Source: an uncultured Acidobacteriaceae bacterium (GTDB lineage Bacteria > Acidobacteriota > Terriglobia > Terriglobales > Acidobacteriaceae). Taken from it: 64,000 bases of DNA. A program made the translations under genes and the position numbers. Positions within the stretch are counted from its first letter, which is position 1, and each line of letters begins with the position of its first letter. Location of the stretch: the NCBI GenBank assembly GCA_963811095.1, contig CAWEQA010000018.1, positions 581,456 to 645,455 on the forward strand, written 5' to 3'. The notes beneath the pieces are model-generated. The model saw nothing but the letters and a program-made list of their open reading frames with translations, was not told where the DNA came from and ran no database searches. Shown piece after piece: positions 1-64,000 of this stretch.

Positions 1-2
1 TC

Positions 3-470
3 ACGATGCACAAAGGAATCACCGAGGCGGCCATGATGAAGGCCGCAGCGGATTTCATGACGCACGCGTTCCCCGGGAAGATCTTTGCCGAGATGCAAGA
101 ACTAGTGAGCCGCCTGCATGAAAGTGGCTGCGAAATCTGGGCGGTGTCGTCCTCGAACGAGTGGGTGATTCGCACGGGCATGAAGGCGTTCGGAATAACC
201 GAAGAGCGTATCCTCGCGACGACAGTCGAGCTTGAAAACGGCGTGATCACCGACCGACTGGTGCGGATCCCGTCCGGCGCCGGCAAACCGAAGGCGCTGC
301 GCGAAGTCGTGAAGAAGGGGATCGACGCCGCTTTTGGCAACTCCCGCTGGGACGCCGATATGCTGGCCATCGCCAAGTACGGCTTCGCCGTCAACCCCAA
401 TCCCGATCTCGAAACGGCAGCCCGCCAGCGTGGTTGGACCATCTACTTCCCAGACGGAACCCGCAGGTAA
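3..470 (+). CDS. HAD-superfamily hydrolase (subfamily IB, phosphoserine-phosphatase-like), 5' end cut by window edge
   Basis: The frame of ORF 6..470 is open back to base 3. WAVSSSNEW, GKPKAL and GNSRWDADML look like HAD motifs II-IV. Motif I would lie upstream of the window. Confidence 0.7.
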   Translation, partial: TMHKGITEAAMMKAAADFMTHAFPGKIFAEMQELVSRLHESGCEIWAVSSSNEWVIRTGMKAFGITEERILATTVELENGVITDRLVRIPSGAGKPKALREVVKKGIDAAFGNSRWDADMLAIAKYGFAVNPNPDLETAARQRGWTIYFPDGTRR

Positions 471-476
471 ACTCCA

Positions 477-923
477 TCAAGCAATCCCCAACACTTCGTT
501 GAAGAAGCCCACCAGGTACTTCCACACCAGATAGTACGCAATCAGAGCGCACGAGAACCCGACGGCCAGAAAAGCATAGGGCACGACAAGTTGCTGGAAC
601 CAGACCAAGCCGCCGGAACTCGCCGAGAGAAATCCTGAGCAGGTGGCCAAGGCGAATCCAGTGGGCGCCAGAATAAACGGCAAGATTGCCCCGTGAAGCC
701 CAATCGGCAGATGACGGTGGGGGCGCAGCCACAAGTAGAAAATGTTCCAGACTCCAAAAATATTGGGCACCAACGCCATCGGGAATACAATGGCACGCTC
801 GATAGGAATGGGAATCTGGAATGTATAGCGAGCAATCAGGAAACCACTAAGCACCACCAGCAGCATCATGGTGGGCACGGCACTCCCGGCCATATAGGCG
901 CGGAGATAAGGATGTGTGTTCAT
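477..923 (-). CDS. integral membrane protein of unknown function, last gene of the ECF sigma operon
   Basis: ORF 477..1070. I prefer the internal ATG at 923 (MNTHPYLRAYMAGS...) because the residues upstream of it overlap the anti-sigma ORF. About four hydrophobic helices. Confidence 0.55.
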   Translation of the reverse strand: MNTHPYLRAYMAGSAVPTMMLLVVLSGFLIARYTFQIPIPIERAIVFPMALVPNIFGVWNIFYLWLRPHRHLPIGLHGAILPFILAPTGFALATCSGFLSASSGGLVWFQQLVVPYAFLAVGFSCALIAYYLVWKYLVGFFNEVLGIA

Positions 924-937
924 AGCGACCTCCAGAA

Positions 938-1201
938 TTAAAAGTGATACAACCAGATCGGGATCGACTTCGGAAACGCGCAGATCCCAATGACCAGCGC
1001 AGCCAGCAAAGCCCAGTCGAACCATGGCACCGAGGAAAGTGCGGCCGGCGAGAACAAGACGGCTATCCATGGGCGATGGCGGGCGCCCTCATTCACGCGC
1101 CGAAGCATGTTGGGCCACAGGTCTCGATTCAGTTCCCGGCTCATCGGGGCTAACGACTGCTTCAAGTGGTTGGCAAACTTCTCTTGTTCTTGTTCATTCA
1201 T
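938..1201 (-). CDS. putative membrane-anchored anti-sigma factor
   Basis: 87-aa ORF that overlaps the sigma gene end by 8 nt (1194..1201). It has a polar N-terminus and one hydrophobic helix (WALLAALVIGICAF). It occupies the classical anti-sigma position. No zf-HC2 motif seen. Confidence 0.45.
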   Translation of the reverse strand: MNEQEQEKFANHLKQSLAPMSRELNRDLWPNMLRRVNEGARHRPWIAVLFSPAALSSVPWFDWALLAALVIGICAFPKSIPIWLYHF

Positions 1202-1763
1202 AAGCTGTATCCAAGTTTCCTAGTTTCTTGCGCAGCAGGCGCACCGCCCGAAAGAGCCGCGACTTCACTGCGGCGGTCGAAATGTTGAGCGCCGCAGCAA
1301 TTTCACGGTGGGGACACTCTTCAATCAGCGCCAATGTAGCGACCACGCGCAGTCTGGCAGGCAACTGCTGGAAGGCCAACTGCGTGCGTTCGCGCAGTTC
1401 CCGCTGGATCGCCGGATTCCCAGAATTACCAGGGCGCAGGTCCGGCGTGGACTCGACCACCGGCCCCCCGGCCCATGCCCCTTCCCGCGATTGGCCCGTC
1501 TTTAGATAGTCGATAGCCACATTCGTGGCGATTCGGCGGGCCCAGGCTCCGAAACTGCGCTGCGGGTCGAAGCGCGCATGCCCGCGGAAAATCCGCCAGA
1601 ATGTCTCGACCGTCAGGTCCTCCGCCGCTGCCGGATCGCGAACAATCCGCACGATCCAGCCAAAGACTTCCCCCTGGAACTGCCGAAACAACATCTCGAA
1701 GGCCTCGAGTTCGCCCGCGGCGAACTGCGCCAACACCGTCGGATGCCCTTCCAGTAATTCCAT
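1194..1763 (-). CDS. ECF-type sigma-70 family RNA polymerase sigma factor
   Basis: Region 2-like DPAAAEDLTVETFWRIF and region 4 HTH PHREIAAALNISTAAVKSRLFRAVRLLRKKL. The RBS aggaaagg precedes the ATG. Confidence 0.9.
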   Translation of the reverse strand: MELLEGHPTVLAQFAAGELEAFEMLFRQFQGEVFGWIVRIVRDPAAAEDLTVETFWRIFRGHARFDPQRSFGAWARRIATNVAIDYLKTGQSREGAWAGGPVVESTPDLRPGNSGNPAIQRELRERTQLAFQQLPARLRVVATLALIEECPHREIAAALNISTAAVKSRLFRAVRLLRKKLGNLDTAYE

Positions 1764-1885
1764 TTTCCTTTCCTATATACGCTTACCGGGGAACTGTGGC
1801 GATGGTTTCATCTTTCTTTGGGAGAATGTCATTCTCGACTGTCACCGAACACCCACCGGTCAGGGCCATTTACAATTTGAGCGGT

Positions 1886-2245
1886 ATGTACTCGGCACAA
1901 CTGCTCGATCACTTCCAGAACCCACGGAACGCGGGCGAGGTGGCGAACGCTGACGCCATCGCGGAGATCGAAAACCCAGCGTGCGGAGACGTGCTTCGGT
2001 TCAGCTTGAAAATGAAGTCTGGACGTATCGCGGAGATTCGATTCAAGGCCAAGGGATGCGTGCCATCGATGGCATGTGCGTCGGCCTTGACGGAACTGGT
2101 GACGGGGCAGACTCTGGACGATGGTCGATCCCTGCGCCGAGCAACCTTGATCGCCGCGGTGGGAGGCCTGCCGCAGGCATCGACCCACGCCGCACAACTG
2201 GCTTTGGATGCGCTTGCGGCAGCGCTGCGCCAAGTCGAACCCTAG
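1886..2245 (+). CDS. IscU/NifU-N-terminal-like Fe-S scaffold protein
   Basis: MYSAQLLDHFQNPRNAG..., with Cys contexts NPACGD and AKGCVPS. The third canonical Cys position reads STHAAQ. Start taken at ATG 1886 inside ORF 1601..2245, because earlier starts read through the divergent promoter region and into the sigma gene. Confidence 0.75.
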   Translation: MYSAQLLDHFQNPRNAGEVANADAIAEIENPACGDVLRFSLKMKSGRIAEIRFKAKGCVPSMACASALTELVTGQTLDDGRSLRRATLIAAVGGLPQASTHAAQLALDALAAALRQVEP

Positions 2246-2253
2246 AATCGACC

Positions 2254-3081
2254 ATGCCTGGATCACACCATCCCCGCCGCATCGCGTGCCTGCAGCCGAG
2301 CGCAACCGTGATTCTCGATGCTATTGGCGAACTTGGCCGCGTGGTGGCTTGCACACGGTATTGCGCCGATGTAGTCCCGGAAGTTGCCGACGGTTCGCGA
2401 TTAATTCTTGCCGACTCGTGGACGGCCGATACAAACCAGATCGTGGCGGCACGGCCCGATCTCGTGATTGCCGCGGTTCCTTATCAGGAGAAGGCGGTTA
2501 GCGAAATCCTCAAGGCAGGCGCGCGGTTTCTTGGCCTGGCTCCGAAGACCCTGGCGGACATCTATACCGACATCGCAATCATTGCTGGCGCAGTGGGCGC
2601 GACGGATCGGGGAGAAGCAGTCATCACAGCCATGCAGCGCCGGATCGGCGAGGTTCACGCTCGAACCGCTACCGGCGATCGGCCGAGAGTGTGGTGCGAA
2701 GAATGGGGCAAGCCGGTCATCGCTTCCCAGCAGTGGGTCGCGGAACTGGCCGAGGCTGCTGGTGGCAAGTTCCTGGGCACACCGGGCCGGCAGGCCTCCG
2801 CTGAGGAAATTCGACGGCTTGATCCAGAGGTGATGATCGCGGCATGGTGCGGAGCGGGAGATCGAGTCCCTCTGGACAAAATCGTGGCGAACCGCGGCTG
2901 GCAGCAGACCTCGGCAGCGCTTGCTGGCCGCGTGTTCTGCATTCGGGACGAATTCCTGAACACTCCCGCGCCTACACTGCTGCGGGGTTTGGAGGCGCTG
3001 TCTTTCGCGATCCATCCCGAATTATTCCCTGACACCGCAGGAGTCCGGCGAGATTACTGCGGTTCCCGGTTGCGGGCCTGA
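2254..3081 (+). CDS. periplasmic-binding-protein-fold (BtuF / Fe-siderophore-binding type) protein without an evident signal peptide
   Basis: Internal ATG 2254 of ORF 1981..3081 (MPGSHHPRRIACLQPSATVILDAIG...). PDLVIAA, DIYTDIAIIAGAVG and EVMIAAWCG are typical of class III binding proteins. Confidence 0.7.
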   Translation: MPGSHHPRRIACLQPSATVILDAIGELGRVVACTRYCADVVPEVADGSRLILADSWTADTNQIVAARPDLVIAAVPYQEKAVSEILKAGARFLGLAPKTLADIYTDIAIIAGAVGATDRGEAVITAMQRRIGEVHARTATGDRPRVWCEEWGKPVIASQQWVAELAEAAGGKFLGTPGRQASAEEIRRLDPEVMIAAWCGAGDRVPLDKIVANRGWQQTSAALAGRVFCIRDEFLNTPAPTLLRGLEALSFAIHPELFPDTAGVRRDYCGSRLRA

Positions 3082-3111
3082 AAATTTGCGCTGTGAGTTA
3101 AGATCTCAGGT

Positions 3112-3597
3112 ATGCACGTAGCCCGCAGAATCGAGGAAATCCGAGTCGAGCTCCTTGAGTTAGCTCAGGCAGCCCCCACGGCGCAGGAACTGATGCGGTC
3201 GATGGTGAAACTGCTGCACGAGCGGATGCTGAAATATAACTGGGTAGGCTTCTACATGCTGGAACCGGGTGCGCAGCCGCCCATGCTGGTGCTGGGCGCG
3301 TTCGAGGGTGCCATGACCCCGCACACGCGTATTCCGCTCAACCAGGGCATTTGTGGGGCGGCGGCATCGAGCGGTCAGACCGTGGTCGTCGATGATGTGA
3401 ACAGCGATCCACGCTACCTCGCGTGTTCGCTTGAGACCAAGTCGGAAATCGTCGTGCCTGTATTTGTGCGTGGTAAAGTCGTGGGCGAGTTGGATATTGA
3501 CAGCCACTTCGCTGCCGCGTTCACGCCCGAACATCAGGATCTCGTGCAGCACTGCGCCATGCTCGTCGGAAAGAAACTGGAAGCCTCAAGTCAATAA
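3112..3597 (+). CDS. GAF-domain protein, free methionine-(R)-sulfoxide reductase-like
   Basis: 161 aa. GICGAAASSGQTVVVDDVNSDPRYLACS...EIVVPVF..GKVVGELDIDS matches my memory of the fRMsr/YebR family. Confidence 0.7.
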   Translation: MHVARRIEEIRVELLELAQAAPTAQELMRSMVKLLHERMLKYNWVGFYMLEPGAQPPMLVLGAFEGAMTPHTRIPLNQGICGAAASSGQTVVVDDVNSDPRYLACSLETKSEIVVPVFVRGKVVGELDIDSHFAAAFTPEHQDLVQHCAMLVGKKLEASSQ

Positions 3598-3620
3598 GAG
3601 ACATTGATGAAAGCAAGGAA

Positions 3621-4673
3621 ATGAGAGTCGAGAAGGGCAAAGTGCGCGCGCCGGAGATCGGGCGGGTCTGGCTGAATTCGACTCCGCTGAGCTTCCGGCA
3701 GCTGCGCGGACGCGTCGTGCTGGTCGATTTCTGGGATTACACCTGCATCAACTGCATTCGCACGCTGCCTTACGTGCAAGCCTGGCACGAACGTTACAAG
3801 GACAAGGGCTTGACCGTGATCGGAGTGCACACTCCGGAGTTTACTTTCGCGCAGTACGAGTCGAATGTGGAACGAGGTATCCGGGAGTTCGGGCTCACCT
3901 ACCCGATCGTCATCGACAGCAATCGTGACCTCTGGAAGGCGTTCGCGAATCGCTACTGGCCGACCAAGTATCTGCTCGACAAAGATGGGTACCTGCGCTT
4001 CGGCCATTTCGGGGAAGGCGGATACGAGGAGTGCGAGCAAGTGATTCAGGAACTGCTGCGAGAGATTGATCCAAATGTGGCACTGCCCCCATTGATGGAG
4101 CCCGTGCGCGAAGCAGATCACGTAGGCGCGGTTTGTTATCGGGCGTCGGGCGAACTCTATTTGGGAAACCGGCGTGGGCGGATCGGCAACGAAGGTGGGT
4201 TCAAGGAAGATCAGATTGCCGACTATGTTTTCGCGGGAAAAGTGGAAGAAAACTTTTTCTATGCGAATGGGCGGTGGGCGTCAACCGCCGAATACTTCGA
4301 GGCGGTCGAAGCTGGGCCGCACAGTTTGCGATTGAAATACGACGCGTCCGCCGTAAACTTGGTCATGGCTTCTCCCCACGCGACCACCGCCGAGGTAGTC
4401 ATTCTGCAAGACGGCAAGCCGCTAACCCGCAAGCAAGCGACGCGAGACATTCGCTTCCGACCGGGCGCCAGCGGGGAGGAAAGCTACATCGTCGTCAACT
4501 CGGCTCGCATGTTTTCCCTGCTCGACAACCACGAATTCGGTGAGCACGAACTGGAACTGCGATGCTCCCCGGGCGTTGCGGCCTTTGCCTTCACCTTCAC
4601 CAGTTGTGTCGATCCTGTGGCCAGCGCGCTGCAAGCCTCCAGCGTGCCCGAGCCTGATGTGTCTAACACATGA
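3621..4673 (+). CDS. thioredoxin-fold (redoxin / DipZ C-terminal type) protein with C-terminal beta-rich extension
   Basis: VVLVDFWDYTCINCIRTLPY (CxxC), TVIGVHTPEF, YWPTKYLLDKDG. Confidence 0.75.
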   Translation: MRVEKGKVRAPEIGRVWLNSTPLSFRQLRGRVVLVDFWDYTCINCIRTLPYVQAWHERYKDKGLTVIGVHTPEFTFAQYESNVERGIREFGLTYPIVIDSNRDLWKAFANRYWPTKYLLDKDGYLRFGHFGEGGYEECEQVIQELLREIDPNVALPPLMEPVREADHVGAVCYRASGELYLGNRRGRIGNEGGFKEDQIADYVFAGKVEENFFYANGRWASTAEYFEAVEAGPHSLRLKYDASAVNLVMASPHATTAEVVILQDGKPLTRKQATRDIRFRPGASGEESYIVVNSARMFSLLDNHEFGEHELELRCSPGVAAFAFTFTSCVDPVASALQASSVPEPDVSNT

Positions 4674-5062
4674 AGCGCGTGGTCGCAGGCCTCATCGTAA
4701 AAGACAGCAAGTTGCTGGTGTGCCAGCGCACGCGCCATCAAACCATGCCGCTGAAATGGGAGTTCCCCGGGGGAAAGATCGAAGAGGGCGAACAGCCTCG
4801 TGACGCCCTGCGCCGGGAACTGGAAGAAGAACTCGGAATCCTGGCGACCATTGGAGACGAAGTCCGGCGGATTCGCCACGAGTATCCGAATGGCGGGATG
4901 GTCGAACTCCGCTTCTTTATCGTGCGCGAGTTCGAGAGAGAACTCGAGAACCGCATTTTTCGCGACATGCAGTGGGCGGAGCCCAAGGACTTGCCGAAGT
5001 ACGATTTTCTGGAAGCGGACTTGACGCTGGTCAACGAACTCGCCGCCGGCAAACTTCTGTGA
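4670..5062 (+). CDS. NUDIX hydrolase (MutT / (d)CTP pyrophosphohydrolase-like)
   Basis: NUDIX box GGKIEEGEQPRDALRRELEEELG. 4-nt ATGA overlap with the upstream gene. Confidence 0.85.
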   Translation: MKRVVAGLIVKDSKLLVCQRTRHQTMPLKWEFPGGKIEEGEQPRDALRRELEEELGILATIGDEVRRIRHEYPNGGMVELRFFIVREFERELENRIFRDMQWAEPKDLPKYDFLEADLTLVNELAAGKLL

Positions 5063-5066
5063 CGGT

Positions 5067-6326
5067 CTAACCTTTCAGTGAAGCGAGTGCCCACACCACG
5101 GATAGTCCGATTACCAGAACCGTCGTCACCCATGCCACGACATTGAACAGTCGAGTGTTGACATACTCTCCCATCAATTCTTTCTTATTGATGAGCAGAA
5201 GCATGAAAACCAGGACAAAGGGGAGTACCACGCCGTTCAGCACCTGGGACCACACGGCGATTTTTATCAGCCGCTGCTCCGGAATCAAGATCTCGAGGAC
5301 CCCGCCCGCTACGATTAAGAGCGTATAGAGCCAATAGAATACCGGTGCCTCGTTGAACTTCCTGCCGACCCCAGATTCGAATCCGAGTCCCTCGCAGACC
5401 GTATACGCGGTAGAAAGTGGCAGAATCGACGCTGCGAAAAGCGATGCATTAAACAATCCGACGGCAAACAGGATGTAGGTGTAATCCCCAGCTAAGGGAC
5501 GAAGTGCTTGAGCCGCATCCGCCGCGGTTTTGATGTCGCGGTACCCGTGGAGCCAGAGCGTGGCAGCGCAGGCGACAATAATGAACCAGGCCACAATGTC
5601 AGTAAAAACGCATCCTGTGACCACGTCCAGGCGCGACGCCTTGTAACCCCGTTTGGTCACGCCCTTTTCGACGATCGAGGACTGAAGATAGAACTGCATC
5701 CAGGGCGCGATGGTCGTACCCACCAGCCCGATCACCATAAACAAGTACGCCTGGTCGCGAAACGCACTGGGGGCAGGAGGTTTGAAGGTTGCGATGGTCG
5801 CATCCTTCCACAACGGATGGGCGAAGACTCCGGCGAAAATGTAAGTCACATAGAAAAACGAGGCGGCCAGGAAGACTTTCTCCACGCTCTTGTACTGTCC
5901 TTTGACGACGATCAACCAGACGATCACGGCGCACACGGGCACGGTGATATATCGCGATAACCCGAACAGTCCGAGACTGCTGGCAATGCCGATGAACTCC
6001 GTCACCACATTGCCAAAGTTGATGATCAGAATGCCGATCATCATGAAAAAGGTGATGCGCAGCCCGAATTCCTCGCGGATGAGGTCGCTCAGTCCCTTGC
6101 CGGTGACGGCGCCCATGCGGGCGCTCATCTCCTGCACCACGATCAGGGCGAGCGTGATCGGGATCATGGTCCAGAGGAGAAGATGTCCGAATTGCGCGCC
6201 GGCCTGCGAGTAGGTAAAGATGCCGCCGGCGTCGTTATCGACGTTGGCGGTGATGAAGCCCGGCCCGACGACGGCGAGGAACAACAGGATCCGGGTTTTC
6301 GAACGTTTCAAGAACTTCATGCGCAC
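5067..6326 (-). CDS. mntH: NRAMP-family divalent metal (Mn2+/Fe2+):proton symporter
   Basis: 419 aa, polytopic. GPGFITANVDNDAGGI and EMSARMGAVTGKGL are NRAMP signatures. Start is GTG 6326 or ATG 6320. Confidence 0.9.
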   Translation of the reverse strand: MRMKFLKRSKTRILLFLAVVGPGFITANVDNDAGGIFTYSQAGAQFGHLLLWTMIPITLALIVVQEMSARMGAVTGKGLSDLIREEFGLRITFFMMIGILIINFGNVVTEFIGIASSLGLFGLSRYITVPVCAVIVWLIVVKGQYKSVEKVFLAASFFYVTYIFAGVFAHPLWKDATIATFKPPAPSAFRDQAYLFMVIGLVGTTIAPWMQFYLQSSIVEKGVTKRGYKASRLDVVTGCVFTDIVAWFIIVACAATLWLHGYRDIKTAADAAQALRPLAGDYTYILFAVGLFNASLFAASILPLSTAYTVCEGLGFESGVGRKFNEAPVFYWLYTLLIVAGGVLEILIPEQRLIKIAVWSQVLNGVVLPFVLVFMLLLINKKELMGEYVNTRLFNVVAWVTTVLVIGLSVVWALASLKG

Positions 6327-6542
6327 TTTTCGCTGACATAGGGATGAAGCGGATTCTAAGCCACGAACGACGCCACAGGATAAATGTATGCAGCGAATCT
6401 AACCAAACGAAAAGTGCACCGCTGGTGGATTTAGGGATGGCAGAGTTGGTGCGGGTTATGGCTCTCGGGCTTCCGGTCTTAGGTGTCAGGCCTCAGGTAT
6501 TAGGCGCCGGGCCGGACCGGCGTCTTCACACACTCCGCCAGG

Positions 6543-8347
6543 CTATTCCCCGGCCGGTGCACCGCGATGAGCGGCGAGGTAAGAGCGCGCATGGGCGAGT
6601 TGTGGAAGATCGGGATCGGCGGACTTCCATGCCGCCAAAAAGTCTGCGTACTCCTCCGTGGCCGATTTGATGTCGCCAGCTTTCTCGCTGGCTATCGCAA
6701 TGCCGTACAGCGGAAAGCCAGAGCGTGGCCGCTCGACGAGAGCATCGTTGTAAGCTGCTTTTGCGCTCGGTCCAGTCCGACGCAGCCAGGAATGCCGCCG
6801 CGTCTGTTTCCCCAACGGGCCGTATGTAGGCGGGAGGCTCGCGGTATCCCAGAGCTTTTTCTTCCCGCGCCGCCTGGGCGTAGAGCTTCTTTGCTTCGTC
6901 GTTGAGCTTCTTCGCCATCAGCAGCCCGGCGCGCAGTTCGAGAGACATGATGGACAAGTTATTCACCAGCGGGTCCGGCAGAGCGTCCGGCATAACCTGG
7001 AGTTTGGGAGGAGCGGCGTCCGCAGTCTTCTTATCCTTGTCTTTTTTGGCCTTCGACTCGGCTTCATCTTTCAGGCGATTCGAAATTCGCCAGAGCTCAG
7101 CGTCGAACTGTGCCGACGCCTATTCCGCCTGAGACAAGTTGTGCTGCTCGAGTGCCTGCATGCCAAGCGCGAACTGGGTTAGCTCGCGCGCGAGAAACTG
7201 GAGATTGGGAAGCGCCGCTGGTGGATTGCTGGACTTCAGTAGCGCCAGGACCGTGGTCCAATCTGCAGACCGCAGCGCAACCGGAAGTCTAGGATCGATG
7301 CGCGATATCGCATCGCGCGGCGACCACGGATACAGTGTGTTTTCCAGCTCACCGCGCGCGTCCTTCAGCTTGGCTGACATCGCGGTGGCCTCGTTGAATT
7401 CGCCAGCCTCCAGAAGATTCGCGATGGCGTACATCAGGTTGTGCACATAGTTCCAGTCGTCGTCCACTTGCACGTGCTGCGTCTGCATGTACTGCTCATC
7501 GGCTTTCATGGAAGCCGCAAACGACTTCTTCGCGCTGGCGTAGTCGCCGGTTCGATAGAAGATGTGGCCGGGCATGTGGACCATGTGTCCCGAGGTAGGC
7601 GCGAGGCTGCCGAGGATCTCGGCGCTGTGCAGGGCCTGCTCAGGGTGAGGACTGGCCTCGACAGCGTGAATCCAATAGTGATTCGCTGCGGAGTTGTCGG
7701 GATCTTCTTTCAGGACGGTTTGCAGAATCGCCAAGGCCTCTTTTTGGCCGGCGCGCGGTTGACCGTTGTCTTCGTAGCCGTCCCTGAGCGAGTCCGCAAG
7801 AAAGATTCTTGCCTGCAAGTCCTTGGGATTGCTCTTGACGAGCTTGCGGTAGATCTGAACCGCCTGCGATTCCTGCTTGCTCTTTTCCCTCTCTTCGGAC
7901 TTCTCGGCCGCTTCGGCTGTGCTGGCCTCAATGTACAGGCGCTCCGCCTTGCTGGCGCGGCCTTTGAGGCTGATGGCTTTCGCCAACGCCTGGTTCGCGT
8001 AATACTTGGCGTTGCTGTGGGCAAAGTCTCCGCGTGGTAGATGCCCCAATAGCACATCGCGCACTGCGGATCGACGCGCACACTCTGTTCGAAGGCGCGC
8101 AAGGATTCGTAGTCCCAGAAGTCGTGCAGTAGATTCAGGCCCTGATCAAACCACATCTGCGCTTCGGGCGTGGCGGTGATGCGGATGTGGGCGTTTCCAA
8201 TGCCGGCTAGTTTCTGGGGAGGAGGCAGCTTTTCGGGAGCGACGGCTCTCGCGTGTCCATGGGGTGACAGGCCATGGCGGTCTGCGCGGACATCACCTGC
8301 GCGAAGACAAGGATCAGACAGATCGGGATCAGGCCAAGCAGCGTCAT
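6543..8347 (-). pseudogene. secreted TPR-repeat protein, reading frame broken by three frameshifts and one in-frame TAG
   Basis: Four track ORFs join into one protein: 8207..8503 (signal peptide from ATG 8347), 7710..8156, 7120..8064, and 6526..6993 with 6543..6815. ORFs 7120..8064 and 6526..6993 share a frame and are separated only by the TAG at 7120..7122. Confidence 0.7.
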
Positions 8348-8378
8348 GAGGCAGCTCACTTTAAGTTTCGTTCCGCGT

Positions 8379-8456
8379 GAGATCCCTTCGCCATGCGGCT
8401 CAGGGCAGGCTCTTCGCTCCGCCTGAAAGGCGGCTACGCTCAGGATGACGTCTCGG
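8379..8456. repeat. REP-like palindromic element, GCTCAGGATGAC family (family E)
   Basis: Contains the exact 12-mer GCTCAGGATGAC (8438..8449) and the hairpin CCGCC-TGAAA-GGCGG. The same core recurs at 47278 and 48516. Confidence 0.6.
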
Positions 8457-8508
8457 TTCTGGGAGGGGTTTAGCATGTTAGGGTTGATGCGAAATGACTT
8501 CATTTTTC

Positions 8509-9762
8509 CTATAGCTTTGCCCGCAACATGCTGATCACGTCATCGGACGTGATGACGCCGGTCAATTTATTGTGCTCGTCCACGACTGGGAGGGTCTGCA
8601 GGTTGTACTTATCGAACAACTCCGCCACTTCATTTTCCTCGACGCCCTCGTGAGCAAGGACCAGCGGCTCCTGCGTCAGCGACAGCATGGGAGTCGACGT
8701 GGGTGCAAGAACCAGTCTGGCCAGCGGGACCGCGCCGACCAGGGTTCCGTGCGAGTCGACCAGGTAGATCGTGCTGACCACCTCGACTCCGCCCTCAAAT
8801 TCGCGCAGCGAATCGATGGCGTTCTGCACAGTCGCCTGCACCGGCAAGGCCAGGAACTCCGTGGTCATGCGGCCAGCGGCGGTTTCCTCGCGGTGCTCGA
8901 GCAGCTCGACGACGTCCTGCTGCGCTTCCGGCTCCATCTGGACCAGGATTTGCTCGCTGCGCTCTTCTGGCAGATCGCCCAGCAGGTCGGCAGCGGCGTC
9001 CGGATCCATCTCCTCGACGATGTCGGCGGCCCTGCCGGAATCCAGCGACTCCACGATCGCTTTCTGAACCTTGGGCTCGACCTCTTCCAGGGCTTCGGCT
9101 GCCACTCCCTCGTCCAGCGTCTGGAAGACGGCCTGCCGTTCATCGGGAGCCAGATCTTCCACGATGTCCGCGATGTCAGCGGGATGCAGCTTGGCGAGGC
9201 CGTCATACGAGATCTTCAGCTTCACCCGCCGAGCCGGATCAGTCTCGATCACATCGATGAAATTCCACGGAATGCTGCGCGGAGGGATTCTGGCGAGCAG
9301 CGCTTGCAACGCGGTCTTGGGCGCCACTCCACGGAGCAGGCGCCGGACCGCGCCGCGCGCTCCGACATCGACCGAGTGGACGCGCAGCACGGGATGCGCG
9401 GCCGCATTCTTGTCCTTGAGAGCATCGACCTGCAGATCAACATCATTCACGCGGACTACTTTGCGCCCGTTAATGTCGATCACCTGCTGGTCGAGCAAGT
9501 CTCGTTCCAGCAGAAACAGTCCTTCCGTCCCGTTCACTGCCGGCCACTCCGCCGCCGCGGTGGTCGTCCGAATGCCGCCATTGATTGCCGAGACCGCGGC
9601 GAAAGGCAGAACGCGGTTCCCTGACTTGGTTTTTACGATGAGCGACGAGATGCGGGAACGGTCCTCTTGCGGAGCGAGCGTGACTTCGCGCACTCGTCCG
9701 GACGCGCCAGACGGGTCATACACCGTGGCGCCCAGCAGTTCGCTGAGGGCAAGAGTCAACAT
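8509..9762 (-). CDS. PRC-barrel / MgtE-N / tandem-CBS domain protein lacking the MgtE membrane domain
   Basis: MgtE N-domain acidic helices (DIVEDLAPDERQAVFQTLDEGVAAEALEEVEP..., DIVEEMDPDAAADLLGDLP) are followed by two CBS motifs, then a stop. ATG 9762 is preferred over TTG 9816. Confidence 0.8.
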   Translation of the reverse strand: MLTLALSELLGATVYDPSGASGRVREVTLAPQEDRSRISSLIVKTKSGNRVLPFAAVSAINGGIRTTTAAAEWPAVNGTEGLFLLERDLLDQQVIDINGRKVVRVNDVDLQVDALKDKNAAAHPVLRVHSVDVGARGAVRRLLRGVAPKTALQALLARIPPRSIPWNFIDVIETDPARRVKLKISYDGLAKLHPADIADIVEDLAPDERQAVFQTLDEGVAAEALEEVEPKVQKAIVESLDSGRAADIVEEMDPDAAADLLGDLPEERSEQILVQMEPEAQQDVVELLEHREETAAGRMTTEFLALPVQATVQNAIDSLREFEGGVEVVSTIYLVDSHGTLVGAVPLARLVLAPTSTPMLSLTQEPLVLAHEGVEENEVAELFDKYNLQTLPVVDEHNKLTGVITSDDVISMLRAKL

Positions 9763-9907
9763 CCCGCTAGAGCATAAACAACTCGCGCACGATTCGAAAC
9801 GAAAATCGAGAAGCAAGCCGCTGATTTCTGACCCTGGATGTCAACGCCCCGTCGTTGGCATCCGGGGCGAGGTACCAGGTCCGAGGCCCGTATAATGGAT
9901 AAACGCC

Positions 9908-11158
9908 ATGCGCCACATCTTCGACATCATCGGGCAGACCTTTCGGGCACTCTGGGCGCACAAACTGCGCTCGTTTCTCACCATGTTCGGCATCGCCTGG
10001 GGAGTAGGTTCCCTGCTGCTGCTCGTCGGTCTGGGCGAAGGCTTCCGGTCCGGCAACCGTAAGCAGTTTGATTCCATCGGCGAAAACGTGATGTTCATCT
10101 GGTCGGGCCGGGCTCCGGTGATGCAAGGAAGTTTCACCGCTCTGCGCCAGTACTATCTCGATTACCGCGATTACGAAGGGATTCTCCGCGAATGCCCCAG
10201 TGTGGGTGCCGCCGCTCCTGTCATCCGGCGCAGTGACATCCGCGCCGTGAGCGATTTCTACCAGGCCAGCGGCAACATCATGGGGGTCCTCCCAATGTTC
10301 AATCAGATCCGCAACCTGCCGCTGAATGAGGGACGCTGGCTGAACGAGATGGACGATCTACAGAGACGTCCAGTGATCGTGCTTGGGGATGAAGCTCGCC
10401 GCACCCTGTTTATGGGACGTCCCTCGGTTGGCGCCACCGTTCTTCTGAACGGAATTCGCTTTGAAGTAATCGGCACACTCAAGCGCATTGGCCATGGGGA
10501 CAACAATACGCAGAATCTTCAGAGCTTTGTTCCGTTTCACGCCATGCAGGACTATTTCCGGCCCCTCAATGCCGGGATCGGTACGAATGTGATCTCTTTC
10601 ATTAACTACCAGCCCCGCTCGCGGGCCCTGCACAACACGGCGCAACAGGAAGTTCACAAGATCATCGCCCGCAACCACGGCTTTGATCCCAAGAATCCGG
10701 ACTCTTTCGACGAGTGGGACACCATCAAGACCGTCGATCAGATCGGCAAGATTTTCGATGCCATGAACATGTTCCTGGGCAGCGTGGGACTGGTCACTCT
10801 CGCGCTGGGCGCAATCGGCATCATTAACATCATGCTCGTAGCGGTGGCTGATCGTACCCGCGAAATCGGACTGCGCAAAGCCGTCGGCGCCACCAATGCC
10901 AGCATCATGTTCCAGTTTTTCGTGGAAGGTGCGTTCTTGACCCTGCTGAGTGGGGGCATCGGCATCGGAGGAGCGGCCGGTCTGATGGCACTCCTGTCCA
11001 GATTTGATCTCGGTGACGGGTTCGATCCGCCCAAATTAGTGGCCTCGACGGCGGCATTGGCGGTGATTTCACTTGGGGTGGCGGGCGTCGCCGCTGGACT
11101 TTATCCTGCCCGGCGAGCTGCCCTGCTCGAGCCTGTGGAGGCCCTCCGCAAGGAATAA
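9908..11158 (+). CDS. MacB/FtsX-family ABC transporter permease (large periplasmic domain)
   Basis: N-terminal TM, then a ~250-aa extracytoplasmic domain, then the FtsX C-terminal block (DRTREIGLRKAVGA...). Confidence 0.85.
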   Translation: MRHIFDIIGQTFRALWAHKLRSFLTMFGIAWGVGSLLLLVGLGEGFRSGNRKQFDSIGENVMFIWSGRAPVMQGSFTALRQYYLDYRDYEGILRECPSVGAAAPVIRRSDIRAVSDFYQASGNIMGVLPMFNQIRNLPLNEGRWLNEMDDLQRRPVIVLGDEARRTLFMGRPSVGATVLLNGIRFEVIGTLKRIGHGDNNTQNLQSFVPFHAMQDYFRPLNAGIGTNVISFINYQPRSRALHNTAQQEVHKIIARNHGFDPKNPDSFDEWDTIKTVDQIGKIFDAMNMFLGSVGLVTLALGAIGIINIMLVAVADRTREIGLRKAVGATNASIMFQFFVEGAFLTLLSGGIGIGGAAGLMALLSRFDLGDGFDPPKLVASTAALAVISLGVAGVAAGLYPARRAALLEPVEALRKE

Positions 11159-11160
11159 GC

Positions 11161-12402
11161 ATGCACCGCGATCTCTTAAAGCAGGCGTACTCGGCCATGC
11201 GGCACGATCTGCGCCGTACTCTGCTCACGATGGCGGGAATGGCCTGGGGCATTGCCACGGTCGTGCTGCTGCTTTCCTATGGCAACGGGTTCGGGAAGGC
11301 CATCGAGACTATCTTCGAGAGCTTTGGGGCAACGGCGGTCGGAATCTTTCCTGGACGTACTTCGCTGCAGGCCGGAGGAAATAAGGCAGGTGTCTCGGTG
11401 CGCTTCACCAATGACGACATTGAGCTTCTGCGCAACAACATACCGCTCTCCCGGCACGTTGTGCGGATGTCACAAAAAGATTCCACCGTTCAGAACAATA
11501 ACCGCTCGTTCACATTTCCCGTGATGGGTCTCGACCCCTCCATTCAGGAAATATGGAATCTCGACATCGCGCAGGGACGATTCCTCAACGATGCGGACAA
11601 CATGCAGCATGGGCTCTATGCCGTGATCGCGTCGGAGGCCCGGGACAAGCTGTTCTCGGGCATGCCAGCAGTCGGCGAATCCATTCGCATCGATGGCGTT
11701 ACGTTTGAAGTGATCGGAGTGGGAGCGCCCCGCATGCAGGAGGGGGACAACGATAACAACCGCGTCGTTTACATCCCCTACAACTCCATGGACGTCCTGA
11801 AGGACAATCACTATCTCGATGGGATCTGGATGGATTCCTCGGGCCTCGACCACGACAAACTCGAGGCCACAATTCGGGGGACGCTCGCCACGGCCCATAG
11901 CTTCAAACCCGACGATCATCGTGCCGTGTTCGTCTTCGATGCCCAAAAGCAGCTTAAGCAGTTCGGCATCATCACGCTGGCCCTGAAGGTTCTGCTGGCT
12001 TTTATTGGGACCGTCACACTGGGAATCGGCGGCGTGGGCCTGATGAACATCATGCTGGTTTCAGTAACGCAGCGTACCCGCGAAATCGGAGTGGAAAAGG
12101 CTCTGGGCGCTCGACGCCACCACATTCTGTTTCAGTTCTTGTCGGAGGCAATGGTCATTACAGCCGCCGGAGGGCTGCTCGGTATTGCGCTGTCGTACGC
12201 GGTATCGATCATGGCGGGACGCATCACTTTCTACAGTGCGATGGCGTCCCACGCTGAGGCCGCGGACATTCGACTGATCGTGTCTCCTATGATCTTGTTG
12301 GTGGCGACTTCCATCCTGGCGGTGGTGGGCGTGATCAGCGGAATGGTTCCCGCCATGCGCGCAGCCAATCTGGATCCCATCGAGGCCTTGCGGTACGAAT
12401 AG
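11161..12402 (+). CDS. MacB/FtsX-family ABC transporter permease, paralogue of the upstream gene
   Basis: Same architecture (QRTREIGVEKALGA...). Starts 3 nt after the upstream stop. Confidence 0.85.
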   Translation: MHRDLLKQAYSAMRHDLRRTLLTMAGMAWGIATVVLLLSYGNGFGKAIETIFESFGATAVGIFPGRTSLQAGGNKAGVSVRFTNDDIELLRNNIPLSRHVVRMSQKDSTVQNNNRSFTFPVMGLDPSIQEIWNLDIAQGRFLNDADNMQHGLYAVIASEARDKLFSGMPAVGESIRIDGVTFEVIGVGAPRMQEGDNDNNRVVYIPYNSMDVLKDNHYLDGIWMDSSGLDHDKLEATIRGTLATAHSFKPDDHRAVFVFDAQKQLKQFGIITLALKVLLAFIGTVTLGIGGVGLMNIMLVSVTQRTREIGVEKALGARRHHILFQFLSEAMVITAAGGLLGIALSYAVSIMAGRITFYSAMASHAEAADIRLIVSPMILLVATSILAVVGVISGMVPAMRAANLDPIEALRYE

Positions 12403-12417
12403 AGTCAATTATTCGCC

Positions 12418-13206
12418 ATGTCTGACGACATCCTTACTCTAGCGCCGCCGCCCGCCGACGCGCGGCTCGCTTATGGATCGGATCCAAATCAGTTTCTCGA
12501 CCTTCGGCTACCTTCTTCGGGAAAGGGCAAGTCGCCATATCCATTAGTCATCAATATCCACGGAGGCTACTGGCGGGCGAAATACAATCTGGATCATGCT
12601 GGGCATCTCTGCGCAGCGCTCACTGCGGAGGGACTGGGCACAGCCAATCTCGAATTCCGGCGAGTGGGCAATGAAGGCGGAGCGTGGCCCGGAACGTTCG
12701 CCGACATCCGTTCGGCCTATCAGTTTCTTGTGCAAAATGCCCAGCGGCATCACTTGGATGCAACAAGAATCGTCGTCATGGGACACTCTGCCGGAGGCCA
12801 ACTCGCGCTCTGCCTCGCCGCTCACGAGACCAGCATTACCCATGTCGTCTCACTGGCCGGGGTGGTTGACTTGCAACGCGCCTACCAACTCCATCTCAGC
12901 AACAACGCGGTGGTAGAGTTTCTGCGCGGCACTCCGGGAGAGGTGCCCGACCATTACCGCGAGGCCAACCCTATGGAACTTTCCATCCCTGGAGCGCGGC
13001 AATGGCTGATTCACGGCGCGTCCGATGACGTCGTGCCCCCTGATTTCAGCCGTGACTACGTTGCATCTAAACAGAAACGGTCTGGCAAGCAGAAGGAAGA
13101 CGTACACCTGCTCGAGATTCCCAGCGCAGACCACTTCGACATAATCGATCCTCGAACGCGGCCGTGGAAGCAGGTTGAGGACACCGTGCTCAAACTTGCC
13201 GCGTAA
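12418..13206 (+). CDS. alpha/beta hydrolase (arylformamidase / esterase-like)
   Basis: HGGYW oxyanion motif and nucleophile elbow GHSAGG. Asp/His candidates lie in HGASDDVV and SADHFD. Confidence 0.75.
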   Translation: MSDDILTLAPPPADARLAYGSDPNQFLDLRLPSSGKGKSPYPLVINIHGGYWRAKYNLDHAGHLCAALTAEGLGTANLEFRRVGNEGGAWPGTFADIRSAYQFLVQNAQRHHLDATRIVVMGHSAGGQLALCLAAHETSITHVVSLAGVVDLQRAYQLHLSNNAVVEFLRGTPGEVPDHYREANPMELSIPGARQWLIHGASDDVVPPDFSRDYVASKQKRSGKQKEDVHLLEIPSADHFDIIDPRTRPWKQVEDTVLKLAA

Positions 13207-13273
13207 CGGCGTGCCGGATCATTGACACTTCCTGCGCCACCTCTTACGATTTTCGGTTCACCAAAATCGTCTT

Positions 13274-15082
13274 ATGCCAATTCTGTCGCGATGTCCTCGC
13301 TCTCTGCTCATCGTCCTGGCTGCCGTTTTGCTCGCTGCCGCGTCGACGCCGATACAGCAGGCGGATCCTGCGCGCTACCTCAACGACATCAAGTCGTTGG
13401 CCTCGCCGGAGATGGAGGGCCGCGGCGCGGGTACCAAGGGCCTGACGCGCGCCGAGCATTTGATTGAGAAGCGCTACAAAGAGCTCGGGATTTCACCTGC
13501 AGGAGTGAATGGGTACGCGCAGCCGTTCACGGTAATCACGGGAGCGCGCCTCAAGTCTGACAACAAATTCGTGGTGCAGACTGGCGAGTCTAAGAACGAC
13601 CTGAAGATCAACCAGGAGTTCGTTCCGTTCAGTTTCTCAGCATCTGGGCAGGTTACGGCATCCCCTGTGTTCGCGGGATATGGCGTCACCGCAGACGAAT
13701 TCCACTATGACGACTATGCCGGCCTCGACGTAAAAGACAGAATCGTCGTCGTCCTGCGCTACGAACCGTCGGGATTCGCGGAGAAGAGCGGTAACCATGG
13801 GCTCACGCAGCACTCGCAGCTAGTTAGCAAAGCCATCAATGCGCACAATCATGGAGCGAAGGCTCTTGTCGTACTAAATGGAAAACTCGGCGATGGCGAA
13901 GAAGACTTGCTCACGCGCTTTGGCAGCGTCAGCGGCCCTGAGAACGTGGGCTTGGTCATGGTGCAAGTGAAGAATGCGGTCGCGGAACTATGGTTTCAAT
14001 CGTCGCGGAAATCCCTGAAAGACATTCAGGACCAAATCAACTCAGCCACGAGGCCCGCGTCTTTTGCTTTCGCCGACACGCTCCATTTGTCGCTCCATAT
14101 CGACATCGAGACCACACGCGCAACGGTCAACAATGTTCTCGCGTGGCTGCCCGGCCAGAGCGATGAATACGTGATCATCGGGGCGCACTACGATCACCTC
14201 GGCCGGGGCAATTTTGATTCCCTCGCGCCGTCGCAGATCGGGCAGATTCATCCTGGGGCCGACGATAACGCCAGCGGAACAGCGGGCGTTCTCGAACTGG
14301 CGCGCCTGCTCGCTCCGCAACGGGGACAACTGAAGCGGAGCATCCTGTTCATGGACTTTGCCGGCGAAGAACTTGGGCTGCTGGGCTCGGGGGCGTGGGT
14401 GCAGAATCCCACGCGCCCGCTCGCGAAGGCCGTGGCCATGATCAATATGGACATGATCGGCCGCATAAAAGGTGACAAGGTTTATATCGGCGGAGTCGGT
14501 ACGGGCTCGACCTTCAAAGCTGTGCTCGAGCAGGCCCAGAAGGACGCACCTTTCAAGATCGAATATTCGGCAAGTGGCTACTCTTCGAGCGACCACACTT
14601 CGTTTGTAACCAAGAAGATTCCATCTCTGTTCTTCTTTTCTGGGTTGCATTCGGATTATCACAAACCGTCCGATACGTGGGACAAGATCAACGCCCCGTC
14701 GGCCGCGCGCCTGCTCGACATGGTCGAGAGTGTCGCAGTGCAATTGGCGAACGCGCCCGACGCCCCAGCATTTCAGATCGTTACCGAAGACAAGCCGGCC
14801 GCTGGCGGTGGCGGCTACGGTCCTTACTTCGGATCGATTCCGGACTTCGGGCAAACGGAAAACGGCGTGAAGTTTTCTGACGTCAAGCCCAACTCTCCCG
14901 CAGCCAAGGCCGGACTGAAGGCGGGAGATATCATGATTCAATTCGGCGACAAGCCCATCAAGAATCTATACGACTTCACCGATGCTCTCCGCCGCAGCAA
15001 AGTGGGAGATGTAGTCGAAGTGAAAGTGCTTCGCGACGGGCAGCCCGTCACAGCCTCGGTGAAGCTCGAACAGCGGAAGTAG
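13274..15082 (+). CDS. secreted M28-family aminopeptidase with PA domain and C-terminal PDZ domain
   Basis: Signal peptide. M28 metal-ligand contexts GAHYDHLG, GADDNASG, AGEELGLLGS and SDHTSF. C-terminal PDZ-like GLKAGDIMIQFGDKPI. Confidence 0.85.
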   Translation: MPILSRCPRSLLIVLAAVLLAAASTPIQQADPARYLNDIKSLASPEMEGRGAGTKGLTRAEHLIEKRYKELGISPAGVNGYAQPFTVITGARLKSDNKFVVQTGESKNDLKINQEFVPFSFSASGQVTASPVFAGYGVTADEFHYDDYAGLDVKDRIVVVLRYEPSGFAEKSGNHGLTQHSQLVSKAINAHNHGAKALVVLNGKLGDGEEDLLTRFGSVSGPENVGLVMVQVKNAVAELWFQSSRKSLKDIQDQINSATRPASFAFADTLHLSLHIDIETTRATVNNVLAWLPGQSDEYVIIGAHYDHLGRGNFDSLAPSQIGQIHPGADDNASGTAGVLELARLLAPQRGQLKRSILFMDFAGEELGLLGSGAWVQNPTRPLAKAVAMINMDMIGRIKGDKVYIGGVGTGSTFKAVLEQAQKDAPFKIEYSASGYSSSDHTSFVTKKIPSLFFFSGLHSDYHKPSDTWDKINAPSAARLLDMVESVAVQLANAPDAPAFQIVTEDKPAAGGGGYGPYFGSIPDFGQTENGVKFSDVKPNSPAAKAGLKAGDIMIQFGDKPIKNLYDFTDALRRSKVGDVVEVKVLRDGQPVTASVKLEQRK

Positions 15083-15160
15083 CGCGAGCAACGCGCTAAG
15101 CCCTGCCGCGCCACCGCACCTGAATCCCTTATAATCGTCGGTCACATAGAGAGGAATCCT

Positions 15161-16723
15161 TTGCCCTTCGACGACCTCCGCCAGTGGATCACAGCGCTTG
15201 ATCGTGCGGGCCAACTGAAGCGTGTCCAGACCGAAGCCGACCCGATTCTTGAGATCGCGGAGATCACGGACCGGGTCTCCAAGAGTCGCGATGCCAAGGG
15301 CGCTCAGGGTGGCCCGGCGCTTCTGTTTCAAAACCTGAAAGGCCACGGCGGATCGCAAGTCTTGATCAATCAGTTCGGCTCCGACGCCCGCATGAAGCTG
15401 GCTCTGGGGGTTAATTCCTTCGATGAGATCGCCGCACGCATTCGCATGTTTATGGATGTGAAATCTCCTCAGGGCTTCCTCGATAAGCTCAAGATGCTTC
15501 CGCTGCTGACTGAAGCAGGCAAGTTTTTCCCCCGCACGGTACCAACTGGGCCTTGCAAAGAAGTGATCAAGCGCGACAATTTTTCACTGCTTGATTTTCC
15601 CATTCTGCAGTGCTGGCCCAAGGACGCGGGACGATTCATCACTCTCCCTTGTGTCACCACGCGCGATCCCAAGTCTGGCAAGCGCAACCTCGGCATGTAC
15701 CGGATGCAAGTCTTCGACGAACGCTCGACTGGAATGCACTGGCAGCGTCAGAAAGTTGCGGCCGAGCACGCGCGCGAACGAATGCGGGCGGCAGTCGCGG
15801 ATAAGTCGGCGGCAGTCGACATCATGGCGCGCTCATCAGGAGGTTCTGTTGTGCCTGAAGGAGATCGGCCCGCCGGGAAGATGGAAGTCGCCGTCGCCAT
15901 CGGTACCGAGCCTGCAGTGACTTTTTCTGCGATCGTTCCCGCGCCACCCGAGATTGAGGAATACCTGATCGCCGGATTCCTCCGCGGAGCACCGGTCGAT
16001 CTGGTCAAGTGTGAAACCGTAGACCTCGAAGTGCCGGCTTCGAGCGAAATCGTGCTCGAAGGCCACGTCCACCTCGACGAACTGCGCAACGAGGGGCCAT
16101 TCGGCGATCACACCGGCTTCTACTCGCTCGAAGATCTCTATCCCGTTTTTCACCTCACCTGCATCACGCACCGCAAAGACCCGATCTACGCGACCACAAT
16201 TGTGGGAAAACCGCCGCAGGAAGACGCCTACATGGGCAAGGCGGTGGAGCGAATCTTTTTGCCGCTGATGAAGCTGACGATCCCGGAGTTGGTCGATATC
16301 AACCTGCCTGTCGAGGGCGTGTTTCACAATCTGATGATCGTCTCGATCAAGAAGTCGTACCCGGGACAGGCGCGCAAGGTCATGAACGCCGTCTGGTCGC
16401 TGGGTCAGGCAATGTTTACTAAGTGCATCGTTGTGGTGGATGAAGACGTCGACGTGCAAGACCTGGCCGATGTCACGCTGAAAGTCCTCAACCACATTGA
16501 TCCCGAGCGCGATATCCAATTCACTCTGGGTCCGGTGGACTCGCTCGACCATGCCGCGCGCCTGCCAAACTATGGATCCAAGATGGGGATCGACGCCACG
16601 CGCAAGTGGGCCAGCGAGGGCTTCGCGCGTCCCTGGCCGGATGAGATCGTGATGGATACGAAAACGAAAGCCCTGGTCGACGGCAAGTGGAAGGTGCTGG
16701 CCAAAGAACTTGGGTTGGAGTGA
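15161..16723 (+). CDS. UbiD-family (prenyl-FMN dependent) decarboxylase
   Basis: 520 aa, UbiD-like throughout (GMYRMQV, GPFGDHTGFYS). TTG start preceded by gagagg. Confidence 0.85.
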   Translation: MPFDDLRQWITALDRAGQLKRVQTEADPILEIAEITDRVSKSRDAKGAQGGPALLFQNLKGHGGSQVLINQFGSDARMKLALGVNSFDEIAARIRMFMDVKSPQGFLDKLKMLPLLTEAGKFFPRTVPTGPCKEVIKRDNFSLLDFPILQCWPKDAGRFITLPCVTTRDPKSGKRNLGMYRMQVFDERSTGMHWQRQKVAAEHARERMRAAVADKSAAVDIMARSSGGSVVPEGDRPAGKMEVAVAIGTEPAVTFSAIVPAPPEIEEYLIAGFLRGAPVDLVKCETVDLEVPASSEIVLEGHVHLDELRNEGPFGDHTGFYSLEDLYPVFHLTCITHRKDPIYATTIVGKPPQEDAYMGKAVERIFLPLMKLTIPELVDINLPVEGVFHNLMIVSIKKSYPGQARKVMNAVWSLGQAMFTKCIVVVDEDVDVQDLADVTLKVLNHIDPERDIQFTLGPVDSLDHAARLPNYGSKMGIDATRKWASEGFARPWPDEIVMDTKTKALVDGKWKVLAKELGLE

Positions 16724-16750
16724 TCCTGTCTTTGCTGTCAGTTCTCGGGC

Positions 16751-17200
16751 TCAATGCTCGAACTTAATCTTCGCCAGCGTTTTCACGACATCGCCGTCCG
16801 CAGCATCGCGCATCTCGATGCGAACAGCGGTTCCCTCGGGGTAACGCTTGGCTTCATCGATCATCTTCAGAATGCGCGCCGAGAGCTTGCTCTTCCGCGC
16901 TGCCGCCACTGCCTTCTCGCCCAGAATCAATGAAGCCAGAAACCACCCCGTGCGAGGACTCAGATACACGATGTTGCGTTTCTTTTTTTGCAGTCGCAGC
17001 GACCACCCGGCCTTGACCGAGTAGCAGTTCCACTCCTCGCCATCCAGTTTCAGATCGCGCTGGAGGTCGGCCACCAGGTCCTGCCACAGGGAGAGGCTCT
17101 CGCCCAGCACCGACGCCAGTTCCCTCTCCGTAGGCTGCGTCGCCTGACCGGCAAACGCATTTTCCGGTATCGTCTTTGTCTTGGTCTTGTACGCAGGCAT
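16751..17200 (-). CDS. conserved hypothetical protein (DUF3788-like)
   Basis: 149-aa ORF convergent with the UbiD gene. The family assignment is from memory only. Confidence 0.55.
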   Translation of the reverse strand: MPAYKTKTKTIPENAFAGQATQPTERELASVLGESLSLWQDLVADLQRDLKLDGEEWNCYSVKAGWSLRLQKKKRNIVYLSPRTGWFLASLILGEKAVAAARKSKLSARILKMIDEAKRYPEGTAVRIEMRDAADGDVVKTLAKIKFEH

Positions 17201-17496
17201 CGTCAGCTCCTAGATCAGAGTCCCAGCCAGTCAGTGTCCAAGTTCAAACAGCGTTCGCACGCCCCACGCCGCGGCAACACCGAACACCGCGATGAAAGCG
17301 CAACCAATGAGATGATCGGTCGTTGATCCTTTGCTCCAGCCCTGGAGCACGGCAACCACTCAAACCACAAACAAAACGATTGCGCCCGTACCAAGCATCT
17401 TGAGGAACATGACCCGATTCCTTCCTTGAGGCCGGATCACAAGGCGAACCTCGAGGCGATACTGCGGGAAAACTCGGACGTGCGCAGTGACGCCGG

Positions 17497-17715
17497 TCAC
17501 GCCTCTAGCTCGGGGTCTGCACTCAACCGCTCATATCCAGCACACTGCAGAACGGGCAATCGGGGATACCTGGGGAACCGAGCGTCGGTTGCGGACCGCT
17601 CGCACAGATAGAAGGTCGACCCGCGGTCGGATTGGATCAATCGCATGAACCGGCAATCGGCACACAGACCGATGCCACCCTGGGGAGATGCGTCCTTCCT
17701 CCGGTTCATGATCAA
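17497..17715 (-). CDS. small Cys-rich (putative metal-binding) protein
   Basis: 72 aa with CADC...C...C spacing. Coding-like GC3. ATG 17709 is an alternative start. Confidence 0.5.
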   Translation of the reverse strand: MIMNRRKDASPQGGIGLCADCRFMRLIQSDRGSTFYLCERSATDARFPRYPRLPVLQCAGYERLSADPELEA

Positions 17716-17894
17716 AGAATAGCGCCTCTGAACAGCAGCAGTGTAACGTGCGGTTGTCGACCCTACGACCAGAAGAATCCTTGCTGCGAACCTGAAAAAT
17801 AATTCATCGAATCTTGACAGACTTTTACACTGGAAACCTTGAACCTCGGTAAGTCGCTCTGCTATAAGGGCACCCCATCACAGGAGGTTCTACC

Positions 17895-20800
17895 GTGCGT
17901 TTCGCTAGCCTCGGTGTCTTCGTGTCTCCTTCGAAGTCCTTGCGGGCCATTCTCGTCATTGCAGCGGCGCTCGCGTTCCTGACTCAGTTCGCCACTGCCC
18001 AACAGACTTTGGGCGCCATCACCGGCACGGTGACTGATCCGTCGGGAGCAGTTGTGACCGACGCCAATGTGAAAGCGGTCAATATCGAGACGAACCTCGA
18101 AGTTGCGGCTCGGACCAAAGCAAACGGCGGTTTCGTGATTCCTGATCTTCCCGCCGGCACCTATCGAGTCATCGTCACGAAGGACGGCTTCAAAACAGAA
18201 ACCCACACGAAAATCCTGGTGTCCGGTAACCGTACGACGACGGTAGATACGTCTCTGGTGGTGGGCTCGCTCAGCGCCACGGTGGAAGTCACCGCCGTGC
18301 CCTTGATGAACCAGGTGGACACCACGATCGGCTATGTCGTCGATACTCAGACCATTGAAACAACCCCGCTGGGCACCGGCAGCTTCACGCAACTGGCAAT
18401 TCTCAGCCCTGGCGTTCATGCGGACTTTCTCGGTGGAGGGGGCGCCAACACCGGCCTTGGCAATCAGGCCATCTTCGCGAACGGAAACCGGGACACCAGC
18501 AATAGCTTTTCCTTGAACGGCGTCAGCACAAACAACCTCTTTAACGGCAATTCCACTAGCCAGGTAGGGGAGAACCGCTTTGTGCTGAACACCGGTGAGA
18601 ACTTCGGTGCAGGGGGTACCATTCAAACGAGCACATCGGTGTATGGGGCGATTGGCCAGGCTCTTCCCACTCCGCCCCCCGATGCCATTCAGGAAATCGC
18701 CGTCAACTCCTCGCAGTACGATGCCACGCAGGGCAACAACAGCGGCGCGCACATTAGCGTACTGACGAAGTCTGGCACGAACGCCCTCCATGGTTCACTG
18801 TGGGAACAGTGGCAGAACAGCGATATGAACGCCACTCCGTATTTCTACAATGCCGCTGGCGTCAACCCCGTCACCAATCGGCCTTATCTGCCTCGTCCGT
18901 TCCTGAATCGAAACGCTTTTGGCGGGACAATCGGCGGGCCGATTATCAAGGACAAGCTGTTCTTCTTTGGGTCCTATCAGGGAGTGCACATTGCCGATGC
19001 GCAGGCTTCCACCAAGGATGTGACGGTGCCTCTGGGGTTAACGGATGACCGCAGTTCGCAGGGCATCATTAACATGATTTCGGCGACGTACGGCCAAACC
19101 ATTACAGCGAGCCAGATTGATAGCGCTGCCTCGCAGATCCTCAATGCCAAACTTTCAAACGGGCAATATCTGGTACCAAGCGCGCAGTACACTCCGACAC
19201 AGGCCGTCACGCTAGGCTACGATGCCGTTGTGCAAGGCTTTAATACGCAAGCCCGCGTCAACCAAGGGATCGCCGGCATCGATTATGTTTTGAGTTCCAA
19301 GGACCGCTTGGCCGCGAGATATTACATTCAGAGTAATCCCACCAACAATCCTTTTGGCGCGGTCGGTTCGCTGCTCGGATTCGCACAACAACTTTCCGCG
19401 GGCAGTCAGGTATTTTCGCTCTCGAACTCCGTCGTGCTCTCCCCTAACCTCACATGGGAACAGCATGTGGGGTTCACCCGCCTGCGAGCTTATGCGAATA
19501 CAACCAAAGACTTCACGGCAAGTTCGGTAGGCATTTCCCTGCCTGGGACGGCAACTTTTCCGGACCTCAGCATTTCCACAACGGACCCTACAATCGGTAA
19601 CGGTTTGGAGTTTGGCCCCAGCACGAGCTTTGGGGACGGTGGCATGTTTCAGAATCAATGGGAGTACGGGACCTCCGCGAGTTGGGTGAAAGGAAAGCAT
19701 GTCTTGAGTGTGGGGACAACGTGGGACCACACTCAGCTCAACATCCTCAATAACAACACAAATACCGATACGGTTTACTCCCAGACCTTCCTTGACTTTG
19801 TAGAAGGTACCTTGCACGGCGGCAATGAGTTCGTTGGCTCGGCTCACCGGTACTACCGCTCCAATACTCTCGGCACCTACATCAACGACAACTTCAAGAT
19901 GAGGAAAAACCTCACGGTAACTGCCGGCTTGCGTTGGGACATCGACGGTCCGCTGACTGAGAAATACGGCCTGCTTACAGGTTTTGACCCCTCTAAATAC
20001 AGTTATGCGCAATGCACCGTCAATGGAGTTCCGGCAGACCCGGCTTTGACGTGGTACAACTACGGCAGTTGCGACACAGGGACTGACGTAATAACCGGCT
20101 CGGGTCTATTAATCGCTGGGAATAACAAGACTGGCGCCACGCCAGGAGCCAGCAACTCGCTGATGAAAAACCATCAATGGGGCTTCGCGCCCCGCATCGG
20201 CATCGCGTGGGCTCCAACGCTTAAGCTCACCGTGCGCGCAGGGTACGGCATGTACTTCGACCGCGGCGAGTTCTTCAGCTACTTGTCACCGAGCGCGGGG
20301 TCCGGATTCAACGGCCCATTCGGCGTCACGCTGGCGCCTCCGTTTGTCCAACCGATCTCAATCGCGCAGGGTGCCACACTCGATCAGCCGTTCGGCACGA
20401 CTCTGCCACCACCGCCGCCAGCCACGGGGGCGGCCTTCCTCTCCTACCTGCCGAACCTTCAGCAGACTGCTTGCGGGTTTCCGGGTTGCTGGCCGACCGG
20501 CAATCTTTATGGTCCTTTCCTGTATGGCGGTTACGATATCAACAACAAACTGCCCTACACTCAGAACTGGACACTCGACCTGCAATATCAGGCAAGCAAC
20601 AACTGGATCTTCGAAGTCGGGTATGTCGGCAATCACGGCACCCATTTGGTGCTGCCCATCCCCTTCAACCAACCACTCATCGCCACACCGACGAACGTGG
20701 TCAACGGGCAGGCTAGTTCCTACGGAGGTACCACTCCGCTGTTTCTGGATAGCGAGCCCATCTATACGAACGAATTCGCGGGCAATGCACCGATTCGCGT

Positions 20801-21692
20801 ACCTTATCCCGGCTACGACATGAATTCGGTGTCGTATAAGGCGGAGGGCACCTCGAACTTTAACGCGTTGCAAGTACAGGTTCACAAGCGCCTGTCCAAC
20901 GGCCTGCAATTCACCACGTCTTACACCTGGTCTCATGCGCTTGACGAGCAGAGCGGCTTGGGACTCTTTTTCACAGGCAACAATCCGCTTAATCCGCGAG
21001 CCAACTACGCCTCTTCGGATTTCGATCAGACCCACGTTTTTCTGGTCAATTACAGCTATACGATTCCGAAGTTCGTGGACAGCGGGGCGTGGAGCTACGT
21101 GACCAACGGCTGGACCATTGGTGGACAGACTGTGGCCCAAAGCGGCCAGCCCTTTAGTGTCTATGACTATTCGGGCTCGGTGGCGAGTCTGTACTATGGC
21201 ACCAGCAACTACATTGGCAACCCCATTGTCCCGCTGCTGCCGGGCGTAACTGCCAAGCAGGCAGCTAAGGGCGCGAATTGCCCCGCGGGAGTTTCAGCGC
21301 AACTTTGTAAGCTCAACTCGGCTGACTTCTTACCCCAGTTCGTGGCTCCGGGATCAAGCGGCGTTCCGGCGTGCGACAGTAGCGGGTGCGATTACTTTGA
21401 ATCCTTGTATGGAAATACCGGCCGGAACAGTTTTCGAGGCCCATTCCAGGTGCGCTTCGATATGAGCCTGGCCAAGCAGTTCTCATTCAAAGAGCGCTAC
21501 CAGCTGAAGTTTGAGGCGGATGCGTTCAATATTTTCAATCATGCCGATTTCGACACTCCCAACAACAACGTGGACTTCTTTCCCAATTACGTAGGTCCGC
21601 CATCGATTCCCCCCTCGGGTAGCTTGGGGGTGATCCAGCATACGATTGGCAGCCCACGCTTCCTGCAACTCGCGCTGCATTTGCAGTTCTAG
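17895..21692 (+). CDS. TonB-dependent outer-membrane receptor-like protein with N-terminal CarboxypepD_reg domain
   Basis: 1265 aa. GTG start after aggagg. Signal peptide, GTVTDPSGAVVTDANVKAV...AGTYRVIVTKDGF, a plug-like segment, and a C-terminal ...LALHLQF. Confidence 0.85.
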   Translation: MRFASLGVFVSPSKSLRAILVIAAALAFLTQFATAQQTLGAITGTVTDPSGAVVTDANVKAVNIETNLEVAARTKANGGFVIPDLPAGTYRVIVTKDGFKTETHTKILVSGNRTTTVDTSLVVGSLSATVEVTAVPLMNQVDTTIGYVVDTQTIETTPLGTGSFTQLAILSPGVHADFLGGGGANTGLGNQAIFANGNRDTSNSFSLNGVSTNNLFNGNSTSQVGENRFVLNTGENFGAGGTIQTSTSVYGAIGQALPTPPPDAIQEIAVNSSQYDATQGNNSGAHISVLTKSGTNALHGSLWEQWQNSDMNATPYFYNAAGVNPVTNRPYLPRPFLNRNAFGGTIGGPIIKDKLFFFGSYQGVHIADAQASTKDVTVPLGLTDDRSSQGIINMISATYGQTITASQIDSAASQILNAKLSNGQYLVPSAQYTPTQAVTLGYDAVVQGFNTQARVNQGIAGIDYVLSSKDRLAARYYIQSNPTNNPFGAVGSLLGFAQQLSAGSQVFSLSNSVVLSPNLTWEQHVGFTRLRAYANTTKDFTASSVGISLPGTATFPDLSISTTDPTIGNGLEFGPSTSFGDGGMFQNQWEYGTSASWVKGKHVLSVGTTWDHTQLNILNNNTNTDTVYSQTFLDFVEGTLHGGNEFVGSAHRYYRSNTLGTYINDNFKMRKNLTVTAGLRWDIDGPLTEKYGLLTGFDPSKYSYAQCTVNGVPADPALTWYNYGSCDTGTDVITGSGLLIAGNNKTGATPGASNSLMKNHQWGFAPRIGIAWAPTLKLTVRAGYGMYFDRGEFFSYLSPSAGSGFNGPFGVTLAPPFVQPISIAQGATLDQPFGTTLPPPPPATGAAFLSYLPNLQQTACGFPGCWPTGNLYGPFLYGGYDINNKLPYTQNWTLDLQYQASNNWIFEVGYVGNHGTHLVLPIPFNQPLIATPTNVVNGQASSYGGTTPLFLDSEPIYTNEFAGNAPIRVPYPGYDMNSVSYKAEGTSNFNALQVQVHKRLSNGLQFTTSYTWSHALDEQSGLGLFFTGNNPLNPRANYASSDFDQTHVFLVNYSYTIPKFVDSGAWSYVTNGWTIGGQTVAQSGQPFSVYDYSGSVASLYYGTSNYIGNPIVPLLPGVTAKQAAKGANCPAGVSAQLCKLNSADFLPQFVAPGSSGVPACDSSGCDYFESLYGNTGRNSFRGPFQVRFDMSLAKQFSFKERYQLKFEADAFNIFNHADFDTPNNNVDFFPNYVGPPSIPPSGSLGVIQHTIGSPRFLQLALHLQF

Positions 21693-21713
21693 GGAGGGCG
21701 CATCGAGAAGAAA

Positions 21714-22661
21714 ATGCGGATGCAATCGTTTTCTCGGCGGCTGATCAGCGTTGCGCTGATCAGCCTCGTTCTCTTGCAGAGCGATTTCGCATTCGCCTGG
21801 GGAAACGAGGGGCACACCGCTATCAACCGCGTCGCGGCGCAGAAGATTCCTGCGACCATGCCGAGCTTTCTGCGACGCGCCGTGGTGGAGATTGCCTACC
21901 TTGGACCAGAGCCCGACCGATGGCGCAGCCCTTCGGAGTTTGCCCTCAAGAACGCTCAGGAGGCCGATCATTTCATCGACCTCGAGCGCGTGTCGTGGCT
22001 CGATCCGCTTCCCCGGGGCCGTTACGAGTTTTATCGCAAGCTTTACGAGAAGCGCGCTTCGACCACAGACCACCCGGACGACTATCTTCCCGAGCATGTA
22101 GGCCTGCAGCCGTACATCACCATGGAAGTTTACGGACGCCTGAAGGCTGCGTTCCGCGAATACCGGCAGCGGGTAGCGGCGCATCAGCCCACGCTTGCGG
22201 TGCAACGCGCAATCGTCTTCTACGCTGGCTGGCTGGGGCATTACGTTGCCGATGGGTCACAACCTCTGCACACCACCATCCAGTACAACGGATGGGTCGG
22301 CTCGAATCCAAACGGATACACTACGCAGCACACCATCCATGGGCAGTTTGAGACCGCCTACGTGGCTGGGAACATTACGGAGAAAGATTTCGCCGGGCTG
22401 GTGAAGAGTCCGGATCGGCTCGACGATCCGTTTGAGCGCTACGTTGCTTATCTCCGGCAGTCGAATGGCCTGGTGGACAACGTCTACGCGCTCGAGAAGG
22501 CTGGCGGATTTACGGGGAAGGGCACTCTGGCGGCGTTCGACTTCACCACCCACCGCCTCGCCGCCGGATCGCAGATGCTGCTGGACCTCTGGTACACGGC
22601 TTGGATGGAGAGTGCGGCACCAGCGGAGGAGCATACGCCTTCAGCTCTGCCAAAGAAGTAA
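21714..22661 (+). CDS. secreted S1/P1-type zinc nuclease
   Basis: The signal peptide is followed directly by WGNEGH, the N-terminal Trp/His zinc ligands of the S1-P1 family, then ADHFID and GHYVADGSQPLH. Confidence 0.8.
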   Translation: MRMQSFSRRLISVALISLVLLQSDFAFAWGNEGHTAINRVAAQKIPATMPSFLRRAVVEIAYLGPEPDRWRSPSEFALKNAQEADHFIDLERVSWLDPLPRGRYEFYRKLYEKRASTTDHPDDYLPEHVGLQPYITMEVYGRLKAAFREYRQRVAAHQPTLAVQRAIVFYAGWLGHYVADGSQPLHTTIQYNGWVGSNPNGYTTQHTIHGQFETAYVAGNITEKDFAGLVKSPDRLDDPFERYVAYLRQSNGLVDNVYALEKAGGFTGKGTLAAFDFTTHRLAAGSQMLLDLWYTAWMESAAPAEEHTPSALPKK

Positions 22662-22671
22662 GGGTTCCCAA

Positions 22672-22714
22672 TGTGGGGACAGCCGCCATCGGCTGTCCGT
22701 CAAGCGCAACTCGA
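22672..22714. repeat. REP-like element, GGGGACAGCCGCC family (family A)
   Basis: Hairpin GGACAGCCG-CCAT-CGGCTGTCC at 22677..22698, identical to the one at 36124..36145. Confidence 0.7.
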
Positions 22715-22786
22715 CCGCTGTTAATCGCCATTTGGCGGCTCTCTTCGCGACGCATTCGCACCTCTTTCGGTATACTGAATATCGAT

Positions 22787-23317
22787 ATGCCGGTTCTGAA
22801 AAATATCGCGGCCATTGCCAAAGGCATGAGCATCACCTTCATGGAGATGTTTCAGCCAACGACCGTGGAAAACTATCCCGACGGCAAGGGGCCGCTGAAA
22901 GGCGCGCGCTTTGAAGCCCGCTTCCGTGGCGCCCACGTGCTGCAGCGCGACGAGAACGGACTGGAGAAGTGCGTGGCCTGCTTTCTGTGCGCGGCCGCGT
23001 GTCCGTCGAATTGCATTTATATTGAGGCTGCCGAGAACACCGCCCAGAACCGCGTCAGTGGCGCGGAGCGCTACGCCAAGGTTTACAACATCGATTACAA
23101 CCGCTGTATTTTCTGCGGGTATTGCGTGGAAGCGTGTCCCACGGATGCGATCACCCATGGGCATGGATTTGAGCTGGCGACCTTCAATGCCAGCAACCTG
23201 GTCTACCGCAAGGAGCAAATGCTGGCCCCCCGGCCAGCACACATGGGAGCCAATGTCATCTTCAACCAGGCCGATGTGGACGGTGGGGCGCCTGCGCAGA
23301 TGGTACCGGGGAGCTGA
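22787..23317 (+). CDS. nuoI: NADH-quinone oxidoreductase subunit I (2x[4Fe-4S] ferredoxin subunit), stand-alone
   Basis: ATG 22787 inside ORF 22601..23317. CVACFLCAAACP and CIFCGYCVEACP. The residues N-terminal to 22787 are read through the REP element. Confidence 0.85.
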   Translation: MPVLKNIAAIAKGMSITFMEMFQPTTVENYPDGKGPLKGARFEARFRGAHVLQRDENGLEKCVACFLCAAACPSNCIYIEAAENTAQNRVSGAERYAKVYNIDYNRCIFCGYCVEACPTDAITHGHGFELATFNASNLVYRKEQMLAPRPAHMGANVIFNQADVDGGAPAQMVPGS

Positions 23318-23443
23318 CTTCGAGAATAGTTTCGAGTGCAAGCGACGCCGGTCCTCGAGACCGGCGTTCGTGCATGTGGGGGAACTTAACTTCCTGGCCA
23401 CGGATTTACACGGATGAACGCGGATCTCGACAAACAGATCAAA

Positions 23444-23477
23444 AGCTAGAAGCTAAGAGCTTAGGAGCTAGAAGCTA
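23444..23477. repeat. short AGCTAGAAGCTAAGAGCT repeat (family C)
   Basis: The exact 18-mer at 23444..23461 recurs at 47335..47352. Confidence 0.6.
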
Positions 23478-23480
23478 CCA

Positions 23481-26400
23481 ATGGCTGATTTCTTACAGAC
23501 CGTGAAAGAACGCGTTGTCGTCTATGACGGCGCGATGGGGACCAACATCCAGAAGCGCAATCCTACCCTGGACGACTATTGGGGCAAGGAGAATTGCAGC
23601 GAAGTTTTGGTGTTGAGTCGTCCCGACATTATTCGCGAGATTCATGCGGATTTTTTCCGTGTGGGTTGCGACATTGTTGAAACCAATACCTTCGGCGGAA
23701 GCGGCATCGTGCTCGGGGAATTCGAGCTGCGCGATCGCGTTCACGAGATCAATGTAAAGGCGGCGCAACTTGCCAAGGAAGTGGCGCAGCAGTTCTCGAC
23801 GAAAGATCGGCCTCGCTTCGTCGCTGGGTCTATGGGCCCCACTACGAAACTGCCCTCGCTGGGGCACATCAGCTTCGACGCCATGGTCGCGTCTTACGAA
23901 GAGCAGGCCGCCGCTCTCATCGAAGGCGGCGTCGACGTGCTTCTCATCGAGACGGCGCAGGATCTGCTGCAGGTCAAGATCGCCACCATCGGTGTGCTGG
24001 AAGCCATGCGCAAGGCGGGCAAGCGACTGCCCGTACAAGTGCAGGTCACGCTGCAGGAATCCGGGACTATGCTGCTCGGCACGGAGATCGGCGCGGCTCT
24101 GACGGCATTGGAACCATTCGAAGTCGACGCGATTGGATTGAATTGTGCGACGGGACCGAAGGAGATGAACGATGCAGTTCGCTATCTCGGGCTGAACTCC
24201 ACGAAGGAAGTTTCGGTCCTTCCGAATGCGGGATTGCCGCAGAACGTCGGTGGCCATGCCGTGTACAAACTTTCGCCGGAGGATCTGTCCGAGTATCACA
24301 AACACTTCGTGCAGGATTACGGAGTCCGCATTGTGGGCGGCTGCTGCGGTACCACTCCCGAACATCTCAAAGCGGTGGTGGATGCGGTTTCCGGCGTGGA
24401 ACCTGCCAAGCGTGACGTCAAGCGCGCGGGCTCGGCCTCTAGCGCATACACGACCGTTCCACTTGATCTCGAACCCAAGCCGCTCATCGTCGCCGAGGAG
24501 ATGAACACCACGACGCGGGTCGAGCATTTCCGCAAACTAGTGCAGGGGAAGAAATACGACGAGATTCTGGGACTCGCGAAGCGACTGGTGAACGACGGGT
24601 CGCACATGTTGGATCTGTGCTGCGCGATTGTGGGCGAAGACGAGAAGGGATACATCACTTCCATTCTGGAAAAGATCGCCACTCGCGTTCCGGCACCGAT
24701 TCTGGTGGATTCGACCGAGGCTGATGTTGTGGAGGAGGCGCTCAAGCGCATTCCGGGCCGAGCCATCATCAACTCGATCAACCTGGAAGACGGCGAGAAG
24801 CGCACGTCAAAAGTGCTCCCCATGGCCAAGCGTTATGGCGCAGCCGTGATTGCGCTGACCATCGATGAAGACGGCATGGCCCTGACCGCGGACAAGAAAG
24901 TTGCGATCGCGCATCGCATCTACGATCTGGCCACCAAGAAGTACGGACTCGACGGCACGGACTTGATTTTCGACGCGCTCACCCTCCCGATTTCGACGGG
25001 GCAGGAGGAGTACCGCACGGCTGGAATGGAGACGCTCAAGGCAGTCGAGCGCATCAAGAAGGAACTGCCTTCGGTGAAGACGATCCTGGGCGTGAGCAAT
25101 ATCTCGTTTGGCCTGGATGCCTATCCGAGGCGGGTGCTGAACTCGGTGTTCATGCACGAAGCGGTGGATCACGGGCTCGACATGGCCATCGTGAATTACA
25201 CCAAGATTTATCCGTTGTACAAGATTCCGCAGGAAGAAGTGGAGTTGGCGCGCAAACTGATTCACCGCGACGCAAACTCCGATGGCGATCCGCTGCAGAA
25301 GTACATGGCGCACTTCGCGGGCATGAAGGGGAAGCCGGCCGCCTCGACCACTGCGCATCTCAACACACTGTCGGTCGAGGATAAGCTGAAGTTCTCCATC
25401 ATCAACGGCGAGAAATCCGTGGGCGAGGGCGCGCACAAGAAATCGTTGGAAGAATTGCTTGAAGAAGCACTCCTGAACTACTCAGCCCTGGAACTGATCA
25501 ACACTGTCCTGCTCGATGGCATGAAGACGGTCGGCGACTTGTTTGGCGCGCGCAAGATGCAGTTGCCGTCCGTGCTCGATTCGGCGGGCGTGATGAAGGC
25601 GGCGGTCGCCTATCTCGAGCCGAAGATGGAGAAGAAATCGGGGTCGCAACAGAAAGGCACGATCGTGCTGGCGACGGTGAAGGGCGACGTGCACGACATC
25701 GGTAAGAATCTGGTTGACATTATTCTGTCGAACAACGGATTCAAGGTTGTCAACCTCGGGATCAAGCAGCCGGGAGATACGATCATACGAGTCGGCGCAG
25801 GAACATCAGGCCGACGCGATCGGGCTGAGCGGGCTGCTGGTGAAGTCTACGCTCGAGATGAAGTACGTCATCCAGGATCTGGAGCGGCAGAAGCTTGCGT
25901 TCCCCGTCATCTGTGGCGGAGCCGCCCTTACGCGCAAGTATGTAGAGGACGACCTGCGCCGCGAGTACGCCAACGCCGTCTTCTACGCCGACGACGCGTT
26001 CGCCGGCTTGCACATCATGGAGGACCTCGCGACCGACAATGGGGCGAAACAGACGCGCCTGACCGAAGGCAAGACGGTAAAGGAATACGCCAAGGCCGCT
26101 GCGGTCGATGAAGAGACTGGACCAGTTTTTGCGGAGCGTAGTCCAGTCGTAGTAGATGCTCCGAACATTCCCACGCCGCCATTCTGGGGTGTGCGTGCGC
26201 GCAAGGATTACGATTTGCGCGAGTTGTTTCCATATATCAACGAGACCGCGCTATTCAAGAATCAGTGGCAATTGAAGACGGCTTCGCAGTCGGATTATGT
26301 GCGGCTGGTCGATGAGAAGTTCCGGCCGATTCTGCACAAGCTCGAAGATGAGGTGGTGGGGTCGGGATTGTTCGAACCCAAAGTCGTGTATGGCTACTTC

Positions 26401-26997
26401 CCTGCCCAGGCGGACGGGAACGACGTGATTGTGTATTCCGCAGAGGGGCAGCCGAGCTTGAGCTCGACCGGACAGCCGATGGCAGCCCCCACACGCGAAC
26501 TGTTGCGCTTCACGTTCCCTCGGCAGCGAGAGGGGCGCCGGCTTGCCATCTCCGATTTCTTTGCCCCCAAATCATCTGGAAAGATGGATGTGATTGGACT
26601 GTCGCTGGTAACGATTGGCTCGAAGGCTAGCGTGGAGACCCAGCGGCTATTTGAGGGTGGAGAGTACACAAAATATCTCTATCTGCACGGACTGAGCGTA
26701 GAAACGGCCGAGGCTCTTGCCGAGTTTCATCACAAGAAGATGCGTGAAGAGTTGGGCATCGCCGGGGATGACTCGGCGGAGATTCGCGACCTGTTTCACC
26801 AGAAGTATCGCGGGTCACGGTATTCGTTTGGGTATCCGGCCTGCCCGAATCTGGAAGATCAGACTAAGTTGTTCGCCCTGCTCAAGCCCGAGGAGAACGT
26901 GGGCGTGCGGCTGACGTCCGGGTTCTTGCTGGAGCCGGAGCAGTCCACTTCCGCGATTGTGGTGCATCATCCGGGGGCGAAGTACTTCGTGGTTTAG
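23481..26997 (+). pseudogene. metH: cobalamin-dependent methionine synthase, split by one extra nucleotide near 25785-25788
   Basis: ORF 23481..26111 carries the Hcy-methyltransferase, pterin-binding and B12-cap domains plus the DxHxxG motif (GDVHDIGKN). ORF 25714..26997, in the +1 frame, continues with AIGLSGLLVKS, ICGGAALT and the AdoMet-activation domain. Confidence 0.85.
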
Positions 26998-27011
26998 AAC
27001 ATATTAACTAA

Positions 27012-27035
27012 AGAGGACACGGAGCACACAGAGGA
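27012..27035. repeat. AGAGGACACGGAG repeat fragment (family D)
   Basis: The 13-mer at 27012..27024 equals 45348..45360. Confidence 0.5.
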
Positions 27036-27061
27036 GATTCTTAACCGCAACGATTTGAGCG

Positions 27062-29386
27062 CTAGAACGTAGTTTGCAGGCGCAGAAAATAACTTCTCGG
27101 GGGGGCCACCGAGTTCCCGGAGAACAGACCTGCGAAATTGATCAGGTTCAAACGATTGTTCAGGTTCTGCACGTCGCCCTGGAGGCAGAGGGCCCTCTGG
27201 TCGTGCTTCCAGAGCTCGACGCCCGCGGATACATCGATCGACAACGAAGGCTTCACGCGGCCACGCGCGAAGTCGACCTGATCGACAAGGGCCAAGCCGT
27301 ATTCTGCAATGGCCTCTTGAATCGCCTGGGGCGTGTCCTCCACGACCGCGGGCAGTCCCGAACCATACTCTCCTCCAACCGCGACCCACACGCGATGGTT
27401 CAACTGGTAGCGCAGGCGTCCGTGAACCGTGTTGCGCTGGTCCTGCGAATCCCAGAAACGGCCGTTGGCTTGATTCAGGGCGTTGGTAGCGTCCGAGCCG
27501 AGGAACAGTCCGCCGGTGACCGGCAAATAGGCGCTACCGACGATGTACGAATAACTGAGAAAGCCAGAAAAGCGGTGCCAGTTCGGTAGATCGAGCTTGC
27601 CCTCCGCCCCGTAGATCGAAGCTCTACGAAAGGCGATGGGGAAACTCACGGCGGTGTTGAGGAGGAGATCGTCGTCGGCGTAATTGTCGGAATCGCGCCG
27701 GAAGGCGTTCACATCCAGTTTGAGCTTGTCCGCAAATGATTTGGTCATGCCCAACTCGTAGTAGTTCCCCAGCGAAGGCCGGACGGGCAAGCGCAGAACG
27801 TTTGGGTTCAGCGACACCACGGCTGGCGAACTGGCGAGAAGAATGTTCTCAAAGGCTGGAGTCTGGAAGGCACGATCGTAAGAAGCATGAAGCACAAGAT
27901 CTGCCGAATTGAAATAGCGCGCTACGCCGAGGCGGGGACTGACCGCGTTCTGATTGACGAGGAGTTGATAATGATCCCAGCGCAGGCCCGCGCTCACGGT
28001 CCATTTGCCCAGCCGGATCAAGTCTTGCACGAATGTGGATTGCTCGAGAGCGAGGCGGCGTCCCGAAAACTGGAACGTGGACGGAGTTCCAGGGTCGAAC
28101 TGCGACGGGTCGGCGATGATATCGCTGAAGTTTTCGCGAAGGTGCGTGAAATCGCCTTCGAATCCGGCTTTGAATTCCTGGCGGCCCCGATGATACGACG
28201 CAGTTCCCTTCAGGTATTGCTCGTTGAATCCGCGATCCTGAAACGCAATGATGGGCGTGGATTGCGGATTGGAGTTGAGGCCGGCGGTGTCGCTGCGCAT
28301 CATCACGTGGACGTCGGCGAGCAAGTGCTCGGAAAAGATGTGCTCGTAGGAAACAATGCCGAGGGATTCGAAATCGTCACGGTGCTGGATTTGCCCGGCA
28401 TCTTGCTGGAGTTGTTCGTTGGGCACCAGGAACTTGGAGAACTCCCGGCGCAGCGTGATTCCGAAACGGTCGTGGTTGGAAAAATCACGATCGTAGTGGA
28501 CCGCAAAATCGGTAGTCGTCGCGGTGTCGGTGTAGTCCTGGAGAACCGGAGGATTCAAATACCGGTCGGTAACCGCAGCGTCTCCGTTGACCGATAGTGC
28601 GTTCTTCCCCCAGCCGTATTGTGCGAGGAGATACGCATTGGCAGTGCCGAAGCTGCCTCCAGAAAGCACGGCCTGACCGTGCAGTCCGGGACGGTCGTTC
28701 TTGCTGGTGTCGACCTCGACAACGCCGCCCATCTTGCGACCGTATTCCGCTGGAATTCCCGCAGTGTAGATCGTGAGTGAGTCAACATCATCCGCTTCGA
28801 TGTCGACGCCGGAACTCGGGGAGCGATTCTCTGTGAGCGGCACGCCGTCCACAACGAACTGCGTCTGATATTCCGACCCGCGCGGGTGCAAGGTGGCACT
28901 GCCTTCGTAAACCCAGCCCGGCTGGGAGTTGACCAGATCAGGCAGGGAGCGTCCCGGAAGCGTCGCTGCGCGGCTTGCGATGGCTTGCGAGTCAATCCGG
29001 TTGAAGGAGGTGGTCCGACTGGGATCCAGCAAAGGGCTATCCGCCGTCACATTCACGGCGGTGCTGAGCGCGGCGATGCTGAGCTTCACCAGATATTCCG
29101 TAGGCAGCGCCGAGCGAATCTCGATGCGGCCACTGAACGGAGAGAAGCCATCGCTTTCGACCGTCAAACGGTACGGGCCGAAAGGAAGATTGCGCGCCGC
29201 AAGAAAGCCAACATCGTCTGTCACCAGACTACGATGAAGCTGCGCTGCATCACTGGATAGCGTAACGGAGGCTTTTACGCCGAGTCCGTGCGGATCAGAA
29301 ACTTTGAGGCGCAGTTCTCCCGCGTTGCTCTGTCCAAACAGCGGCAGAGCCAGCAGCACAACTCCGAGGTGAAGCAGCTGGCGCAA
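27062..29386 (-). CDS. TonB-dependent outer-membrane receptor with CarboxypepD_reg domain
   Basis: 774 aa. Signal peptide, GELRLKVSDPHG...GPYRLTVESDGF, plug and barrel, terminal ...LRLQTTF. The TTG start is uncertain. Confidence 0.8.
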   Translation of the reverse strand: MRQLLHLGVVLLALPLFGQSNAGELRLKVSDPHGLGVKASVTLSSDAAQLHRSLVTDDVGFLAARNLPFGPYRLTVESDGFSPFSGRIEIRSALPTEYLVKLSIAALSTAVNVTADSPLLDPSRTTSFNRIDSQAIASRAATLPGRSLPDLVNSQPGWVYEGSATLHPRGSEYQTQFVVDGVPLTENRSPSSGVDIEADDVDSLTIYTAGIPAEYGRKMGGVVEVDTSKNDRPGLHGQAVLSGGSFGTANAYLLAQYGWGKNALSVNGDAAVTDRYLNPPVLQDYTDTATTTDFAVHYDRDFSNHDRFGITLRREFSKFLVPNEQLQQDAGQIQHRDDFESLGIVSYEHIFSEHLLADVHVMMRSDTAGLNSNPQSTPIIAFQDRGFNEQYLKGTASYHRGRQEFKAGFEGDFTHLRENFSDIIADPSQFDPGTPSTFQFSGRRLALEQSTFVQDLIRLGKWTVSAGLRWDHYQLLVNQNAVSPRLGVARYFNSADLVLHASYDRAFQTPAFENILLASSPAVVSLNPNVLRLPVRPSLGNYYELGMTKSFADKLKLDVNAFRRDSDNYADDDLLLNTAVSFPIAFRRASIYGAEGKLDLPNWHRFSGFLSYSYIVGSAYLPVTGGLFLGSDATNALNQANGRFWDSQDQRNTVHGRLRYQLNHRVWVAVGGEYGSGLPAVVEDTPQAIQEAIAEYGLALVDQVDFARGRVKPSLSIDVSAGVELWKHDQRALCLQGDVQNLNNRLNLINFAGLFSGNSVAPPRSYFLRLQTTF

Positions 29387-29622
29387 GGTTGTGAAAGGGG
29401 GGGACCCTCATGATATCAGCCATGCCCACACCCGCTTTTATTACCAATGGCATCGGCAGACCGAGGGCAATCGCGACTTTTTACAAAATGTAGACACCGT
29501 ATTGACACAAGAGGGCTCACGGTAAGTCACTCTGTACGCAGGTCCTGCGAAGCAGGCGGACCCTCTACCGCCTTTGCTCAGGATCGTAAGCTTCAAGCCT
29601 TCCGTCACCGGGAAGGCATGGG

Positions 29623-29675
29623 GAAAAACTGGTGCTCTCACCGCAGGGGGTGGGAGCGCCAGTTTTTGCGTTTTG
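29623..29675 (+). terminator. intrinsic-terminator-like hairpin in the nrdR / TonB-receptor divergent spacer
   Basis: The 14-nt arms AAAAACTGGTGCTC and GAGCGCCAGTTTTT flank a 16-nt loop and are followed by TTTTTGCGTTTTGC. The one non-Watson-Crick position is G-U on the plus transcript and A-C on the minus transcript. Confidence 0.4.
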
Positions 29676-29804
29676 CTCTGCCCCAGAGTCCCGCAGGTGC
29701 TTGGCTAAGCACTGGGCACGCAGCGTGTTAGCTTCGCGATCCATTTTCAACTGTTACAATTTTGAGGGATCGGCTAGGTCACTGGCCGGACCAATCAAGC
29801 GCCC

Positions 29805-30266
29805 ATGAAATGTCCCTTTTGCGGATTTGCGAATGACAAGGTAGTCGACTCGCGCGAGAGCAAGGAAGCGGAGTCCATCCGGCGGAGGCGCGAGTGTCTG
29901 AAGTGCGGCAAGCGCTTCACCACGTACGAACGCATCGACGAAATTCCCTACATGGTAGTGAAAAAAGACGGGCGCCGGGAGAAGTTTGATCGCCAGAAGG
30001 TTCTCAACGGATTACTGCGCGCCTGCGAAAAACGCCCGGTGCCGATCAGCAAGCTGGAGCAGATCGTGAATGAGGCGGAATCGTTCGTCCTCGAGTCGGC
30101 CGAGCGCGAGCGCAAGACCAGCGAACTGGGCGAGCTGATCATGAACCGGCTGCGGCGCTACGACAAGGTCGCCTACGTGCGTTTTGCCTCGGTTTATCTG
30201 GATTTCAAGGACGTCAAAGAGTTCATGAATGAGTTGAAGGATCTGGTGAAAGTGAAGCCCGCATAA
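29805..30266 (+). CDS. nrdR: transcriptional repressor NrdR
   Basis: MKCPFCG...CLKCGKRFTTYE zinc ribbon plus an ATP-cone. Confidence 0.95.
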   Translation: MKCPFCGFANDKVVDSRESKEAESIRRRRECLKCGKRFTTYERIDEIPYMVVKKDGRREKFDRQKVLNGLLRACEKRPVPISKLEQIVNEAESFVLESAERERKTSELGELIMNRLRRYDKVAYVRFASVYLDFKDVKEFMNELKDLVKVKPA

Positions 30267-30292
30267 CGTCTAACCTCGAGGACAATGCACTC

Positions 30293-31321
30293 ATGAGTCA
30301 TAAAGTAACGCTGATCCCCGGAGACGGGATCGGTCCCGAAGTAATGCAGGCAACGGTGCGCATTCTGGAAGCGACCGGGGTGAAGTTCGAGTGGGAAACC
30401 TTCGCCGTGGGGGCGGAGGCATTTGAAAAATCAGGCGAGTATATTCCCAAGGATTTGATCGAGTCGCTGGAGCGCACCCACGTCGGTTTGAAGGGTCCGG
30501 TAACGACGCCGGTCGGTGGCGGCTTCCCCAGCATCAATGTCGCCCTGCGGAAACGATTCGAGCTCTATGCCAACTTCCGGCCGATCCGCAATCTGCCGCA
30601 TATTCCCACGCGCTATCCGGACGTCGATCTGATCATCGTTCGCGAGAATACCGAAGGGCTCTATTCAGGGTTGGAGCACGAGGTAGTACCCGGCGTGGTG
30701 GAGAGTCTGAAGATCATCACCGAGAAAGCATCGACGCGCATCGCCAAGTTCGCTTTCGAATACGCACGCAAGAATCAGCGCAAGAAGATTCACTGCATCC
30801 ACAAAGCTAACATCATGAAGTTGTCGGACGGACTGTTCCTGCGCTGCACCCGCAATGTGGCGAAGGATTATCCCGAAATCACTTACGGCGAACACATTGT
30901 CGACAACACCTGCATGCAGTTGGTGATGAATCCCTACCAGTACGACATGCTGGTGATGGAGAATCTGTACGGCGACATTCTCTCGGATTTGTGTGCGGCC
31001 TTTGTCGGCGGACTGGGCTTCGTCCCCAGCGCAAACCTGGGTGACGACTGCGCCGTGTTTGAAGCCGTACACGGCTCCGCGCCCGATATTGCGGGAAAGA
31101 ATGTGGCCAACCCCACGGCTCTGCTGCGCTCGGCCCTGCTGATGGTGCGGCATCTCGGGGAGCACGCCGCTTCCACGCAGATTCGAAATGCGCTGGAGCG
31201 GGTCTACCGGCACCCGGAAAAACTGACCCGCGATATCGGCGGAAAGTCTGGGACGTCGGAATTTGCCGACGCCGTCATTGAGGAAATGCAGAGCAGCAAG
31301 ACCGAACCGGCACGGGTCTAG
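30293..31321 (+). CDS. isocitrate/isopropylmalate dehydrogenase family enzyme, probably NAD-dependent isocitrate dehydrogenase
   Basis: 342 aa. LIPGDGIGPEV, NLYGDILSD, FEAVHGSAPDIAGKN. Confidence 0.85.
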   Translation: MSHKVTLIPGDGIGPEVMQATVRILEATGVKFEWETFAVGAEAFEKSGEYIPKDLIESLERTHVGLKGPVTTPVGGGFPSINVALRKRFELYANFRPIRNLPHIPTRYPDVDLIIVRENTEGLYSGLEHEVVPGVVESLKIITEKASTRIAKFAFEYARKNQRKKIHCIHKANIMKLSDGLFLRCTRNVAKDYPEITYGEHIVDNTCMQLVMNPYQYDMLVMENLYGDILSDLCAAFVGGLGFVPSANLGDDCAVFEAVHGSAPDIAGKNVANPTALLRSALLMVRHLGEHAASTQIRNALERVYRHPEKLTRDIGGKSGTSEFADAVIEEMQSSKTEPARV

Positions 31322-31346
31322 CTTTCGGCTGTAGTGCCCAAAACGC

Positions 31347-32246
31347 TTACCTGCGCTTCAACGCTTCCAGTTCTTCCAAAGTTCGTGGCCAGTCCGATCC
31401 CAGCAGGCGGGAGAGGCTCCGGTCGGCCAGTACCTTTCCGCCGGTCTGGCAACGCGCGCAATAGTTGGTCTCTTTGTCGGCATAGCGAATTCTCAAAATC
31501 TTATCGCCGCACCTCGGACAAGGAAGTCCAAAACGTCCGTGGGCTGCCATGTCGAGACGAAACGCCGTGACCTTTTCTGGAAAAGCTTTTTCTGCCTCGA
31601 TGCGCAGTCGATTCATCCACAGCTGCAGTGTCTGTCGTGTGGCCGCGAACAGCCGCTGCCAGTCGTCCGGCGAAAGCCTGCTGGTGAGCAGGATCGGGGA
31701 GAGTTGCGCCGCATGCAGAATCTCGTCGGAATATGCGTTGCCGATGCCGCTCAGTAAGCGTGGATCGGTCAGCGCGCGCTTCAACGTATGATTTTCAGCC
31801 GTCATCACTGCTCGAAACGAACTCAGATCTGCCGTGAATACATCGACACCTCCGGCATCCAGGGAGCGCAGCCCTTCCTCGCCGTTGACCAGATGCAGCG
31901 CCGCTCGATGCTTGCTGCCCGCTTCCGTCAGAACCAGCGAACCATTCGGAAAGTCGAAGGCGGCCAGACTCTGGCGGCCCGCCAGTTTGGCGTCCGCTGC
32001 TCGCCAATGCAACCGGCCCGCAATCATCAGGTGCAGCACCAGCCAGAGGCCGCCCTCCACGCCGATCGCGATTCGCTTGCCGACGCGGCTGAGTTTCTCC
32101 ACGACTCGTCCTTCGGCACTGGCAAGCGCCGGTTGGACCGTCCGCAGCAAAAAAGGACTCGCCAGGCGTACATGCTGCAGAGGTTGGCCCACGATGCGTG
32201 GTTCGAGCGCGCTGATGTAGGCTGCTATGTCTGGCAATTCGGGCAT
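31347..32246 (-). CDS. Fpg/Nei-family DNA glycosylase / AP lyase
   Basis: ATG 32246 gives MPELPDI... (catalytic Pro2/Glu3). H2TH region and C-terminal zinc finger CPRCG...CARCQ. Confidence 0.85.
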   Translation of the reverse strand: MPELPDIAAYISALEPRIVGQPLQHVRLASPFLLRTVQPALASAEGRVVEKLSRVGKRIAIGVEGGLWLVLHLMIAGRLHWRAADAKLAGRQSLAAFDFPNGSLVLTEAGSKHRAALHLVNGEEGLRSLDAGGVDVFTADLSSFRAVMTAENHTLKRALTDPRLLSGIGNAYSDEILHAAQLSPILLTSRLSPDDWQRLFAATRQTLQLWMNRLRIEAEKAFPEKVTAFRLDMAAHGRFGLPCPRCGDKILRIRYADKETNYCARCQTGGKVLADRSLSRLLGSDWPRTLEELEALKRR

Positions 32247-32506
32247 AGAGATCAGATTGCACGGGGGACGAGGATTTTTCAACGTCAGTCCCCGCGATTC
32301 GCCGTCCCGTGTTGGCAATTTGCCCCTGCGCGGCCTTTGAAGCCGTGCACGGCTCGGCGCCCGACATCGGGGATCTCCCCGGTCGTAACATCCACCAAAT
32401 CCGCCGTGCACGCGGGTTCCAGCGGCCTACCCGCTGGTCGATGGACTTTCGTGTGGTGATTCCCACAACATTCGCTCCTATGATTTGAGGGCGAGGGGAA
32501 AAGCCT

Positions 32507-33127
32507 ATGAAATCATGGACGGGAGTTTTAGCGGGTTTAGCGTGCACGCTATTGCTGGCAGGTTCCGCAATGGCGCAAGGTGGTGAACTCGTTGGAGCGG
32601 AGTGGGGAGTTCCGGGACGCCGAGTCGACGTCACCGCCCAGGTGCGTAGCTTCATACACGACGGCTTGTTGCAACTTGAGGTCACCCGGTTCAATCTGGG
32701 GATCGATCCGGCGCCGGGCCAGATCAAAGTGCTGGTCGTCCGCCTGCGCGAGTGGGACGGCGACATTCGAGACTACAGCTATGCGGAACGATCCTGGGCG
32801 CGTTTGGAACTGGATCCCCCGGATTGGCACGAACGGCGCGAGCGCGAAGAGCGTCGCGAAGAACATCGCGATGAAGCCTACGACCGGCACGAGAGAGGCT
32901 TGCGGATTCTACGTGCCTACTACGGAGCGGACGGACAATTCATGAACGTGACCGACGCGCTGCGCAGCCGAGTGGATGACGGAAGGCTTTACCTTCACGT
33001 CGACAACTACAGCATGGGCGGGGATCCGCTGCCTGGAGCCCACAAACGATTGCGCATTCTGTATACGATTGACGGAGATCGCCGGAACGTCGTGGTCGAC
33101 GAAAGGACCGATCTGCGGTTGCCGTAA
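32507..33127 (+). CDS. secreted protein with two copies of a beta-rich module (DUF3395-like) joined by an Arg/Glu-rich linker
   Basis: Signal peptide ...GSAMAQG. The repeated pattern is YG..G...DVT...RS...DG.L.L.V....G.DP.PG..K.L...Y. Confidence 0.6.
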   Translation: MKSWTGVLAGLACTLLLAGSAMAQGGELVGAEWGVPGRRVDVTAQVRSFIHDGLLQLEVTRFNLGIDPAPGQIKVLVVRLREWDGDIRDYSYAERSWARLELDPPDWHERREREERREEHRDEAYDRHERGLRILRAYYGADGQFMNVTDALRSRVDDGRLYLHVDNYSMGGDPLPGAHKRLRILYTIDGDRRNVVVDERTDLRLP

Positions 33128-33175
33128 GAGATTCGACATCGTTTCAAAGATCGGCAAACTGCAAACCTCTAAGAA

Positions 33176-33206
33176 GCTCGCCAGCCTGTCTGGCGGGCTT
33201 TTTCTT
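33176..33206 (+). terminator. rho-independent terminator
   Basis: GCTCGCCAG-CCTGT-CTGGCGGGC stem-loop followed by TTTTT, 49 nt after the stop at 33127. Confidence 0.6.
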
Positions 33207-33348
33207 CTGTTGAACATTTCATCGGGTGTCCACACAGGTGCTCCACGTGTCGGAAAGCATACATTCCCACAGACTTTTGCAATTGCACCATTGACTCGCG
33301 CGCTCGGTTCGGAGTACAGTCCTTGGCGTTCTGGGGATTCTGGGGAAA

Positions 33349-34401
33349 ATGACGCGCACATCACGGCGTGTGGGGATAGTTCTCTTTCAGCTCGGTGGAC
33401 CCGACACGCTGGAAGCGATCGAACCTTTTCTGTACAACCTCTTTTGCGACCCGGACATTATTGACTTCCCTTTTGCCCGCATCGGGCGCAAACCCCTCGC
33501 CAAACTGATCTCGACCACCCGCGCCCGCAAGGTGCAGCATCACTATGCGACCATCGGTGGAGGTTCGCCGATCCGGCGTCACACGGAGCGCCAGGCTCGA
33601 GCTCTCGAGACAGAACTGCGCGGTCAGGGCGTCGATGCTCACTGCTTCGTGGCCATGCGGTACTGGCACCCGTTTACTCGCGAAGCGATCGAGCAACTGC
33701 AGGCGGCAGAGTGTGACGAGGTAGTGCTCCTGCCGTTGTATCCGCAGTATTCGTCCACAACCACCGGATCGAGCTTGAACGAATGGCGGCGGCTCTTCCA
33801 GGGCGACGCTCCGGTCCATTGCGTAGAGACTTTCTATCGTAATACGATGTATCTGGATGCGGTCGTTGAGAAGGTGAACCAAGCGCTTTCTCGCTTCCCT
33901 GTCCCCGAACGTGCGGAACTGGTGTTCAGCGCGCACAGCATACCGATGTCGGTGATCGAAAAAGGCGACCCCTACCAGCACCAGATCGAGGAAACGGTGC
34001 GCCTTCTGACCGAGCGCGGCGGCTGGAGCAATCCGCAGCGCCTTTGCTACCAGAGCAAGGTCGGAGCAAGCCGCTGGCTGCAACCCTCCCTGCATCAAAC
34101 TTTAAAGCAGTTGGCGGAACGAGCGCGTGCGCGAGATGTGTGTCGTCCCCGTCGCGTTCGTTTCCGATCACGTGGAGACTCTCGGCGAAATCGATCATGA
34201 GGCCCGGGAGGAAGCGCACCGGCTCGGGATTACGAGTTTGAAATGAGCGCAGGATTAAACGATTCCGCAAAATTCATACGCGCTCTGAGCCAGCTCGTGC
34301 AGGAGGCTCTGGACCAGGCCGTTCATAGCTTGATTCCGATTCGCAGTTCAGGGAGGACGTTGGCGGAGCCGCAGTACGCGGCGGCCGCTGGTTTGGATTA
34401 G
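33349..34401 (+). pseudogene. hemH: ferrochelatase with a ~117-nt internal segment out of frame (two compensating frameshifts)
   Basis: Frame 1 runs 33349 to ~34120. The conserved VVPVAFVSDHVETLGEIDHEA block is in frame 2 (34121..~34239). The frame-1 tail MSAGLNDSAKFIRAL... runs 34243..34401. Confidence 0.8.
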
Positions 34402-34515
34402 GGCCAAGTCATCGAAGTTACAGGAGGGAGTTCATGGCGGAGGAGACCGGGAAGGTCAACCCGAATCCCGAGGCGGCGAAACCCGCTGACGGGGGCGCAG
34501 GATGCCACCAAGTAT

Positions 34516-35070
34516 GTGGGCACACCGGCCGTGGGAACCTCGAAAGCGGCGGCAGCCGCTGGCGTGGCGGGCACCGCTCCGTCCACGGAGATCGATCGCC
34601 ACCGTCGCCGCTTTGTTTGGACGATGGTCACCGGCTTCCTGATGGCGTGGTTCCTGGCGTTCTTTCGCTTCTTTCTCCCGCGCACTCTGTTTGAACCCAA
34701 CTCCGTTTTCAAGATTGGCTACCCGTCCGAATTCGCCCTCGGCGTCGACACCAAGTTCCAGCAGAAATATCGCATCTGGGTCGATCGCACACCCGACCGA
34801 CTGTTCGTGATCTATGCACGCTGCACTCACCTGGGCTGCACGCCCGATTGGAAACCCAGCGAAAACAAATTCAAGTGTCCCTGCCACGGTAGCGGCTACG
34901 ACAGCGAAGGGATCAACTTCGAAGGACCGGCGCCCAGACCGATGGACCGCGCGAAAATCGAACTGGCACCCGACGGACAGATCATCGTAGACACTTCGCG
35001 CCTCTATCAGTGGCCCAAGGGACAGCCCTCGCACTTTAATGATCCGGGAGCGTTTTTGACGGGCGTGTAA
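34516..35070 (+). CDS. Rieske [2Fe-2S] subunit of a cytochrome bc-type complex
   Basis: Tat-like RRRF, a TM helix, CTHLGC and CPCHGS boxes. The true start is probably ATG 34434 (see findings). Confidence 0.85.
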   Translation: MGTPAVGTSKAAAAAGVAGTAPSTEIDRHRRRFVWTMVTGFLMAWFLAFFRFFLPRTLFEPNSVFKIGYPSEFALGVDTKFQQKYRIWVDRTPDRLFVIYARCTHLGCTPDWKPSENKFKCPCHGSGYDSEGINFEGPAPRPMDRAKIELAPDGQIIVDTSRLYQWPKGQPSHFNDPGAFLTGV

Positions 35071-35082
35071 ACCAGAGGGCGA

Positions 35083-35119
35083 GACGCCCTCGCGACGGCC
35101 GGCGGGACGCCGGCGCTAC
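35083..35119. repeat. double-hairpin REP-like element (family B)
   Basis: 32 of 37 nt match 40710..40746, including the exact 14-mer GACGCCGGCGCTAC. Hairpin GCCGGCG-GGA-CGCCGGC. Confidence 0.65.
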
Positions 35120-35130
35120 AGAAAACTCAT

Positions 35131-36108
35131 ATGGCTGACCAAAACAATCCGAACGGCGGCAACGGCGGCTCTAACGGCAGCTCCAACGCAAAGAACGGGA
35201 AAGTCGGGCTGGTGGAACGAGTCACGACGGGCGTCAAGGACGATATTCAGGCCCTCAAGACTGACATCCCCAGCAAGGCAAAGGAACAGATCGAGGGGCT
35301 GAAAGATCCCACCAAGACCCAGGTCTACACCTCGATCTTCCGCCACAAGCACGACGACACGCCCCGCAACCGAGCGCTGGGCGTGCTTTCCAACGTGTTC
35401 CTGCACCTGCATCCCGCGAAGATCAATCGTGACGCTGTGCGCTACAGCTACACTTGGGGCATGGGCGGGATCACGTTCTACCTGTTCATCATCCTGACCT
35501 ACACCGGCGTCTTGCTGATGTTCTACTACCACCCGAGCAAGGTGCAGGCGTTCCGTGACGTGCTCTATCTGGAGCACGATGTCCCCTTCGGCAAGATATT
35601 GCGCAACATGCACCGGTGGGCCGCCCACCTGATGGTGATCGGCGTGTGGCTGCACATGTTCCGCGTGTTCCTGACCGGGTCGTACAAGAAGCCGCGCGAG
35701 TTCAACTGGAATATCGGCGTGCTGCTGCTGGTGTTCACGCTGCTGCTCTCGTTCACGGGATATCTGCTGCCGGACGATCAACTTGGATTCTGGGCTGTCA
35801 CCGTGGGCACGAACATGGCCCGCGCCACTCCACTCTTGGGGCACGAAGGTCCGTTCGGCTCGATGCTCGGCATGACTCCCTACAACGATGTGCGCTTCGG
35901 ATTGCTGGGCGGATCGATAGTGGACGCGAATGCTCTGCTGCGGTCCTACATTTGGCATTGCATCGGGATTCCCATCGTGGCCTCGGTGCTGATGATTGTG
36001 CACTTCTGGCGGGTGCGAAAAGACGGCGGAATTTCTGGTCCGGCTCCAGTGATGCTGGAAGCAGAAGCCGACAAGCCGCGTCGCGGCCCGAAGGCCGCGG
36101 GAGAGTAA
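35131..36108 (+). CDS. cytochrome b, N-terminal (b6-like) subunit
   Basis: HRWAAHLMVIGVWLHMF and WHCIGIPIVASVLMIVHF haem-ligand helices. Confidence 0.9.
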   Translation: MADQNNPNGGNGGSNGSSNAKNGKVGLVERVTTGVKDDIQALKTDIPSKAKEQIEGLKDPTKTQVYTSIFRHKHDDTPRNRALGVLSNVFLHLHPAKINRDAVRYSYTWGMGGITFYLFIILTYTGVLLMFYYHPSKVQAFRDVLYLEHDVPFGKILRNMHRWAAHLMVIGVWLHMFRVFLTGSYKKPREFNWNIGVLLLVFTLLLSFTGYLLPDDQLGFWAVTVGTNMARATPLLGHEGPFGSMLGMTPYNDVRFGLLGGSIVDANALLRSYIWHCIGIPIVASVLMIVHFWRVRKDGGISGPAPVMLEAEADKPRRGPKAAGE

Positions 36109-36116
36109 GAACAGTT

Positions 36117-36220
36117 TGTGTGGGGACAGCCGCCATCGGCTGTCCGCCGGGCGAAGCCCGGCAACGGAAACGCTTCGAGTTAGTGCGCGACGGACGGCCG
36201 AAGGCGGCCGTCCCCACATG
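36117..36220. repeat. inverted pair of family A REP elements
   Basis: Hairpins at 36124..36145 (GGACAGCCG/CGGCTGTCC) and 36192..36213 (GGACGGCCG/CGGCCGTCC). The outer ends GTGGGGAC and GTCCCCAC are inverted. Confidence 0.8.
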
Positions 36221-36248
36221 ATTCAGAAGTACGGGTCGTGGAGAGACT

Positions 36249-37178
36249 ATGGACTGGCGACAACTCTGGGAGATTTGTTCGGCGCCCGACAACGTGCCGA
36301 TCGTCGGCTTGATTCCGCTGCTTGCGTTCTACATCTATCTCGCGGTGAAACAAGCCCGGGCCAACGACCAGTTGATCGAACAACTCGAAGCCGATCCCGC
36401 GATGGCCAAGACCCACCATCGCAAGACCTGGCCCCTTAAGCCCGGATGGGCCAAGGAGGTGCACGTCTGGCCATTCCTGCTGCGTGTTGAATTTCTGGCC
36501 GCCATCATCGTCACCATCATTCTGATGGTCTGGTCAATCACTCTGAACGCGCCGCTCGAGGAGCCCGCGAATCCTAACCTTACGATGAATCCTGCGAAAG
36601 CTCCGTGGTACTTCCTCGGACTGCAGGAGATGCTCGTCTATTTCGATCCGTGGATTGCTGGCGTTGTCATGCCGACAATGATCATCATCGGCCTGATGGT
36701 CATTCCCTACATCGACACCAATCCTTTGGGCAGCGGGTACTACACCTGGAAACAGCGCAAGTTTTCGATTTCCACGTTTATGTTCGGCTTCGTGATTCTA
36801 TGGGTCGCAATGATCATCATTGGCACGTTCATTCGCGGGCCCGGCTGGCAGTGGTTCTGGCCTGGGCAGACCTGGGATCACAACCGCTTAATCTACGAGG
36901 TGAACCGCGATCTGCCGGACATCTTCGGGCTCACCTCGAACATGGCGAAGGCAATTTTTGGCGCCATTGTGGTGGGCGGATTTTATGTGGTCGGCGGCGG
37001 AGCGGTGTACTCACTGTTTCGCCGCAAAATGCAGAAAGATTTCCAGCGCATGAGCCTGCTGCAGTTTTCGCTCATGGCGTTTTTGTGGCTGACCATGCTG
37101 GCTTTGCCGCTGAAGATGGCTTTGCGGCTTCTGTGGCACATCAAGTATGTGTGGATTACACCGTGGTTCAACGTTTGA
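36249..37178 (+). CDS. cytochrome b C-terminal (subunit IV-like) membrane subunit
   Basis: Qo-site PEWY-type motif as PAKAPWYFLGLQE. Several TM helices. Confidence 0.8.
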   Translation: MDWRQLWEICSAPDNVPIVGLIPLLAFYIYLAVKQARANDQLIEQLEADPAMAKTHHRKTWPLKPGWAKEVHVWPFLLRVEFLAAIIVTIILMVWSITLNAPLEEPANPNLTMNPAKAPWYFLGLQEMLVYFDPWIAGVVMPTMIIIGLMVIPYIDTNPLGSGYYTWKQRKFSISTFMFGFVILWVAMIIIGTFIRGPGWQWFWPGQTWDHNRLIYEVNRDLPDIFGLTSNMAKAIFGAIVVGGFYVVGGGAVYSLFRRKMQKDFQRMSLLQFSLMAFLWLTMLALPLKMALRLLWHIKYVWITPWFNV

Positions 37179-37193
37179 TTGTCATGCAGTGTA

Positions 37194-37323
37194 ATTGTCA
37201 TGCTGAGCGGAGCTGGAATTTCGCGAAGCGAGATTCCAGCGCAGTCGAAGCATCCCTACCCGCGAGTGCGGTGACAGTGATAGAGATTCTTCGCGCCAGA
37301 AACAAGGCGCTCAGAATGACAGT
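37194..37323. repeat. family E palindromic element
   Basis: Arms ATTGTCATGCTGAGCGG (37194..37210) and GCGCTCAGAATGACAGT (37307..37323). Inner hairpin GCTGGAAT..ATTCCAGC. Confidence 0.65.
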
Positions 37324-37357
37324 AGGAAACTAAGGTTCAACGCAGTCGGAGGAACTG

Positions 37358-40300
37358 GTGCCTGAAAAACCGATTCCCGAGCAGGATCCGATCACCGGAA
37401 AATCGTACGCGATCCACTACTTGATCGCGACGGTGATTCTGATAGGTACGCTGTTCTGGGCTTTGTACGACGAAGCATGGGGACAGCGCCCGTGGAAGGC
37501 CTTCCAAGATCAATGGAAGGACCGCTACAGCGCTTTCCTCAATACTGCGACCTCCAAGTCCGCAAAGTCCGAGCAATCGGTCGAGCAGGATCCGCAATAC
37601 GCTGCCCTCAAGCAGGATTACGAGAAGGCCTATCAGGAGTCCAAGGCCAAGGGCGACGAGGCTCGCAAGAAGCTCGACGATGCCAGCGCCCGTCTGCTGG
37701 CCGTGCAGAGTGTATTCACCGACCGCCGTGCCTACGTGAACGCGCTCACCTACGAGTTGGAAACGAGCACCAGCGACTCGGCGAAGGCCAGCAAGAAGAA
37801 GGACATCGATTCCTACAAAGATGAACAAGCGTCGGTCGAGTTTCCGGACGGCACCAAGCAGAAGTTTACGTTCCCGCAGTTGGAGGAGAAGTACAACGAG
37901 ATCCGCGATGAGCGGACCAAGCTGAGCCTCGAACTGGGCGATGTTCTGAAGCCGGTCACCGCGGCCAAGGCCAAGATGGACGAATACGTCTCGGACCACA
38001 TGGTCGACCTGACGCCGCAGCAAATTCAGGGGCTGAAGAAAAGAGCGTCGGACTGGGATCCGGCCATTGTGCAGATCAACGTGGCCGAGGCGAACATCGT
38101 GGACCGGTGCGAGTCCTGCCACATGAACACGCGCGAGCCACTGAAGATTACAGAAGCCGCAATGATGGCCAAAGGCGAGAAGCACCCGGATGAGTACGCC
38201 CAAGCCTTTGCCAGCCATACCGAACCAGAGTTGTTGTCGATTCATGATCCGGAGAAATTTGGATGTTCGCCGTGTCACCAGGGCAATGGGCGGGCGACCA
38301 CCAGCGTCGAGAAGGCGCACGGTAATTATGAACACTGGCTGTGGCCGCTTTATCCCAAAGAGAATTCGCAGGCGGGTTGCCAGTCGTGCCACTCCGCTGA
38401 CATGGTGCTGGCCAGCGGCGACGTTCAGTTCAACACCATCAACAACGGCAAGGACTTGTTCCGGCAGCGCGGCTGCATGGGCTGCCATCGCTACGAGGGC
38501 TACGACCGAGAACCCGAAGACCTGAATTCTGTCGGGCAGCAGATCAAGCAGATCGAGACGCAGAAGAAAGAAAACGTTAAGAGCTCGGCAGATTTGATGA
38601 AGCAGGCCGACGCCGCCGAATCAAACGACGAAGCCAACGCGCTCAACGTCAAGGCCGTCGATCTGAAAGTGGCTAACAGCAGGCTGGACGCCCGTTTGCA
38701 GCAGCTCGACTTTCAGTCGCACAGCCTGATGCAGGACCAGAAAAAGGTCGGCCCGAACCTGAAAGACGTCCGGCTCAAGCTAAACAAGAACTGGATTCCG
38801 GTCTGGCTGAAAAAGCCATCTGACTTCCGGCCGACTACGAAGATGCCGAACTTCCGCCTGACCGACCATCAGATTCAGGCCATCTCGGCGTACATCTGGC
38901 AATCCGGATTCACCGACGAACTCCCCAAACATAAGCCCGGAAACGCCGCTCACGGCAAAGAACTATTCGAAGAGCGCGGATGCCTTGCTTGCCACTCGAT
39001 TGGCGAGGGCGACCAGATGCAGGGTGGGGTGTTTTCAGCTAACTTGACCCGCGTCGGCGAAAAGGCGAATTACGACTATCTTGTGCGCTGGATTCACAAC
39101 GCGCGGCAGCGCACTCGACCGTATTGCCCGTACGAGAAAAAAGACATTGGTCCCGAAGATTACGCCAAGAAGGGACTGCCCTACGTATTCGACCTGGATC
39201 ATAGCCGCTGCCCGAACGACGGACACGAACTACAAGTGCAGAATATGACGGTGATGCCGAGCCTGCGCCTGAGCCCCGAGGATGCAGAGGACATCGCCAC
39301 GTATCTGATGACGCAGAAGAAACAGGAACCGTCGTCGTATCCGGACGCTTCGTTCATGGATGATCCGGCGCTGAAAGCGGAAGGAAAGAAGTGGGTCCGG
39401 TATCTATGGCTGCGGTGGGTGCCACGAAATTTCGGGCATGGAGGACGAAGGGCGCATCGGCACGGAACTGACGTATCGAGGGCAGCAAGCCAATCGAGCG
39501 TCTTGATTTCGCTCTATTCACCGACGTCGCGCAACGCGGCGGCAAGGGCTCGGAGCCGATCAAGGACAAAGATGATCTGGCACGCCTGCCCGATGGTCCT
39601 GCGACCGAACCTTGGTACGACCACAAAGGATTCTTCGAGCACAAACTCGCCGAACCGAATATCTACGATCAAGGCAAAGTGAAGGGCGAGACCGAAGCTC
39701 TGCGCATGCCGAACCTGCACCTGACGAAAGATCAGGTTCTCGATCTCACGACTTTCCTGTTGGGCAGCCAGGAGACTTCCCTGCCCCAGAGCTATCAATA
39801 CAAGCCGGGTGATGCGCGCCATGACATTCAAGAGGGCTGGTGGATCGTCAAGAAGTACAACTGCATGGGATGCCACCAGTTCATCCCCGGCCAGCGCACG
39901 ATCCTGATGGGCCTCAAGCAATATCAGGACGTACAGGAGCAATTGCCACCGAAGTTACTGACCGAAGGCGCCCGCGTCGATCCCGAATGGCTGCGGAAGT
40001 TCCTTTCGAATCCGGCGCTCAGCACCACGGACACGAACCGAAACGGCGTGCGCCCGTATCTGAAAGTTCGCATGCCAACGTTCTCGTTCTCAGACAACGA
40101 ACTGCGAAAGCTGGTCCGATTCTTCGAAGCTTTGTCGCAGCAACCCCTTCCCTACATTCCGGAAGAGGTACCAACGCTCACGGCCAAAGAAACAGACATG
40201 GCCCGCAGCCTGTTCTCGAGCACGGCGGCGCCCTGCCTGAAGTGCCACGCTACAGGCGATCCGTCACACGATAAGATCGCCACCGCGCCGAATTTCCTGC

Positions 40301-40626
40301 TGGCAAAGGAAAGGCTGAAACCGGACTGGGTCGAGCGCTGGATTACGGATCCGCAGGCGGTCAGCCCTGGCACATCGATGCCCTCTGGCTTGTTCAAACA
40401 GCTCAATAGTCAGTGGGTCTTTGCTGGGCCGACCCCACCCACGTTCAATGGATTCGCGGGAGATCACCGCAAGCTGCTGACTGATTACATCTTCCAATTG
40501 ACTCCGGAGGAACAGCGGCGAGTCGCGTCGTCCATGCCGCGGGCGAAGGCGGCCGTGCAGCGTTCCACTGATCGTAAACAGGCGGCGGTTGAATCGCATC
40601 ACACAGCGAGCGGTGGTTCGCGGTAG
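37358..40626 (+). pseudogene. membrane-anchored eight-haem c-type cytochrome (~1088 aa if repaired), frame broken twice near 39401-39405 and 39474-39478
   Basis: GTG start after ggagga. CxxCH motifs: CESCH, CSPCH, CQSCH, CMGCH, CLACH, CGGCH (only in the intermediate frame), CMGCH and CLKCH. Track ORFs 37358..39682 and 39679..40626 are its two main pieces. Confidence 0.8.
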
Positions 40627-40709
40627 GTGATTCGCGTTAAAATGACCGGTTTGGTGAATGCACTAGCAGTTTGTTAGCTCTCTTTGTCAGCTCTTTAGGG
40701 CGCGGGCAG

Positions 40710-40746
40710 GACGCCCGCGCGACAGCCGGCAAGACGCCGGCGCTAC
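40710..40746. repeat. double-hairpin REP-like element (family B)
   Basis: Partner of 35083..35119. GCGCGGGC..GCCCGCGC and GCCGGC..GCCGGC stems. Confidence 0.65.
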
Positions 40747-40768
40747 CACTTCAAAGAAAGGCGACATC

Positions 40769-41566
40769 ATGAATAAGAAGACAGGTTGGACAAAACTGAC
40801 GGTCAGCGCGCTGGCATTGTGCGCGCTGCTGATCCTGGCAGCTTGCAGCAAGAAAGAGGAAGCTCCGGCTTCGAGTCCTGCGGCCGAGCAACCTGCAGCG
40901 TCGGCTCCGGCAGCGACTCCCATCGATCCAGCAACGGTAGCCACCGTCAACGGAACGGTAAAATTTGACGGCACGGCTCCCAAGGTCTCTAAGATCGATA
41001 TGAGCCAGGATCCTGGCTGCAAGGGCACGAACGAAGCCGAAAACGTCGTCGTCACCGGCGGCGATCTCGCCAATGTCTTCGTCTACGTAAAAGACGGCCT
41101 CGGCAACCGCACCTTCGATGTGCCCAAGGATCCGGTCGTGCTTGACCAAAAGGGCTGCCAGTACCATCCCCACGTGTTGGGCGTGATAGCCGGCCAGACC
41201 GTACAGATCAAGAACGACGATCCTACGACGCACAACATCCATCCCACGCCCAAGGACAACCGGGAGTGGAACGAGTCTCAGCCGCCCTCTTCTCCGGCGA
41301 TCGAAAAGAATTTCGCGCGCGAAGAGATCATGCTGCCCGTAAAGTGCAACCAGCACCCGTGGATGAAGATGTATATCAACGTGGTCAAGAGCCCGTTCTT
41401 CGCCGTCACTGGCAAGGATGGAAAGTATGAGATCAAGGGCCTGCCGCCGGGAGACTACACCATCGCGTTCGTCCACGAGAAGCTGGGTGAGCAGGATCAG
41501 AAAGTCACGGTCGCCGCGAAAGATACGAAAACCGTCGACCAGAGCTTCAAGGCAGCCGCGGAGTAA
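40769..41566 (+). CDS. cupredoxin (amicyanin/plastocyanin-like type-1 copper) lipoprotein with C-terminal CarboxypepD_reg-like domain
   Basis: Lipobox LAAC. His ligand context THNIH. C-x2-H-x2-M as CNQHPWM. C-terminal GKYEIKGLPPGDYTIAF. Confidence 0.75.
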   Translation: MNKKTGWTKLTVSALALCALLILAACSKKEEAPASSPAAEQPAASAPAATPIDPATVATVNGTVKFDGTAPKVSKIDMSQDPGCKGTNEAENVVVTGGDLANVFVYVKDGLGNRTFDVPKDPVVLDQKGCQYHPHVLGVIAGQTVQIKNDDPTTHNIHPTPKDNREWNESQPPSSPAIEKNFAREEIMLPVKCNQHPWMKMYINVVKSPFFAVTGKDGKYEIKGLPPGDYTIAFVHEKLGEQDQKVTVAAKDTKTVDQSFKAAAE

Positions 41567-41590
41567 AGGCGCCGGTGGTAAAATACCGGG

Positions 41591-42631
41591 TTGGACAGAG
41601 CAGGTTGCACTCACCGTGCTACCTGCTCCGCCCTCCTAAGCCAAGGGCGGTCTCGTTCCCTTCGGAGACCTCCTGACCCAAGGGGCACCACTCTGAAAGC
41701 CATCGCGACAACCTACAATCGCGGGCATCACAGGCTCGCTGTCGTTCTTGCCTGCTGGACTTTTCTTCTGATCATTGCCGGCGCTCTAGTCACCAGTAAC
41801 GATGCCGGACTATCCGTGCCAGACTGGCCCACCTCGTTCGGGTCCTTGTACAAGATTCCGAAACTTGTGGGCGGGGTAAGGTTCGAGCACACGCACCGCA
41901 TGATCGCGCAGGGGGCCGGACTACTGACGATTATCCTGGCGTGGTGGACTTGGGTCGTCGAAAAGCGGCGCTGGATGCGGTTGTTGGGCCTTGCCGCTCT
42001 AGGAACCGTGATTGCCCAGGGGATTCTGGGCGGCCTGACCGTGCTGTTTTTTCTGCCTCCGCCGATTTCGTCCGCGCATGCGGCATTGGCTCAAACCTTT
42101 TTCTGCATTGCGGTCGCGATGGCTTTGTTCACTGGCCGCAGGTGGGTGGAGGAGCAGCCTCGCGTGGAATTCGACCAGCGGCACCCGAGCCTGTTCACCC
42201 TGACCCTGCTCTCCATTTTGGTTCTGTATGTGCAGTTGATTCTGGGAGCGATGTTCCGTCACCACGGGTTGAGCTGGTGGCCTCACGTCGTGCATGCCGT
42301 TGTCGTCTCGGCCGTGCTGGCGTGGACCTCAGTGCGAGCGCTGACCGTCTATCCGCAGATCGAGGCGGTTCGTCGCCCGGCGATTCTGATGCTGTCCCTG
42401 GTCATCGGCCAGCTATGCCTCGGCTTTACGGCGTTTCTGACCCGCGTGTCGTGGGGACGAGACGCCGTGCAACCGGAGCTTCCCATGGTGCTGGCCACCG
42501 TGGCTCACGTGGCCGTGGGAGCGCTTCTTCTAGCGACCACGGTGATCCTGGCGATCCAGGTATGGCGGCATGTTCCGGTCGCTTTCGAAGAGACCCTGCC
42601 GGAAGCGCAGCGCGATCCCTCAGCAGCATAG
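41591..42631 (+). CDS. ctaA: haem A synthase (COX15/CtaA family)
   Basis: GLSVPDWPTSFG and conserved His-containing helices. No in-frame ATG. The start is TTG 41591 or, more plausibly, CTG 41693 after aagggg. Confidence 0.8.
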   Translation: MDRAGCTHRATCSALLSQGRSRSLRRPPDPRGTTLKAIATTYNRGHHRLAVVLACWTFLLIIAGALVTSNDAGLSVPDWPTSFGSLYKIPKLVGGVRFEHTHRMIAQGAGLLTIILAWWTWVVEKRRWMRLLGLAALGTVIAQGILGGLTVLFFLPPPISSAHAALAQTFFCIAVAMALFTGRRWVEEQPRVEFDQRHPSLFTLTLLSILVLYVQLILGAMFRHHGLSWWPHVVHAVVVSAVLAWTSVRALTVYPQIEAVRRPAILMLSLVIGQLCLGFTAFLTRVSWGRDAVQPELPMVLATVAHVAVGALLLATTVILAIQVWRHVPVAFEETLPEAQRDPSAA

Positions 42632-42743
42632 GATCGTTTTTCCACCAGGGACAGGGCGAGCCACAACTTCTCGCCACCTGCAAGTGTTCGACTTGTCACT
42701 GCTGTCCCGAAGCGGCAATTGTCAGCATGATGTCGTAAACTAA

Positions 42744-43799
42744 ATGCAGTCCCCGGAGTCGACTTTGGTTTCGAAAGTATCTGCGCTCGCTGAGCCCGGT
42801 CCCGAACTAGAGCAATCCGCCGCGCCTGTTATTTCCGTACAAAATCTAGTCCACCGCTACCAGACCCGCACAGCTCTGAACGGCGTTTCCTTCGAAGTGC
42901 GTCCGGCGGAACTGTTTGGGTTGCTCGGGCCCAACGGCAGCGGGAAGACGACGCTCTTCCGTATTCTCTCGACTCTGATGATCCCGACCGGCGGTCGTGC
43001 GGTCGTCATGGGATGCGACGCAGCGCAGGATCCCGCGAGTCTGAGGCGGCAGATTGGAGTCGTGTTTCAGGCACAAAGTGTCGACGCCAAATTGACGGCC
43101 TACGAGAACCTGTGGCATCAGGGACATCTGTATGGGTTGCGTGGGTCGGCACTGAAACAACGCGTAGGAGAGATCCTGGCTCGCGTGGGACTGGCCGACC
43201 GCGCGAAAGAACGCGTGGAAACCTTCTCCGGCGGGATGCAGCGCCGCATCGAACTGGCCAAAGGCCTGCTGCACCACCCCGGCGTCTTGTTGCTCGATGA
43301 ACCCACCACCGGCCTCGACCCGGGCGCTCGCCGCGACTTGTGGCAATACCTGCAGATGCTGCGCGATGAAGAACACGTTTCCGTGCTGGTCACAACTCAC
43401 CTGATGGAAGAAGCCGAGCGTTGCGATCGACTGGCGATCATGAATGAAGGGAATCTGGTGGCTTTGGGGACGCCGGCGGAGTTAAAGAGCGAGATCGGGG
43501 GCGACGTGATCCTGCTCGACGCGGCGCACGACGCCGCATTGCTGGCCGAACAGATCCAGACACGCTTCCACGTGGAAGCGACCGTCATGGGGAAGCAGGT
43601 GCGCATTGAGCGCGAAGGCGGCCACCGCTTCGTTCCCGACGTCGTTGAAGCATTCCCCGGAGAGATTCAGGCAATTTCCGTCAGCAAGCCAGCGCTGGAG
43701 GATGTGTTCATCCACCGCACCGGCCACAAGTTTTGGAGTGAAGAGCGCGAAGCAAGTTCGATAGACGAAAAAAAAGACAAAAAGAAAAAGAGGAGGTAG
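42744..43799 (+). CDS. ABC transporter ATP-binding protein (ABC-2 / DrrA-NosF type)
   Basis: Walker A GPNGSGKTT, signature FSGGMQRR, Walker B LLLDEPT. Confidence 0.9.
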   Translation: MQSPESTLVSKVSALAEPGPELEQSAAPVISVQNLVHRYQTRTALNGVSFEVRPAELFGLLGPNGSGKTTLFRILSTLMIPTGGRAVVMGCDAAQDPASLRRQIGVVFQAQSVDAKLTAYENLWHQGHLYGLRGSALKQRVGEILARVGLADRAKERVETFSGGMQRRIELAKGLLHHPGVLLLDEPTTGLDPGARRDLWQYLQMLRDEEHVSVLVTTHLMEEAERCDRLAIMNEGNLVALGTPAELKSEIGGDVILLDAAHDAALLAEQIQTRFHVEATVMGKQVRIEREGGHRFVPDVVEAFPGEIQAISVSKPALEDVFIHRTGHKFWSEEREASSIDEKKDKKKKRR

Positions 43800-43800
43800 C

Positions 43801-44055
43801 TTGCGTCCAATGATCCTGGTGCTTTCTCTGGTGCTCGGTCTGGTTCCCTTGGCGGGCGTCGTATGGATTTTCGTAAGTGGCATGATTGTCCTCTATCCAT
43901 TTTCTGCGACGGTGGACGGCCTCTTCATGACGCTGATCCTGCTCACTCTCTCGGCGTGCTTCCTGCTAAACGCATTCTGGGAAATGCGTGACCGCGGGAT
44001 GCTTGGCAAAAAGGCAGCCCCGCCCGCTAAGACCCCTGTGGCGAAAGCGAGTTAG
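43801..44055 (+). CDS. small two-TM membrane protein
   Basis: 84-aa ORF between the ATPase and permease genes. Start is TTG 43801 or ATG 43810. Confidence 0.5.
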   Translation: MRPMILVLSLVLGLVPLAGVVWIFVSGMIVLYPFSATVDGLFMTLILLTLSACFLLNAFWEMRDRGMLGKKAAPPAKTPVAKAS

Positions 44056-44058
44056 AGA

Positions 44059-44886
44059 ATGGCGACTCAGGCAACAACTCTGGCGCGACCGATGACGCCC
44101 GCATCCGCGGGCGTGATGCTGCCAGCGTTCACCCTCTGGTGGCGGGAGATCGTTCGCTTCTACCGCCAACCGGGACGCGTGATTGGCGTGATCGCCTCAC
44201 CGCTGGTCTTTTGGGCCGTGCTCGGCTCCGGCTTCGGCACCTCCTTCCGTTCCGGCGGAGGCCCCGGCCAGCAACACTACCTCGATTATTCCTACCCCGG
44301 AATCCTGATCCTGATCGTACTTTTCACCTCCATCTTCACCATGATGTCAGTGATTGAAGACCGCAAGGAAGGCTTTCTTCTCTCCGTGCTGGTTGCGCCC
44401 GTCCCCCGCACTGCCATCGTGCTGGGTAAAGTCCTCGGGGGTACCACAGTCGCCGCCGCCGGGGGACTGATCTTCCTGCTCTTCGCTCCCTTCGCCGGAG
44501 TCCATCTGGGACTGGTTCAGGTTCTGCTGGTCGCTTTGGTCGTTTTTCTGGTCTCGTTCTCTCTGACCGCTCTCGGCTTCGCCATCGCCTGGCCCATGGA
44601 TTCAACCCAGGCTTTCCACGGAATCGTGAACCTGTTTCTGATTCCGATGTGGCTGGTTTCGGGCGCACTGTTTCCGATGTCCGGTGCATCGGGATGGATC
44701 CGCGTCATCATGCGTCTCAACCCGCTCACTTACGGCGTAGATGCACTGCGCGGACTGCTCTACCCGGATGCTGGAACGACTTTTCCGCTGTCTCACGATC
44801 TAGCGACGCTGCTTCTGTTTTCGCTGGTCATGTTCGCTCTGGCCCTGCTCATGGCTAATCGTCGCACCACGAAGCCTGCCGCGTGA
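44059..44886 (+). CDS. ABC-2 type transporter permease
   Basis: 275 aa, six hydrophobic helices, follows the ATPase gene. Confidence 0.8.
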   Translation: MATQATTLARPMTPASAGVMLPAFTLWWREIVRFYRQPGRVIGVIASPLVFWAVLGSGFGTSFRSGGGPGQQHYLDYSYPGILILIVLFTSIFTMMSVIEDRKEGFLLSVLVAPVPRTAIVLGKVLGGTTVAAAGGLIFLLFAPFAGVHLGLVQVLLVALVVFLVSFSLTALGFAIAWPMDSTQAFHGIVNLFLIPMWLVSGALFPMSGASGWIRVIMRLNPLTYGVDALRGLLYPDAGTTFPLSHDLATLLLFSLVMFALALLMANRRTTKPAA

Positions 44887-44896
44887 TGCCAACCCT

Positions 44897-45331
44897 ATGA
44901 TCGCCGAACAGTACGCTTTCTTCCCTGCCCTCAACGCCACCCTGAACGGAACCAGCGCCGCACTTCTGCTGTCAGGACGTATCCTGATTGCACGCGGCCG
45001 CATGGCCGCCCATCGCGCCTGCATGATCGCTGCCGTGGTCGCGTCGGCATTGTTTCTGGGATGCTATTTGTACTTCCACTTCGAGGTTGGGAACATCCGG
45101 TTTCTCGGCGTAGGATGGGCGCGGCCAGTCTATTTTGCGATCCTGATTTCGCACGTTACGCTGGCCATTATCATCGTGCCTCTCGCAATCATTACATTGA
45201 GCCGAGGGCTCAAGGCCCGGTATTCTCAGCATCGCGCCATCGCCCGCTGGACGTGGCCCCTGTGGATGTACGTTTCCGTCACGGGTGTCATCGTGTACTT
45301 TATGCTGTACCAGTGGTTCCCGCATAGCTAA
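44897..45331 (+). CDS. DUF420 membrane protein (CtaM-like, haem-copper oxidase associated)
   Basis: 144 aa, four TM helices, LNATLNGTSAALL start typical of DUF420 as I recall it. Confidence 0.7.
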   Translation: MIAEQYAFFPALNATLNGTSAALLLSGRILIARGRMAAHRACMIAAVVASALFLGCYLYFHFEVGNIRFLGVGWARPVYFAILISHVTLAIIIVPLAIITLSRGLKARYSQHRAIARWTWPLWMYVSVTGVIVYFMLYQWFPHS

Positions 45332-45340
45332 GGCTAGGGC

Positions 45341-45436
45341 TCACCACAGAGGACACGGAGGGTACAGAGAAACATCGAGAACCCAGGCGAACCCAAGAAA
45401 AGTTTCTATTCACTTTCCTCCGTGTCCTCTGTGGTG
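45341..45436. repeat. 21-bp perfect inverted repeat (family D)
   Basis: TCACCACAGAGGACACGGAGG at 45341..45361 and its exact reverse complement at 45416..45436, with a 54-nt spacer. Confidence 0.8.
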
Positions 45437-45447
45437 AATTGATTTTT

Positions 45448-45714
45448 ATGTCCGTATTGAAACTCAAGATCGATGTTTCCGGCACAGTCGGCGACGCCGC
45501 CTGGCGCGAGATCCAGCAGTTTGATCAGATTCAGAGTGCGGATTTCGGCCCACAATTCGGTAGTGGCGGCAGCTGCAGCCATCCACCCGATGCTCCCCAT
45601 GCCAAGGGCGAATGGATCGGTGCTGAAATCCGGCTCCAGACGCCGCTTCTGGCCCAGTACGCAATGTCGCACTACCTCGAGCAGGAGCGCGTGCTCGACG
45701 CAGACGCAGAGTAA
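45448..45714 (+). CDS. hypothetical protein (weak call)
   Basis: 88 codons fitting exactly between the inverted repeat and the next gene. High GC3. No convincing RBS and no recognisable motif. Confidence 0.3.
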   Translation: MSVLKLKIDVSGTVGDAAWREIQQFDQIQSADFGPQFGSGGSCSHPPDAPHAKGEWIGAEIRLQTPLLAQYAMSHYLEQERVLDADAE

Positions 45715-45747
45715 GCTCGTTCTGTTATAGTTCCTTTCCGGGATTCC

Positions 45748-46662
45748 ATGTCGGTTCAATCAGAAACCTCTGCTCCAACTCTTACTCCTGACGGCTCTGC
45801 CACACCGAAGCCCAAGCGTTCGATGTCGCGGACTCAGAAGATTCTCTTCTTTGCCACCGGATGGCTGATCGTCCTGATGCCCTTTCTGTTCTGGTGGAAC
45901 ACATGGTTCGGGCGCCATCTGTCCGACCAGCAGTTGACCGAGTACCTCCACGATGACAAGAAGCCCCGACATATCCAGCACGCGCTGGTGCAGATGGGCG
46001 ATCGCATGGGTCGTCAGGACAAGGCGGGCAGACCAGCTCCCGATCCCGCGGCAAGACAGTGGTATCCCGACCTGATACGGCTGGCGAGTGATCCGGTGGA
46101 CGAGGTTCGCAACACCGACGCCTGGGTCATGGGCCTTGACGCTTCGGGCACGGGCTTTCACGAGACGCTGCTGAAGATGTTGTCGGATCCTTCGCCTATG
46201 GTTCGGGGGAATGCTGCGCTTTCTCTGGTGCGCTTCGGGGACGCAACCGGGCGTACGCAAATCGTGGCGCTGCTACAACCCGCTCAGATCAGCTCTCCCG
46301 CAAATGGTCGCGTCGTCGACTCCGACCGCCCCGGCACCGCGGTCCATCAGGGCGGACTGCTCGCGAAGATTGCACCTTCGGGATCTTCAGCGCCAATCGA
46401 GATTCGCTCGCCGATTCCCGGGCGCATCCGCTCGGTTTCGCAGCCCGGCGCAAATGTCACGGCGGGCTCGGAAGTGGCCGTGGTCGATCCCGGGACCGAA
46501 CAGGTATGGGAAGCCCTTCGAGCGTTATATCTGGTGGGGCAAGTCGACGATCTGCCGGCAATCCGTCCCTACGAACGCGACCTGCCGGACATCTCGAACG
46601 ATGTGCGCAAGCAAGCGCAAGAGACAGAAAAAGCAATCCGCGACAGAAGTGCGAACAAGTAG
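45748..46662 (+). CDS. membrane-anchored HEAT-repeat protein with C-terminal barrel-sandwich (lipoyl/HlyD-like) segment
   Basis: One TM helix (ILFFATGWLIVLMPFLFWW). HEAT-like DPVDEVRNTDAW... and DPSPMVRGNAALSLVRFGD. Confidence 0.65.
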   Translation: MSVQSETSAPTLTPDGSATPKPKRSMSRTQKILFFATGWLIVLMPFLFWWNTWFGRHLSDQQLTEYLHDDKKPRHIQHALVQMGDRMGRQDKAGRPAPDPAARQWYPDLIRLASDPVDEVRNTDAWVMGLDASGTGFHETLLKMLSDPSPMVRGNAALSLVRFGDATGRTQIVALLQPAQISSPANGRVVDSDRPGTAVHQGGLLAKIAPSGSSAPIEIRSPIPGRIRSVSQPGANVTAGSEVAVVDPGTEQVWEALRALYLVGQVDDLPAIRPYERDLPDISNDVRKQAQETEKAIRDRSANK

Positions 46663-46773
46663 CGCCGCCATCCTACCGGCTGTCTAGAGAGCCTGCCCTG
46701 AGCTTGTCGAAGGAGCGTCGCGCCCTCGATGCCGGGCACTAATCCCACTGCGATAAGATTTCTATTACCAATC

Positions 46774-47181
46774 ATGACGCAGAAACTAGGCTACATCGCT
46801 CTAGTAGTTCGCCACTACGACGAGGCCATCAAGTTCTACACGCAGTCTCTGGGCTTTCAATTGGTCGAGGACACCGACCTCGGCTGCGGAAAACGCTGGG
46901 TACGAATCAGGCCGCGGGGATCGGCCGGGACGGACCTGCTGCTCGCAAAAGCAGTCAATCCGGAACAAGCGAGCCGCATAGGCAACCAGACGGGAGGCCG
47001 GGTCTTTCTGTTTCTCCACACTGACGATTTCTGGCGCGACTATAGGGCTATGACAGAGCGCAGCGTGAAGTTCGTCCGGCCGCCAAGCCAGGAATCGTAC
47101 GGAACGGTTGCGGTCTTCGAGGATCTCTACGGCAACCAGTGGGACCTGCTGGAGCTGAAGCATTCACCTGCTGAACGATAG
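46774..47181 (+). CDS. VOC-family (glyoxalase / bleomycin-resistance fold) protein
   Basis: ATG 46774 inside ORF 46729..47181. LGYIALVVRHYDEAIKFY...FEDLYGNQWDLLE. Confidence 0.8.
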   Translation: MTQKLGYIALVVRHYDEAIKFYTQSLGFQLVEDTDLGCGKRWVRIRPRGSAGTDLLLAKAVNPEQASRIGNQTGGRVFLFLHTDDFWRDYRAMTERSVKFVRPPSQESYGTVAVFEDLYGNQWDLLELKHSPAER

Positions 47182-47334
47182 TCGCATCGCACGGCGGGGA
47201 CTCACGGATGAGTTCTGCGAGATGGTAGGGATCCTTCCACTGCGTTGCGGATTTCACTTCGTGAATTCCGCAACTACGCTCAGGATGACAAGTCTCGGCG
47301 GCGAGCCAAAGGGCAGCTTGTAAAAGAAAGTTTC

Positions 47335-47368
47335 AGCTAGAAGCTAAGAGCTAGCGGCTAATAGCTGG
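47335..47368. repeat. family C repeat
   Basis: Exact 18-mer shared with 23444..23461. Confidence 0.6.
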
Positions 47369-47371
47369 CCT

Positions 47372-47752
47372 TCAAATCGCCATCGGCCCGACTTCCTTTT
47401 CAACTTCTGCCGTGTCGACCATGACGATGGCATCCCACGGACAGCCGTCGAGGAAGCAGCCATCGGGGCCTTTGCTCAGGCATTTCTTGCAGCCGATGCA
47501 AAGGATGGGGTCGATCTGGATGCGGCCGAATGGCGGATTGTCCTCGTCGGGCACCCAGAACATGCAGTCTTCCACCGGGCAATATTCCACGCAGGCGGGC
47601 GAGCCGGCGCATCCGGTGCAGCACTCGGTGATGACCGCCAATTCCTTCGGTTTCTTCTTGCGTGGGGTGGCAAGGCCTTTGGACTTCGGTTCAAACTTAA
47701 GTTCGTCGGGAACCATCCCAACGGCTCTCGTGGCGCCGGGTACAGGAGGCAT
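47372..47752 (-). CDS. 2x[4Fe-4S] ferredoxin-like protein with basic N-terminal extension
   Basis: CTGCAGSPACVEYCP and CIGCKKC...GCP clusters. N-terminal PRKKKPKE. Confidence 0.8.
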   Translation of the reverse strand: MPPVPGATRAVGMVPDELKFEPKSKGLATPRKKKPKELAVITECCTGCAGSPACVEYCPVEDCMFWVPDEDNPPFGRIQIDPILCIGCKKCLSKGPDGCFLDGCPWDAIVMVDTAEVEKEVGPMAI

Positions 47753-47929
47753 GCGCGGAATTATAACCTGAAACCGCGTCAGTCATGAACTTACTTCCGC
47801 GTAAACAAGATGCTGCGAAACCGGAGAGTCTCGACCCAAAATGACACTCGTGGCAGGGGTTTGTGACAGACAGCACGATTCCCACCGGCTCCATTCTGTT
47901 ATAGTGAACCCCTGCAAAGGAGCACCGAC

Positions 47930-48415
47930 ATGGCTGGCAAGAGTCTGAACCGGGTTCAACTGATTGGAAATCTAGGGAAAGATCCCGAAATCAAGTACAC
48001 GCCGCAGGGCACCCCAGTGGCCAAGCTGACGATCGCCACCAACGAGCGCTTCAAGGACAAGGCCGGCGAATGGCAGGACCGCACCGAGTGGCACAACGTC
48101 GTCCTCTGGCAGCGCCTGGCCGAGATTGCCGGCGAATATCTGAAGAAGGGTGGCAAGGTCTACATTGAGGGCCGCCTGCAAACCCGCTCGTGGGACGACA
48201 AGACCTCTGGCCAAAAGAAATACATGACCGAAGTCGTTGCCAGCGACATTATTCTCTTGGGTGGACGCGGTGAGGGCGGCGGTGGTGGAGACTTCGCAGG
48301 CAGTTCGCGCGGATCTTCATCTTCGGCGGGCGCCAGCAACAACTTCGACCAGCGCACTCCTGAGCCCGAGCCAGCAGCATCCGGCCCGATCACGGACGAC
48401 GATATTCCGTTCTAG
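47930..48415 (+). CDS. ssb: single-stranded DNA-binding protein
   Basis: OB-fold N-terminus (NRVQLIGNLGKDPE...TEWHNVV), Gly-rich linker, acidic tail DDDIPF. Confidence 0.95.
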   Translation: MAGKSLNRVQLIGNLGKDPEIKYTPQGTPVAKLTIATNERFKDKAGEWQDRTEWHNVVLWQRLAEIAGEYLKKGGKVYIEGRLQTRSWDDKTSGQKKYMTEVVASDIILLGGRGEGGGGGDFAGSSRGSSSSAGASNNFDQRTPEPEPAASGPITDDDIPF

Positions 48416-48449
48416 CGCGTATCCCGTGGGTTAATGAACTCACCGCGGA

Positions 48450-48530
48450 CTTGTCATCTTGAGCAAAGCAAAAGATCTATGCACTGCCATGCCAGTTGCA
48501 CAGGCCCTTCGCTTTGCTCAGGATGACAAG
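48450..48530. repeat. family E palindromic element (20-bp arms), possible bidirectional terminator
   Basis: CTTGTCATCTTGAGCAAAGC at 48450..48469 pairs with GCTTTGCTCAGGATGACAAG at 48511..48530 with one mismatch. Followed by GCTGTTTTAA. Confidence 0.7.
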
Positions 48531-48536
48531 GCTGTT

Positions 48537-49589
48537 TTAAGTGTGGTGGGCTACCGCCGCATCTTCCGCCGGATAATCGAACTGCGCCAGAAACTCGAAG
48601 GCCGGGGGATTTTCCCGCTGCCAGCCAATCGTCCGGCGGATCGCTTCCTCAATCGCCACAGGCTCTTTGTATCCCAGTTCGTGACGGAGGCGCTCCGAAC
48701 TCGCTGTCCAATGCTGGGCCGCATTGCCCGGCTTCAGCAGGTGACGCGGCGTGCGCTCCACCGGCAATAAAACGAACTCCCCATCCCACTTCATCTCGCT
48801 GGCGATTTTCCGTGCCCACTCCAGTTCGCTGAACGACGGTTCCTCGCACACGTTATAGATACGTCCCGCGGCGCGATCGTCCGTGGCGGCCAAGGCGATG
48901 GCAGCCGCCACGTTCTCCACGTACCCTCGGGGCGAGCGCCACGCGGCCAGCATGTCGGAAAAAATGATGTGGCGCCGTCCATCGGCGATGCGCTTCACCA
49001 CGGGATAAAAGCGATGCAGCGGATCCCCAGGGCCGTACACCATCGGCAACCGGAGCACCGTCCCGGGAAGTTCGAGGTCATTCATCACGATGCGCTCTGC
49101 CGGGATCTTGTCGTAGTCGTCCGTCGCCCAGGAGAAAATCTTGCGCATCCCCTGCAAGACTGCGGGGGGGTAGGGATGCAAGCTGCGGCGCAACTCCGAA
49201 TCTTCAGTGAGCGGCACTTCCAGAAGCGGACCATCTTCGGTGCCCTGCGAAATGCCGATCGCGCGGTACACGTCCATGCTGCTCAGCATGACTACGCGCC
49301 GCGCTGCGCCACGGAAGACGTCCATCAGGCGTTCGGCCTGCGGACCCGAACTGAGGACCAGGTCAATGACCAATTCGGGAGCAAATCGCTTCAGTTCCTC
49401 AGCACTTGCATTCAGCTGGTTATGGTCACCTCGGATCTCATCGACCCCGGCGGGCGCGGCCGTCGTGCCCCGATGAAACACCGCAACGGTGTGCCCTTGC
49501 TGCTTTAATGCAGCAACAACAAACCGCCCAATGAAGCCATTTCCACCAATAAGTAGGAGGCGCATAGGTACAGTCAACGCATCACGCAA
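48537..49589 (-). CDS. NAD-dependent epimerase/dehydratase family protein
   Basis: N-terminal LLIGGNGFIGRF Rossmann motif, 350 aa. Confidence 0.8.
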   Translation of the reverse strand: MRDALTVPMRLLLIGGNGFIGRFVVAALKQQGHTVAVFHRGTTAAPAGVDEIRGDHNQLNASAEELKRFAPELVIDLVLSSGPQAERLMDVFRGAARRVVMLSSMDVYRAIGISQGTEDGPLLEVPLTEDSELRRSLHPYPPAVLQGMRKIFSWATDDYDKIPAERIVMNDLELPGTVLRLPMVYGPGDPLHRFYPVVKRIADGRRHIIFSDMLAAWRSPRGYVENVAAAIALAATDDRAAGRIYNVCEEPSFSELEWARKIASEMKWDGEFVLLPVERTPRHLLKPGNAAQHWTASSERLRHELGYKEPVAIEEAIRRTIGWQRENPPAFEFLAQFDYPAEDAAVAHHT

Positions 49590-49676
49590 ACGCGCTTAAT
49601 GCCGAAGTCTTGGGATGAACAGATAGTGGCCCCCGAGAAGCGGCAACTGCGCCCTTGCAAGGCCTTCACTGCCCTT

Positions 49677-49922
49677 CTAGTCACCGTCGCCGGTATCGAC
49701 CGAGACCAGTTCCAGGCTCTGCAGCAGCGGGCTCGAGTCCGCGACGAACTCCACATGCCCGCAGCGCGGACACGACAAAATGGCGTGGCCCGAATTGCCG
49801 GGCGCCAGGCTGGCCTTCATCAACTGATATCTCTGGAGCTTCTGTTCGCAGCGGAGGCAACAGACTGTCTTGCTATAGGGATCGGTAGAGACACCACTCG
49901 GGGTCTCGATGGCTGGTTTCAT
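49677..49922 (-). CDS. small zinc-ribbon protein
   Basis: ATG 49922 inside ORF 49677..50024. CLRC...CPRC pairs. Confidence 0.5.
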   Translation of the reverse strand: MKPAIETPSGVSTDPYSKTVCCLRCEQKLQRYQLMKASLAPGNSGHAILSCPRCGHVEFVADSSPLLQSLELVSVDTGDGD

Positions 49923-50141
49923 ACATTCCCCTGGATCAGGAATTCTGGAGCAGCCAAACCCCGGCTGGCATTCCAGTTTGAGTGGAACGAGTGTAGCACG
50001 GCGGATGCGGCTCTGGCCGCGCAATCACGCCTGCAACCAGTGCGAAATTAGGCTCCCCAAAAACAAATCCCATCACGAACAGATCCAGGTTCGGACTCTG
50101 ATCGCGATGGGATCGTCAAAAAACTGCTCTTTCGAATGCTC

Positions 50142-52064
50142 TTACGGATGCAGGAACCAGGGCGTCGTCGTATCGTCGGTCTTGAAGAAATTCAGGATCT
50201 GCCCAGCCACCTTGAGATCTCCTGCCGGGAACGAGGGATGTGTACCGTCCGATTGCAGGTCCTGGCATGTCCATACAAATCCGTCACTGCGCCCCAGCAA
50301 TCCATTGGCCCAGTAATACGGTCCCCACGACATCCACGGAGCTTTGACCGCTCCCAGCGCGGGGTTGTAATTCAGGTTCGCGTTGCCATTCAGCTGGTCG
50401 TTGATGGCATTCTTCACGGCAAAGCCGGCTTCGTAGGCGTAAGGCTCAGGATCAATCTTTGCCACGCCATTCGAATAGCCCGCATAAATGCGACTGGAGA
50501 AATATACCAGCTTCGCATTGGGGAAGAACGTGTGCACGTTGTTCATCTCGGTTTCATAGTTCCCCTGCATCTGGGTCATGTCGCCCGGAAACGTCCCTTT
50601 CGCGATGCCATTGGTGTCTTCAATCCAAACCGCGACGACCTGCTGTGCGGTCACTCCCTGATCGGGCAGGTAATTGTTCAAAATCGTATTCCAGTACGGC
50701 GAACTGGTCGATGACAGCAGGTTCGGTGTAGCTCCGCCCTGAGCACCCGACACGAACACAAGGGCAGGGTTGATCGCCGGATCGGTTCGCGCGAGTGCCA
50801 GGAACTCGGCAAATTCATCGAGCGCCGTGGATTCTCCCAGCGCCAGCATGACGTCCTTTCCTGTCGGGCTGTAGTTGCCATTGCCATCCAGCGGCACAAT
50901 GGCTTTGGCGAATGCAACGCCGTCGGAATCATGCGAGGCCGGACGCACGTTGCTGCCATTGGGATAAAGGCCACCCTCCTCACCTTGATAGATTCCGGTT
51001 GCAAGGTCAGTGATGGGGACGATGGGCGTCGTCGTGTTTGGAATGTTGTACGAGATGTTGTTGCACACCGCGCCCGTCGTCTTGGCCACCGTCAGGGTAA
51101 ACAGCTTGGTCACATTGAACTTGGCGGAGTCCTTCACTCCAGCGGTAAACGTATAGTTACCGGCGGTCACCGTTGCGGCGACCGTTCCGCTGATCAGGCC
51201 CGCGCTGGAAAGCGTAAGGCCTGCAGGCAACGTGGAACCCGGCTTCAGGCTGAAGGTGTAGGGCGGCGTTCCCGCAGCGGCGAGCAGCGCGGCTTGGTAG
51301 GCCGCGTTCTGAGTTGCCGTGGGCAGCGTCGTAACGTTGAGGAGCGACAAAGAAGTGGCCACCGAGCCGTTGCCGCTCAGATCCACGACTTGCGTCGGAA
51401 CCTGATCGAAAGTGAACGCGATCACCCCGGTCTCCGAGGTGACCATCGTGGGGCTGTAGCCGACGCTGATCGTTTTACTCGAGCCGGCATTGATGGTAAT
51501 GGGCAAACTGACGGGTACGATGGCGAAGGTCGGCGGCGTAATCGTGATTCCCTGCAACTTTACAGCAGCAGTTCCCGTGTTGGAAATCGTGATTAACTGT
51601 GTCGCGCTCGCAGTTCCCTCAGGCTGATTGGGAAAGTTCAACGAAGTTGGACTCGAACTGACCACCGCCTGCGACTGAAGGCCAGTTCCCGTCACAGGCA
51701 CCTGCAACGGATTTCCGGTCTGCTGCGTCAGCGTGTAATCGCAATTGAATTTCTTCGCCACATCCGGGGCAAAGTACATCGAGTAGGTTGTGGTCTTACT
51801 TGGCGCCAGTGTAAACGGCGTTTGGCCTGATGCCAGCTTGAACTCCGGACAATTTAAGGTAATGGCCGTGATCGTGGTGGTCGTCGTACCTGTGTTCCTG
51901 ATCGTAATCGTCTTGGTGGTCGTGCTCATCCCGATGTACGTACTGGTAAATGTCAGAGAGCTCGGGCTAGACGTAATCTGCGCTGAGATGGTAACGAGGA
52001 AAAGCGCGCTGATTAAGAAGGAGTTGGCAAAACATAAACGGACTCGGCGCATGACAGCAGGCAT
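50142..52064 (-). CDS. secreted multidomain protein: Ig-like (choice-of-anchor-D-like) repeats plus C-terminal SGNH/GDSL-like esterase domain
   Basis: Signal peptide. Two repeats of the form SSPSSLTF...ITIRNTG. A putative Ig segment LPTATQNAAY...PPYTFSL. C-terminal LALGEST and DGTHP resemble SGNH blocks I and V. Confidence 0.65.
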   Translation of the reverse strand: MPAVMRRVRLCFANSFLISALFLVTISAQITSSPSSLTFTSTYIGMSTTTKTITIRNTGTTTTTITAITLNCPEFKLASGQTPFTLAPSKTTTYSMYFAPDVAKKFNCDYTLTQQTGNPLQVPVTGTGLQSQAVVSSSPTSLNFPNQPEGTASATQLITISNTGTAAVKLQGITITPPTFAIVPVSLPITINAGSSKTISVGYSPTMVTSETGVIAFTFDQVPTQVVDLSGNGSVATSLSLLNVTTLPTATQNAAYQAALLAAAGTPPYTFSLKPGSTLPAGLTLSSAGLISGTVAATVTAGNYTFTAGVKDSAKFNVTKLFTLTVAKTTGAVCNNISYNIPNTTTPIVPITDLATGIYQGEEGGLYPNGSNVRPASHDSDGVAFAKAIVPLDGNGNYSPTGKDVMLALGESTALDEFAEFLALARTDPAINPALVFVSGAQGGATPNLLSSTSSPYWNTILNNYLPDQGVTAQQVVAVWIEDTNGIAKGTFPGDMTQMQGNYETEMNNVHTFFPNAKLVYFSSRIYAGYSNGVAKIDPEPYAYEAGFAVKNAINDQLNGNANLNYNPALGAVKAPWMSWGPYYWANGLLGRSDGFVWTCQDLQSDGTHPSFPAGDLKVAGQILNFFKTDDTTTPWFLHP

Positions 52065-52367
52065 CGTTCGATCCCTCCGGCAGACTCACAAGCAAAAATG
52101 CACGGGGCAAATCAATTCCCTCGCAGGCAACACGGGCAGTTCACTGTTCAGTTTGAGGTCGTGCAACTTGGGGTGGCGAACTCCTCAAGCACTTCCGGTG
52201 GTCGCGCCATCGGGGGAAAACTGGGGATCCCCCTCACTAGTTAAGGAGAGAAGACCGTTGAGGCATTCTTCGCTGGCCCTCCTGGAGTGTCAAGAATGAA
52301 AGTTCTTGCACACCCTGAGAGTGGTTGGTCGGGAATGGTTCGGGTTGGAGCCGGTCAGAAAGGATCT

Positions 52368-53672
52368 CTACGCGACTTGGCTTTCGCCGTCGTGCAAACT
52401 GATGGGTGGGGTTGCAGGTCTCGCCACGACTTTTTCGGGTTCTCTGGCGAGAAACTCCTTAGGACAAATCAGCGCCAGAACCGGCGTCGTCATAAAGGTT
52501 GTAAACAACGCCATGATGACCATCATCGAAAACAGAGCGGGTGAGATGACACCGATATCGAGGCCGATGTTGAGAATCACCAACTCCATCAGGCCCCGCG
52601 TATTCATGAGCGTGCCCAGCCCGGCCGCTTCCCGCAGAGGGATTCCGGTCAGCCATGACGCTAACGTAGACCCACCTAACTTGCCGACCGTCGCCACCAG
52701 AATAATCAGGCCGCAGTACATCCACATCTCCGGCCCCTTGACTAGGCCGATATTGGTGCGCAATCCGGTGAAGGCAAAAAACAAGGGCAACAGCAGAGTT
52801 ACCGTGATCGTCTCAAAGCGGTCGAGGACGTATCGCACAAAATGTCTTTGCTTCGGCATGATGGCGCCCATGAGGAAGGCGCCGAAGAGCAGATGAATGC
52901 CGAGGTACTCGGTGCAGAGAGCTGAGACCAAGACGAGGAGCAGCATCAGCGCCATCAGGTTCTCGCTGAGCTCGCCCTTTGCTTTGTAGACCCGCTCGTA
53001 GCCGCGCAACAGCCGTCGCACCCCGTAGATCATCACCAGACCAAACACCCCGATGCCGCCAATCGTGATCCAAATGGAGGTGGAAGAGTGGGCCGAGCGG
53101 ATCAGCACGACGATGTACGCCAGAATGCACCAGCCGGTGACATCATCAACTGCGGCGCATGCAATGGCGACCGTTCCCAGCCGACTGCCCAGCATATTTC
53201 GCTCTGCAAGAATTCGTGCCAGCACCGGAAAGGCGGTGATGCTCATGGCCGCACCCATGAACAACGCAAAATTCGTAAAGGCGACGCTGTCATCCGATAG
53301 TCGGGGATAGAGATAAAGGGCAAGGAACGCGGCCAGAACAAACGGAGCGGTGATGCTGACATGACTGGTCAGCACCGCCGCGTGGCCCTGCTTCTTGAGT
53401 TCCCTCGGATTAATTCCCAAGCCCACGAGGAACATGAATATGACAACCCCGACCTGGCTCAATGCGTTCAAGAAACCGAGGCTGGCGGCGGGAAACAGGT
53501 ACGCGGAGGAATGAGGCGCGATCCATCCGAGAAGGGATGGCCCCAGCATAATGCCGGCAAACATTTCACCCACGACACGCGGCTGATGGATCTTGCGGAA
53601 GAGTTCCCCGACCAGTCGGCACACTGCGAGAACAACCGCAATCTGCAGGACGAGCGTAAACAGATTCGGCAT
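52368..53672 (-). CDS. CPA2-family cation:proton antiporter (Kef/NapA-like membrane domain only)
   Basis: 434 aa, about 12 TM helices, typical GPSLLG and AAVDDV motifs. Confidence 0.85.
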   Translation of the reverse strand: MPNLFTLVLQIAVVLAVCRLVGELFRKIHQPRVVGEMFAGIMLGPSLLGWIAPHSSAYLFPAASLGFLNALSQVGVVIFMFLVGLGINPRELKKQGHAAVLTSHVSITAPFVLAAFLALYLYPRLSDDSVAFTNFALFMGAAMSITAFPVLARILAERNMLGSRLGTVAIACAAVDDVTGWCILAYIVVLIRSAHSSTSIWITIGGIGVFGLVMIYGVRRLLRGYERVYKAKGELSENLMALMLLLVLVSALCTEYLGIHLLFGAFLMGAIMPKQRHFVRYVLDRFETITVTLLLPLFFAFTGLRTNIGLVKGPEMWMYCGLIILVATVGKLGGSTLASWLTGIPLREAAGLGTLMNTRGLMELVILNIGLDIGVISPALFSMMVIMALFTTFMTTPVLALICPKEFLAREPEKVVARPATPPISLHDGESQVA

Positions 53673-54166
53673 CAGTGCGCTCCTCCCGCTGAACTCTTCG
53701 GCTGCCTCGTCGCATGAAACTCGACGGGTGTGCAGGATGAGCAGGCGCTCACTATCAGCACCCCGGTCAACGATCTCGGATCGGACTTGGGATCAACCGT
53801 GGCAGTGAGCGCCAATGACCGATCGGCGCAGTCGCTCGAGGAATCGCGCACTGGAACGATCGAGGCCTTCAGGGTCTTGCCATCGAGCGCTCCCGAGGCC
53901 ACGGTCTTCGAGGGGTTGTTGAAGGCCAAGACGAGGTTCTTGCCTGATTGAGAGATCCCCACGGAACTGTTCGAGAGCGACGCCAGCGTCTTAGCGCAGG
54001 ATCCACCCGACAGGCGGCTGGCGTCCGCTTCAATTTTCCAAACGCCATCCACCGAAATCGGCGCCGTCAGGGTGCGACCGGTCCGCAGGACTCCCGCCAG
54101 TCCCAGCAGCGGCAATCCAACGAGCAGAACGTACGCCACTACGAAATTGCGGCTCGTGTGCGACAT
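53672..54166 (-). CDS. membrane-anchored hypothetical protein with four Cys
   Basis: 164 aa, one N-terminal TM helix, beta-rich remainder. Its stop overlaps the antiporter ATG (ATGA at 53672). Confidence 0.55.
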   Translation of the reverse strand: MSHTSRNFVVAYVLLVGLPLLGLAGVLRTGRTLTAPISVDGVWKIEADASRLSGGSCAKTLASLSNSSVGISQSGKNLVLAFNNPSKTVASGALDGKTLKASIVPVRDSSSDCADRSLALTATVDPKSDPRSLTGVLIVSACSSCTPVEFHATRQPKSSAGGAH

Positions 54167-54298
54167 CGTGCCCTCTTTAGCTTTGGAACTGAACCCCGGG
54201 GGAACCAGAATACCGCGTGATAGCTTACACCGAAAACGACGGAAGTCCGATCGTAAAATCGGACTTCCACCACTTTTTTCTGCAATCTCGGCCGGGAA

Positions 54299-55651
54299 CT
54301 ATACCTGCGGCCGGAAAGCATCGGAGGTCAAATTCCCCAGCAGTTTATGCCACGGGTGCTTCTCGTTCTGCTCTACCTTCGAAACCATCTGCTTCATCTT
54401 GGTCAGCACTTCCGGCGCTTCTTCGTCATACACGTCGCCCTGAAGCAGCTTAAGCACGTCCAGCCGGTAGTTCTTGTCGCTGATGAAGTAGGTGAACAAT
54501 ACGTTCAACCGGTAGTACACCGAGATGAACTCGTACCAGTTCTTGGTCCCGCGGCGTAGCTTGGTTTCGTAGTCGACGAAGCTCGCGCGCGAGAAATCAT
54601 TCTTCTCGATGGCCGCAAGAATGTCTTTATGCGCGAACCGCGAGCTGTTGAGCGCGATGCTCACGCCGGTGGAGAAGATCGGATCGACGAAGCGTCCCGC
54701 ATCCCCTACCAGCATGAAGCGGTCTCCGGCCAACTGCTTCATCGCGTAGCTGTAGTCGCCTTCTTCCTTGAAAGGACGAATGCGATCGGACTTCTTCAGC
54801 GTCTCCGCGATCAAAGGCCGGCTGCCCACCGTCTCCCAGAAGAACTTCTCGCGGTCTTCCTTCGACTTAGCGAAGTTCTTCTTCTGCGTGACTACGCCCA
54901 GACTGGTAACCGTGTCTGTGATCGGAATCTGCCAGATCCAGGTGTTCGAGATCGGCAGGAAGTGGATATAGATGTAATCCAGATTTGTATCGCGCTTCGC
55001 GAACACCTTGCGGTCGTAACCGTCGAACCAGGAGTGAATGGCGTACTGGTCGAACACCGTGTCTTTGACCTTCAGCTTGAGCTGGTTGCCGAGGAACGTC
55101 TGGCGGCCGCTGCAGTCCACCACCATCTTGCAGCTGACGCTCATTTCCTTCGGGCCAATATTGAAATAAACTTCCGGATGCTCGGGACCGAAGTCGACGC
55201 GCCCGACCTTGACGCCGTCGTACACCGTTGCGCCCAGCTTCTGCGCGTGCTTCAACAGCATCAGGTCAAACTTGCCGCGGTCTACATGGTAGGTATAGTT
55301 CCGGTCCTCCATACCTTCCTGCTTGCGTTCTTCGAAACGGATGTCGACGTTGTAGTCCGGCGCCAGACCCTCGAGGTCGTGCACATAGCCCGGATTTTCA
55401 TCGTTAGTGGTCCAGACCGCACCGAACTTGTGCGGGAATTTCGCCTCCTCCATCTGCGGGAGGAAGTCGAGATCCTTGAACACACGGGTCGAAGATGGAA
55501 CGAGCGACTCGCCCACGTGCGGGCGCGGGAACAACTCACGTTCGAACACGACGCACTTGACGCCGGCTTTCGCCAGGTAGCACGCCATGCTCGATCCGGC
55601 GGGTCCGCCGCCAATGATGCCTACCTCAAAATCAGGGACTGAATGATTCAT
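54299..55651 (-). CDS. flavin-dependent halogenase-like FAD enzyme (phenol/pyrrole-type), copy 1
   Basis: GIIGGGPAGS (GxGxxG), WIWQIP (WxWxIP), FVDPIFSTG (FxxPxxSxG), HVGESLVP. Confidence 0.75.
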   Translation of the reverse strand: MNHSVPDFEVGIIGGGPAGSSMACYLAKAGVKCVVFERELFPRPHVGESLVPSSTRVFKDLDFLPQMEEAKFPHKFGAVWTTNDENPGYVHDLEGLAPDYNVDIRFEERKQEGMEDRNYTYHVDRGKFDLMLLKHAQKLGATVYDGVKVGRVDFGPEHPEVYFNIGPKEMSVSCKMVVDCSGRQTFLGNQLKLKVKDTVFDQYAIHSWFDGYDRKVFAKRDTNLDYIYIHFLPISNTWIWQIPITDTVTSLGVVTQKKNFAKSKEDREKFFWETVGSRPLIAETLKKSDRIRPFKEEGDYSYAMKQLAGDRFMLVGDAGRFVDPIFSTGVSIALNSSRFAHKDILAAIEKNDFSRASFVDYETKLRRGTKNWYEFISVYYRLNVLFTYFISDKNYRLDVLKLLQGDVYDEEAPEVLTKMKQMVSKVEQNEKHPWHKLLGNLTSDAFRPQV

Positions 55652-55735
55652 ATCTCTGCCTTCTCCCAGTGTCTTTGCTATGCCGCCGAGCCCAGCGGCC
55701 GCGAGCGGCGAGCCGGGCGCGGTTGCCGTTCCTGC

Positions 55736-57100
55736 CTAGGCTGAAGCTTCCACAAACGCATCCGCCGTGAGATCTCCAAGGAAGCCGTGCAGCGCGTGAT
55801 TCGGATCCTTCTCCACCTGCTGCACGATGTTCCGCATGCGGGTCAGAACTGGCGGCTCGGCATCCTCGTATACGTCTCCCTGCAGAAGCTTGAGCACGTC
55901 CAGGCGGTAGCGCGGATCCTGCACGAACGCCGTAAACAACACGTTCAGGCGGTAGTACACGCTGATGAAGTTGTACCAGTTGCGGGTGCCGCGCTTGAGC
56001 GTGGACTCATAGGTCTGGAACGATTCGCGGCTGAAGTTGCCCGTCTCGAGCGCGCCGATGATGTCCTTGTGCGCGAATCGTGAACAATTCAACGCGATGC
56101 TCACGCCCGTGGAAAAGATCGGATCCACAAAACGTCCCGCATCGCCGACCAGAACCAGGCGATCGCCGGCCAGTTGCTTCATGGCGTAGCTGTAGTCGCC
56201 CTCGTCTTTGAACGCGTGCATCTGCTCCGAACCCTGCGCCTTCAGCCCTTCGTACAGTTCGGGCCGGCTCTTAATGCAGTCCCAGAAGAATTTCTCGCGC
56301 GACTCCTTGCTCTTGGCGAAATTCTTCTTCTGCGTGACCACGCCGATGCTGGTGATCGTATCGGTGATCGGAATCTGCCATACCCAGGTGTTCGTGATCG
56401 GCAAGAAGTGGATGAAAATGAAATCGCCCTGCGTCTGCTTGTTGGAAGCCATGCAGCGCCGGTCATACCCGTTGAACCAGGTGTGGATGGCGTACTGGTC
56501 GAAATGGTCGTCCTGAATGCGCCACTTCAGCTGGTTGCCGACCAGAGTCTTGCGCCCGCTGGCGTCGACCACGATGCGGCAGGTCGTACTCATCTCTTTC
56601 TTGCCCATCGTGTATTGCACGGCAGCGCAATTCGGATCGCTGAAATCCACGCGATTGACGCCGATCCCTTCATACACCTTGGCGCCGAACTGGTTGGCGT
56701 GCTGCAGCAGCATCAGGTCAAACTTGCTGCGGTCCACGTGATAGGTATAGTTCTGGCCGACCCCAGGCTGGGTCCGCTCTTCGAAGCGGATATCGACGTG
56801 GCAGTCAGCCGACACGCCGCCGAAATCCATGTTGTACACCTTGGCATCCGAGGCCGCCGTCCAAGCCGCGCCAAACTTGTGCGGAAACTTGGCTTCCTCC
56901 ATCTTGGGCAGGAAGTCGAGATCCTTGAACACCCGAGTCGAGGACGGTACCAGCGACTCTCCCACGTGTGGACGGGGCATCAACTCGCGCTCAAACACCA
57001 CGCAGTTAATGCCAGCTTTGGCCAGGTATGCCGCCATGCTCGAACCTGCAGGGCCGCCTCCAATGATTCCTACTTCAAAATCGGGCACAGAGGATTTCAT
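55736..57100 (-). CDS. flavin-dependent halogenase-like FAD enzyme, copy 2 (tandem paralogue)
   Basis: Same motifs (WVWQIP, FVDPIFSTG). Collinear with copy 1 over its whole length. Confidence 0.75.
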   Translation of the reverse strand: MKSSVPDFEVGIIGGGPAGSSMAAYLAKAGINCVVFERELMPRPHVGESLVPSSTRVFKDLDFLPKMEEAKFPHKFGAAWTAASDAKVYNMDFGGVSADCHVDIRFEERTQPGVGQNYTYHVDRSKFDLMLLQHANQFGAKVYEGIGVNRVDFSDPNCAAVQYTMGKKEMSTTCRIVVDASGRKTLVGNQLKWRIQDDHFDQYAIHTWFNGYDRRCMASNKQTQGDFIFIHFLPITNTWVWQIPITDTITSIGVVTQKKNFAKSKESREKFFWDCIKSRPELYEGLKAQGSEQMHAFKDEGDYSYAMKQLAGDRLVLVGDAGRFVDPIFSTGVSIALNCSRFAHKDIIGALETGNFSRESFQTYESTLKRGTRNWYNFISVYYRLNVLFTAFVQDPRYRLDVLKLLQGDVYEDAEPPVLTRMRNIVQQVEKDPNHALHGFLGDLTADAFVEASA

Positions 57101-57664
57101 ATCTGCTGTCTTCTCCCCAAGATGTTTGCTCGGAATTCGATCATTTCTGTCGGATTGGTTTGTTTTTTCAACTGGATTCTGAGAGACAAAGTCGCCTTCC
57201 CACCTGACGCCAGAACAACACCCAACTCGTGCGGGAGAGAGGCAAGAATGTTACAGAATCGTTTAGAGGGGGAACGCTACTTTTACCGTCGCGCTGTGTT
57301 CCCCTATTTAACCAAAAGTCGGCCGCTTCGCCAAGCATGAAAATATTTGCACATTTACTGATCGTGTCAGCAGTTCCCTGAGGGAGAGCACCATCGAGCC
57401 AGATAGTAACCTGCAGGTAATCTATCAGTTACGGATTGCGGTAAGCGATTGTTTTCAAGGGAATAAGCGAACACGCTTTACTTTGCAGCAAAGAAGCACA
57501 CCGGCTTTTGCCTGCTGCGTAAAACCCTCCGGAAATGTCGGCCCGGATGCGGCGTGGAATCGAGCATTCGACCAGAGTTAGGCATTCATTTGACAGTCCG
57601 CATCGAGCGTGACAACATGGCCGTCACGGAGTACACTTCCCGTCTCCTCCCCCCAACGTTCTCT

Positions 57665-60025
57665 ATGGATTGTTTTCCAACCGAGGATCCCTTGCGAAAA
57701 TTCTTGTCTTCCGTGGTGTCTTGTCTGTTCGTTGCCTCAGTCTTGTTCCCCCTGGCGGGGTGCATCGCCCACGCCCCAAGCAAGAGTGGGGGAGGAGGCG
57801 GCAACCAGCAAACGACTGTGACGGTGACGCCCACGGCCGCCACCGTATCGGGCGGAAGCACGACGACGTTTACCGCCACGGTAACCGGACCACAGGAGAC
57901 AGCGGTGACGTGGAATGTAAACGGCATCCAGAACGGGAATTCGACGGTTGGCACCCTGACCGCCGGGACGAACTCTTCTGGCACCACGACAGCGGTTTAC
58001 ACGGCGCCAACGACGGTTCCAACCCCGCCGACCGTCTCAATAACAGCGGTTTCGGTCGCTAACAACACGAGTTCAGCACCATCGACGGTAACGATAACGC
58101 CATCGACGGTCAATGTGGCTATCTCGCCCACTACCGCCACTGTCGACGCCGGAACGACTCAGACGTTCACTGCCACCGTGACGGGAACCACGAACTTTGG
58201 TGTTGGTTGGTATGTAAATGACATCTTGAACGGCAACTCGAGCGTCGGAACGATCACCGCCAGTAGCACTTCTACAGGATCGACGGCCATCTACACGGCT
58301 CCTACGGTCGCGCCGTCAAATGCGTTCCCCGCCACGATCACCGCCGTGTCGGTCGCTGACGCAGGAGCGGTGGGCACGGCAGTCGCGACAATTCCGCCGA
58401 TTGTCGTCACACTTTCTCCCGCGTCGGGGGTGTCCATACCCGTAAGCGGAACTCAAGAGTTCACAGCGACAGTGACCGGCACTGGCGACACCGCAGTCGT
58501 GAATTGGCAGGTGAACGGGATCTCCGGAGGCAACTCCAACATAGGCACGATCGCTCAGACAAGTTCGAATGCGGCCGTGTACACCGCTCCGGCGACTGTC
58601 AGCGCATCTCCGTTCATCATTACAATTAGCGCCGTCTCAGGGGCCGACTCATTTTCCATCGGGCAGATCCAAGGTAACGTGCATGTGACGGTCAGTATTT
58701 CCCCCGCCACCGATTCGATCGGGCAAGGTGCTAACCTGCAGTACACAGCGACTGTAAATGGTGCCCCAAACACTGCCCAAGGCCAAGATGTCGTCTGGAG
58801 CGCGAGTTGTCCCACGTGTCAAGGCGGACAAACCGGAGGCACGTTCGACCCAAATAATCCTGGGCTTTATGTTGCGCCGGGGCTCCAGCAGGGAACGACC
58901 TCTGCAACGGTGACCGTAACCGCGACGCCGAATTTCGATCCAACACAACCAGGCACGGCGACCATGAATGTACAGCAGACGGACCCATTGGGCACTGTTT
59001 CTAACGTTCAGTCCCTGTCTCCGTCCCAATGCCCGGCTGACTCAAACGGCAAGCTGACGAACGGAACCTGCTACTCGATGACGGTGTCCTGTGATGGGGT
59101 CTCGGATTTGACGAGCTACTTGAAAGTGAACGCAACAGCCACTCCCGTCGGAACGGTGCTTTTCCTGATCGGCGGTGGCGGAAATGGCCTGTACGACTCC
59201 AACCCATCGTGGGCGTATGGATATGAGGCGGTGGAAAATGTCTTTAACGCGAACTTCAACACCGTTCAGGTCTCGTTCGGCCTTCCCTTTAACGCCAACC
59301 AGCCCAACGGTTGGCTCCAAGGGCCGGGTGGAGTCCGCCGTTTGGCTTGCCGCTACGCCACAGTCGCCGATTGGGTCTACAACAACCCGAAAATGATTAA
59401 CCCAGGCACCTCGTCCACGACGAGCGCGCCATTCTGCGCAACTGGGAACAGCGGAGGATCCGGAGCCTTGGCTTACGCGGCGTTTGAGTATGGGCTGGCG
59501 GGCGCTGCCTCCACGGGTCCGACCCAAGAGTTCAGCTTCATCGAACCCACAAGTGGTCCTGTTATGACTCGACTCGATCAAGCTTGCGTCTGCAACAATA
59601 ACGCGATGGGGCCGAAAGGACCCTGCACGACTGATACCGGTCCCACGCCGATGTGTTTCTCGCCGTCCGAAGCGGCTATTATCGATCCGGCGTACCAGGT
59701 CCAAGGGCAATCTAACCAACCCACCCTATGCTCGAACGGGCTCAGCGGAACGGATACCGCAAATGCGAATCGGTTTGCGTCCGATAGCATTGAGTATGCG
59801 CCGAATAACGCTCTTCCCATTCCCCTTTCCAAGTCAGTAATCGTCAACATGCGGTTCGGAGGTTACGACACAACGACAGCCGTGCCTCAGGGCGAGGTGT
59901 GGTGGGGAGCCGTCAGCCCCAAGCCGACGGCGCCAGCGTGTTCGGAATCCGCAGGGCATGAAATTCCCGACGACAACCAGGGTGCAATCGACATTGCGAA
60001 TGACATCGTCACGGGGTGCCACTAG
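57665..60025 (+). CDS. lipoprotein with four Ig-like (Big_2-like) repeats and a C-terminal alpha/beta-hydrolase-like domain
   Basis: ATG 57665 gives the lipobox LFPLAGC. Four ~95-aa repeats of the form T.TFTATVTG....V.W.VNG...GNS.VGT.....YTAP. GxSxG-like GNSGG lies in the C-terminal domain. Confidence 0.7.
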   Translation: MDCFPTEDPLRKFLSSVVSCLFVASVLFPLAGCIAHAPSKSGGGGGNQQTTVTVTPTAATVSGGSTTTFTATVTGPQETAVTWNVNGIQNGNSTVGTLTAGTNSSGTTTAVYTAPTTVPTPPTVSITAVSVANNTSSAPSTVTITPSTVNVAISPTTATVDAGTTQTFTATVTGTTNFGVGWYVNDILNGNSSVGTITASSTSTGSTAIYTAPTVAPSNAFPATITAVSVADAGAVGTAVATIPPIVVTLSPASGVSIPVSGTQEFTATVTGTGDTAVVNWQVNGISGGNSNIGTIAQTSSNAAVYTAPATVSASPFIITISAVSGADSFSIGQIQGNVHVTVSISPATDSIGQGANLQYTATVNGAPNTAQGQDVVWSASCPTCQGGQTGGTFDPNNPGLYVAPGLQQGTTSATVTVTATPNFDPTQPGTATMNVQQTDPLGTVSNVQSLSPSQCPADSNGKLTNGTCYSMTVSCDGVSDLTSYLKVNATATPVGTVLFLIGGGGNGLYDSNPSWAYGYEAVENVFNANFNTVQVSFGLPFNANQPNGWLQGPGGVRRLACRYATVADWVYNNPKMINPGTSSTTSAPFCATGNSGGSGALAYAAFEYGLAGAASTGPTQEFSFIEPTSGPVMTRLDQACVCNNNAMGPKGPCTTDTGPTPMCFSPSEAAIIDPAYQVQGQSNQPTLCSNGLSGTDTANANRFASDSIEYAPNNALPIPLSKSVIVNMRFGGYDTTTAVPQGEVWWGAVSPKPTAPACSESAGHEIPDDNQGAIDIANDIVTGCH

Positions 60026-60099
60026 GCCGATAGCATGCTTTGAATACGACAAGGCCCGCCGACGATCAGCGGGCCTTATTGTTCTGTTCGATAACCCTG

Positions 60100-61599
60100 C
60101 TATTGGCAGGTCGACAGCTTGAAGTTCGCGATCCGTGTATCCCAGTCAATCGCAGTTCCGGTCTCGGCCACTTTGTAGTACTGGTTCACGTACCAGAACG
60201 TGCAGCCATCCACAGGATCCACGGTCATGCTGGTGTAATCGCCCCAGTGGCTGGAGTTTTCCTCGTCGCCGATTCCATTCTGAATCGCAATCTCAACCGG
60301 GGCGGTCTTGCCCGGAAGACTCCAATACGCCGCCCGGATGCCCGGTTCGACCGCACTGCTCGACACGCTGTATCCCGCCGCTGCGTTGCCCACTTTGTCC
60401 TGCGCGATGCTGGGCATAAAGCGGTAGAGGCTGTTGCCGTTGTTCACCGTACCGCTCTGATACAGGGTCGGATTGCCCGCCCCGCGCAGCTCATACCACC
60501 GGATTCCCGTCTGCTGATTCGTACCGGCTGTCATCTGCACCGTGTGGCTGATCAGAAACGACTGGTAGGTCCCGAAATTCCGGTAGCTCAGGCGCGGCAT
60601 AAGGCGATCACCCACCGAATCCACATAAACGCCTGTGCTCCTGCTCGACGGCTCGTTCACACAGAACGTGTTCGCGACCTGAGCAACGTCATAGCAGCCC
60701 GGTTCGTAGCTGGGAACCGTAATCTGCGACTTACCAAACGTGCTAAGGGTCGGAGTCTTCCAGTTCACATGGAAATTCCACAAGTTCAGTTTCGTCGAGG
60801 TCGTGGTCTTCCCATCATTGAGAGGATTCTGGATGCTCAGAAAATATTCATGGCGTCCAGCTGGCGGAGCCGTAGTGCCATCCAGATCGGCGGGAATCAA
60901 GCTGTGCTTTAGATACAAGGTGCCGTTTGGGGGAATCGGGTTGGGATCGCTGAAACACTGCATGGCGCGCGCGGTTCCGCCGATCAGCATGTTCGTGCGG
61001 TCCAGAGCACAGGCGACCACCCCAATATTCGTGTATTGGTTATTGGTGTCCTGCAGAACAAAGCTCACGTAGTAGCCGTCGCTCCACGTTCCGAACTTGG
61101 GCCAGTCGGGCCAGTACACATTCCCGTGGGAGTTGGTTCCCAGCACCGAGTTCAGCGAGAATTCGTACGTGAACCACGCCAGCGTCGCGGACCTGAGATC
61201 GTCCGTATTCGAGATGGCGACGCAGTAGTAATACGTATTGCTAGCGGGCGTGCCGCGCCGCGCAATCACCCAGCGCGAAGCCAGGCGGTCAAATGTGATG
61301 ATGCCATCACCCCCGCCCGCGCCGTAGCAATTCGTCATGTTGTTGTTCCGCCACGGCGTGTCCCCATTCTGCGGGCTTGCCCACACCGGTGCGAATGACG
61401 TCTTGTCATAGGCCTGGTAGAACGTGTTCACCCACTCCATGTACTGCTTCGTACCCACGGCGCCGTTGGGATCGATGTCGTAACCCGGGCCGGATACTTG
61501 CGAGGCATCCATGCCTTCGAAAGACGAGACTGTTTGGCTCTGAACCGCGAAGGGCAGGATGAGCGCGAGGACCGCCAGGATTGCTGTCTTAAAGGTCAT
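60100..61599 (-). CDS. secreted hypothetical protein
   Basis: ATG 61599 gives the signal peptide MTFKTAILAVLALILPFAVQSQ. 499 aa, no motif I can name. Confidence 0.6.
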   Translation of the reverse strand: MTFKTAILAVLALILPFAVQSQTVSSFEGMDASQVSGPGYDIDPNGAVGTKQYMEWVNTFYQAYDKTSFAPVWASPQNGDTPWRNNNMTNCYGAGGGDGIITFDRLASRWVIARRGTPASNTYYYCVAISNTDDLRSATLAWFTYEFSLNSVLGTNSHGNVYWPDWPKFGTWSDGYYVSFVLQDTNNQYTNIGVVACALDRTNMLIGGTARAMQCFSDPNPIPPNGTLYLKHSLIPADLDGTTAPPAGRHEYFLSIQNPLNDGKTTTSTKLNLWNFHVNWKTPTLSTFGKSQITVPSYEPGCYDVAQVANTFCVNEPSSRSTGVYVDSVGDRLMPRLSYRNFGTYQSFLISHTVQMTAGTNQQTGIRWYELRGAGNPTLYQSGTVNNGNSLYRFMPSIAQDKVGNAAAGYSVSSSAVEPGIRAAYWSLPGKTAPVEIAIQNGIGDEENSSHWGDYTSMTVDPVDGCTFWYVNQYYKVAETGTAIDWDTRIANFKLSTCQ

Positions 61600-61987
61600 A
61601 TAGGTTTTTCTCGATTTCTTACGAATCACCGTGCGACGAGTCACGGAAGGGGAGGTCTTGCAATAAAACTACCATGAGTCCAACGCCGGGCCTAGGAGAC
61701 AAAAGACTCCGTGACCATCCCCGAATGCGCACTCGAGTGTGCAAGAACTTTCATCATTGACATAGCCCCCGGGGGGACCAAGAATGGTCAAACGATTCTG
61801 CCCGAAGTGATACGCGCCAGTATCCCCCCTTCGTTGTCGGCAATCGATTAAGACTGGGAAAGTTCTGCAGGCAAGAGCGTTTCTGGTCTGCTAAGACTTC
61901 TCCTCCCCTGCTTGCGATCTGAAAATGCTACGAAGCGCGGTGAATTCTGCGCGAGGTTGTTGCAGGGGTGTCATGAAAGGGGCACGC

Positions 61988-64000
61988 ATGGGTTCTGACC
62001 GTCTCCCAAGAGTAAGCGGCATTCTTGTTGTCGCGATATTGGCTCTCACCTCCGGCCTCGCCGTCCTGCCGCAAGCCGCTGCCCAGGTCAACGTGCTCAC
62101 AAACAAGATGGATAACTCCCGCACGGGCCAGAACATCAGCGAGACGAAGCTTACGACGTCGAACGTGAATTCCAACATGTTTGGAAAGCTGTTCGCCTTC
62201 AACGTCGATGGCTATGTGCAGGCCCAGCCGCTCTACATGTCCGCTCTGATGGTGAATGGAGTCGCGCATAACGTCGTTTTCGTCGCTACCCAGCATGACA
62301 GCGTGTTCGCAATTGATGCCGATACCGGCCTTCAACTCTGGCAAGCCAGCTTCATCAACCCGGCAGCAGGAATAACCACGGTCCCAGCCCAGGCTGAGGG
62401 TTGCAATAACGTGACCGGCTTCAACGAACTGGGCATCGTCAGCACTCCAGTCATCGACCCGACCACGGGAACCCTCTATGTGACCGCGAAAACCCAGGAG
62501 ATCGTCTCGGGGCACTACACCTACGTGTACCGGTTGCATGCTCTGGATGTCACCTCTGGCCTTGAGAAGCTGGGCGGCCCGGTGCAGATTACCGGTCAGA
62601 TCGGCAGTCTGACCTTTACCCCTCTCAAGCAGATCCAGCGGCCCGGACTTCTGCTTTCCAATGGCACCCTCTACCTCGGATTTGGCTCGAATGGTTGCGA
62701 CTTCAATGCGCGCGGCTGGCTATTTGCGTACGGCGCGTCGAACCTGCAACAGATCGCGGAAATGACCACACAGCCCGACAACAGCTACGGCAGTTCCATC
62801 TGGCAGGGTGGCGTTGGTCCCGCGGCAGACAGCGCCGGCAATGTGTTTTTCTCGACCGCGAATGGCAGCTTCAACTTCAGCACCCAAGACTTCGGCGATA
62901 GCGTCCTGAAGGTCTCCTTGGGTACGGACACGCTTTCTGTCGCAGACTATTTCACGCCCTTCGACCAGGCCAACATGGCAGCTACCGATCTCGATCTGGG
63001 CTCCGGCGGTGTAACGCTTCTTCCGACCCAGGGCAGTAACACTCCAAACTTGCTGGTCACTTCTGGGAAAGACGCCGACATCTATCTCATCAACCGGGAC
63101 AATCTGGGCTTATACAATCCCACCAACAATGACCAGATCCCCCAATACCTACCCGCCGCACTCAGCGGCGAATTGTTTGGCAGCCCGGTGTACTGGAACA
63201 ATACGGTTTATTTTCTGGCTCACCAGGACTACCTGAAGGCATATTCCTTAAGCGTCAACAGCAGCAACAAGAGCGTGCTCTCCACCACTCCAGTCGCACA
63301 AACGAACGTAAAGCTTACGAACATCGGCTTTCCCGTGGTCTCGGCGAATGGAACCAGCAACGGCATCGTGTGGGTCGTGCGCAGCGTCAAGGGCGTCCAG
63401 TTAATGTCCGCATTTGACGCGGTCCGTCTGGTTCTGCTCTATGATTCCGGAATGGCCGCGGGTGGTCGCGACTCACTCGGAGCGATCGGGCACTCGGCTA
63501 CTCCCATTGTTGCGAATGGCAAAGTATACGCGGGCACCCAGACTCAGTTGGTCTCGTACGGCTTGTTCCCAGAAGTCAATGCAGTTAGCGGCGGCGGACA
63601 GACGGGATACGCAGGCACGACCTTGCCGATTCCGATCACGGTGAAAGCGACCAATCCTTACACTGGGGCTGCGATCCCTGGTGTAACGGTAACCTTTGGC
63701 GATGCCGGGAAGAAAGGCACCTTCAGCAATCCGACTGCGGTTACCGACAGCAACGGCCAGGCTTCGAGCACGTACACTCTTCCCAATCTTCCCCAGACTC
63801 TGACCCTCACGGTATCCTCTCCTGGATATTCTTCGGCTACCTTCACCGAGCAGGACAATGTCGGTCCCGTGGCCGCCATGTCCGTGGTCTCAGGCTCGAA
63901 ACAGGTGGGAACGGTTGGCACCACTCTACCTCTTCCGATTGTCGTTCGAGCGAAAGATGCGGTCGGGAATGTTGTGCCCGGAGCGACCGTAGCCTTCACG
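61988..64000 (+). CDS. secreted PQQ-like beta-propeller protein followed by Big_1-like Ig domains, 3' end cut by window edge
   Basis: Not in the supplied track. I translated 671 codons from ATG 61988 to base 64000 and found no stop. Signal peptide ...PQAAAQ. NVVFVATQHDSVFAIDADTGLQLW propeller blades. Repeated GYAGTTLPIPITVKA / GTVGTTLPLPIVVRA Ig starts. Confidence 0.8.
   Translation, partial: MGSDRLPRVSGILVVAILALTSGLAVLPQAAAQVNVLTNKMDNSRTGQNISETKLTTSNVNSNMFGKLFAFNVDGYVQAQPLYMSALMVNGVAHNVVFVATQHDSVFAIDADTGLQLWQASFINPAAGITTVPAQAEGCNNVTGFNELGIVSTPVIDPTTGTLYVTAKTQEIVSGHYTYVYRLHALDVTSGLEKLGGPVQITGQIGSLTFTPLKQIQRPGLLLSNGTLYLGFGSNGCDFNARGWLFAYGASNLQQIAEMTTQPDNSYGSSIWQGGVGPAADSAGNVFFSTANGSFNFSTQDFGDSVLKVSLGTDTLSVADYFTPFDQANMAATDLDLGSGGVTLLPTQGSNTPNLLVTSGKDADIYLINRDNLGLYNPTNNDQIPQYLPAALSGELFGSPVYWNNTVYFLAHQDYLKAYSLSVNSSNKSVLSTTPVAQTNVKLTNIGFPVVSANGTSNGIVWVVRSVKGVQLMSAFDAVRLVLLYDSGMAAGGRDSLGAIGHSATPIVANGKVYAGTQTQLVSYGLFPEVNAVSGGGQTGYAGTTLPIPITVKATNPYTGAAIPGVTVTFGDAGKKGTFSNPTAVTDSNGQASSTYTLPNLPQTLTLTVSSPGYSSATFTEQDNVGPVAAMSVVSGSKQVGTVGTTLPLPIVVRAKDAVGNVVPGATVAFT

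Follow-up and report, generated by a model that had tools for sequence, protein, structure and literature searches.

A conserved tandem pair of PltA-like flavin-dependent halogenase genes in peat and soil Acidobacteriaceae and its putative link to a prolyl carrier-protein cassette

Introduction

The flavin-dependent halogenase (FDH) PltA acts on pyrrolyl-S-PltL (PMC6424973), and for Mpy16 and ChlB4, too, substrates tethered to a carrier protein have been shown or postulated (PMC8407142). In Streptomyces sp. JCM9888, two ChlB4-like halogenases, AcmX and AcmY (449 and 438 aa), are encoded by adjacent genes located ~1 Mb from the presumed cluster; their role in adenine C2 chlorination is only postulated, and the ascamycin cluster contains a Na+/H+ antiporter gene (PMC4257720). 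The 'Halo_AMP' clusters of sponge symbionts, some of which are acidobacterial, combine an FDH with a stand-alone adenylation enzyme (bioRxiv 10.64898/2026.08.03.742642).

A 64-kb stretch of DNA from a peat-soil acidobacterium (the whole of which is called the window below) was originally predicted, from its sequence, to contain two adjacent minus-strand FDH paralogues of 450 and 454 aa, orphaned from any biosynthetic cluster and probably acting on a free-standing substrate. Here we describe this gene pair and compare it with related loci and with the systems above.

Results

Organization of the halogenase gene pair

The two open reading frames, designated halA (upstream) and halB (downstream), are located exactly where the original prediction had placed them (Table 1). 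Their products share 307/450 identities (68%) and 81% positives (E = 0 in BLASTP); the description of most positions as identical was slightly generous, but the paralogy itself is clear. The two RBS-like stretches are those given in the original prediction, ggggagaagacagcagatATG 5′ of halA and gggagaaggcagagatATG 5′ of halB. The terminator scan found no terminator-like site in the halA-halB spacer, which fits co-transcription of the two genes. The sigma-70-like match upstream of halA is weak, because the number of such sites was not above the shuffled expectation; neither the promoter nor the terminator scan of the window gave site counts above that expectation. One arm of the hairpin between halB and the next gene, GGAAGTCCGAT, is present as an exact copy in 11 closely related loci, and the hairpin is a possible terminator or attenuator separating the halogenase pair from the two genes that follow. 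An exact match to the halA product was found in a sister contig (L001), whose neighbouring genes are 93-98% identical to those of the window. The source contig of the window is 766 kb long.

Table 1. Features of the halogenase locus, in window coordinates.
Feature	Position	Strand	Remarks
Cation:proton antiporter, putatively CPA2-family, NapA-like	52368..53672	-	Start overlaps p164 stop; no KTN/RCK domain
p164, small protein	53672..54166	-	N-terminal TM helix and ~130-aa domain; 4 invariant Cys (alignment)
Hairpin in 132-nt halB-p164 gap	54241..54268	-	11-bp stem, then GTCGTTTTCGG on minus strand
halB, downstream flavin-dependent halogenase	54299..55651	-	450 aa; ATG start; lineage B
halA-halB intergenic spacer	55652..55735	-	84 nt; RBS-like GGGAG at 55663-55667 (direct sequence reading)
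halA, upstream flavin-dependent halogenase	55736..57100	-	454 aa; ATG start; lineage A of environmental PltA-like clade
RBS-like GGGGAG and spacer ahead of halA ATG	57101..57118	-	Direct sequence reading
Sigma-70-like promoter match upstream of halA	57342..57370	-	CTGACA-17-AATATT, 9/12; consensus scan only

HalA and HalB belong with the PltA-type halogenases

Both proteins matched Trp_halogenase (PF04820) far above the cut-off in Pfam (102-104 bits, cut-off 21; E = 3.8e-29 for HalA and 8.9e-30 for HalB). The three FDH signatures read in the original prediction (GGGPAG, WVWQIP or WIWQIP, and FVDPIFSTG) are present in both proteins, as are HVGESLVP and FPHKFG, and these motifs are invariant or nearly so among 222 environmental homologues, with differences at the x positions. 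Lys75, in FPHKFG, is conserved in 222/222 homologues. This residue had been aligned with the chloramine-forming lysine region of PltA/CmlS-type enzymes, and our alignment agrees, pairing it with the lysine of FPKKFG in PltA, with those of Mpy16 and ChlB4, and with that of FPIKRG in CndH (chain position 76); judged by this alignment, Lys75 is the predicted catalytic lysine at the end of the hypohalous-acid tunnel.

The best PDB matches in phmmer were, for HalA, Mpy16 (5BUK, 7e-172), ChlB4 (7FCO, 7e-169) and PltA (5DBJ, 2e-162), and for HalB, Mpy16 (3e-171), ChlB4 (4e-171) and PltA (2e-168), with alignments covering residues 4-447 and including the C-terminal helical region. The AF2 model of HalA is confident over its full length (pLDDT 82) and superposes on Mpy16, ChlB4 and PltA at TM 0.88-0.94 and rmsd 2.1-2.8 A over ~440 columns, ChlB4 (7FCO) being the top Foldseek match.

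Other flavoprotein families scored lower. Geranylgeranyl reductases or aromatic hydroxylases, which had been named as the assignments that would contradict a halogenase, were not the best matches in sequence or fold: TIGR02032 reached 112-116 bits against a cut-off of 158.8, the first geranylgeranyl reductase in Foldseek stood at rank 41, below all halogenases, and the NCBIfam models for Ubi-type hydroxylases scored far below their cut-offs and also ranked below the halogenases. LodB/GoxB and QhpG likewise fell under their NCBIfam cut-offs and ranked below the halogenases. HalA and HalB are not orthologues of CmlS, as the CmlS equivalog in NCBIfam scored 160 against a cut-off of 900. The tryptophan halogenases of the PrnA/RebH type (variant A) were rejected too, PrnA and Thal matching only residues 9-77 (E 1e-4 to 1e-5). 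Neither the catalytic glutamate partner nor the tryptophan-binding C-terminal module of those enzymes was recognised: all 222 sequences carry Phe (Phe329) immediately ahead of S-T-G in FVDPIFSTG, a position that probably corresponds to Glu346, the catalytic glutamate partner in PrnA. Together these results support a PltA-type rather than a tryptophan-type affiliation of the pair.

Two old paralogue lineages under purifying selection

The overall identity of the two proteins to PltA, Mpy16 and ChlB4 is 54-58%, a level that does not fix the substrate, since Mpy16 and ChlB4 share 67% identity despite different proposed substrates. A phylogeny had been suggested as a check on the family; PltA, Mpy16 and ChlB4 were recovered as neighbours, but the 222 environmental sequences formed one clade beside and outside PltA and (Mpy16, ChlB4), in a neighbour-joining tree without bootstrap. 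This clade has signatures of its own, His74 in place of Lys and Thr331 in place of Ser. In the same unbootstrapped tree the halA and halB copies fall into two old, separate lineages, of which lineage B (halB) is confined to Acidobacteria, and the duplication is, by this topology, apparently ancient. The two lineages are fixed differently at 35 positions, several of them just after Lys75. Against 20 orthologous loci, dN/dS was 0.03-0.10 for halA and 0.01-0.075 for halB, values that are rough because dS is near saturation (near 1 across species). Selection on both genes is strongly purifying.

p164 and a CPA2-like antiporter are the constant neighbours

In ~160 related loci, halogenase genes lie upstream of a gene for a small protein, p164, and a gene for a putative CPA2-family antiporter. 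The neighbourhood is therefore conserved, as had been proposed for checking, but its constant partners in cis are these two genes, other than expected. p164 has no family match in Pfam or NCBIfam, and all of its 307 homologues are annotated as hypothetical. Its AF2 model (pLDDT 82.7) contains an 8-stranded beta domain that Foldseek matched weakly (TM 0.4-0.5) to FABP/CRABP, streptavidin and the PvdP barrel, so that p164 models as a small membrane-anchored beta-barrel protein. The p164 gene always precedes the antiporter gene, whose product matched Na_H_Exchanger (PF00999) well above the cut-off (2.8e-59) and NapA in the PDB (4BWZ, 2e-22), and scored under the cut-off for CPA2 TIGR00932 (162.7 bits against 238.3). 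Among 79 genome loci, 49 have the layout hal-hal-p164-antiporter and 62 have a halogenase adjoining the antiporter. In the reciprocal direction, a halogenase lies upstream of p164-antiporter in 53/66 informative metagenome loci; the remaining 13/66 have p164-antiporter alone, with no halogenase remnants.

The biosynthetic partners are absent from the window and linked in related loci

All 60 other ORFs of at least 60 aa in a greedy call were compared with Pfam, and the window was searched by tblastn with cassette proteins from sister loci. In agreement with the original prediction, no PKS, NRPS, carrier-protein, acyl-CoA-dehydrogenase, thioesterase or flavin-reductase domain was found in the 60 ORFs, nor any cassette gene in the 64-kb window, and the halogenase pair is therefore locally orphaned; clustering with a prolyl-AMP ligase, a carrier protein and a prolyl-carrier dehydrogenase is absent within the window. 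The rest of the window encodes housekeeping functions (MetH, isocitrate dehydrogenase, TonB-type outer-membrane proteins, UbiD, Nramp, MgtE, MacB, SSB, ferrochelatase and cytochromes).

In several related Acidobacteriota the halogenase genes adjoin a cassette encoding a hexapeptide transferase (Hexapep), a prolyl-ACP-dehydrogenase-like enzyme (acyl-CoA DH), a PltF-like adenylation enzyme (AMP-binding) and a carrier protein (PP-binding). In three loci (L034, L020 and L025) these four genes come after a lone halogenase gene, whose product is 85-87% identical to HalA and sister to the halA clade. In L077, a tandem halA-like/halB-like pair (83% and 87%) is directly followed by the same four genes, and L167 carries hal454-hal450-p164-Na_H_Exchanger-Hexapep-hal3-Hexapep-ACAD-AMP-binding-PCP, all on one strand. 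In other loci the cassette lies 5 kb upstream of hal-p164-antiporter in L043 and ~48 kb from the tandem-hal-antiporter locus on one 100,897-bp contig (L166 and L080), and in L094 the adenylation gene abuts p164-antiporter, the antiporter being 92% identical to that of the window. Two clusters lacking a halogenase (L166 and L168) encode additional A-PCP, P450-A-PCP-TE and C-A-PCP-TE proteins.

The cassette dehydrogenase matched best the prolyl-ACP dehydrogenase AnaB (4IRN, 1.3e-148; next match 9e-95), and the best stand-alone match of the adenylation enzyme was the L-proline-[L-prolyl-carrier-protein] ligase PltF (6O6E, 1.2e-108; DltA ~1e-68). The small ORFs carry GVIDSLG, and a hexapeptide-repeat transferase is always included in the acidobacterial cassette. 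In most of the 79 genome loci the cassette is absent within 10 kb, and lineage-A homologues of Gaiellaceae, Gemmatimonadota and other Actinomycetota are surrounded by housekeeping genes, carrier machinery being absent from their vicinity. The related loci were found in MAGs and metagenomes of palsa, SPRUCE peat, permafrost and Danish soil, and none in a cultured organism.

Discussion

The best explanation of the sequence and model data is that HalA and HalB are functional two-component FDHs of the PltA/Mpy16/ChlB4 structural type. Taken as a whole, we hold with moderate confidence that their substrate is of the pyrrole type, derived from proline, bound to a carrier and made in trans, and that the window holds the halogenase half of a split cluster, as the cassette is contiguous with the orthologous pair in some relatives and located elsewhere in others. 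By established FDH chemistry, FADH2 from an unlinked flavin reductase would react with O2 to give a flavin hydroperoxide, which would oxidise chloride or bromide to hypohalous acid, and this would be guided to Lys75, which would offer it for electrophilic substitution on an electron-rich ring. The likeliest substrate would be a thioester of a proline-derived pyrrole-2-carbonyl (or dehydroprolyl) group with a small carrier protein, to be made by the hexapeptide transferase, the prolyl-carrier dehydrogenase, the PltF-like adenylation enzyme and the PCP. The evidence does not all point one way, since the nearest match of the linked dehydrogenase is AnaB, whose reaction ends at pyrroline-5-carboxyl-ACP and not at a pyrrole. 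As the two paralogues diverged long ago and became fixed for different residues near the active site, their roles are probably non-redundant, e.g. at different ring positions or in successive halogenations.

That the substrate is instead free-standing, a small diffusible compound (for instance a free pyrrole, a phenol, a nucleobase or a soil-derived aromatic) that needs no carrier protein, was the original expectation and now appears unlikely. It would account for the lack of carrier machinery in the window and within 10 kb of most related loci, and for the orphan homologues amid housekeeping genes in other phyla; the ChlB4 relatives AcmX and AcmY are also postulated to chlorinate a free adenine nucleoside. 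That role is only postulated, however, whereas all biochemically characterised close relatives use or are proposed to use tethered substrates, and the adenylation, carrier-protein and dehydrogenase genes of the cassette adjoin orthologous pairs in L077 and L167. A tethered substrate that is not proline-derived, but another aromatic acyl-S-carrier protein (e.g. of the salicyl or hydroxybenzoyl type, as proposed for ChlB4) supplied by one of the NRPS-like enzymes accompanying the cassette, seems quite improbable. ChlB4 is as near to the pair as PltA is (55-56% against 54-56% identity; TM 0.88-0.94 for all three characterised enzymes), and extra NRPS-like proteins are encoded in L166 and L168, but the tightest and repeated halogenase linkage is to the prolyl-type trio and not to these larger genes.

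There is a comparably small chance that the halogenases, p164 and the antiporter are a self-contained module outside carrier-protein biosynthesis, concerned with a membrane or envelope compound or with halide- or pH-linked physiology in acidic peat. Of all layouts, hal-(hal)-p164-antiporter is the commonest by a wide margin (62/79 and 53/66 loci), p164 models as a small-ligand-type beta-barrel, and Na+/H+ antiporter genes also occur in ascamycin and fluorometabolite clusters. Against this, the 13 halogenase-free loci indicate that p164-antiporter functions without halogenases, the hairpin lies between halB and p164, the fold match of p164 is weak, and in L167 the four genes are embedded in a carrier-protein cluster rather than replacing one. 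Decay into non-catalytic relics, by analogy with inactive halogenase homologues, would fit the local absence of partner genes, but is effectively refuted by the full-length ORFs, the invariant FAD-binding, halide and Lys motifs, the dN/dS of 0.01-0.10 across species at dS near 1, and the confident full-length HalA model.

As parts of the conserved locus, p164 and the antiporter may, speculatively, bind or export the product, confer tolerance to it, or maintain ion homeostasis. A more far-reaching proposal, which we consider unlikely, sees the halogenase pair, p164 (a calycin-like membrane protein) and the putative CPA2 antiporter as one conserved functional unit of peat and soil Acidobacteriaceae, serving to make, bind and handle a halogenated metabolite common among these uncultured and very abundant bacteria. 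In this proposal p164 and the antiporter would take a direct part, by supplying halide or protons, binding the product or protecting the producer, for which the known halopyrrole pathways offer no parallel; the lineage would then be an unrecognised and widespread biological producer of specific organohalogens in peat.

The locus is carried by Acidobacteriaceae / Ca. Sulfotelmatobacter-type bacteria and conserved across > 60 species-level genomes. Such conservation under strong purifying selection suggests a halogenated natural product that is common in peat and soil habitats, and no description of a product of this locus was found in the literature searched. The findings are relevant to the natural formation of organohalogens in soils and to the discovery of natural products in a phylum from which few metabolites have been characterised. 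Many new PltA-type halogenases are available in this clade, and its two long-separated paralogue lineages may differ in regiochemistry. The absence of partner genes from the window need not mean that the substrate is free-standing; the other half of the putative pathway came to light when synteny was compared among relatives.

Among known systems, PltA (pyoluteorin, Pseudomonas, 5DBJ) resembles HalA and HalB over its full length and in size (E 2e-162 and 2e-168, TM 0.89-0.94) and shares their motifs, including the Lys in FPxKFG and the Phe in FVDPIF-S-xG; in sister loci the neighbouring genes match PltF, PltL (PCP) and the prolyl-carrier dehydrogenase. It differs in its 54-56% identity, with the window proteins in a separate environmental clade, in that the partner genes are not adjacent in the window, and in that one PltA does both chlorinations where the window has two paralogues. 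By sequence, Mpy16 (marinopyrrole, 5BUK) matches best, with 58% and 57% identity (E about 1e-171); it and the far more distant Bmp2 (5BVA, E about 1e-33 to 1e-36) are pyrrolyl-S-carrier-protein halogenases, but Mpy16 is encoded inside a compact Streptomyces cluster, unlike the window pair. ChlB4 (chlorothricin, 7FCO) is as similar as PltA, at 55-56% identity, and is postulated to act on a 6-methylsalicyl unit tethered to an enzyme instead of on a pyrrole, so that the clade is not restricted to pyrroles. AcmX and AcmY, likened here by description and from another phylum, are also an adjacent pair remote from the cluster that they presumably serve, and that cluster includes an antiporter gene. 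The 'Halo_AMP' clusters are a different locus, their FDHs being Bmp2-like or phenol-type and accompanied by P450s in marine sponge symbionts. The cassette, absent from the window and enlarged in Acidobacteria by a hexapeptide-repeat transferase, brings to the orthologous halogenases the same three functions as AnaB/AnaC/AnaD, of the anatoxin-a starter unit, and PltE/PltF/PltL.

Two flavin-dependent halogenases of the PltA structural type

The tandem flavin-dependent halogenase (FDH) genes halA and halB occupy exactly the positions of the original prediction, which had called them paralogues with similar RBS-like stretches. The stretches read as then quoted, and the products share 68% identity (307/450) and 81% positives (E = 0). 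The 84-nt spacer between the genes lacks a terminator-like site. Both products carry the motifs GGGPAG, HVGESLVP, FPHKFG, WxWQIP and FVDPIFSTG, as previously noticed. Lys75 aligned with the Lys of PltA (FPKKFG), Mpy16, ChlB4 and CndH (FPIKRG, chain position 76), and this residue and all other motif residues were invariant among 222 environmental homologues. The residue preceding S-T-G in FVDPIFSTG is Phe329, and it is likewise Phe in PltA, Mpy16, ChlB4 and CndH. As this position presumably corresponds to Glu346 of PrnA, the halA and halB products are not expected to have the Lys/Glu pair seen in tryptophan halogenases.

Features of the window at and around the halogenase locus
Feature	Position	Strand	Remarks
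halA	55736-57100	minus	454 aa, ATG start
halB	54299-55651	minus	450 aa, ATG start
Hairpin	54241-54268		between halB and p164; perfect 11-bp stem
p164	53672-54166		stop overlaps antiporter start; without family assignment
CPA2/NapA-like antiporter	52368-53672		start overlapped by p164 stop
Ig-like repeat protein	50142-52064	minus	flanks the block
Ig-like repeat protein	57554-60025	plus	flanks the block
NAD-dependent epimerase	48537-49589	minus	350 aa
Multihaem cytochrome c	37358-39682	plus	774 aa
MetH	23481-26997	plus	apparent frameshift
UbiD-family decarboxylase	15161-16723	plus	

Both products scored 102-104 bits with the Pfam Trp_halogenase profile, against a cut-off of 21. Full-length matches in the PDB were Mpy16 (5BUK; E = 7e-172 for halA and 3e-171 for halB), ChlB4 (7FCO; 7e-169 and 4e-171) and PltA (5DBJ; 2e-162 and 2e-168), followed by CndH, Bmp2, CmlS and RadH at 1e-28 to 1e-40, while matching to tryptophan halogenases was limited to the N-terminal FAD motif. 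The AlphaFold model of the halA product (pLDDT 82, pTM 0.86) superposed on ChlB4, Mpy16 and PltA with TM scores of 0.88-0.94 and rmsd of 2.1-2.8 A over about 440 columns. In a Foldseek ranking of this model, the top 40 structural matches were halogenases except for the unannotated flavoprotein 3NIX, and the first geranylgeranyl reductase stood at rank 41. NCBIfam models for geranylgeranyl reductases, hydroxylases, LodB and QhpG all remained under their cut-offs. With these models under cut-off and halogenases ranked above the reductases, the best matches were not to geranylgeranyl reductases or aromatic hydroxylases, the outcome named beforehand as contrary to a halogenase. The profile and structural comparisons support the assignment of halA and halB as halogenase genes. 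Their products are 54-58% identical to PltA, Mpy16 and ChlB4; since Mpy16 and ChlB4 are themselves 67% identical though their proposed substrates differ, identity alone cannot name the substrate.

The halogenases, p164 and a CPA2/NapA-like antiporter form a conserved locus

An 89,808-bp sister contig (L001) carries an identical halA, with neighbours at 93-98%. The nearest named genomes are those of the peat MAGs Acidobacteriaceae palsa_142, PMUM01, and palsa_252, PLBY01 (halA 99% and 98%) and Ca. Sulfotelmatobacter (96%). Among 79 loci retrieved from GTDB species genomes with the halogenase queries, the layout halogenase-halogenase-p164-antiporter was present in 49, and a halogenase adjoined the antiporter in 62, which answered positively the question whether the neighbourhood of the pair is conserved; the outer flanks were kept only in the closest relatives. 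In a reciprocal metagenome search with the antiporter, 53 of the 66 loci with enough upstream sequence had one or two halogenases directly upstream, and the other 13 had p164 and the antiporter without a halogenase; no halogenase remnants were found in those 13. Thus, p164-antiporter is the constant unit, accompanied by 0, 1 or 2 halogenase copies, and halogenase, p164 and CPA2/NapA-like antiporter constitute a conserved locus.

The p164 product combines a conserved TM helix with an eight-stranded beta domain and contains four invariant Cys; the beta domain weakly resembles FABP, streptavidin and PvdP-type barrels (TM 0.4-0.5). The hairpin upstream of p164 has a terminator-like appearance on either strand, and 11 close relatives keep its arm without change. 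The halB-p164 intergenic position showed strong structure across 103 loci (median MFE/nt -0.35), and the hairpin may be a terminator or attenuator. Large Thr/Ser-rich proteins with Ig-like repeats (He_PIG, ASH, HYDIN, I-set) are encoded on both sides of the block, and similar proteins 3' of the cluster in the related loci L077 and L167, perhaps just from the abundance of such genes.

Orthologous halogenases are linked to a prolyl-activating cassette

A greedy gene call of the window gave 62 ORFs, and a Pfam scan of all 60 non-halogenase ORFs detected no PP-binding, AMP-binding, ketosynthase, condensation, acyl-CoA dehydrogenase, PF00975 thioesterase or flavin reductase domain. The gene content is of the housekeeping kind (MetH, isocitrate dehydrogenase, TonB-type outer-membrane proteins, UbiD-family decarboxylase, Nramp, MgtE, MacB, ABC-2, SSB, Fpg, NrdR, ferrochelatase, cytochromes). 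The UbiD-family decarboxylase and multihaem cytochrome c genes do not travel with the halogenases in related loci. The MetH gene appears broken into an ORF of 876 aa, with S-methyl_trans, Pterin_bind, B12-binding_2 and truncated B12-binding domains, and an overlapping 427-aa ORF (25714-26997) in another frame; jointly they give a normal MetH length, and the break may stem from an indel in the assembly and not be biological. The epimerase is called as 229 aa in a different frame in L001 (17533-18222), which suggests indel errors in one assembly.

Pfam scans of outlier loci revealed the genes that the window lacks. Three Terriglobia loci (L034, L020 and L025) each hold one halogenase, which is sister to the halA clade and shares 85-87% identity with halA; behind it come genes for a hexapeptide-repeat transferase, an acyl-CoA dehydrogenase, an AMP-binding enzyme and a PP-binding protein. 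In L077 (Acidobacteriota), the same four genes directly follow a tandem halA-like/halB-like pair (83% and 87%). On the 76-kb contig L167, the full set is contiguous on one strand in the order hal454, hal450, p164, Na_H_Exchanger, Hexapep, CndH-like halogenase, Hexapep, acyl-CoA dehydrogenase, AMP-binding and PCP, the PCP carrying GVIDSLG. The third halogenase (6300-7772, plus strand, 490 aa), lying between the two hexapeptide-transferase genes, is 35% identical to CndH and 29-30% to halA/halB; some relatives thus possess three halogenases, which fall into two types. In L043, the cassette is found 5 kb upstream of the halogenase-p164-antiporter locus, and an adenylation gene adjoins p164-antiporter in L094, whose antiporter is 92% identical to that of the window. 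On a 100,897-bp contig (L080/L166), the cassette is about 48 kb from the tandem locus, in an NRPS-like and polysaccharide-type region with a NusG paralogue, A-PCP, P450-A-PCP-TE and glycosyltransferases. A Polyangiaceae locus (L069) has the classical set of halogenase, A, ACAD and PCP. For the cassette dehydrogenase, the match to prolyl-ACP dehydrogenase 4IRN (1.3e-148) was better than that to generic acyl-CoA dehydrogenases (9e-95), and the best stand-alone match of the adenylation enzyme was the prolyl-AMP ligase PltF (6O6E) at 1.2e-108, against about 1e-68 for DltA. Orthologous halogenases are repeatedly and physically linked to a cassette for prolyl activation, a carrier protein and a dehydrogenase.

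This halogenase-less layout of L166 (8167-21575) recurs in L168 (6155-21587), and the conserved cluster of these Sulfotelmatobacter-like genomes comprises a NusG paralogue, HTH_8, Hexapep, prolyl-ACP-dehydrogenase-like, A, PCP, A-PCP, P450-A-PCP-TE, glycosyltransferase and C-A-PCP-TE genes; in L166 it adjoins the polysaccharide genes Wzz and Poly_export.

Evolution of the two copies

A neighbour-joining analysis of 226 sequences, with CndH as outgroup and without bootstrap, grouped all environmental copies in a single clade adjacent to PltA and (Mpy16, ChlB4). Lineage A comprises halA, cluster-embedded and antiporter-adjacent single copies, and orphans of Actinomycetota, Gemmatimonadota and Polyangiaceae. 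Within lineage B, which is confined to Acidobacteria, are halB and the two copies of another tandem type, the upstream gene of which forms its own subclade. Hence the downstream genes of the two tandem types are orthologues, and the duplication is an old one. Comparison with 20 loci gave Nei-Gojobori dN/dS values, rough because dS was near 1, of 0.03-0.10 (halA), 0.01-0.075 (halB), 0.02-0.11 (antiporter) and 0.14-0.30 (p164). Each of the two halogenase genes encodes an intact FDH that is under selection and structurally of the PltA type. Between their clades 35 positions are fixed differently, several just after Lys75 (79, 82, 84, 90, 91, 93), a sequence pattern that would fit divided labour.

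An Actinomycetota MAG (L046, 9959-12798, plus strand) has its own tandem pair in lineage A, followed by a STAS-domain gene; the copies are each other's closest relatives, indicating an independent duplication, and neither antiporter nor cassette is present at the locus. Homologues about 71% identical in Gaiellaceae (L083-L085) and Gemmatimonadota (L081-L082) have purine-biosynthesis, glyoxalase, EamA, GNAT, glycosyltransferase and UvrA genes as neighbours and no carrier-protein machinery nearby; of all members of the clade, these are the ones whose orphan status is most convincing.

Substrate and comparison with known systems

The pair had been described as orphan, with a probably free-standing substrate. 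The first description holds at the scale of the 64-kb window, where tblastn with the sister-locus cassette proteins, like the domain scan, gave no match, but not beyond it, given the cassette beside orthologues. That adjacency in sister loci also leaves the free-standing substrate unsupported. In the genome of the window, the substrate would instead probably be a pyrrole-type thioester that is derived from proline, bound to a carrier and supplied in trans. Against such a carrier in trans stand the many related loci, the majority, without a cassette within 10 kb, and the lineage-A orphans of other phyla among housekeeping genes. A further caveat concerns the pyrrole: the cassette dehydrogenase is closest to AnaB, a pyrroline-stage enzyme, which stops at that stage (PMC3252866). 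On balance, we infer that halA and halB encode PltA-type halogenases of a split, antiporter-associated acidobacterial cluster.

No description of the acidobacterial halogenase-p164-antiporter locus was found in the literature searched; nearest in concept are a survey of halogenases in soil (PMC4926216) and the sponge-symbiont clusters named 'Halo_AMP' (bioRxiv 10.64898/2026.08.03.742642). PltA acts on pyrrolyl-S-PltL (PMC6424973), in line with a tethered substrate. The ascamycin cluster includes a Na+/H+ antiporter gene, and the adjacent ChlB4-like halogenase pair AcmX/AcmY lies 1 Mb from that cluster (PMC4257720). A tethered substrate supplied in trans is thus consistent with both the chemistry of PltA and the precedent of AcmX/AcmY.
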